From Nostoc sp. PCC 7120 = FACHB-418 (GTDB lineage: Bacteria; Cyanobacteriota; Cyanobacteriia; Cyanobacteriales; Nostocaceae): 32,000 bases of DNA. Location of the stretch: the NCBI RefSeq assembly GCF_000009705.1, contig NC_003272.1, positions 5,340,001 through 5,372,000 on the forward strand. Reading direction: 5' to 3'. Positions 1-32,000 of this stretch are shown here, in pieces. Both the position numbers and the translations under genes were made by a program. A model generated the notes under the pieces. That model searched no databases, was not told where the DNA came from, and saw only the letters and a list, made by a program, of their open reading frames with translations. Positions within the stretch are counted from its first letter, which is position 1, and each line of letters begins with the position of its first letter.

Positions 1-189
1 GCAAAAAGACGGGACAATTACCCGCAAAAAACGACAAATTGTATTAATTCAAGAATTAAATCGAACTTAATCGCAAAATTACGGAATATTAAAAATCATC
101 TCAAACTTGATTTCAATCAAAGAAGTCTCTGTGACGAAAGCATAGATTTAGCTACGGAAATCTGACGCTATGCCAACACAGAACAAATC

Positions 190-951
190 ATGACTTTGAA
201 TCAACCTGAATATTTCACCAAATACGAAAACCTGCACTTCCATCGAGATGAAAATGGCATTCTAGAAGTGAGAATGCACACAAACGGTAGTTCACTTGTT
301 TTCACAGGTAAAACTCATCGAGAGTTTCCCGACGCATTCTACGACATTAGCCGAGACAGAGATAACCGTGTTGTCATCCTCACAGGTAGTGGTGATGCTT
401 GGATGGCTGAAATCGATTTTCCTAGTTTAGGAGATGTCACCAATCCTCGTGAGTGGGATAAAACTTATTGGGAAGGTAAAAAGGTGCTGCAAAACCTCTT
501 GGATATTGAAGTACCAGTTATCTCTGCTGTCAATGGTGCAGCATTACTTCATAGTGAATACATTCTGACGACCGACATTATTCTTGCGTCTGAAAACACT
601 GTATTTCAAGATATGCCTCATTTAAATGCAGGTATCGTACCAGGTGACGGAGTGCATATATTATGGCCGTTGGCACTTGGTCTTTATCGCGGGCGCTACT
701 TCTTGTTTACTCAAGAAAAGCTGACGGCTCAACAAGCTTATGAACTTAATGTTGTCCATGAAGTACTGCCGCAAAGCAAACTCATGGAACGGGCTTGGGA
801 AATTGCCAGGACACTTGCCAAACAGCCCACATTAAACTTGCGATACACCCGTGTGGCCTTGACTCAAAGACTGAAGCGGTTAGTTAATGAAGGGATTGGC
901 TATGGTCTAGCATTAGAAGGTATTACCGCCACCGATCTCCGCAATACTTAA
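190..951 (+). CDS. enoyl-CoA hydratase/isomerase (crotonase) family protein
   Basis: 253-aa ORF with an ATG start. The layout is crotonase-like (VVILTGSGDAW...; ISAVNGAALLHSEY; PGDGVHILWP). It is followed by a hairpin at 1026-1059. Confidence 0.8.
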   Translation: MTLNQPEYFTKYENLHFHRDENGILEVRMHTNGSSLVFTGKTHREFPDAFYDISRDRDNRVVILTGSGDAWMAEIDFPSLGDVTNPREWDKTYWEGKKVLQNLLDIEVPVISAVNGAALLHSEYILTTDIILASENTVFQDMPHLNAGIVPGDGVHILWPLALGLYRGRYFLFTQEKLTAQQAYELNVVHEVLPQSKLMERAWEIARTLAKQPTLNLRYTRVALTQRLKRLVNEGIGYGLALEGITATDLRNT

Positions 952-1025
952 CATTTTTGATACTTGACAGGAAGAGGCAGGGGGGAGGTACTTCCCCTTT
1001 TCCCCCTGCTCCCTTTCTTCTTCTT

Positions 1026-1059
1026 GACAGGTGAATTTAACAGTAATAATTCACCTGTC
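1026..1059 (+). terminator. 12-bp perfect hairpin downstream of the crotonase gene (possible terminator)
   Basis: GACAGGTGAATT-(10 nt)-AATTCACCTGTC read directly. No clear T-tract follows, so terminator function is uncertain. Confidence 0.35.
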
Positions 1060-1069
1060 TATAGGAATC

Positions 1070-1182
1070 CGATTTGATTTCTGAAAAATTTTCAGTAGGG
1101 TGGGCAATGCCCACCAGAACCATGAGCCGGTGGGCATTGCCCACCCTACGTATATTTCAAAAATCAAGTATGAGTTATATAG
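1070..1182. repeat. MITE-like dispersed element with a nested perfect palindrome (copy 1)
   Basis: GTAGGGTGGGCAATGCCCACC (1095-1115) is the exact reverse complement of GGTGGGCATTGCCCACCCTAC (1129-1149). Each arm is itself nearly palindromic. The flanks (CGATTTG... / ...CTACGTATATTT...TATAG) recur at 4385-4500. Confidence 0.6.
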
Positions 1183-1204
1183 AAACATCCAGAGGTAAAT
1201 TACA

Positions 1205-2008
1205 GTGGAAAATTTTGTTACCCCTCCAGCTTTTGGGGAAAAAATCCGGGAACGCTGGACATTAGCCGGACGAAAAGCTTTGATTACCGGAGCTACAAAA
1301 GGAATTGGTTTAGCGATCGCTCAAGAGTTCTTGGCTTTAGGTGCAGAAGTCGTCATTGTGGCTCGCAATGCTGAAGCGATTGAGCAGCAGATGAAGGCTT
1401 GGCATTCTGCGGGGAAAGTTCACGGAGTTGCAGCCGACGTTTCCACTTCTGAGGGTCGTCAAATGATGCTTGATTACGTTAGCAAGACCTTTGGAGAACT
1501 TGACATTTTGGTGAACAACGTTGGCACAAATATTCGTAAGAAAGCGACTGATTACACAGAAGAAGAATTTGCTGCGATATTTCAAATTAATCTAACTTCT
1601 ATATTTGAGCTTTCCCGACTGTTTTATCCCTTACTCAAAACAAGTAAAAACAGCAGTATCGTTAACATCGGTTCTGTTGCTGGATTAATTTCCGTTCGGA
1701 CTGGCGCACCCTATGGCATGACCAAAGCTGCACTCGTGCAGTTAACGCGATCGCTGGCGGTAGAATGGGCAGATGATGGTATTCGCGTTAATGCGATCGC
1801 ACCTTGGTTTATCCAAACTCCTCTGACCGAGCCTCTACTCAACAATCCCGAAACTTTAAGCGCAGTCCTTTCACGCACACCAATGAAACGCGTGGGTCAA
1901 CCCGAAGAAGTAGCCAGCCTGACGGCTTTTCTCTGTATGCCTACCGCATCCTACATCACAGGACAATGTATTGCTGTTGATGGAGGATTTCTGGCATTTG
2001 GTTTTTAA
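1205..2008 (+). CDS. short-chain dehydrogenase/reductase (tropinone-reductase-like SDR)
   Basis: 267-aa ORF with a GTG start and no in-frame ATG before the Rossmann motif. It has [11 protein letters not shown] (TGxxxGxG), NNVG, and a catalytic Y-x3-K (YGMTK). Confidence 0.85.
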
Positions 2009-2122
2009 AATGACCTAACTGACAGACATTAAAATAGGTTGAATAATACTTAGGACTCAGAACTCTGCACTCCGTATTGCGATAACATAACTTCTAACTC
2101 GTCACTTTTATCGGGACTGGCC

Positions 2123-2410
2123 GTGTTGGAAGCAATTATATTTATTATTCTGGGGATTCAAAAGTTTTTAGTACCGATTTGTTTTGTCGGTGCATGGGGT
2201 TTAATGATTCTCATCGCTTGGAGTCTGTGGAGTGCTACGCGAGATAGTATCAGCACAGCCAAACAAATGCACCAAATCCCCTGTTCTGGGTGCCAATTTT
2301 TTACAGATGACTACCGCCTGAAATGCACTGTACACCCATCCCGTGCTAACACAGAAGAAGCCATCAACTGTATGGATTATCAAGCGAAGACTAATCCTTA
2401 TTTGTATTAG
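2123..2410 (+). CDS. small membrane protein with a Cys-rich C-terminal half (hypothetical)
   Basis: 95-aa ORF with a GTG start. It has two hydrophobic segments and then CSGC...C..HP...C. I did not recognise the family. Confidence 0.45.
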   Translation: MLEAIIFIILGIQKFLVPICFVGAWGLMILIAWSLWSATRDSISTAKQMHQIPCSGCQFFTDDYRLKCTVHPSRANTEEAINCMDYQAKTNPYLY

Positions 2411-2427
2411 TTTAGGTTAACGGTTTA

Positions 2428-3384
2428 CTAATTACCCATTTCCAGCAAAACTTTCAACACGCCTCGGCGTTGTGCTTCCTCAAAGGCCAAAAGTCCTTGA
2501 GTGAGGGGGTATTGGCTATGAATCAGGGGTTCTACGTCAACTTTTCCTGTAGCTAATAGCTCCAGTGCAGGGGGAAAAACACCACAACGAGAACCGATGA
2601 GAGTAATTTCGTCTACTACTAAAGAAGAAGCATCTAAGCTGAGATTGCCAGCATAGGTGCTTTTCAGCACTAGAGTACCACGGGGACGCAAAGCCCGACG
2701 AGCGATCGCAAATCCTTCTGGATTACCAGTACACTCGACTACAATATCAAAAGCTCTATCTTGGACAGCATCAACTAAACCCGTTTGCACACCCCGTACT
2801 TTTAAATTAGCAAGTTTTTCTTGGTGACGACCAACAACCAATAGTTCACAACCAGTTAGAGCTAATGTCTGGGCTACTAATTGTCCCAATTTGCCATCTC
2901 CGACTACTAGCACACGGTCATCTCTACTCAATATTATCTGTTGTTGAATTTCTAGGGCGGCTGCTAAAGGTTCGGTAAAAGTTGCCGCGTCTGTTGGTAC
3001 ATTTTCAGGTACAACATGGAGATTTTCTACTGGTAAACAAAGGTACTCTGCAAATGCTCCATGACGGTTGACAATACCTAAAACTGTCCGATTTTCACAG
3101 TGAGTTGGTTGTCCTCGGCGACAAAAACGACAATAACCGCAGACAGCGTTGATTTCCCCGACGACTCTTTGATTTAGTAGATGTTCTGGCCCTTGTTCCA
3201 CCAGTCCCACAAATTCGTGTCCTAAAATTCCTGTGTAGGGATAATAGCCCCGCAGCAACTCCAAATCTGTGTTGCAAATTCCCGCACGCAGAACCCGTAC
3301 AAGCGCTTCTCCCGGTGGTGCTTCCGGAACGGGAATATCTGTAAGCAATTGTAACTGGTTATTTTCTAGCCAGAGTCCTTTCAT
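2428..3384 (-). CDS. zinc-dependent alcohol dehydrogenase (MDR superfamily)
   Basis: 318-aa ORF. It has the GICNTDLE...GHEFVG catalytic-zinc motif, a structural-zinc Cys cluster (CGYCRFCRRGQPTHC) and a GDGKLG Rossmann motif. Confidence 0.85.
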   Translation of the reverse strand: MKGLWLENNQLQLLTDIPVPEAPPGEALVRVLRAGICNTDLELLRGYYPYTGILGHEFVGLVEQGPEHLLNQRVVGEINAVCGYCRFCRRGQPTHCENRTVLGIVNRHGAFAEYLCLPVENLHVVPENVPTDAATFTEPLAAALEIQQQIILSRDDRVLVVGDGKLGQLVAQTLALTGCELLVVGRHQEKLANLKVRGVQTGLVDAVQDRAFDIVVECTGNPEGFAIARRALRPRGTLVLKSTYAGNLSLDASSLVVDEITLIGSRCGVFPPALELLATGKVDVEPLIHSQYPLTQGLLAFEEAQRRGVLKVLLEMGN

Positions 3385-3386
3385 CT

Positions 3387-3950
3387 TTATATCTCAGTAG
3401 TATTGGGAAACTTCTGCTCAATCTTGCTTAACCAAATTACTAAGTCATCAGAGTGAACAGCAATCTCACTTCCTAAAGTTTTGATATATAGCAGTCCGTC
3501 ACTGATAGTTAAATCTCTAACAGGATACCAAGAATTGCGGGTACGGATCAGCAAATCCAAGGGAATCCCCAGTTGCAGTGTATTTTTGCGATATTTCCAC
3601 CAAGAACGCCACAGATGAACTGATTTCATACAGTGCATCTGGTAACCTTTGGGAATTTGACAATATTGATACCTGTAACAATTACGACTATCTATTTCTC
3701 CTGTAAGAATGTAGTTATGTTCAGCCAATACTTCGTTGATCAATTCCCAATGCGATGAAGTTGCTTTAACCGAGAATTCTAGGGGTGTATGAGTGAGTGG
3801 GGCGGTAGCAATCACCCCCTCGGTTTTAGCTATAATTTGGTTGATTTTATAAGCTGTTTGAGCCTGTAAAGTGCTGTTAGCTAAAAGAATTTCTTGTTTG
3901 TGGACGGATTGGGCAACAAACTGCTGTAATAGCTCTAAATTAGATAACAT
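3387..3950 (-). CDS. hypothetical protein, paralog A of an unrecognised family
   Basis: 187-aa ORF. Its stop lies 2 nt upstream of the ADH start codon. By eye it is roughly half identical to the 4798-5352 product (MLSNL..., LLANS.LQAQ, WWKYRK, GIPLD.LIRTR.SWY, ISDGL.YIKTL, DLVIWLSK). Confidence 0.7.
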   Translation of the reverse strand: MLSNLELLQQFVAQSVHKQEILLANSTLQAQTAYKINQIIAKTEGVIATAPLTHTPLEFSVKATSSHWELINEVLAEHNYILTGEIDSRNCYRYQYCQIPKGYQMHCMKSVHLWRSWWKYRKNTLQLGIPLDLLIRTRNSWYPVRDLTISDGLLYIKTLGSEIAVHSDDLVIWLSKIEQKFPNTTEI

Positions 3951-4384
3951 TGCTTATGTATACTGAATGCACCATGTTTTATGTAAGATGCAACCAATTG
4001 TAAGTGAGCGATTATCAAAAGACCATGAGTTATCACAAAATTGGCAAAACTTTCACTATAATCCAATCCTTTCTTAAACTATGTTCATAGATTTCTGTAC
4101 ATATATTCGTGCAACAGTTTAATCTAATCTATGAATTTAAAAATTTATAGCAAATCTTGATTTTGATTAATGATAAATATAATTCTTGTATAACGCCGTG
4201 TGCAACTTTTTTCAAACCTAACTCCCAAACCATTCCCTACAAGGGAAGAGGAGCAAGAATTAAAACCTCTAACGCCACTTGCAGGGGAGAGGTACCCTGC
4301 GGTCGCCGTAAGGCGTTCTCGTAGAGTAGCAAGCTATGGAGAGGGGTTTCAAGAATAGGTTGCACATCGGATTATATAGAAATT

Positions 4385-4500
4385 CGATTTGGTTATTGAA
4401 AATATCTAAGTATCTGTAGGGTGGGAAATGCCAATTTCTCCCAGATCCAACATAGTGGCTCCCCTACGTATATTTAAGACATCAAATACTATTCCTATAG
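4385..4500. repeat. degenerate second copy of the MITE-like palindromic element
   Basis: GTAGGGTGGGAAATGCCA...CCCCTACGTATATTTAAGACATCAAATACT...CTATAG aligns with 1070-1182, but the inverted-repeat arms have decayed. Confidence 0.5.
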
Positions 4501-4797
4501 TCAATTTTATTGAGCAATTGAAAATAAAACTTCTGTAGGAGAACCAGTGCGTTACTGAGGTTCCCTCCGTTATCGCAACTGGCGCTGTTTTAGGTGTGAA
4601 TTTTGATGCAATTAGTCACGAAAAAAAGAATTTAAGCACTTAATACCAATTCTCGATGAAGATACGCTTAATGATTTTAGAACTAGGGAATTCTCATGAA
4701 GAAATCTCTGCGTACCTCCGCACTAACCACCCTGCGGGAAGCCGAAGCGTCTACAGCCTTAATCTGCGTTAAAAAGCTAAAATTTAGCGCAGCTTTA

Positions 4798-5352
4798 TCA
4801 AGAAACTTGAGATTCTAGCTCATTTTTACTCAACCAGATTACTAGGTCATTAGAATGAACTGTCATTTCACTGACTAAGGTTTTAATATAAATGAGACCA
4901 TCACTAATAAATAAATCTTTGATGCCGTACCAAGAATCTCTTGTCCGAATTAAAATATCTAAAGGTATTCCTGAATTGAAGGCTGTTTTCCGATATTTCC
5001 ACCAATTTTGCCACAAATTAACAGATGTTGTGCATCGCAGTTGGTAGCCTTCGGGTACAGAACATTGTTGATATTTATAAAAGCCTAGTTTATCAACTTC
5101 TCCTGTACATATATAGCTGTAATCAGCTAATGTCTCATTCATAACATCCCAATAAGATGAAGGCGACGCGATGAGAAAATCGGATGGGTGACTATTCAGT
5201 TGTGTAGTAGCAATTATTCCTTCTTTTTTCGCAATTAATTGGTTACTCTTGTAAACCATTTGTGCTTGCAAAGCAGAATTAGCTAATAGAACTTCTTTCT
5301 TGTCGATGGATTGAGTAATAAACTCGCGGATTAAAGCTAAGTTAGATAACAT
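4798..5352 (-). CDS. hypothetical protein, paralog B of the same unrecognised family
   Basis: 184-aa ORF with an ATG start. It is colinear with the 3387-3950 product over its full length. Confidence 0.7.
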   Translation of the reverse strand: MLSNLALIREFITQSIDKKEVLLANSALQAQMVYKSNQLIAKKEGIIATTQLNSHPSDFLIASPSSYWDVMNETLADYSYICTGEVDKLGFYKYQQCSVPEGYQLRCTTSVNLWQNWWKYRKTAFNSGIPLDILIRTRDSWYGIKDLFISDGLIYIKTLVSEMTVHSNDLVIWLSKNELESQVS

Positions 5353-5565
5353 AACTCTTCATTAAAACACTTAGGAAAAACTTGTATCAAGGACTCTAAC
5401 AATAACCACTGCCAATGATTGACGTTTCTTGGACTGTGCCTAATTTGTTGAAAGTTTAGGTATCTGCATCGTGTATTAACATCATGAGTGAGTTGTGATA
5501 CTAGTCAAATACAATCACCTTGATAAATACATATACGTCGAAAAAATCTCATATCCAGAAAAATT

Positions 5566-5611
5566 ACCCAGGTCGCCTGTAAAATTTTTTGTGATTACAG
5601 GCAACCTGGGT
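5566..5611 (-). terminator. 17-bp stem hairpin downstream of the IMPase-family gene
   Basis: ACCCAGGTCGCCTGTAA-(12 nt)-TTACAGGCAACCTGGGT with one C/T mismatch. On the minus strand it is followed by AATTTTTC. Confidence 0.5.
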
Positions 5612-5633
5612 TGATAAAAAAGTATTGGGTGAG

Positions 5634-6443
5634 TTAAATTTTTACATCTTTAATTAAGGGTGTAAAAAATGTAACTAAGTCTGAGCGACTAACAACGAGA
5701 GTAGGGAAAGAGCGATCGCTATAATCTTCCCCGTCTGACAAAGGAAACGCTTCTGAGTCGAGGGAAACCCAGCTACCACCAGCAGCTTGGACAATTACCC
5801 AAGCGCCTGCTATGTCCCAAACTTTTGGTGTTGCTTCTATCCCTCCTAATGTTGCACCAGCCGCAACCGTCAGGAAATTGTAACTAGCGACACCCAGCAT
5901 CCGAATTTTGCAGGGAAATCCGTTCTGGACAACAGCTAAACTGCGGGAACAAAGGTTAAAAAAATGATTGCTGCTGGGAGCATCACTACTGGTATGAATT
6001 GGGTGATGATTGAGAAATGCCCCAGAGGGTGTGCTTAAACCAGATGTACCAGGCCAAAAACCATGAAAGGCTTGATTGAGGGGTGGCGCATAAACATAAC
6101 CAAAAATCGGTGTCCCTCGGTAAAGCAAAGCCAGAGAAATCGACCAGATGGGAATACCTCGTGTAAAGTTCGTTGTCCCATCTAAAGGATCTATAACCCA
6201 GCACCACTCTGTCCCAGGAAATGTGCGTTCGCTTTCTTCAGTTAAAATTCCATAACCAGAAAAAGTAGAGGCGATCGCATCTCGAATTTCTTGATCTGCC
6301 CATTTATCGGCTTGGGTTACCAAGCTACCGTCAGCTTTTTGTAAAGCCTGCACTTGCCCAAAGTCCTGCATTAATCGCGCGCCCACTCTGGTGGTGGTAG
6401 TTTGGGCAAAATCGAGAATTGTCGTCCAAAAATCATTCATCAA
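5634..6443 (-). CDS. inositol monophosphatase (IMPase/SuhB) family protein
   Basis: 269-aa ORF with the WVIDPLDGTTNF metal-binding motif and an upstream EESE-type motif (LTEESE). Confidence 0.85.
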   Translation of the reverse strand: MMNDFWTTILDFAQTTTTRVGARLMQDFGQVQALQKADGSLVTQADKWADQEIRDAIASTFSGYGILTEESERTFPGTEWCWVIDPLDGTTNFTRGIPIWSISLALLYRGTPIFGYVYAPPLNQAFHGFWPGTSGLSTPSGAFLNHHPIHTSSDAPSSNHFFNLCSRSLAVVQNGFPCKIRMLGVASYNFLTVAAGATLGGIEATPKVWDIAGAWVIVQAAGGSWVSLDSEAFPLSDGEDYSDRSFPTLVVSRSDLVTFFTPLIKDVKI

Positions 6444-6457
6444 TAAGTTCTCACGTT

Positions 6458-7897
6458 CTAATCTAAATCACTTTCTAAAACAGAAGCGATCGCTTTCTTG
6501 GTGGTAGTTTGAAATTCCTTCACGCTAACTCGGTTCAGGAACCAAATCGACACTATCATTCCCACAGCTTCCAGAACGAACACAAACCCATAAGCTAATT
6601 CTAAAGTTGGTAAAAATCTTTTCCCTATATCCAAGGCTGCACCACCTGTGACTACAGCCGTTCCCCTAGCGAAAGCCTGCGCCAGTCCCCAAGCCCCAAT
6701 AAATGTGCCTGCGGCTTCTGCAACTGTCAAATCCAGCATCAAGCTAATTGCGCCTGTAGTTAAAAAACCGGCGGCTAAACCAAACAATACCAAACCGAAC
6801 TTTAAGAAGGCGGGATTAGCCGAGAATCCTGACGCACCCAACAATAATGCTGCGAATGCGACCAGCACACAGCCCAGACGTGTAGTGCGACGCTTACCCA
6901 AACGGGGGACGACAAAAAAGCCAGCTACACCATAGGCAATCAAAATACCCGTACCATAAAAAGCATTCAGTCGGGTACTCTGTGCTATGGACATCTTAAA
7001 CACTTCACCGGCATAAGGTTCTACCACTGCGTCTTGCATAAATAAACTGATGGTCATCACTACTAAAAAAGTGAAGAACAACACAGTTTGGGGACTAGCG
7101 GTCAAAATTTTCCAAGCCGAACCCAATGTAATGCTATCTTCTCGGTTTACCAGAGTGGAACGCTGGCTATAAAGAGAATATTTTTTCTCTACACCAAGCG
7201 TTGCTACAATTGACAGCCCAAATACAATAGTTGGCACAATCATAAATAGATTGTTAACTGCTGGTTGGAAATTTACCGTAGTTTCTTCTGACGGTAATAT
7301 AGTGCCAGAGATAATTGCCCCAACAATAATTCCCACCATCAACATTGACCAAACTACACCAACCACTTGAGAACGGTTATCTTCTTGAGAGATATCCACT
7401 AACAAAGCAGCAAAAGGTGTACTACTAGCACAAATTGCTAGACCGTATACGGCAAAAACTAAAGCCAGAACAGCCATCCAGCCGATAGTTTGCGTAGTCC
7501 ACACCCAACCAGTAGAGCTATTGGCGACATTATTTAACTGCCAAATTACTTGAACAGCTAAAAAAGAGGCGATCGCAAATATTGCCGCCCCTACCCAAAC
7601 ATAAACTGTGCGATGATAACCCCACAAAGGCTTGGCATCCGAAAGCTGACCGAACCAGATACGAGCAGGAGCGACGAACAACGGTAAGGCCACAACGACT
7701 GCTACCCATGTCGCCGGAATTCCGATTTCTTTAATCATGACTCTGTTGAGTACACCCAGAGTCAAAATTGACATCATACCCAGACCCATTTGAAAGAGTC
7801 CGAGTCGAAACACAGTCAGTAAGTCAACCCTCTTGACTGATTCCGGCTTGATTGATTGACCTGATTCGGGATCGGGTACAAAATTGCTAGTTGCCAT
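6458..7897 (-). CDS. BCD/PucC (LhaA)-family MFS transporter
   Basis: Polytopic membrane ORF with LGLFQMGLGMMSILTLGVLNRVMIKE near the N-terminus, typical of the PucC/BCD family. I took the start at the ATG (MATSNF) rather than the upstream TTG at 7918. The gene is 14 nt upstream of the IMPase gene. Confidence 0.75.
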   Translation of the reverse strand: MATSNFVPDPESGQSIKPESVKRVDLLTVFRLGLFQMGLGMMSILTLGVLNRVMIKEIGIPATWVAVVVALPLFVAPARIWFGQLSDAKPLWGYHRTVYVWVGAAIFAIASFLAVQVIWQLNNVANSSTGWVWTTQTIGWMAVLALVFAVYGLAICASSTPFAALLVDISQEDNRSQVVGVVWSMLMVGIIVGAIISGTILPSEETTVNFQPAVNNLFMIVPTIVFGLSIVATLGVEKKYSLYSQRSTLVNREDSITLGSAWKILTASPQTVLFFTFLVVMTISLFMQDAVVEPYAGEVFKMSIAQSTRLNAFYGTGILIAYGVAGFFVVPRLGKRRTTRLGCVLVAFAALLLGASGFSANPAFLKFGLVLFGLAAGFLTTGAISLMLDLTVAEAAGTFIGAWGLAQAFARGTAVVTGGAALDIGKRFLPTLELAYGFVFVLEAVGMIVSIWFLNRVSVKEFQTTTKKAIASVLESDLD

Positions 7898-7966
7898 TAT
7901 GACTTTCACGAAAAACAATACAGGATTTAGCCTTTCTTTAACTTAAGATAAACCCTGAGAACAATT

Positions 7967-7994
7967 CAAAATTCAAAATTCAAAATTCAAAATT
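7967..7994. repeat. tandem heptamer array (CAAAATT x4)
   Basis: Four exact 7-bp units read directly. This is an STRR-like intergenic repeat. Confidence 0.8.
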
Positions 7995-8060
7995 AAGGAA
8001 ATTACGGGGATTGGGGACTAGGAAGACGTAGGGAAGCAGGAGAAGTAAAGAACAAAAACT

Positions 8061-8116
8061 AATGACTACGGACTACGGACAACTGACCATTGACCAATGA
8101 CTATTGACCAATGACC
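8061..8116. repeat. STRR-like tandem heptamer array (about 8 units, AATGACC/ATTGACC; complement TTGGTCA)
   Basis: aatgact acggact acggaca actgacc attgacc aatgact attgacc aatgacc. The array runs across the sbcD stop codon at 8101-8103. Confidence 0.8.
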
Positions 8117-9342
8117 ACTTCGACATCATCATCTAACAACTTTCCTGCTGCTTCTAGCATGGACGCTGATATGTCTTTCAAGTCTTCACGATTCTGCAAG
8201 TAAGTTTTTAATGCTTCCATTGGGTCGATGCTGCTACTAGCACTTAGTTCAGGAATGCGGGGTCTAGCCAACTGACTTAATAATTCAGCTTGAATGGTGT
8301 AAGTATGGGCAGAACTCAAGGCGTTATGTAGGGAGGCGCTATCAATTACATCCATCTGTTCGGAACGGAGCTTGTAGATTAGGCGTATGACAGCATCTTG
8401 AATATCATGTTTAGCGATCGCCTTCACAATAGCAGCTTGTGGATCATCTGCCTTTGATACATCCACTTCTATGGTGCGAAAAGTCCGAACAGGTAAGGGA
8501 CAGAACTCCCAATTTACATTCCCCTGTTCTAGTTCGATCATTACATAACCCTTATCCTCTTTCTCCTCGCTAAAATCTACCCGTTCAATACTCCCCGGAT
8601 AAATCACTGGGGGGTTATTAGATTTATTCAAATTTTGATGACGGTGGACGTGTCCCAATGCCACATAATCAAAGCAAGGACGAGTCAGCAAAGATAAAGG
8701 TAGAGTAAAACCTTTACCCACAGCCAAATAGCGTTCAGCACCCAAAGTTGCATTATCAGCCATCAAATGAGCTAAAAGCACAGTTGGCACATCAGGGTCA
8801 AGACGGCGAATTTCCCCTTCCATCACCACTTGCAGACGTTCTGTTAATAGTTGATTGACTTCAGCCAACCCCAAACCTTCTGTTTCTTGACGCGTCATCA
8901 GTGTCGAACGAGTTAGCCAAGGTAAAGTAATCACCTGCACTTTGCCGTTACGAGTTTGGATATGATGAGTCATTAACCTATCACCAACCACAAACCCCGG
9001 CACTCCCAAAGTGCGGTAAATATTTAAACTAGCACCTCCTTGTCCTTGGGAATGTTGGTCATGGTTTCCCACCAACAACACAGTCGGAATTTGAGCATCC
9101 ACAAGACGACGAAATTGACTGGCAAATGCTTCTTGCACATACGGCGGCGGCGTAGCATCAGGAAACGCATCACCACCAAATATGACCAAATCTACAGCAT
9201 CTCCTAACGCCCGATCAATACATACAGATAAAGTATTGACAAAATCCTCCAATCGCGTATTTAATCCCGTGGCGCTATTAATACGTCCGTGAGAAAAACC
9301 GCTTCCCATGTGGATGTCAGAGAGATGGAGGATTTTAATCAT
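8101..9342 (-). CDS. sbcD: SbcD/Mre11-type metallophosphoesterase nuclease
   Basis: 413-aa ORF with calcineurin-like phosphoesterase motifs in order: LHLSDIHMG, GGDAFP (GD), GNHD, and GHVH. Confidence 0.8.
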   Translation of the reverse strand: MIKILHLSDIHMGSGFSHGRINSATGLNTRLEDFVNTLSVCIDRALGDAVDLVIFGGDAFPDATPPPYVQEAFASQFRRLVDAQIPTVLLVGNHDQHSQGQGGASLNIYRTLGVPGFVVGDRLMTHHIQTRNGKVQVITLPWLTRSTLMTRQETEGLGLAEVNQLLTERLQVVMEGEIRRLDPDVPTVLLAHLMADNATLGAERYLAVGKGFTLPLSLLTRPCFDYVALGHVHRHQNLNKSNNPPVIYPGSIERVDFSEEKEDKGYVMIELEQGNVNWEFCPLPVRTFRTIEVDVSKADDPQAAIVKAIAKHDIQDAVIRLIYKLRSEQMDVIDSASLHNALSSAHTYTIQAELLSQLARPRIPELSASSSIDPMEALKTYLQNREDLKDISASMLEAAGKLLDDDVEVVIGQ

Positions 9343-9345
9343 GAT

Positions 9346-9480
9346 TAGTTAATAGTCAATAATCAATAGTTAATAGTAATAGTTGTTTTCAACTTTGAAC
9401 CATTAACTGTTAAATAGTTAACATCTTTGCGTTGAACTATGGACTGTGGACTATTAACTGTGGACTATTAACTATGGACT
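9346..9480. repeat. two STRR-like heptamer arrays in the sbcD-cysH spacer
   Basis: tagttaa tagtcaa taatcaa tagttaa tagtaat, and then ggactgt ggactat taactgt ggactat taactat ggacta. The last unit contains the cysH stop codon. Confidence 0.7.
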
Positions 9481-10204
9481 AAATGTGAATCCCACATTCA
9501 GTTTTATTGCTTCCTCTCCAGCGTCCGGCGCGTTCGTCTTCGCCTTCGCCTACCTTGGTGGTGATGGGTTCATCGCCAATACTGGGATAACCTTGATCGT
9601 GTAGAGGATTATAAATTACTTTATGTTCAGCTACGTAATCCCAGCTATCTTGACGTGTCCAAGCTGCTAAGGGATTTACTTTCAAACGACCTTTGCCATC
9701 TAATTCAAATACAGGCATATTCGCGCGGGTAACGGCTTGATCGCGACGACGGCCAGTAATCCAAGCAACGGTATTAAGTTCATCTAAACCACGTTGTAGA
9801 GGTTCAATTTTGGTAACGTGGTGGAATTGCGTAATATCTTTATCCCAAAGCGCTTCGCCGTATTTAGCAGTAAAGGCTTCACGGGTATCTACATCTGGAG
9901 TTTTGTAGGTTTGTAAATCTAGATTATATATTTCTTTCGCTTTAGCAACGAGTTCTAAAGTTTGTTGAAAGTGGAACAGAGTATCGAGAAAGATTACAGG
10001 TACTGGTTGCTTGAGTTCACTATAAAGGATATGGGTAATTACTAAGTCATCCACATTAAAGGCGCTAGTTTGTACCAACCCTGTGGGGATATGCTCTATA
10101 GACCATGCCAGAATTTCTTTAGGAGTGGCAGTTTCAAACTGTTGATTTAATTCATCTAAATTAAATTCGTTTGTTTGGGTTTTAAATGCCGTAGAAGCTG
10201 TCAT
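9479..10204 (-). CDS. cysH: phosphoadenosine phosphosulfate (PAPS/APS) reductase
   Basis: 241-aa ORF ending in the diagnostic C-terminal ECGIH motif (KTECGIHI*). The PAPS-reductase fold region is VIFLDTLFHFQQT. Confidence 0.9.
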   Translation of the reverse strand: MTASTAFKTQTNEFNLDELNQQFETATPKEILAWSIEHIPTGLVQTSAFNVDDLVITHILYSELKQPVPVIFLDTLFHFQQTLELVAKAKEIYNLDLQTYKTPDVDTREAFTAKYGEALWDKDITQFHHVTKIEPLQRGLDELNTVAWITGRRRDQAVTRANMPVFELDGKGRLKVNPLAAWTRQDSWDYVAEHKVIYNPLHDQGYPSIGDEPITTKVGEGEDERAGRWRGSNKTECGIHI

Positions 10205-10285
10205 GAGAGTTTCCGTTAAATGTTGTTACCTTGATTAAAATTAATTTTAGACTAAAAAGGCACACAACTCTCTCGGATATGAGGG

Positions 10286-10450
10286 AATATAGTTGACACT
10301 CTCCGCCCTATAAGTGCGGAGATTCTTCATTCATAGACCCAACTTGCTCACACAAGATTTCTCCAGCATGAGTAGAGGACGAATCTCCTGAAGCGTTCGG
10401 ATCATAGATCCAGGTTCCTACGTGACCCGTAGTACCCAAGGCTAGTTTCA
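10286..10450 (-). ncRNA. putative TnpB guide RNA (omega/reRNA) scaffold overlapping the tnpB 3' end
   Basis: The position is inferred from known TnpB biology. The hairpin TCTCCGCACTTATAGGGCGGAGA followed by GTGTCAAC lies at the expected 3' end. Extent and ends are not verifiable here. Confidence 0.35.
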
Positions 10451-11519
10451 GAATGTTAATCGCTGCGTTCCAATCTCTATCCATCACAAATCCGCATTCA
10501 CAAACATGAGTTCTTGTGGATAGAGATTTTTTGACTACTGCGCCACAATTAGAGCATTGGCTTGTTGTGTACGCAGGATTAACAGCTACAGTTATCCGGC
10601 CAAATTTCACACCGAAATACTCCAACCATTTTCTGAATTGATACCAACCAGCATCATTAATAGATTTAGCGAGACAGTGATTCTTAACTAAGTTTTTAAC
10701 CCTCAAATCTTCATAGGCGACCAAATCGTGAGATTGGATTACGCAACGCGCTACTCTCTTAGCGTGTTCTTCACGTTGCCTACTTATTTTGAGGTGTACT
10801 CGCCCTAATTTATTAAGGGCTTTTTTGCGATTGGTAGAGCCTTTCTGATGCCTTGAAACGCGCCTTTGTCTAAACTTTAGACGCTTCTCTCCTGTGCGAT
10901 AAAACTTAGGGTTAGGTTCTGTATGTCCGTTGCTATCGGTGTAGAACTCTTTTAAACCAACATCTAAACCAATGGTTTTACCAGTCGGTTGTGTTTCTAC
11001 TTTGTTATCTGCGCTAATCAGGAATTGAACATAATACCCATCGGCACGACGGACTAACCTAACTCGTTTTATCTGCTCCAATTGGTAGAAGTTTAAATTC
11101 CACGTTCCCTTGAGATTGAGTTTGCCAATACCTTTTTTGTCAGTAAAAGTGATTTGCTTTCTAGTTTCAGAAAGTGACCATCCAGAGGTTTTATATTCAA
11201 CTGAACGGTTGTTTTTTTTAAACTGTGGATAACCTTTCTTACCTGGAACAGACTTTTTACAGTTGTCGTAAAAACGAGCAATAGAACTATAAGCCCGTTC
11301 GATAGAAGCTTGGCAAGCACTAGAGTTCAAAGCCTTGACAAAAGAAAACTCATGTCTGAGAACCTTACTAAGACGATATAAGTCTTTCTGCCCTACACCT
11401 CGGTTATCCATCCAAAAACGAATAGCTTTGTTGCGAACGAATTGACAGGTTCTAATCGCCTCATCAATGGCTACATATTGAGTTGTTTTGCCTTTAGCTT
11501 TAAACTCTAAAACAATCAT
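10308..11519 (-). CDS. tnpB: RNA-guided endonuclease TnpB (IS200/IS605 OrfB)
   Basis: 403 aa from the ATG (MIVLEFKAKGK...). RuvC-like segments are present (IGLDVGLKEF; ...VAYEDL...; DRDWNAAINI). A zinc-finger CSNCG...CECG lies between them. Confidence 0.9.
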   Translation of the reverse strand: MIVLEFKAKGKTTQYVAIDEAIRTCQFVRNKAIRFWMDNRGVGQKDLYRLSKVLRHEFSFVKALNSSACQASIERAYSSIARFYDNCKKSVPGKKGYPQFKKNNRSVEYKTSGWSLSETRKQITFTDKKGIGKLNLKGTWNLNFYQLEQIKRVRLVRRADGYYVQFLISADNKVETQPTGKTIGLDVGLKEFYTDSNGHTEPNPKFYRTGEKRLKFRQRRVSRHQKGSTNRKKALNKLGRVHLKISRQREEHAKRVARCVIQSHDLVAYEDLRVKNLVKNHCLAKSINDAGWYQFRKWLEYFGVKFGRITVAVNPAYTTSQCSNCGAVVKKSLSTRTHVCECGFVMDRDWNAAINILKLALGTTGHVGTWIYDPNASGDSSSTHAGEILCEQVGSMNEESPHL

Positions 11520-11545
11520 TTTACGTGGACAAATCCTACGCAAAT

Positions 11546-11574
11546 ATTATACCATAATCAAAGCCGTCCTTCAA
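11546..11574 (-). promoter_or_regulatory. sigma70-like promoter inside the IS left end
   Basis: The minus strand reads TTGAAG-17 nt-TATAAT with TGG immediately 5' of the -10 (extended -10). The -10 box ends 26 nt upstream of the tnpB ATG at 11519. The -35 box lies in the LE hairpin loop. Confidence 0.45.
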
Positions 11575-11887
11575 GGACGGGGCTTTAGACCCAGTTTCTT
11601 GGTAATTATATTGTACGGAAATTACTACTTTAAAAGATATACGTTCTCAGGAGAGTGTACTGCTGCACATTTATATATTCAAACTTTATTAATAAAAAAT
11701 TAATAATATCATTTACTAATCATTTAGTTTCTCTAACTAAAATTATTGGCTCATGGACTGTTAAGTAATTACTCTCACATTTACTAAGAAGGTTTACGCT
11801 ATTTTAAGTTTTGACTTGCTTTTATAGTTATTTATACGGAAACTGATATCTTTAAGTACAACAGCTATATTAAGGGATTCTACAAAA

Positions 11888-11992
11888 ATGAAGAATACCA
11901 AATTGCCGACTCCATTACGTGAGTATGTAATGATGGGTGGTTTGATCGCTTTAACCAGCGCTAGTATCATCACAATTATGAGCGTGTTTTGA
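11888..11992 (+). CDS. possible 34-aa single-TM peptide
   Basis: MKNTKLPTPLREYVMMGGLIALTSASIITIMSVF*. It is not in the supplied ORF track because it is too short. A good intrinsic terminator lies about 50 nt downstream. Confidence 0.3.
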   Translation: MKNTKLPTPLREYVMMGGLIALTSASIITIMSVF

Positions 11993-12042
11993 AGGTTTTC
12001 AGATTAAAACATTAACAATTTAGGCAAATAAAATTTACAAAA

Positions 12043-12070
12043 CTCCGCTCAGTTTATGAGTGGAGTTTTT
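12043..12070 (+). terminator. rho-independent terminator
   Basis: CTCCGCTCA-GTTTA-TGAGTGGAG (9-bp stem with one G.U pair), followed by TTTTT. Confidence 0.55.
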
Positions 12071-12127
12071 AAGTTTTGTGTTTAAGTCATCTGAGAAAGC
12101 GGGAAATTGAATGCGGAGTAAAGCGAC

Positions 12128-13039
12128 GTGACTATGACTGAAGGAAAAATCTCACTGAAACCAGACACATTATGGCAACAGGTAAAAAAACAAACGGAAT
12201 ATGCTTTAAATTGTGGTGCGTTGCTATCGATACCTACGGAATTTGAATTTGTTGAGCAGGATGGGGTTGATTTTTTGGTGCGAATTTTATCTAACCTTAC
12301 CCGTAAAAACGCAGATAAGAAAAAACGAGATAAAAAATCTGCTGGTAAAGAGTTTAACCCCTTTCTTCCTTACGAACAGGATTTATTTGTAGCGGATATT
12401 TCAGACACTCATGTATGTATATTTAATAAATTTAATGTTGTTGACTATCACTTATTGATTATCACCCGTGATTTTGAAGAGCAGGAAAAGTTGCTAACGT
12501 TAGCGGACTTTACTGCAATGTGGGCGTGTTTAGCGGGAATTGATGGTTTAGCATTCTACAACGGAGGCAAAATTGCAGGTGCTAGCCAGCGACATAAACA
12601 CTTGCAACTAGTACCGTTACCATTTACAGCATCAGCACCGCAGATACCCATTGCACCACTATTAGCATCGGCAAAATTCGAGGAATCTATTGCAACTATA
12701 CCAGGGCTTCCATTCGTCCATGCTTTCGCTAGTTTACAGCCTGCTTGGGTAGATTCTCCGATGATGGGGGCTGACGCAACTTTAGAAATTTACCATAAAT
12801 TACTGCGTGCTGTGGGTTTAGGGGCGGTTGATGATGATAGACAATCGGGTGCTTATAATTTACTAGCAACTAGAGAATGGATGTTAATCGTACCGCGATC
12901 GCAAGAAGACTTCCAATCCATTTCTGTAAATTCCTTAGGGTTTGCTGGTGCTTTGCTAGTGAAAAACGAGTCGGAAATGCAAATCCTCAAGCAACATGGC
13001 CCAATGGCCATTCTCAAGGAAGTAGCGATCGCCTACTGA
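12128..13039 (+). CDS. ATP adenylyltransferase / Ap4A phosphorylase II (Apa2-like, GalT-branch HIT) family protein
   Basis: 303-aa ORF with GTG at 12128 or ATG at 12134. It has NKFNVVDYHLLIITRDFEEQ and the histidine motif SQRHKHLQLVP. Confidence 0.7.
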   Translation: MTMTEGKISLKPDTLWQQVKKQTEYALNCGALLSIPTEFEFVEQDGVDFLVRILSNLTRKNADKKKRDKKSAGKEFNPFLPYEQDLFVADISDTHVCIFNKFNVVDYHLLIITRDFEEQEKLLTLADFTAMWACLAGIDGLAFYNGGKIAGASQRHKHLQLVPLPFTASAPQIPIAPLLASAKFEESIATIPGLPFVHAFASLQPAWVDSPMMGADATLEIYHKLLRAVGLGAVDDDRQSGAYNLLATREWMLIVPRSQEDFQSISVNSLGFAGALLVKNESEMQILKQHGPMAILKEVAIAY

Positions 13040-13093
13040 GGGGCGCAGCCCATCGCAATCAATAGTTATTAGTTCATTATGCTCCAATCGTTT

Positions 13094-14017
13094 CTAATTT
13101 CCATTACTTCCCTCCAGCAATTTAATTCTGTCTCCACTTGAGCCATATAATTCCACAAATCTTTTAAACAGCAGCATATTTGCTTGTTTAGAAAATCTGC
13201 TTAATTTGAATAAACGTTCTATATTGACTTCAGCCAAATTACGTAGATAAGGTAAGTCTTCAAAGAGAGTTAAACAAGATGCAAAATGTAATAATATTTG
13301 TAACAATGGTTTTGGCCAATCTAGGTCACTATAGATTTCTATAAATAACTGGTGTTCTCGCTCGTTGAGAGGAAAAGCATAAAATATTACCGTTATTCTT
13401 TTGTTATCGTAAACTGGGATGCTCAGTTCAATTGTATAAGGAGTATGTAAAATTAAATCTACTTCTACTATCGGTTGTCTCCAAATCCTCAAAGCATTGA
13501 TGGGCGAATCTAAGAGTGTGTTGAATTTGATGATTCCCCCAAATTTTGTTTGTTGAAAGTCACTGATACTTAGCACTCTTAAATTATTTAAACTGAATTT
13601 GTGAATAGTTTCTAAATGTTTAAGATTTAAGAGATGATAAATTTGGCAAAGGTAAGGAAAGGGGAGAATATACTCCTGGCTAATCATGTGTCGTTTTTTC
13701 AGTTCAAATCGACTTGCTTGATTTTGACATAATAAGCCTACCTCTTCACCGGAGCCATTTTCTGGCTTTAAATACAACCAACTTATGAAGAAAAATGATG
13801 TTGTCAAAAGCTGAAAAATCTCTCTTGTAGATAGACAACCATCGGCAAAGGCAGACATACTTCTATCTGTTAGTCCAAATAGCCAAGATGGAATCCCTAG
13901 TAGCCAAACTCCGGTTTTCAGTTTATTTAGGAATTGATAAAGTTCTAATTCAATAGAATTACTAGTCTCTTGTTTGTCTTCTATATGATGGGTATCTTTA
14001 GATAAATTATCAACCAT
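13094..14017 (-). CDS. hypothetical protein (AT-rich gene, family not recognised)
   Basis: 307-aa uninterrupted ORF in a visibly AT-rich stretch. I could name no motif. Confidence 0.5.
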   Translation of the reverse strand: MVDNLSKDTHHIEDKQETSNSIELELYQFLNKLKTGVWLLGIPSWLFGLTDRSMSAFADGCLSTREIFQLLTTSFFFISWLYLKPENGSGEEVGLLCQNQASRFELKKRHMISQEYILPFPYLCQIYHLLNLKHLETIHKFSLNNLRVLSISDFQQTKFGGIIKFNTLLDSPINALRIWRQPIVEVDLILHTPYTIELSIPVYDNKRITVIFYAFPLNEREHQLFIEIYSDLDWPKPLLQILLHFASCLTLFEDLPYLRNLAEVNIERLFKLSRFSKQANMLLFKRFVELYGSSGDRIKLLEGSNGN

Positions 14018-14531
14018 GCTGATTAAAGTTAACCATTAGCTACTATCTTCACGTTAATTAGAAATAATAAATTAATACTCTATCCTTGGCTGGAATATAG
14101 ATGTCCCAATACTCTTATTTTTAGGCAAAATAGTCTTAATAGAATAGAACTATAGAGAGAGGATCTATGAAGAACCATTTTTCAGATGGTTGCACAAAGA
14201 TTCAGCAAGTTCATCAGGTCGTTATACATTCAAGAATTGAAAGCATTGGCTATCAAAAAATATCATTCCTGCTTTCTAAAAGTTCAAGAGGAATGAATAT
14301 CTTGTAATCAATCTCTGACAATAACGGAGAAATCTTTACAGAAATTCGATGTAATTATTAACAAAATATCCGCATCTGTAAGCTATAAATTGCCCACAGG
14401 ATGATGGTTTTTGTGGACAGCACTCAACCTACAGATATTGTCAAAATAAAGTACTAATCCCATAGAATTATTACTATTAAAGATGTATTATTTGTAAGTA
14501 TTTTCTAAAAATTATCTTCCATTTGGTAGTG

Positions 14532-15020
14532 ATGACCATCCGTCATGCGACTACAACTGATTTGCCTACAATTATAGGCATTTATAATGCTGCTGTTCCT
14601 AGCCGCATGGCAACTGCTGATTTAGAACCAGTGTCAGTGGAAAGCCGTCTTGCTTGGTTTCAGGGGCGATCGCCTAGCTTTCGTCCTCTATGGGTAATCG
14701 AACAAGAGGGAGTAATTGCTGGATGGCTGAGTTTCCAATCATTTTACGGACGGCCAGCCTACGCTGCAACGGCTGAACTTAGCATTTACATCGCCCCAGC
14801 TTTTCATCGGTGCGGTTTAGGTAAGCAATTGTTAGCCAAAGCAATTGTGGAAAGTCCCAATTTGGGTTTAAAAACTCTATTGGGGTTTGTTTTCGCTCAC
14901 AATCAACCAAGTTTACACCTGTTTGAAACTTTCGGGTTTCAGAAATGGGGATATTTACCCCAAGTTGCAGACTTGGATGGCGTGGAAAGGGATCTAGTAA
15001 TTATGGGATTAAGAATTTAG
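14532..15020 (+). CDS. GNAT N-acetyltransferase, phosphinothricin-acetyltransferase-like
   Basis: MTIRHATTTDLPTIIGIYNAAV... with an acetyl-CoA binding segment (HRCGLGKQLL). The ATG at 14532 is preferred over the TTG at 14523. Confidence 0.8.
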   Translation: MTIRHATTTDLPTIIGIYNAAVPSRMATADLEPVSVESRLAWFQGRSPSFRPLWVIEQEGVIAGWLSFQSFYGRPAYAATAELSIYIAPAFHRCGLGKQLLAKAIVESPNLGLKTLLGFVFAHNQPSLHLFETFGFQKWGYLPQVADLDGVERDLVIMGLRI

Positions 15021-15344
15021 AATTTTTTAGCTTCTGATATCATGCCATTAGCAACAGGCGCTAACGTAGCTTACCATAGGTATTGCCTCGATGGTTCTTA
15101 ATACGATGACCGACCGTCGGTCAAGAGTTGATTTGAGCTATCTGTACATTGTAAAATATTTGACTTATATAATAGAACTTACGCAAACAGGTTATCTGTT
15201 GAGACTGGGTGTAAGGGTTTCAAGCATTTATACCCTCATACCCCTATACCCTTGTCCAAACCCTTTATCTTTCGTTTTCATGCGTAAGTCTGATCTAAGT
15301 TACATGAGTATGGCATTTTCTCGTAAATCATTTAGGATTACTAT

Positions 15345-15731
15345 ATGAAAACCATTGGTATTCATCACGTAGCTATTATTTGTTCTGACTATGAGCGCTC
15401 AAAAAAGTTTTATGTGGAAGTTTTAGGTTTAGGAATTATTCAAGAAACTTTTCGCGCTGCCAGAAATTCCTATAAATTAGATTTACGGATTAACGAAAAT
15501 ACTCAAATTGAATTGTTTTCTTTTCCTAACCCACCCCAAAGGCCAAGCACTCCAGAAGCTTGCGGTTTAAGACATTTATCCTTTGCGGTTGAGAGTATAG
15601 AAGAGACTGTTGCTTATTTACAATCTCATGATGTAGAGGTAGAAAATATTAGAATTGATGAGATTACCGGGAAGAAATTTACTTTCTTTAAAGACCCGGA
15701 TGATCTGCCGTTAGAAATATATGAACATTAA
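15345..15731 (+). CDS. VOC/glyoxalase I family protein
   Basis: 128-aa ORF. IHHVAIICSDYERSKKFYVEVLGL and LRHLSFAV are typical paired beta-alpha-beta-beta-beta modules. Confidence 0.8.
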   Translation: MKTIGIHHVAIICSDYERSKKFYVEVLGLGIIQETFRAARNSYKLDLRINENTQIELFSFPNPPQRPSTPEACGLRHLSFAVESIEETVAYLQSHDVEVENIRIDEITGKKFTFFKDPDDLPLEIYEH

Positions 15732-15805
15732 TAGAAAATTTTCAAACATCCTCTAAGTATAAGGGCTAAATTAAACCTAACTGCAAATTGCCTGGTTTCT
15801 TTACT

Positions 15806-15828
15806 CCCCTCTCCGCGTCGGAGAGGGG
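15806..15828. repeat. GC-rich hairpin repeat (CCCCTCTCCG-CGT-CGGAGAGGGG)
   Basis: A perfect 10-bp inverted repeat followed by GCTGGGGGAGAGGT. A related GGGGAGAGG-type sequence occurs at about 4275-4290. It lies downstream of the VOC gene. Confidence 0.5.
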
Positions 15829-15912
15829 CTGGGGGAGAGGTCAGAAAAGACTTGTCGAACTCACGTTAAAATAGAGTTAGGAAAGGTAGAATTTACTAGA
15901 TTAGGAAGTTCT

Positions 15913-16143
15913 ATGATGACTTTACAAGAAATTATTAATTCTATTGAAAGTTTGCCCACAGAAGATCAAGAGTATTTATTTGAGTTTCTTCGCCAGCAAA
16001 GAATTGAGAATCGACGAGTTGAAATTTTGGCTAATAGTCAGGAAGTAATGCAGGCTTTGAAAGATGGGACAGCAAAGAGAGGAAGCGTTGATGATTTGAT
16101 CGCTGATTTACTAGGAGACGATGATGGAAGTTGTCTGGAGTAG
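15913..16143 (+). CDS. type II antitoxin (partner of the downstream RelE/YafQ-like toxin)
   Basis: 76-aa acidic ORF overlapping the toxin ORF by 23 nt. The assignment rests on position and size only. Confidence 0.6.
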   Translation: MMTLQEIINSIESLPTEDQEYLFEFLRQQRIENRRVEILANSQEVMQALKDGTAKRGSVDDLIADLLGDDDGSCLE

Positions 16144-16405
16144 TGGATTTAAGCGCTCTTTCAAGAAAATTATCAAGAAAAAACCACAATTAAAGGATCA
16201 GATAGTTAAGGTATTAAGGCTTTTAGCAGACGACCCATTTACAACTTCTTTAAAGTCTCATAAGTTAACAGGAGATTTAGCTGGTTTGTGGTCTTGTTCT
16301 GTTACTTATGATTGTAGAATTATATTTACTTTCTCTGAGGATGAAAATTTGTTAGAAATGGTTATTTTATTGGTTGATATTGGTAGCCACGATGAAGTTT
16401 ATTAA
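16121..16405 (+). CDS. type II toxin, RelE/StbE/YafQ-family mRNA interferase
   Basis: 94 aa. It has SGFKRSFKKIIKKKPQL..., HKLTGDLAGLWSCSVTYDCRIIF and a C-terminal IGSHDEVY, which is the YafQ/RelE-type pattern. Confidence 0.75.
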   Translation: MMEVVWSSGFKRSFKKIIKKKPQLKDQIVKVLRLLADDPFTTSLKSHKLTGDLAGLWSCSVTYDCRIIFTFSEDENLLEMVILLVDIGSHDEVY

Positions 16406-16448
16406 ATTATCAATATCGCTCACTAATGCCGCGACCAGTTGAAGAAGA

Positions 16449-17318
16449 TTATAAACCAGCTTCACTTAAAGCTCGGCTGAAAGCATCAACTAAATTGAGG
16501 TCTTCAGCCCATTGTGTAAGATAAGCATAATCTAAATTAAGCGCTTGTAATTTGAGTATTCCCAATACATCACGCCACTGTTTTTCTGATTGACTATGAC
16601 GACTCCATAACAACTTTTGTAAAATTGTATCTTCTGGAGAAGCTACCCAAAAAGGGGATATACCATCTAAATCAGGTAAAATGCGACGCGCCATCTGCGA
16701 TAATGCAAATGGTGAAGCATCTGTGATATAAAGATCAGCATTAGCAATAGTTTCTGTATGAGTAATGTTGAGCGTTTGCTCTCGACCTCGTTTTAATTCC
16801 TCAATTGCACCTACAGGACAATAATAGCCCGCAGTTTCTAATGTCACTACTAGTAAATCAATTTGGTCGGGTTGGATTTCTATCACCAAATCTAAATCAC
16901 GGGTTGAACGAGGCTCACCATGAATAGAACTAGCGACACCACCACTAACATAGTAAGGAATATTAATTGACTCAAAAATTTGGTGTAGTTCACCTGCAAG
17001 GGTAATTGAGTCTTGAATCCACATACTTTCATTAATACCTATTGGTTGGAAATCAGCAGTCAATTTATCACCTAGCACCGCACGCGTAAATATACACCTA
17101 ATTTCCTCTAAGGACGTATGGCGATGGCGAGATTTAATTCCTGCTAGACATAATTTTTTTATCCCACGTTCATGTGCAACAAACATTTTTATTCTTTGAC
17201 TTAGGGAAAGTTGCTGCAAACGAGTAAAAAAATAAATATCAGCATCGATATTTGTATCAGCTGCTTGTGGTTGGTAATTTTGCTTTATAGGTATTTGTAA
17301 GGATGGAGTACCAGTCAT
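16449..17318 (-). CDS. nucleotidyltransferase-fold (Pol-beta superfamily-like) protein, function unknown
   Basis: 289-aa ORF with SGGVASSIHGEPRSTRDLDLVIE, i.e. the G[GS]-x(9-13)-D-x-D minimal NTase motif. It starts 21 nt downstream of the GrpE-like gene on the same strand. Confidence 0.5.
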   Translation of the reverse strand: MTGTPSLQIPIKQNYQPQAADTNIDADIYFFTRLQQLSLSQRIKMFVAHERGIKKLCLAGIKSRHRHTSLEEIRCIFTRAVLGDKLTADFQPIGINESMWIQDSITLAGELHQIFESINIPYYVSGGVASSIHGEPRSTRDLDLVIEIQPDQIDLLVVTLETAGYYCPVGAIEELKRGREQTLNITHTETIANADLYITDASPFALSQMARRILPDLDGISPFWVASPEDTILQKLLWSRHSQSEKQWRDVLGILKLQALNLDYAYLTQWAEDLNLVDAFSRALSEAGL

Positions 17319-17339
17319 GATTTTTTCTGGCTGCTGTTT

Positions 17340-17924
17340 TTAATTCTGTTCTGATTTTGATGTAATAATTTCTGTGGGACGTAAAACTTTCTCACCCATG
17401 AGAAAACCTTGACGGACAATTTTTGTAATTGTCTGGTCTTCTACATCATTTCTAATTTCCCGGTCTACGACTCGACAGAAATTAAAATCGGGTTGGTCAC
17501 TCTGCAATTCTATCGGCAAAACTTGGCGCTTGCTGAGGACGCTGAGAAATTTACGATGGACTGCGGCTACAGACTTGGGTAAGCGCTGGAAAAACTCTGG
17601 GCTGGGGTCTGGGTTATTTTCTAGGTAATTGAGTAAGGCTTCGAGTGCGTCGGTAACTTCTAGGAGTTCTAAGAATAAATCTTCAGTATTGGCGGCGGTT
17701 TGAGTTTGTTGTTCTCGCAAGGATTGCTGGAATGAGGTATTTTGCTTTTGTAAGCTGCTAAATTCTTGGATTAACCAGTCCCTTTGTGCTTGAGTCAGAA
17801 GATAGCGGTTTTCGATAAATGTAGCTACATCTGGGGAAGATGTGGGGATTTCCGACTTTGTACCAAGGAATTTGGATTTTAGCCAATTGGTAACTTGGAG
17901 ATAAATTGAGGGTGAGTCAGACAC
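17340..17924 (-). CDS. GrpE-like nucleotide exchange factor
   Basis: 194 aa with a GTG start. The C-terminus ...QTITKIVRQGFLMGEKVLRPTEIITSK matches the GrpE beta-domain pattern (..qkGY.l.gRvlRpA.V.V.k). The start overlaps the J-like gene stop by 8 nt (GTGTCTGA). Confidence 0.65.
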   Translation of the reverse strand: MSDSPSIYLQVTNWLKSKFLGTKSEIPTSSPDVATFIENRYLLTQAQRDWLIQEFSSLQKQNTSFQQSLREQQTQTAANTEDLFLELLEVTDALEALLNYLENNPDPSPEFFQRLPKSVAAVHRKFLSVLSKRQVLPIELQSDQPDFNFCRVVDREIRNDVEDQTITKIVRQGFLMGEKVLRPTEIITSKSEQN

Positions 17925-18531
17925 GGGACATCTCTTTTGATAAATGAGGTAGAGTTTTGTTTGCCCAAGTTTGCACTTGGGGATGGGGATGATTCACTAA
18001 AATCTGGCAGAGTGCCACGGCTCTTTGTAATTGTCCACCTAGCTGATAAGCTCTAATTAGCCACATCTGGGCTTGGATATAAGCTTGAGTATGGCTGTCT
18101 TGACAGATGTGGCAGTAGTCTTCTAAATATTTTATGGCTTTCGGGTAACGTCTCTCTTGGCAAGCTGTGATACCCTCGCTTAAGAGTTCTGCTAGGGGTA
18201 TGTTTAAGGGTTCTCGTTCTTGGTTTTCTTCTTGGGTTGCTTGAGCGATCGCCTTTTCCAATCCATCAAATTCTGGCAATATAACTAAAGTGGGGGCGGA
18301 CTCTGCTAAGGCGGATAAGTCACTATATTTAAAACGTTTGATAGGAGGCAATATAGGACGTAAATAGTCAGCGATGATGCGTTCTTCTGGCTTCATCAAG
18401 CTTTTTTGGGCTTTCGCAATCACATCTACAGGATATTGCTTGCGCTTCATCGCCACTGCTACAGCTTTGGTAATCTCAGCTTTTGATGCTGCTTGAGATA
18501 TACCCAAAATATCGTAAGGATTCTGTTCCAT
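17917..18531 (-). CDS. J-like domain protein with C-terminal TPR-like repeats
   Basis: 204 aa. The N-terminus NPYDILGISQAASKAEITKAVAVAMKRKQYPVD...PEERIIADYL resembles a J-domain, but YPVD stands where HPD is expected. The C-terminus has TPR-like helices (YPKAIKYLEDY..., RAYQLGGQLQRAVALCQ). Confidence 0.65.
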   Translation of the reverse strand: MEQNPYDILGISQAASKAEITKAVAVAMKRKQYPVDVIAKAQKSLMKPEERIIADYLRPILPPIKRFKYSDLSALAESAPTLVILPEFDGLEKAIAQATQEENQEREPLNIPLAELLSEGITACQERRYPKAIKYLEDYCHICQDSHTQAYIQAQMWLIRAYQLGGQLQRAVALCQILVNHPHPQVQTWANKTLPHLSKEMSRV

Positions 18532-18544
18532 ATCTCACCTTTGT

Positions 18545-21274
18545 TCAACGGATATTTAGTCGGTGGTAAATTTCTTGATAATCTGGGTCATAAGGACAAA
18601 GTTCATAAACCCAACGACCTAATTGATGGACTAAATGAGTAGATAATGTTTCACTTTTAATTCCTCTAATCAAGGTCATCATGAAATAGTCACCCACATA
18701 GGAACGAATCGCATCGTATTGTGAGGACTGGGTGCGGCGGACAGCTTCTTCATAGCGATCGCGTTTGATGAGATGATGGATTTGATGTAGTTCTTGGCTA
18801 ATCAGATAGATTTCTTGGATGTTTGGCTCATCAGGACTAAGTTCATAAGCCCAACGACCTAAATCATAAATCTCTTCAAAGCCCACTTTTCGGGTCTTAA
18901 ATCCATCGACTAAAATATCTACACAAATTTCAGTGACTATATTTTTAACCTTAGGATGTCGGTTTTGTTTGGCAAAATTCACTGCTCCTTCCAGATTATT
19001 TTTATTTAAAAGTTCTTCAATTACTTCTACTGCTAATGCCACTTCAATTCGCTGAATTAGATCAATGACAATCGGATTATCAGCATCAATTAGTTTAATT
19101 TTCTCTAGTTCTTTAAGAGCTTTCTGCTTAGATATCTGTTTATTAGCAACTTGCTCTCTGACTTTTTCTGCTTTGTATTCAGCTAAATAATTTCTCGCCT
19201 TGGGACTGTCTAAAATATCGTACCAAAATTGGGCAAGAACTAAATGTTCATGGTCTTCGGAGATGTCTTGACGCTGTAATAAGCAAAGTCTATCTACTTC
19301 ATTTTGCCATTCTTTATTAACCTGAATTTCTGATTTTGCTTGCTTGAGTGGATTAATTGCCTCACGCCATTTATGCTGTTGTAGGTAATAGCATCCTTCA
19401 TAGTAAGCAACAAAGTTATTAGCAAATATTTCTAACTCAGAAATTGCTGGATTTATAGGTTTAAGTTTAATTGCTCTTTGGCTATCTCCTGCCACACAAG
19501 CTGCTACTGCTAATCCCCAATTTGTGTATAAGCAATGTAGAATTTTTTGGTTAGGATCTATTTGATTGAAATTATTGCTTTGGGCGAGAGCGAGATAATG
19601 ATTATAACAACCAGGAGTTAAAAATATATCGTTGATTTTTATTCCTTTGATTGGAGGCTGACCCATTATTTCTAGGGCTAAGGTTTCCAATCGCCAGCAA
19701 TCACGAAACTTTAAATAATTATCAATATTTTTATCTTTTATAGTATCAATAAACGTTTCCATCCTATTTTTTATTTGGTTAAATACTAAGTTGAAATCAA
19801 CAGGTTTGCTTCCCAGCCAAGGTACATCTTGAAGGTTGACATCTTTGTGGAGATTCGCTAAGGCTGTGGATAAGGAAATAATTAAATTTATGAGATGAGT
19901 TGAGTCCTTTTGAGCGTGATAGTAATTGGCTACTGCCCAATTGTGTAAATTAATAATATTAGGGTTGGCAATCCAATCATTTTCAGCTTGTTGGCTAATA
20001 ACTTTCCAGTGATATCCTTGCCAAACTGCTGCTTCAAGACGTGGCTGGATATGTTGTTGGAGATTTTCTTCTATTAACTTGTTAAAACCAAATTTTTGGG
20101 TAAATTCTGTACTAGCTATTTTAGCTTGTTCTAGATTTTCAGCCTTAACTAATTCTTCAATATTTTGTAGAGAGCATAGCCGTTGTCTTTGGCTGAGAAC
20201 TTTAAGAATTTCTCGTTGTTCACTGATTTGTGCGCCCGATAAACCTTGCCATTCTCGATAGGCTATTTGTAAATTTTCCTGTTGTGCATGAGCAAATCCC
20301 CGGAGATATGCCGCTTGTTCTCCCGGTAAATCTTCCAAGTAAGATAATGCTGTTTCCCAGTCTTGAATTTTAATTGTTACTAAGCCTAACCTGATGCGGC
20401 AATTAGTACTTTCTGGCAATAGGGATTCAGCATTTTCATATAAAGAAATAGCTGTGGGGAAATCACCAACTTCTTCTGCTGCTAAACCTCGGCGAAATAG
20501 TTCCCTACCTTTAACTAGTGATTTGAGTTTGTGTAGTAACTCACGTCCATCTGTGCGGGGAAATCTAACTAAAGCCGATTCTAAAAGGGCGATCGCTCCC
20601 CGTAGCTTTCCTTCCGTTTCCCCTTGTCGCACTCTTTGTAAACTCGCGGCGTACAGTTCTTCTTGTGGGACTTGCTGTGTAGCGGTAGCAATGGCTTGTG
20701 TTACAGCCTGTGTAGAGTAAAGTTGTTCAGCTTGCTGGTAAGTGGCGATCGCATTTTTAAAAAATAGATTTTCTGCCAGGGATTCGGCTTGCTTTACCAA
20801 TCCTTGGAACTGGTGGCGTTTCCGTAGTTCTTGTTGATATTGGTTAATTGCTTGCAATATTCTCTCATCGTGGAGAATCTTGCTACAACGCTGATAAATG
20901 GTAATGATATTTGCCAGGTTTGTGGTTTCCCAAGGATCGCCAGTATCTAGTTTGAGCAGAGTTTTAGCACTAGCAAGTTGTTTGTCAACCATCCCTACTT
21001 GTTTGCGCCATTCTTGTAATTGCTGAGTTAGTTGATTCACCAGCTTACCTAAAAGGATTTGGCAAATCAACCGTTCCCAAAAACCGGGTTTTCTCGACCA
21101 AAAACTCAAGGCTTTTTCGGCGATGGTGATGGCTTCCCGCAGGTGTTTTGTTTGGGCTAGTTGTGCGGCTTTTTGGCTCGCTTCCTTCGTTTGTGGTGCT
21201 TTCAGCCAAGCATCAACAATTCCTATTCCTAAATGATTCTTAGTTAATTTATTTAAGCTTTCCAGCAGGTTCAT
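18545..21274 (-). CDS. 909-aa all-helical TPR-like repeat protein (hypothetical)
   Basis: Long ORF. I took the start at the ATG that overlaps the LysM gene stop (TAATG). It has many TPR-like A/Y/L-rich helix pairs and a duplicated 80-aa C-terminal module. Confidence 0.7.
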   Translation of the reverse strand: MNLLESLNKLTKNHLGIGIVDAWLKAPQTKEASQKAAQLAQTKHLREAITIAEKALSFWSRKPGFWERLICQILLGKLVNQLTQQLQEWRKQVGMVDKQLASAKTLLKLDTGDPWETTNLANIITIYQRCSKILHDERILQAINQYQQELRKRHQFQGLVKQAESLAENLFFKNAIATYQQAEQLYSTQAVTQAIATATQQVPQEELYAASLQRVRQGETEGKLRGAIALLESALVRFPRTDGRELLHKLKSLVKGRELFRRGLAAEEVGDFPTAISLYENAESLLPESTNCRIRLGLVTIKIQDWETALSYLEDLPGEQAAYLRGFAHAQQENLQIAYREWQGLSGAQISEQREILKVLSQRQRLCSLQNIEELVKAENLEQAKIASTEFTQKFGFNKLIEENLQQHIQPRLEAAVWQGYHWKVISQQAENDWIANPNIINLHNWAVANYYHAQKDSTHLINLIISLSTALANLHKDVNLQDVPWLGSKPVDFNLVFNQIKNRMETFIDTIKDKNIDNYLKFRDCWRLETLALEIMGQPPIKGIKINDIFLTPGCYNHYLALAQSNNFNQIDPNQKILHCLYTNWGLAVAACVAGDSQRAIKLKPINPAISELEIFANNFVAYYEGCYYLQQHKWREAINPLKQAKSEIQVNKEWQNEVDRLCLLQRQDISEDHEHLVLAQFWYDILDSPKARNYLAEYKAEKVREQVANKQISKQKALKELEKIKLIDADNPIVIDLIQRIEVALAVEVIEELLNKNNLEGAVNFAKQNRHPKVKNIVTEICVDILVDGFKTRKVGFEEIYDLGRWAYELSPDEPNIQEIYLISQELHQIHHLIKRDRYEEAVRRTQSSQYDAIRSYVGDYFMMTLIRGIKSETLSTHLVHQLGRWVYELCPYDPDYQEIYHRLNIR

Positions 21275-21720
21275 TAAATATCCTCCTGGCAATGAGGAAT
21301 TTTCAACACCTGACCCACCTCTAGATAGTTTTCTCTTCCTATGAGTTGGGGGTTGGCTTGCACCATTGTTTGCAAAGAAACTCCCTGACCACACAATTTC
21401 TGAGCGATCGCACTGAGATTATCTCCCGCTTGAACTGTGTAGGTGGTTGGTTCTGGTGGTTTTTGGGGTGTAACAGGGCTTGGTTGAGTAATAACTACTG
21501 TATTTAACTGCGGTCGAGAAAATATAAAATTCGTCGCCACTCCCAGACCTATGGCAATAATTAGCAGCAACAGGGCGATTCTTAATGGCCACGGCGATTG
21601 AGTGGGGACTTGCGGTAACGCTTGCAGCATCCGAATTACACGTAAATCAGCATCACAATTGGGGCAAGTATCGCCTGTAATATCTTGGTAACTACATACA
21701 GGACAATTCATTTGCATCAT
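21274..21720 (-). CDS. zinc-ribbon / single-TM / LysM-domain protein
   Basis: 148 aa from the ATG overlapping the Hsp70 stop (ATGA). It has CPVC-x(10)-CPNC, a TM helix (WPLRIALLLLIIAIGLGVATNFIF), a Pro-rich linker, and LysM (YTVQAGDNLSAIAQKL...VGQVLKIP). Confidence 0.75.
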   Translation of the reverse strand: MMQMNCPVCSYQDITGDTCPNCDADLRVIRMLQALPQVPTQSPWPLRIALLLLIIAIGLGVATNFIFSRPQLNTVVITQPSPVTPQKPPEPTTYTVQAGDNLSAIAQKLCGQGVSLQTMVQANPQLIGRENYLEVGQVLKIPHCQEDI

Positions 21721-23930
21721 CGGCTGATTCCTGTAGCAATCATATTGCTCGGTAATTCCTGATTGAGCCAAAGTTTCACATCTGGTTGTAATTCTTGCCA
21801 CAAGCGATCGCTTTCTTGTCCATTACCATTTTCCATCGCTTCGAGTAGACGATAGAGTTTATCTGACATGGCGCTGGCTTGGGTGGGTGCAACTTGCCTG
21901 GCTTGGCGGATAGCTAACAAACTAGCTTGAATGACTTGGACTTCATTTGGTAGATTATCAAGTTCTCGTCTAGCATCTTCACTGTAAGATTCCATTCTCG
22001 ATAGGTCATGGGTATTAATTGCCCCTTGCAAATCTTGACTCAGCTTTTGTAATCTTTCCTTTTGTGGTTGAGGAATGAGAAAACCGCAGATTTGGACAAT
22101 GCGATCGCATTCATTCATCAGAGACTCCGCTTCCAAAGCTTCCTTAGACATGGAAACTTGGAATTTCTGCAAAGTTACTTGAGCGTCATCGCGTTTATCG
22201 ATGCGTTCTTCCTCAGTTTTAGGATCGATAATACCGTTAGCTAATTTGACTACTGGAACTGCTAACTTCAATGCTTCTTCTACCCCAAGTTGAGTTAAGT
22301 CTTGATGATTGAGTTCAGCGATCGCTACTTCTAGTTCCCTGTAAATTTTCTCATCCGAGCGACCCCGCGAAAATGTACAACTCACTCTTTCTGCCGGGTC
22401 ATTTTTTAGGGTGGCTGTCATTTTTAAAGCGCTATTTTTCTCGTCTAACTCCAAATTCACTAAAATTTCCGTCCCCTTGGGATAAACCTCGTTTAAACCC
22501 AACCACATATCCCCGATACTTTCTTGTTTATCGACCCCATCCAATTCTTCCCTCACCTGGTCAGGGCTAAAAAACTGGAAGTGAATTAACCGTTGTCCAT
22601 CAGCCACAGTTTTGAAGGTGTGGGATGTGATTACAGGCAGGATATCATTACGGTTAATCACTTTATAGCGATCGTCTAGCAACTTGATGTAGTAATCACG
22701 GGATACTGTTGTAACTTTATCTGTTTGCCCAGCCGCCACAATCGCCGCCCCTTCTGCCACCGCATACATCGGCCGCGGATGCAAAACCACCTTATTATTA
22801 CCAAAGGCTTCTTTAACTTTGCGTTGTACTAAAGGAATTTGGGAAGACCCCCCAACCAACAACACTATATCCACCATTTCCAAGTGATATTCTGCATCTT
22901 GTAAGGCGAGGCGGCAAATCTGCACTGAACGATCAACCAAGTCACTAATCATCGCCTCAAATTGCTGGCGAGTAATTTCTACTTCAATAGGAATGGCAAT
23001 ACCTAATTCATCCAGTAATTGAGTTGCTGGGCTAATCCGTGCTACTTGGGCGCTACTTAATTCAACCTTGGCACGTTCTACAGCCATTTTCAGGTCGGCG
23101 TTAAATCTTAGCCTTTGGTAATAAGGCATTTTGGCTATTAAGCCGTCAATATCCCCAATTTTCTCCTCCTGGGCAACTTGGGTTTTGACAAAGTTCATAA
23201 TTTGAGAATCGATGTCATCCCCACCTAACCATAAATCTCCCGCTTTTCCCTGTTCAATAAATGAAGTACCAGCTGCGGTAATCAGGGAAGCATCAAATGT
23301 ACCGCCACCAAAATCGTAAACTAAAATCGTCTTCACATCTTCGCTATCTGGCGAAAAACCATAGGATATAGCAGCCGCCGTCGGTTCTGGTAGTAATTCT
23401 AAAGGTGTCAGTCCGGCTTTGAGGGCGGCGGTACGGGTGGCGTAGCGTTGCTGGTCATTGAAATAGGCAGGAATCGTAATCACGGCTTGGTCGATTACTT
23501 CGTCTATCTTGCCAATTCCTTGACGATAAGCTTGGGCATTAGATACGACTTTTTTGAGAATTTCAGCCGAGATATCCTCTGGACTGTATTCTTGACCTCC
23601 TAGCCAAACCGCAATGCTGTTATCGGTTCCGTAGCTAGGTTCAGTAATTTTGTAACCGACCTCTAACCTTTGTTTTTTGACTGCTTGGTCACTAAAACCC
23701 CTACCTATCAAGCGCTTAATTGAAGCAATCACATTTTCTGGGTCAGCCCGTAACTGATTGTAAGCTTGATTTCCTACCAATAATTTATCCTGGTCATAGG
23801 CAACAAGCGATCGCGTTAATTTTCTATCTGGGGGTGTGTTGTCATTAGCTGTCACTACCTCTACTTCTGCTAACTTAAACGCACCAACAGAATTAGTTGT
23901 TCCCAAATCAATTCCGATTGCCTTACCCAT
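21717..23930 (-). CDS. divergent Hsp70-family ATPase (DnaK paralog)
   Basis: 737 aa from MGKAIGIDLGTTNS. Actin-fold motifs are intact (IDLGTTNS, DFGGGTFD, LLVGGSSQIP). No canonical hydrophobic (LLLDV-type) NBD-SBD linker motif is evident by eye. There is a long helical C-terminal extension. Confidence 0.9.
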   Translation of the reverse strand: MGKAIGIDLGTTNSVGAFKLAEVEVVTANDNTPPDRKLTRSLVAYDQDKLLVGNQAYNQLRADPENVIASIKRLIGRGFSDQAVKKQRLEVGYKITEPSYGTDNSIAVWLGGQEYSPEDISAEILKKVVSNAQAYRQGIGKIDEVIDQAVITIPAYFNDQQRYATRTAALKAGLTPLELLPEPTAAAISYGFSPDSEDVKTILVYDFGGGTFDASLITAAGTSFIEQGKAGDLWLGGDDIDSQIMNFVKTQVAQEEKIGDIDGLIAKMPYYQRLRFNADLKMAVERAKVELSSAQVARISPATQLLDELGIAIPIEVEITRQQFEAMISDLVDRSVQICRLALQDAEYHLEMVDIVLLVGGSSQIPLVQRKVKEAFGNNKVVLHPRPMYAVAEGAAIVAAGQTDKVTTVSRDYYIKLLDDRYKVINRNDILPVITSHTFKTVADGQRLIHFQFFSPDQVREELDGVDKQESIGDMWLGLNEVYPKGTEILVNLELDEKNSALKMTATLKNDPAERVSCTFSRGRSDEKIYRELEVAIAELNHQDLTQLGVEEALKLAVPVVKLANGIIDPKTEEERIDKRDDAQVTLQKFQVSMSKEALEAESLMNECDRIVQICGFLIPQPQKERLQKLSQDLQGAINTHDLSRMESYSEDARRELDNLPNEVQVIQASLLAIRQARQVAPTQASAMSDKLYRLLEAMENGNGQESDRLWQELQPDVKLWLNQELPSNMIATGISR

Positions 23931-24127
23931 GCTGAACCAAGATTTTTTTGTATAAATTGTTGATAGCAACCAAGCTTATACACGAGTAAAACCCATACTT
24001 ATTAAGGGTTTTCATGGATTACTTAGACTTTGCTCAACCAATGTTATACAAAATACTTGGAAACCAACCTCAGCAAAACTACTGTCAAACCTACAGGTTA
24101 GCAAAAGTTTATAAGCAGTGATAAGTG

Positions 24128-24550
24128 CTAAATCATTGTTTTTGAATTCCCCTCAGGGTTTGACCTGCGAGTATACAAGTATGCCCAGGCAATTAACACC
24201 GCTTGAAATGGTAATCTTGCCACATAGAGTAATTGATTATGCGGAATACCATCAATGGGAATGTTGTGCAGCGTCATATAAATATTGGCAGGAAACACAG
24301 CAATAAATAAGGAAATCAGCCCCCATGCTGCTGCGACGCTGACAGATGGAATCATTAAGCCAATACCACCCAAAATTTCCAAAAACCCGCTAATGTAGAC
24401 TGATGTAAATGGCGGAAATGGTGGTGGTACAATCCGAGCATACTGCTCTGGTCTAAGAAAATGCGTGATGCCGACGATGATGATAGCGACAGCTAAAATA
24501 CCACGGAATAATTCTCGGCGACGATAACTTTGGTCGATTACAGAAGACAT
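24128..24550 (-). CDS. DoxX-like small membrane protein
   Basis: 140 aa with 4 predicted TM segments and a DoxX-like GFLEILGGIGLMIP segment. Confidence 0.55.
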   Translation of the reverse strand: MSSVIDQSYRRRELFRGILAVAIIIVGITHFLRPEQYARIVPPPFPPFTSVYISGFLEILGGIGLMIPSVSVAAAWGLISLFIAVFPANIYMTLHNIPIDGIPHNQLLYVARLPFQAVLIAWAYLYTRRSNPEGNSKTMI

Positions 24551-24768
24551 ATACAGATAGAAAATGTACTGACAATATGGTAAATATTGTTTTTTTATAG
24601 TTCTTCTATCTGAGGTTAGCTGTTCCTGTATTTAGGGACTTCCAAATAAAAAAATGTCCAAATGTAGTGTGCGTCAGTGCGATGGAACCTAACTATGTTC
24701 AGAAATTATTCATACTGACGCACCTTACCAAACAAGCAATTTCGGATAATTTATTTTTTGGTGTTACC

Positions 24769-25278
24769 TTAAATATTCAAATCCAGCAAAGCCAGACGAA
24801 TTTGCTCCATACGCCTGCGATTAACACCGAGATCAGAATCTCCGATGCGAGATGCCGATCGCAAATGAATCACTGACTCATTAGGCGGTAAGTAAAATTC
24901 TACATCATCAACAAATTTAAAAATACGGCTTTTAGAAAGGGCATGGATATAGTTATCTGTCTGTTCTACAACCTCTGTACGCGGAACGACTGTCAGCACC
25001 TTGAGTAAAATTTCTCGTGCTTTGTCGCGGTCTATATGATAGGGAATTGGTTCAATGGCGTGTTTAGTATCGGCATTTTGACTGACAACACAATTTGGGG
25101 AAGCTGGACAAGCACTAAGATGACCGCTATCAACCCCCAACCCAGAATGAGAAGCCCAAGTAGGTGCAGGAAATATGACAATACTTGTCAAGAATAATAC
25201 TGCTGAAACCATACCCCATAGGAGTTGGCGAGAGGCGAAAGGTTTTAGTGGACGGAACACGATAAGTATACTCCTCAA
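24769..25278 (-). CDS. DUF1499-family protein with signal peptide
   Basis: 169 aa. It has the CPASPNCVVSQ motif typical of DUF1499 and a hydrophobic N-terminal leader. The start is uncertain (TTG at 25278 or an internal ATG). Confidence 0.65.
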   Translation of the reverse strand: MRSILIVFRPLKPFASRQLLWGMVSAVLFLTSIVIFPAPTWASHSGLGVDSGHLSACPASPNCVVSQNADTKHAIEPIPYHIDRDKAREILLKVLTVVPRTEVVEQTDNYIHALSKSRIFKFVDDVEFYLPPNESVIHLRSASRIGDSDLGVNRRRMEQIRLALLDLNI

Positions 25279-25346
25279 AGTTTAATACCAATTCGTAACT
25301 CGTAATGAAGAAAGAACGACTGATATCACCTCACACTCAGCACTTT

Positions 25347-26381
25347 TTAAATTCCCGCATGACCCAATGCTAAACCGGCAACGAGCATCCCTAATACTAG
25401 AAATGGTTGGGCGCTGGCTTGGTATTTCACATCATTTTTTAAGGGATCACGCAAGAAATACATATCTTGGAAGGTGATTTGGGGAATGATTAACAGTACC
25501 AAGATGGCGGCGTATAAATTCTCATGAATGGTCACAAGATAAGCTGCAATTAATCCTTGGAACACGTCAATCATGACAACACAAATCCATGCAGCCGTGT
25601 TGATACCAAACATTACAGGTAGTGATTGTAATCCCAGTTGGCGATCGCCTTCTACACTCTTAAAGTCGTTGACAATGGCAATCCCCAAGCCTGCCAAACT
25701 ATAAATTAAGGTGAGAACAGCTATTTTCCAGTTGAGTTCACCAAATAAAGCATGACCAGCCCACCAAGGTAAAGCGATATAACTAGCACCCAAAGCGTAG
25801 TTACCTAACCAGCCGTTTTGCTTCAACTTTAAGGGAGGTGCAGAGTAGATAAAAGCGATAAAGGAACCAAACAACGCCAATACTGTGACGTTGGGGAACT
25901 CATGACCTGCCCACAAATCCAGGGTAAATGCGACGGCAATCCCAGCAATAAATAACAGCACAATTTGGGTCACAACCTGGGGGACAGAAATTGCGCCGGA
26001 AGGGATGGGGCGATAAGGTTCATTAATGGCATCGATTTCACGATCGTAAAAATCGTTGAGGGTTTGCGTGTAACCCGTCAAGAGTGGCCCCGACAACAAC
26101 ATACAAGTTGCCGCCTTCAAAACATTTTCCAATGACCAGGTGTAGTTACCAGAAGAAGCCGCACCACAAACCACACCCCAAATCAGAGGAATCCAAGTAA
26201 TCGGCTTCATCAATTGCAGGCGGATTTTCCAGATAGAAGTTTCTCCTGGCGCTGCACCTTTCATACCTAATAACTGCCGGGTTTTGGCAGTGCGGTCACT
26301 AGAGGCGATAATATCTGGGCTGGGATTCGCTAAGGCCTCAGATGGATTGGAGTCGGGAGTAATAGGAGATGATTCAGACAT
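25347..26381 (-). CDS. chlG: chlorophyll a synthase (UbiA prenyltransferase family)
   Basis: 344-aa polytopic ORF with NDFYDREIDAINEPYRPIPSG and DFKSVEGD motifs characteristic of ChlG/BchG. Confidence 0.9.
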   Translation of the reverse strand: MSESSPITPDSNPSEALANPSPDIIASSDRTAKTRQLLGMKGAAPGETSIWKIRLQLMKPITWIPLIWGVVCGAASSGNYTWSLENVLKAATCMLLSGPLLTGYTQTLNDFYDREIDAINEPYRPIPSGAISVPQVVTQIVLLFIAGIAVAFTLDLWAGHEFPNVTVLALFGSFIAFIYSAPPLKLKQNGWLGNYALGASYIALPWWAGHALFGELNWKIAVLTLIYSLAGLGIAIVNDFKSVEGDRQLGLQSLPVMFGINTAAWICVVMIDVFQGLIAAYLVTIHENLYAAILVLLIIPQITFQDMYFLRDPLKNDVKYQASAQPFLVLGMLVAGLALGHAGI

Positions 26382-26402
26382 AATATTTACTTAATGAGGT
26401 AT

Positions 26403-26484
26403 CAGTAATCGGTAATTGATAATTGGTAATTGGTAATTGTTACTGTACCCATTACCTATGACCCGTTACCCATTACCCATTACC
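26403..26484. repeat. STRR-like heptamer arrays in quasi-inverted orientation
   Basis: cagtaat cggtaat tgataat tggtaat tggtaat, followed by ...ttaccta tgacccg ttaccca ttaccca ttaccta. The two halves are imperfect reverse complements. Confidence 0.75.
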
Positions 26485-27584
26485 TAGAAAGAAATGATCA
26501 AATAATTATTTTGGAACTTTGCCCCAGTGATAGGTCTACCACTGAGTGCTGGAGGTAAGAAAATATTCCTTCGTTGGTCACCGGCTTCTACTGTTACTTC
26601 CGGCCCGTACTGGGTGAGTTTGACTTGTTTTTTATCAAATCCGGGTAAGAAGAGGCGTACCTGACGATTATGGGTGTCGATAGTTATTGGTTTAGGCGCT
26701 TGTTCGGCTTGTTCAACAAAATTGGGGAGGGCATCTATTAAAGGTTGCCAGTCACCTTTGGTAACGTCAGGAACAACAGTCACCGATAAGGGTGTAAATT
26801 CTGCCGATAGGTCGCCTTCTGTTTGTGAGGATACCTGAATTACACCACCAATGGTCAACCCAATTTGTTGAGCGCTACCCCATAGATAACGTACACTGAC
26901 AACTTCTAGAGGGTCTGCTGTAGTGACCAAGAAAGCAGCAACTCGCTTGGGGTCAGCCAATGCCTCTTTTCCCTTATCTAAGAAATTATTGACTTGATTA
27001 GTAGGTTGAGCAAAGTTATCTGCTGTCCAATTGACGTTGAAAAAGCTGCTAATTAACGGTTGAATCAAGGGTGATTCGGCTATAGTTTTACCTAAATCGG
27101 AGTTGACAAACAGTTGCCGAAAGCGCCGCACATACCAGCTTAAAGATTCTGGTAACCCCAACATCCGTAAGGTGAAAGCGTCACCTGTGCCATCGTAGAC
27201 GATCGCATCATATTTACCACTGGCATCATATTCACGGATCGCATTCAAAGCTAAAGCGCTGTCCATCCCCGGTAACACTACCAGTTCTTGACCATACACC
27301 TCTTTGATAATGGGCGTGCGGAGATATTGCGCCTCAAGTTTTTTTACTTCTTCCCAATTGCGTTCCAGCAGCACAGAAGATTGAAACTGTACAACTTCTA
27401 GATTGGGGGCAATTTGCTGGGGGTCAGGGGTTAGGGTTTGCTCTAACAGGAGGGGCAATACTGGTTCTGCCAGTCCTGCTAGAAGTACCCGCTTGCCTTG
27501 ACTTGCCAATAACTTGGCTGCGGCGATCGCTATTTTTGTTCGCGCTACACCACTTTTGCCCAAAAATGTCAATATCAGGGCCAT
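26484..27584 (-). CDS. ArsA/Get3-family protein with degenerate P-loop and C-terminal HSP20-like domain
   Basis: 366 aa from MALILTF. GKSGVARTK stands where GKGGVGKT[TS] is expected. The C-terminus (VRLFLPGFDKKQVKLTQYGPEVTVEAGDQRRNIFLP) resembles the ArsA-associated alpha-crystallin-like domain. Confidence 0.75.
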   Translation of the reverse strand: MALILTFLGKSGVARTKIAIAAAKLLASQGKRVLLAGLAEPVLPLLLEQTLTPDPQQIAPNLEVVQFQSSVLLERNWEEVKKLEAQYLRTPIIKEVYGQELVVLPGMDSALALNAIREYDASGKYDAIVYDGTGDAFTLRMLGLPESLSWYVRRFRQLFVNSDLGKTIAESPLIQPLISSFFNVNWTADNFAQPTNQVNNFLDKGKEALADPKRVAAFLVTTADPLEVVSVRYLWGSAQQIGLTIGGVIQVSSQTEGDLSAEFTPLSVTVVPDVTKGDWQPLIDALPNFVEQAEQAPKPITIDTHNRQVRLFLPGFDKKQVKLTQYGPEVTVEAGDQRRNIFLPPALSGRPITGAKFQNNYLIISF

Positions 27585-27668
27585 TATCTTGATTTCCAAT
27601 TACCGCAGGTCTTGTCAATTCCAACTTAACACTAGGCAAATACTCTTAGCTTCTACCTAGAGTTCTTT

Positions 27669-27863
27669 CTATGACACTGGTTTGATTTCATCCTCAAAAA
27701 ACCAGGTGGAAGTATTATCGTTAAACTTCACCACTACACCGATACCAGCACCATCAGTGACCTTGTAACCCTCAATTATACCAACTTCTCCAAGCTTTTT
27801 GGCGATTGGAGCAGAAACGCGATCGCGCAAACGAAACACCTTAACCTTTTGTCCGATTTCCAT
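27669..27863 (-). CDS. small conserved soluble protein (possibly DUF2862-like)
   Basis: 64-aa ORF with an ATG start and coding-like composition. The family call is from memory only. Confidence 0.5.
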   Translation of the reverse strand: MEIGQKVKVFRLRDRVSAPIAKKLGEVGIIEGYKVTDGAGIGVVVKFNDNTSTWFFEDEIKPVS

Positions 27864-27929
27864 GCCTACATAAAACGCAATAAACCAAGTTTCAGTTTAG
27901 CTGAATCCGGTACTCATCGGTGATCCGAT

Positions 27930-28115
27930 TTGGGGAGAAGATATCTATTGACTATTGACCAAAAGCTTAAAATTAAAATAGCCCAGCAGCAATTATTTGA
28001 GTCACAGCATCAGATAACTGTTGCTGAATTAAGATTGCAACAAGAACAGGAGCGATCGCAACTGTTGGCAGAATATTTACGTTCTCTAGGCGTTGACCCA
28101 GATAGTTTAAGTTAA
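27930..28115 (+). pseudogene. orphan copy of a Uma2-type C-terminal coiled-coil tail (probably not an independent gene)
   Basis: TTG-start 61-aa ORF. Its end, RLQQEQERSQLLAEYLRSLGVDPDSLS, mirrors the tail of the adjacent Uma2 protein (QERQRADRLAEYLR*). The N-terminal part runs through heptamer-like repeats (ctattga ctattga). Confidence 0.3.
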
Positions 28116-28138
28116 GCAAGTTCGTTGAGGTAAAAATC

Positions 28139-28864
28139 ATGTATCAACCTGATCCACCCTGCTCACCACAAGAAACGATGCCGACAATGTATGATTTACC
28201 CAGTGAATTAGTAGGGGAATCAGGCTTTCCAGACGAATTTCATTGTATCCAGGCAGATTTACTCAGTGAGACTTGTCAGCCTCCTAATTATCCACCGGAG
28301 GAAATTTTACTCGCCAGCGACTTAAACCTTTACTATGACCCCCGTCATACTTTATGGTACAAGCGCCCAGATTGGTACATGGTTTTGGGAGTATCCAATG
28401 CTACTCAACAGCAAGACTTACGTTTAAGTTACTTGATTTGGCAAGAGGGAGTTGCCCCATTTTTAGTAGTTGAACTACTTTCACCAGGTACAGAACAAGA
28501 CGATTTAGGGCAAACCCTACGAGAAGTGAACAAACCCCCAACAAAATGGGAAGTTTATGAACGGATTTTGCGTGTTCCTTACTACGTTGTCTATGACCGC
28601 TACGAGAATAACTTACGGGCTTTTCGGCTGAATGGCACTCGTTACGAGTCAATTCCTTTAGCAGAAAAGCGATTTTGGTTAGAAGAGATAGAATTGGGTT
28701 TAGGTCTTTGGCAGGGTACTTATCAGCAGACCACTGGATTATGGTTGCGCTGGTATAATGCAGCAGGCTGGTTGCCAACACTCAAAGAACAAGCTGAACA
28801 AGAACATCAACGGGCTGAACAAGAACGTCAACGGGCTGATAGACTGGCAGAGTATCTGCGTTGA
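28139..28864 (+). CDS. Uma2-family (DUF820) PD-(D/E)xK-like endonuclease
   Basis: 241 aa. It has MYDLPSE..., PDWYMVLGV, and VVELLSPGTEQDDLG...KWEVYERILRVPYYVVYD (an E-x-S...D...K core), followed by a Q/E/R-rich tail. Confidence 0.8.
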   Translation: MYQPDPPCSPQETMPTMYDLPSELVGESGFPDEFHCIQADLLSETCQPPNYPPEEILLASDLNLYYDPRHTLWYKRPDWYMVLGVSNATQQQDLRLSYLIWQEGVAPFLVVELLSPGTEQDDLGQTLREVNKPPTKWEVYERILRVPYYVVYDRYENNLRAFRLNGTRYESIPLAEKRFWLEEIELGLGLWQGTYQQTTGLWLRWYNAAGWLPTLKEQAEQEHQRAEQERQRADRLAEYLR

Positions 28865-29065
28865 CGCGAAGCGGCTTGTCTTTAGACATCGCAAGGGATT
28901 GACCCAAACGACCTACCCACGTAAAAAGTAGGGCTGATAGATTGATAGAATAGTTGCGTAGAGATCACTTTTCCAGAGAAACAGGCTAGGCATAGAATTG
29001 CCAAATGCCAACTGTTTGTCTTTAGACATTGCCAAAAATATATCTAAGAAACTTCAGTTAAGCAA

Positions 29066-29099
29066 CCACATATATAGATGATCCACATATATAGATGAT
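29066..29099. repeat. perfect tandem duplication of a 17-bp unit (CCACATATATAGATGAT x2)
   Basis: Read directly. It lies about 300 bp upstream of the ABC-exporter operon. Confidence 0.8.
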
Positions 29100-29398
29100 A
29101 TGGATGTACGAGATGTATATATTTCTCGTATAATTTTGTTTGGTATTTAACTCTTAATCAAAATTTAAGATTAGTAGTTGCTGACAGAAAACTTTAGGAA
29201 CTGACTAACAAATAAACTGGTCGTCAGGATCTAAATATATCTTGGTTGTTTAGTCTGCGAGCAAGCTGATAAATCTTGCTGATATTCAAAAAAGACTGAG
29301 AAATATGAACTTTCAGTACTAACCCAATGCAAAAAAATGCACTCTGATAGTATAGAATGCGCGAATAACTCGCTTGTGGTCTGTGGTGGTGTTTGAAG

Positions 29399-30205
29399 AT
29401 GGCTCTTGTAATTAAAAATAATTCAAACTGGCTGCAAGTGCAGCGCTACTGGGAACTGCTGCGTGTTTTAGTGATGAGGAATCTCAAAGTACGTTACCGA
29501 GGTTCCTTGTTAGGCGTATATTGGTCGTTACTCAACCCGTTGATTATGACGGGACTTTACAGCGCCATTTTTGGGGCAACATTTGCTTCTTACTATGGCA
29601 ATTCTATCCTGAACTATATATTGGCTGCATTTACAGGGCTGGTGGTCATCAATTTTTTCTCTTCCTCCACATCCCAAGCCTTGTCCAGTGTAGTGGGCAA
29701 CGGAGCATTGTTGAATAAAATCCGCTTACCTGTAAGTGTGTTTCCTGTATCAATGGTAGCGGCAAATATATTTCAGTTTGCAGTGGGGGCTTTCCCTTTG
29801 CTGGCAATAATTACATTCGTTAATTCTAAAAGTGTAATAAACGTTCTAGCACTATTTTTTCCCTGTCTGGCTTTAGCTTTAGTTTCTACCGGGGTGGGAT
29901 TTTTAGTCAGTGCCTTGTACGTCTTCTTTAGAGATTTACCTTACTTTTACGAATTAGTTGTCTTTGTAATCTGGATTAGTAGCCCAGTATTCTATCCAGC
30001 CGCTATCGTGCCACCCCAGGTAAAACCATTTTTACTGTTGAATCCACTAACACCTATTATTGAAAGTTTGCGTCAAATTACACTATCAGGAAATTTACCG
30101 GATTTAAGTTTAATTTGGGGTGGTTTACTCGGCGGCATAATTATTTTGTCATTGGGATGGTTTTGTTTTCAGTTGTGGCGACATCAATTTATGGATCTGC
30201 TGTAG
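29399..30205 (+). CDS. ABC-2 type polysaccharide/O-antigen exporter permease (Wzm/TagG/KpsM-like)
   Basis: About 268 aa with ATG at 29399 (TTG at 29393 is also possible). It has the LKVRYRGSLLGVYWSLLNPL signature and 6 TM segments. The stop abuts the next ATG. Confidence 0.85.
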   Translation: MALVIKNNSNWLQVQRYWELLRVLVMRNLKVRYRGSLLGVYWSLLNPLIMTGLYSAIFGATFASYYGNSILNYILAAFTGLVVINFFSSSTSQALSSVVGNGALLNKIRLPVSVFPVSMVAANIFQFAVGAFPLLAIITFVNSKSVINVLALFFPCLALALVSTGVGFLVSALYVFFRDLPYFYELVVFVIWISSPVFYPAAIVPPQVKPFLLLNPLTPIIESLRQITLSGNLPDLSLIWGGLLGGIIILSLGWFCFQLWRHQFMDLL

Positions 30206-30946
30206 ATGGAAGTAATTCGTCTGGATAAAGTTTCGCTATGGCGGCGAACCCAAGAAGAGTTTTCTTATGACCTCAAGAAAACTCTCCTATCTTTGATAGA
30301 AGGTAAATATCGTAAGCCAGCGAAAAAATTGGTTTTAGACAACGTCGATTTAGTTGTTGAAAAAGGCGACAAAATTGGTATTATTGGCGCAAATGGATCT
30401 GGTAAATCAACTTTATTGAAGATCATTTCTGGTATACTTCAACCAACGACTGGCACAGTCAGAGTCAAAGGGCAAGTTGCACCTTTGATTGAACTAGGTG
30501 CTGGTTTTGATGCAGAAATATCTGTAATGGATAATATTCTGCTCTATGGTGTATTACTGGGATTTTCGAGGGCGGAAATGAAAGAAAGGGCGAACTCAAT
30601 ATTGGAGTTTGCAGAATTACAGGACTATGCTTTAGTTCCTGTAAAAGGACTTTCTTCTGGTATGGTTGCTCGTTTAGGGTTTTCCATTGCCACAGATGTG
30701 CAGCCAAATATCTTAATTTTAGATGAGGTCTTATCGGTAGGAGACGAAAATTTTAAAAATAAATGCAAGCAAAGAATTGATAATTTTTGGAATGGAGATG
30801 CAACAGTTTTAGTAGTTTCCCATGATTTACAGTTTGTTAAACAATATTGTAATCAGTTGGTTTGGTTATCTCATGGAAAGATAGAGTTTATAGGCGATTC
30901 AGGAGAGGCAATTCAACATTATTTAAGTACATTAACATCCACATGA
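30206..30946 (+). CDS. ABC exporter ATP-binding protein (Wzt/TagH-like, short form)
   Basis: 246 aa. It has Walker A GANGSGKST, signature LSSGM, Walker B ILILDE and an H-loop SHD. There is no C-terminal extension after the NBD. Confidence 0.85.
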   Translation: MEVIRLDKVSLWRRTQEEFSYDLKKTLLSLIEGKYRKPAKKLVLDNVDLVVEKGDKIGIIGANGSGKSTLLKIISGILQPTTGTVRVKGQVAPLIELGAGFDAEISVMDNILLYGVLLGFSRAEMKERANSILEFAELQDYALVPVKGLSSGMVARLGFSIATDVQPNILILDEVLSVGDENFKNKCKQRIDNFWNGDATVLVVSHDLQFVKQYCNQLVWLSHGKIEFIGDSGEAIQHYLSTLTST

Positions 30947-30956
30947 ATATCTAAAC

Positions 30957-32000
30957 ATGGATACTTTCAATTATCAAAATTTTTATAATCAAGAATATTA
31001 TCTAAATATGGTACCGGGTATTCCTTATGATAGGGAAGCTCATGGTGGACACTGGTTACGTTTTTTCAATACAGTTGCAGATAGGTTAATTAACTATGTT
31101 TCACCCACCTCTGTTCTAGATGTGGGATGCGCCAAAGGTTTTTTGCTGGAAGCATTTTACAATCGAGGCATTCTAGTACATGGTTTCGATTATTCAGAAT
31201 ACGCCATATCTTGTGTACGAGAAGATTTAAAACCCTTTGCTTTTGTTGCTTCGGCTGCCAATTCAAACGCATTTCTAGAGAAACAGGATAGTTATGATTT
31301 GATAACTTGTATTGAAGTAGTTGAACATATGCCACGGGATGAGGCATGGTTGGCAATTAAAAATATGTGCCAGTCTGCTAAATCAATATTCTTTTCATCT
31401 ACATCAGATGATTTTGCTGAACCGACTCATTTGACTGTTTTACCCCGTATTTACTGGCTAGAAACTTTTCTTTCATTTGGCTTTGTACCAGATTACAAGT
31501 TTGATATACATGATCTCATACCACACGGAATTCTACTACGAAAAATAGATGATAATCTGACAGCATTCAAAATGCTTATTGAAGTAAATGAAACAAACTT
31601 AGAAGTAATAAAACAGCAAAAAATAGATATAGAAAAATTAAACTCAGAAAAAGTTAATTTAGAGAATAAATTACAACAAACTCAGACAGAGTTAGAGCGA
31701 TCGCACTCCCAACTACAGCAGACTCAGACAGAGTTAGAGCGATCGCACTCCCAACTACAGCAAACTCAGACAGAATTAGAGCGATCGCACTCCCAACTAC
31801 AGCAGACTCAGACAGAGTTAGAGCGATCGCACTCCCAACTACAGCAGACTCAGACAGAGTTAGAGCGATCGCACTCCCAACTACATCAGACTCAGACAGA
31901 ATTAGAGCGATCGCAATCTCAACTACAGCAGACTCAGACAGAACTGGAGCGATCGCAGTCCCAATTGCAACAAATTCAGATGGCTTTGACTTTGCCTCAG
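30957..32000 (+). CDS. class I SAM-dependent methyltransferase with C-terminal coiled-coil repeat region (3' end outside the window)
   Basis: This open frame is absent from the supplied track because it has no stop in the window. I translated it by hand and found no stops from the ATG at 30957 to 32000. It has motif I VLDVGCAKG and motif II-like DLITCIEVVEH, followed by K/E/N-rich and QTQTELERSHSQLQ repeats. Confidence 0.75.
   Translation, partial: MDTFNYQNFYNQEYYLNMVPGIPYDREAHGGHWLRFFNTVADRLINYVSPTSVLDVGCAKGFLLEAFYNRGILVHGFDYSEYAISCVREDLKPFAFVASAANSNAFLEKQDSYDLITCIEVVEHMPRDEAWLAIKNMCQSAKSIFFSSTSDDFAEPTHLTVLPRIYWLETFLSFGFVPDYKFDIHDLIPHGILLRKIDDNLTAFKMLIEVNETNLEVIKQQKIDIEKLNSEKVNLENKLQQTQTELERSHSQLQQTQTELERSHSQLQQTQTELERSHSQLQQTQTELERSHSQLQQTQTELERSHSQLHQTQTELERSQSQLQQTQTELERSQSQLQQIQMALTLPQ
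31677..31970 (+). repeat. seven in-frame 42-bp tandem repeats (14-aa unit QTQTELERSHSQLQ), each containing HIP1 GCGATCGC
   Basis: The period was verified from CTCAGACAGA at 31681 and 31723. Units 1-5 are nearly identical at the DNA level and units 6-7 are diverged. The array may continue beyond the window. Confidence 0.9.

Follow-up and report, generated by a model that had tools for sequence, protein, structure and literature searches.

A conserved five-gene Hsp70 module of cyanobacteria that may be tethered to the cell envelope

A compact Hsp70 module conserved among cyanobacteria

Within a 32,000-nucleotide stretch of the Nostoc sp. PCC 7120 chromosome (the window), five adjacent minus-strand genes encode an atypical Hsp70, a zinc-ribbon/TM/LysM protein, a 909-residue TPR-like solenoid, a J-like protein and a GrpE-like factor. 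The same five genes, in the same order and on one strand, recur at 68 of 77 cyanobacterial loci, and 7 of the 9 exceptional loci are interrupted by contig ends. The first-pass annotation of this DNA had proposed a dedicated Hsp70 system of non-canonical type that brings its own J-like partner and GrpE-like factor, and had linked it to the LysM and TPR proteins; both parts of that proposal were borne out, and the LysM and TPR genes stay with the Hsp70 gene. In the explanation that we favor, to which we give about an even chance, this translationally coupled, vertically inherited module would encode a specialized Hsp70 machine anchored to both the cell wall and the cytoplasmic membrane.

An ORF check in the window placed six near-contiguous genes on the minus strand, as first annotated, and the coordinates and every junction match the sequence. 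The Hsp70 gene (21717–23930; 737 aa) comes first, and its stop overlaps the start of the LysM gene (21274–21720; 148 aa) in ATGA. The stop of the latter overlaps the start of the solenoid gene (18545–21274; 909 aa) in TAATG, preceded by AGGAGG; a gap of 13 nt with AGGTGA lies 5′ of the J-like gene (17917–18531; 204 aa), whose stop overlaps the GTG start of the GrpE-like gene (17340–17924; 194 aa) in GTGTCTGA; and 21 nt separate the GrpE-like gene from a sixth, which encodes an NTase-fold (AbiEii-like) protein (16449–17318; 289 aa) and lies outside the conserved module. Intergenic medians across the module are −4, −4, 15 and −8 nt. The sole sizeable non-coding gap beside the five genes is the 197-bp upstream intergenic region (23931–24127, minus strand), presumed to hold the operon promoter and 5′ UTR; a consensus scan found no promoter-like site in it, no CIRCE-like inverted repeat was seen there by eye, and within the gene set the scan gave no more internal promoters or terminators than expected.

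We take the unit to be exactly five genes because the most widespread flanking gene is common to no more than 17 of the ~70 loci analyzed. Each locus retrieved carries one copy of the module with fixed composition, identities drop with taxonomic distance, implying apparently vertical inheritance, and dN/dS lies between 0.05 and 0.27 for all five genes. Evolution of the TPR and LysM genes is ~2–4-fold faster than that of the Hsp70 gene, behavior that a sensor component might show and a point to be set against the envelope-machine explanation. The system is not restricted to Nostocales or to filamentous strains: the module is present in unicellular cyanobacteria too, and a recognizable cassette is found in other phyla, Desulfonema magnum included, and on unassigned metagenome contigs. 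Cronbergia keeps the LysM–solenoid pair without the rest of the module, which suggests that the two make up a sub-unit of their own.

The sixth gene

Of the six-gene unit originally described, the five genes above stand, but none of the 77 related loci contains the NTase-fold gene, which is thereby refuted as a conserved module component; it is also absent from the two closest genomes, N. parmelioides and a T. variabilis-type genome. In PCC 7120 it lies in a ~930-bp insertion, with boundaries taken from alignment to N. parmelioides, between the grpE-like stop and a convergent yafQ-like toxin gene. Its closest relatives are on cyanobacterial plasmids, with homologs of 64–74% identity on those of Nostoc and Calothrix; the homolog on the Nostoc sp. 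TCL26-01 plasmid, the only plasmid neighborhood that the analysis covered, lies next to integrase and HNH genes, and a Herpetosiphon homolog comes after an XRE regulator gene. The fold call itself comes from a sub-threshold Pfam AbiEii match (E = 0.019) and a G-x-x-x-D-x-D type motif. AbiE-type (AbiEi/AbiEii) proteins are toxin–antitoxin nucleotidyltransferases, and the sixth gene, alone in this set, resembles them in its NTase-fold motif, its weak AbiEii match and the position of its Herpetosiphon homolog, whereas its Pfam score is sub-threshold and the window holds no adjacent AbiEi partner.

By these genome comparisons, the NTase gene is an insertion that only the PCC 7120 lineage has, a recent hitch-hiker rather than a part of the module, and is probably co-transcribed with it as a passenger. 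That all six genes form one functional unit, with the NTase-fold protein as an integral enzymatic component, is highly improbable: the gene's strand, its spacing and the lack of a predicted terminator between it and the GrpE-like gene would fit, but its absence from the related loci and closest genomes, and relatives that are either plasmid-borne beside integrase and HNH genes or behind an XRE regulator, argue against it.

The Hsp70 and its partners

Profile searches upheld the domain calls made by eye, with those for DnaJ and the NTase fold sub-threshold in Pfam. The Hsp70 matches Pfam HSP70 strongly (E = 1e-97), but its 259–310 bits against the NCBIfam DnaK/HscA families are far below every one of their cut-offs (648–1019 bits), and the best 150 library representatives (235–929 bits) all score above E. 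coli DnaK (232 bits). By these scores it falls outside DnaK1, DnaK2 and DnaK3 and is not an ortholog of any of them.

The protein aligns to residues 1–519 of E. coli DnaK, with an intact actin-like ATPase domain followed by a substrate-binding beta-sandwich domain whose pocket is hydrophobic. K70, E171 and the DxGGGTFD motif are retained, while R167 is replaced by E and N170 by P; the DnaK linker LLLDVT falls in a gap, so that the hydrophobic interdomain linker is absent. In the pocket, I401, F426 and Q433 are identical, and the remaining positions are T403→L, M404→L, A429→V, V436→I and I438→F. The retained residues predict an ATPase-competent protein that has kept a DnaK-like hydrophobic substrate pocket. 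In the AF2 model (overall pLDDT 81), residues 525–722 form a helical C-terminal domain of ~nine helices and ~200 residues with pLDDT >90, and the extreme C-terminus bears a conserved tail, LPSNxIxTG(L/I)xR. Intact ATPase motifs, a missing linker and a long helical C-terminus had all been noted beforehand, correctly. Only the cyanobacterial clade carries R167→E, so this change does not track loss of the HPD loop (see below) across the family, a further point against the envelope-machine explanation.

The J-like protein has a sub-threshold Pfam DnaJ match over residues 4–24 only (E = 0.0033). Its family profile, run against the PDB, matches exclusively J-domains, including that of E. coli DnaJ (E = 8e-5), with a 10-residue gap facing the DnaJ residues YHPDRNQGDK; residues 1–60 retain (Y/H)P(V/I)D where the HPD loop is deleted. 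This alignment identifies residues 1–60 as a J-domain derivative minus its HPD loop, and the C-terminal half is TPR-like. The J-like domain is conserved across the 68 cyanobacterial orthologs and found in five of six distant cassettes at E ≤ 2e-13, more weakly in L085 (E = 8.7e-5), and helical-repeat proteins with a fused J-like domain occur in several lineages. The GrpE-like protein exceeds the Pfam GrpE gathering cut-off (64 bits against 25.8; E = 1.6e-17) and scores under all NCBIfam GrpE equivalog cut-offs; its gene lies downstream of the Hsp70 gene in every complete cyanobacterial locus and in all but one of the six distant cassettes.

The anchor protein consists of an N-terminal CxxC...CxxC zinc ribbon, whose four cysteines are each at least 90% conserved among 68 orthologs, one TM helix (hydropathy peak at residues 44–68), then a spacer rich in Pro, and, at the C-terminus, a LysM domain (Pfam, residues 94–142, E = 7e-11). 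The zinc ribbon would be cytoplasmic and the peptidoglycan-binding LysM domain periplasmic. The solenoid, presumably a scaffold, has weak Pfam TPR matches and an all-alpha AF2 model of ~45 helices (mean pLDDT 88), and its top Foldseek matches are TPR scaffolds (IFT-A, Ski3, Ctr9, Naa15, Tom70 and APC subunits). Its homologs number 131 proteins at E ≤ 1e-5, with sources all cyanobacterial among the 120 matches listed. Its database name, “peptidase M, neutral zinc metallopeptidase site”, is spurious: the protein lacks HExxH, a motif present in 5 of 51 homologs.

FimV/HubP proteins are polar landmarks with a periplasmic LysM domain, one TM helix and cytoplasmic TPRs. The module follows the same LysM–TM–TPR logic, split over two translationally coupled genes, but the match of the anchor's LysM region to TIGR03505 FimV_core is weak and below the cut-off (E = 0.0013; 18.5 bits against 43.45), and the module spreads the function over two proteins and adds a zinc ribbon and an Hsp70/GrpE engine.

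Possible functions

We found no published description of the five-gene module, which appears to be unstudied so far. The first-pass statement that this is not a described system holds to that extent; the theme of an Hsp70 with GrpE and DnaJ/TPR proteins, however, is known from Kaur, Burroughs, Iyer & Aravind (2020, eLife; PMC7159879), and a close relative of our Hsp70 sits in such a neighborhood.

In the envelope-tethered machine that we favor, the LysM protein, oriented N-in/C-out, would bind peptidoglycan outside and present its zinc ribbon inside, and together with the solenoid would form a split FimV/HubP-like envelope landmark; the one would serve as tether and the other as scaffold. This landmark would recruit the Hsp70 through the J-like adaptor, perhaps also through the conserved Hsp70 tail, and the Hsp70 would bind and release one or more specific client segments at the envelope, with nucleotide cycling governed by the dedicated GrpE-like factor instead of HPD-stimulated hydrolysis. 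The HPD-less J-like protein might, instead of recruiting the Hsp70, inhibit or merely decorate it. By analogy, the closest functional pictures are the membrane-tethered Hsp70 motor of mitochondria and, in Nostoc and Myxococcus, dedicated DnaK systems through which pilus motors are coupled to polysaccharide export. Dedicated envelope-linked DnaK systems do have precedents (PMC9239167, PMC12288463). In Nostoc punctiforme and Synechocystis, DnaK1–DnaJ3–GrpE provides the link between polysaccharide secretion and type IV pilus motors (McDonald et al., 2022, PMC9239167): like our module, this is a cyanobacterial Hsp70 set dedicated to an envelope machine, with a TPR-containing J-type partner and GrpE. 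DnaK1, however, is a true DnaK-type paralog whose gene lies next to pilBTC and uses the housekeeping GrpE (PMC9239167), whereas the module's Hsp70 fails all DnaK cut-offs, comes with a divergent GrpE-like gene of its own and is partnered by an HPD-less J-like protein, the LysM protein and the solenoid; the PCC 7120 module has no pil genes nearby.

The main rival, to which we give a clearly smaller but real share of belief, holds that the module serves conflict or immunity and descends, minus the GTPase, from the Hsp70, GrpE and DnaJ/TPR theme found within GAP1-N2 DO-GTPase conflict systems. On this view the LysM/TM protein and solenoid would act as sensors of envelope damage or of invader proteins, and nucleotide-dependent assembly by the Hsp70 would set the response threshold. 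According to PMC7159879, which places them mainly in Actinobacteria and Firmicutes, those systems likewise pair a dedicated Hsp70 with a GrpE of its own and include DnaJ- or TPR-bearing partners, and zinc ribbons, TM segments and peptidoglycan-binding domains near the membrane; a LysM/solenoid/HPD-less-J cassette is not mentioned in the available text of the paper. P0125, an Hsp70 relative with 50% identity over its full length, ties the clade to these proposed conflict systems, as it adjoins a DO-GTPase2 gene (28 bits; cut-off 27) and an Hsp70–vWA fusion, in a neighborhood that also holds a solenoid homolog, a 63-aa J-like gene and Big_2 proteins. Among the five genes, those for the TPR and LysM proteins evolve fastest, and the PCC 7120 3′ flank has gained the AbiEii-like gene and the yafQ-type toxin gene. 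Against this, no DO-GTPase, GAP1, FNIII protein or recognizable or variable effector was found in the window or in the flanks of the ~70 cyanobacterial loci analyzed, a PADLOC search for defense systems matched nothing, and IMG/VR viral contigs yielded no relatives of the solenoid. The fixed composition, single copy per locus retrieved, apparently vertical inheritance and purifying selection on all genes also speak against it, as do the neighbors: the PCC 7120 module lies among housekeeping genes with no defense-island character, and the related Hsp70 of Ca. Kentrum likewise sits amid housekeeping genes.

The names “DnaK-type molecular chaperone”, carried by a database entry 100% identical to the PCC 7120 Hsp70, and “Hsp70 family protein” would suit ordinary stress-chaperone paralogs, a spare DnaK/DnaJ/GrpE set whose LysM and TPR neighbors are incidental. 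We find this hardly credible, as it is contradicted both by the conserved synteny of those neighbors and by the family cut-offs, by the 150 representatives that outscore E. coli DnaK, and by the loss of both the interdomain linker and the HPD loop. Unlikely, though less so, is a membrane-tethered translocation or insertion motor that would pull or hold polypeptides at an envelope channel or secretion system, as a bacterial counterpart of PAM, the presequence-translocase motor of mitochondria (mtHsp70, Mge1, Pam18, Pam16 and Tim44). No conserved channel or secretion gene was found beside the module in the flanks of the ~70 loci, there is no HPD-bearing J protein equivalent to Pam18, and the module's scaffold and anchor are not homologous to those of mitochondria. 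The likeness, a functional analogy only, runs through the component list: a membrane-tethered Hsp70, a GrpE-type factor (Mge1), an HPD-less J-like subunit (Pam16) and a membrane scaffold (Tim44) all have counterparts in the module as we picture it, and its Hsp70 retains the substrate pocket. Such a motor would be a sharper form of the envelope-tethered machine.

A co-inherited five-gene unit and a passenger

Six consecutive minus-strand ORFs had been proposed by the first-pass annotation to form one Hsp70 operon, and all six are present in the window: an Hsp70 (737 aa; 21717–23930), a zinc-ribbon/TM/LysM protein (148 aa; 21274–21720), a TPR-like solenoid (909 aa; 18545–21274), a J-like protein (204 aa; 17917–18531), a GrpE-like protein with a GTG start (194 aa; 17340–17924) and an NTase-fold protein (289 aa; 16449–17318). 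Every junction described there also matches a direct reading of the sequence. The Hsp70 stop and the LysM start overlap in ATGA; the LysM stop and the solenoid start overlap in TAATG, preceded by AGGAGG; the solenoid and J-like genes are 13 nt apart, and AGGTGA lies in this gap; the J-like and GrpE-like genes overlap (GTGTCTGA); and 21 nt lie between the GrpE-like gene and the sixth gene. A consensus scan found no excess of internal promoters or terminators.

The first five genes form a co-inherited, translationally coupled unit. Loci were fetched with a solenoid profile from species-representative genomes and then searched by tblastn with all of the window proteins. All 77 solenoid loci were cyanobacterial, and in 68 of them the five genes keep their order and strand, whereas the NTase-fold gene was found by tblastn in none (0/77): the claimed synteny holds for five genes and fails for the sixth. 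Median intergenic distances within the unit are −4, −4, 15 and −8 nt. Of the nine exceptions, seven are truncated at a contig end and one is a solenoid fragment; in the last, from Cronbergia, only the LysM–solenoid pair is kept. This pair (locus L044, Cronbergia sp. UHCC 0137, 8054–12427) directly follows a Ser/Thr kinase–GUN4 fusion gene, and no Hsp70, J-like or GrpE gene lies within 10 kb of it. All five genes are under purifying selection (dN/dS 0.05–0.27), the solenoid and LysM genes being the least constrained, and any one flanking gene is shared by at most 17 of the ~70 loci analyzed. Most hosts are Nostocales, but the module also turns up in Spirulina, Waterburya, Geminocystis, "unicellular cyanobacterium SU2", Chroococcidiopsidaceae and Aliterella, and is therefore not tied to heterocysts or filaments.

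The sixth gene is a passenger specific to the PCC 7120 lineage, since it is absent from relatives, sits in a ~930-bp insertion and has its kin on plasmids. The insertion is seen by comparison with Nostoc parmelioides, whose proteins are 87–97% identical, and separates the stop codon of the grpE-like gene from a yafQ-type toxin gene that converges on it; a Trichormus variabilis-type genome lacks the NTase-fold gene too. Relatives of the protein at 64–74% identity are encoded on Nostoc and Calothrix plasmids, with integrase and HNH genes as neighbors in the one context examined, and a Herpetosiphon homolog lies downstream of an XRE regulator gene. The protein scores 15.3 bits against Pfam AbiEii, below the cut-off of 22.5 (E = 0.019), and no AbiEi-type partner gene is found between grpE and the yafQ-like gene; it is probably an orphan AbiEii-like gene. 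The toxin gene itself (YafQ/RelE/ParE type; 16121–16405, plus strand; Pfam YafQ_toxin, E = 4.5e-12) is convergent with the operon and in relatives lies 4–10 nt from the grpE-like stop, the insertion having landed exactly between the two genes. A small ORF directly upstream of it (~15890–16120) is a likely antitoxin.

An Hsp70 lacking the DnaK-type linker

In a textbook Hsp70, ATP hydrolysis is stimulated by the HPD motif of a J-domain, and the stimulus is relayed via a conserved hydrophobic linker. The window protein contains an HSP70 domain (Pfam, E = 1e-97) and is 100% identical to the PCC 7120 "DnaK-type molecular chaperone". That it is an ordinary DnaK1, DnaK2 or DnaK3, a possibility the first-pass annotation had raised against its own proposal, does not hold: its scores against the NCBIfam DnaK equivalogs all fall under the respective cut-offs (310 bits vs. 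648 for NF001413, 304 vs. 823 for TIGR02350, 282 vs. 1002 for NF009947 and 259 vs. 1019 for NF009946). An exhaustive phmmer search over 1.84 billion representatives returned full-length orthologs with identities down to ~46% and, past these, other Hsp70-family proteins, mostly of 720–830 aa. E. coli DnaK (232 bits) scores below each of the 150 best-scoring representatives (235–929 bits).

Alignment to E. coli DnaK agrees with the earlier reading that the ATPase motifs are kept and that a hydrophobic linker between the nucleotide-binding and substrate-binding domains (NBD and SBD) is missing. K70, E171 and DxGGGTFD are conserved, and the peptide pocket is still hydrophobic (I401=I, T403→L, M404→L, F426=F, A429→V, Q433=Q, V436→I, I438→F). 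At the DnaK linker (389-VLLLD-393), the alignment opens a gap opposite LLLDVT, and DKVTTVSRDYY stands there instead; a DnaK-type linker is also absent from all ten distant Hsp70 relatives compared (0/10). The AlphaFold2 model comprises a nucleotide-binding domain and a beta-sandwich, followed by ~9 confidently modeled helices at residues 525–722, as expected from the long helical C-terminus noted earlier. Alignment and modeling show an Hsp70 that should be ATPase- and peptide-competent but linker-less.

Arg167 of DnaK, the partner of the DnaJ HPD aspartate, corresponds to E178 in the window Hsp70, a Glu without exception among 41 cyanobacterial orthologs. Because most of the distant relatives examined retain Arg or Lys at this position, the change to Glu is, on sequence grounds, specific to the cyanobacterial clade, and we rejected the idea that it co-varies with HPD loss across the family. 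The Hsp70 also ends in a conserved tail, LPSNxIxTG(L/I)xR; it is clear only inside the cyanobacterial clade, and we rejected it as a motif common to several phyla. In proteobacterial and desulfobacterial relatives (P0134, P0397, P0486, P0131 and P0133; loci L082 and L092), a CxxC-x(9–11)-CxxC zinc ribbon lies exactly at the NBD–SBD linker. In cyanobacteria a similar ribbon is found at the start of the next gene, which encodes the TM-LysM protein, and L082 has both placements.

The partner proteins

Pfam searches bore out the domains that had been called by eye, with clear matches for HSP70, LysM and GrpE, weak ones for TPR in the 909-aa protein, and sub-threshold ones for DnaJ and AbiEii. The J-like protein scores 17.9 bits against the DnaJ family (PF00226; cut-off 27.8, E = 0.0033), over residues 4–24 only. 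When a family profile including distant members was used, the best PDB matches were all J-domains, with E-values from 8e-5 (E. coli DnaJ) to 3e-3. The protein keeps NPYxILGV and the helix II/III/IV signatures; at the HPD position it has (Y/H)P(V/I)D, Tyr replacing His in most of the 68 orthologs, and its loop is 10 residues shorter than that of DnaJ, the gap in the profile lying opposite YHPDRNQGDK. Since its best PDB matches are exclusively J-domains and the 10-residue gap coincides with that segment, the protein is, as judged from these comparisons, probably a J-domain derivative from which the HPD loop has been deleted. The HPD motif is likewise absent from all six distant J-like homologs.

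The GrpE-like protein is readily recognized (PF01025; 64.1 bits, gathering score 25.8, E = 1.6e-17, profile positions 36–165 of 165) and falls under every NCBIfam housekeeping-GrpE equivalog cut-off. The Hsp70 had been proposed to have its own co-chaperone and exchange factor, and the conserved unit does contain an HPD-less J-like partner and a private GrpE-like gene.

The 148-aa protein begins with a CxxC...CxxC zinc ribbon, whose four cysteines are conserved, followed by a single TM helix (~44–68), a Pro-rich spacer and a C-terminal LysM domain (PF01476; residues 94–142, 42.4 bits, gathering score 20.9, E = 7e-11). AlphaFold2 predicts the 909-aa protein with high confidence (pLDDT 88) as an all-alpha solenoid, and its best structural matches are TPR scaffolds: IFT-A, Ski3, Ctr9, Naa15, Tom70 and APC subunits. 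Many of the NCBI and UniRef names returned for it read "peptidase M, neutral zinc metallopeptidase site"; HExxH is absent from the window protein and present in just 5 of 51 homologs, and the name is spurious. In the homolog search with the solenoid the best match was 87% identical and no 100% PCC 7120 entry was returned, though recorded contigs that are identical to the window carry this 909-aa gene; the absence seems to reflect incomplete database or index coverage, not biology.

The cassette outside cyanobacteria

The neighborhoods of distant Hsp70 relatives follow the same plan as the cyanobacterial cassette. The gene order is Hsp70, LysM, 1071 aa, 155 aa, GrpE in locus L079; Hsp70, LysM, 640 aa, GrpE, 297 aa in L080; Hsp70, 366 aa, 693 aa (TPR), 91 aa, GrpE in L082; Hsp70, LysM, 750 aa, 92 aa, GrpE in L084; Hsp70, 139 aa, 300 aa, GrpE in L085; and Hsp70, 339 aa, 713 aa (TPR), 95 aa, GrpE in L092, from Desulfonema magnum. 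Profiles built from the cyanobacterial proteins were run on six distant loci in the L078–L085 series: they recovered the ~60-aa J-like domain from every one of these loci (five at E ≤ 2e-13, L085 at 8.7e-5), GrpE from five, the zinc-ribbon/TM/LysM protein from four and the solenoid from three. The named representatives of this broader clade of Hsp70s belong to Gammaproteobacteria (Ca. Kentrum, Thiorhodococcus), Desulfonema and Thermodesulfobacteriota. In Ca. Kentrum sp. (L093), a 773-aa Hsp70 of the clade stands alone, without the cassette partners; its neighbors are housekeeping genes (a SurA-like rotamase gene, rsfS, htpG, hda and mutS). On a Sericytochromatia-like metagenome contig (L078), an Hsp70(NBD)–vWA fusion and a DO-GTPase2 gene (3–3009) lie upstream of an ortholog 50% identical to the window Hsp70; the genes downstream of it encode a solenoid homolog (417 aa) and a J-like protein (63 aa), but no GrpE.

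Comparison with described systems

The five-gene module is best filed among dedicated Hsp70 systems. An apparent resemblance, in TPR3-4 position and operon description, links it to the All4981–All4983 operon of PCC 7120, whose TPR protein forms filaments and is co-transcribed with two upstream genes (Springstein et al., 2020; PMC7002697). We rejected the idea that the two are the same locus: none of the four published RT-PCR primers for that operon comes closer than six mismatches to any site in the window, and at the second overlap the sequence here reads TAATG instead of ATGA. Unlike the window Hsp70, the Nostoc punctiforme DnaK1–DnaJ3–GrpE genes are a true DnaK set, located beside pilBTC. 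The Myxococcus StkA/StkB/StkC system is also different, combining a 540-aa DnaK homolog with unrelated partners (an SCP2-like protein and a small protein), and the Hsp70-like CnuD proteins of CoCoNuT systems have an unrelated architecture, with degenerate ATPase motifs and McrBC partners. The earlier statement that this is not a described system stands insofar as searches of open-access literature found no experimental or specific comparative description of it, but not for the Hsp70 clade, which can be connected to a published theme.

That theme is a class of conflict systems, and the main alternative to a dedicated cellular machine is that the five-gene module is itself one. According to Kaur et al. 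(2020; PMC7159879), ~14% of GAP1-N2 DO-GTPase conflict systems include an Hsp70 and a GrpE together with a protein bearing a DnaJ or TPR fusion, and zinc ribbons, TM segments and peptidoglycan-binding domains put those systems at the membrane; the supplementary text has no Hsp70, GrpE or LysM entries. The full-length Sericytochromatia relative (P0125, so named from a cluster member) has among its neighbors the DO-GTPase2 gene (28 bits, cut-off 27), the Hsp70–vWA fusion, Big_2 proteins, the solenoid homolog and the J-like gene, and the Hsp70 clade is therefore evolutionarily connected to this theme. The cyanobacterial loci look otherwise. No DO-GTPase1 or DO-GTPase2 match turned up when Pfam was run on 26 window ORFs (94 aa or longer), a set that leaves out three ORFs (100 aa or longer) close to the 3′ end of the window, and general scans, which had no dedicated GAP1 model, found no DO-GTPase or GAP1 in the window or the cyanobacterial loci. 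The flanks of the ~70 cyanobacterial loci analyzed hold no conserved extra gene, no FNIII protein or variable effector was found, and 68 of 77 loci show the same fixed set of five genes, with purifying selection on every gene. PADLOC gave no match on the window and PHROGs no system-level match; IMG/VR returned no solenoid relatives and only generic Hsp70 matches (≤39% identity). The neighboring genes in the window are housekeeping genes (chlorophyll synthase-type UbiA, DUF1499, DoxX, an ArsA-like gene, PAPS reductase and others). We consider a conflict role for the module unlikely.

A proposed envelope-tethered machine

Our preferred reading, held with about even confidence, is that the module is a specialized Hsp70 machine tethered to the envelope. 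The LysM protein would anchor the complex to peptidoglycan, with its zinc ribbon facing the cytoplasm, and together with the solenoid it could constitute a split FimV/HubP-like landmark; in Cronbergia this pair is kept on its own. Docking of the Hsp70 on the landmark would fall to the J-like adaptor and possibly also to the LPSNxIxTG(L/I)xR tail. There the Hsp70 may hold or remodel particular client segments, with nucleotide exchange as the main control of its cycle. A sharper version of the tethered machine, in which it would act as a motor by analogy with the mitochondrial PAM complex, is distinctly unlikely.

The first-pass annotation was right in what it observed, the sixth gene excepted, and only in part in how it interpreted it. 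As to existing names, the solenoid is no metallopeptidase, the Hsp70 no ordinary DnaK and the NTase gene a passenger. What emerges is an Hsp70 family, present in several phyla, that appears to have kept its ATPase, peptide pocket and private GrpE and lost the linker and its partner's HPD loop, and that is here tied at the genetic level to a peptidoglycan anchor and a scaffold of 909 aa. This points either to an Hsp70 under another mode of control or to one with a new envelope-linked task, possibly in cell-wall or septum biology, in motility and secretion, or in immunity. Taken jointly, we think it unlikely that the module is the founding, genetically tractable case of a widespread bacterial class of membrane- and wall-tethered Hsp70 machines, which would dispense with an HPD-bearing J-domain and a hydrophobic linker and rely on a J-like adaptor lacking HPD, a GrpE of their own and a LysM/solenoid landmark; that this class is a bacterial counterpart of the mitochondrial import motor; and that DO-GTPase conflict systems of other phyla co-opted it independently. 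The host, Anabaena/Nostoc PCC 7120, is a standard genetic model, so deletions, tagging and biochemistry should be straightforward.

Elsewhere in the window, a TnpB/IS605 OrfB-type gene (10308–11543, minus strand) combines OrfB_IS605 with a Cas12f1-like TNB domain. Beside the UbiA-family (chlorophyll synthase-like) gene lies a gene for an ArsA/Get3-like ATPase with a C-terminal HSP20-like domain (26484–27599, minus strand), unrelated to the module yet a second chaperone-like gene close by.
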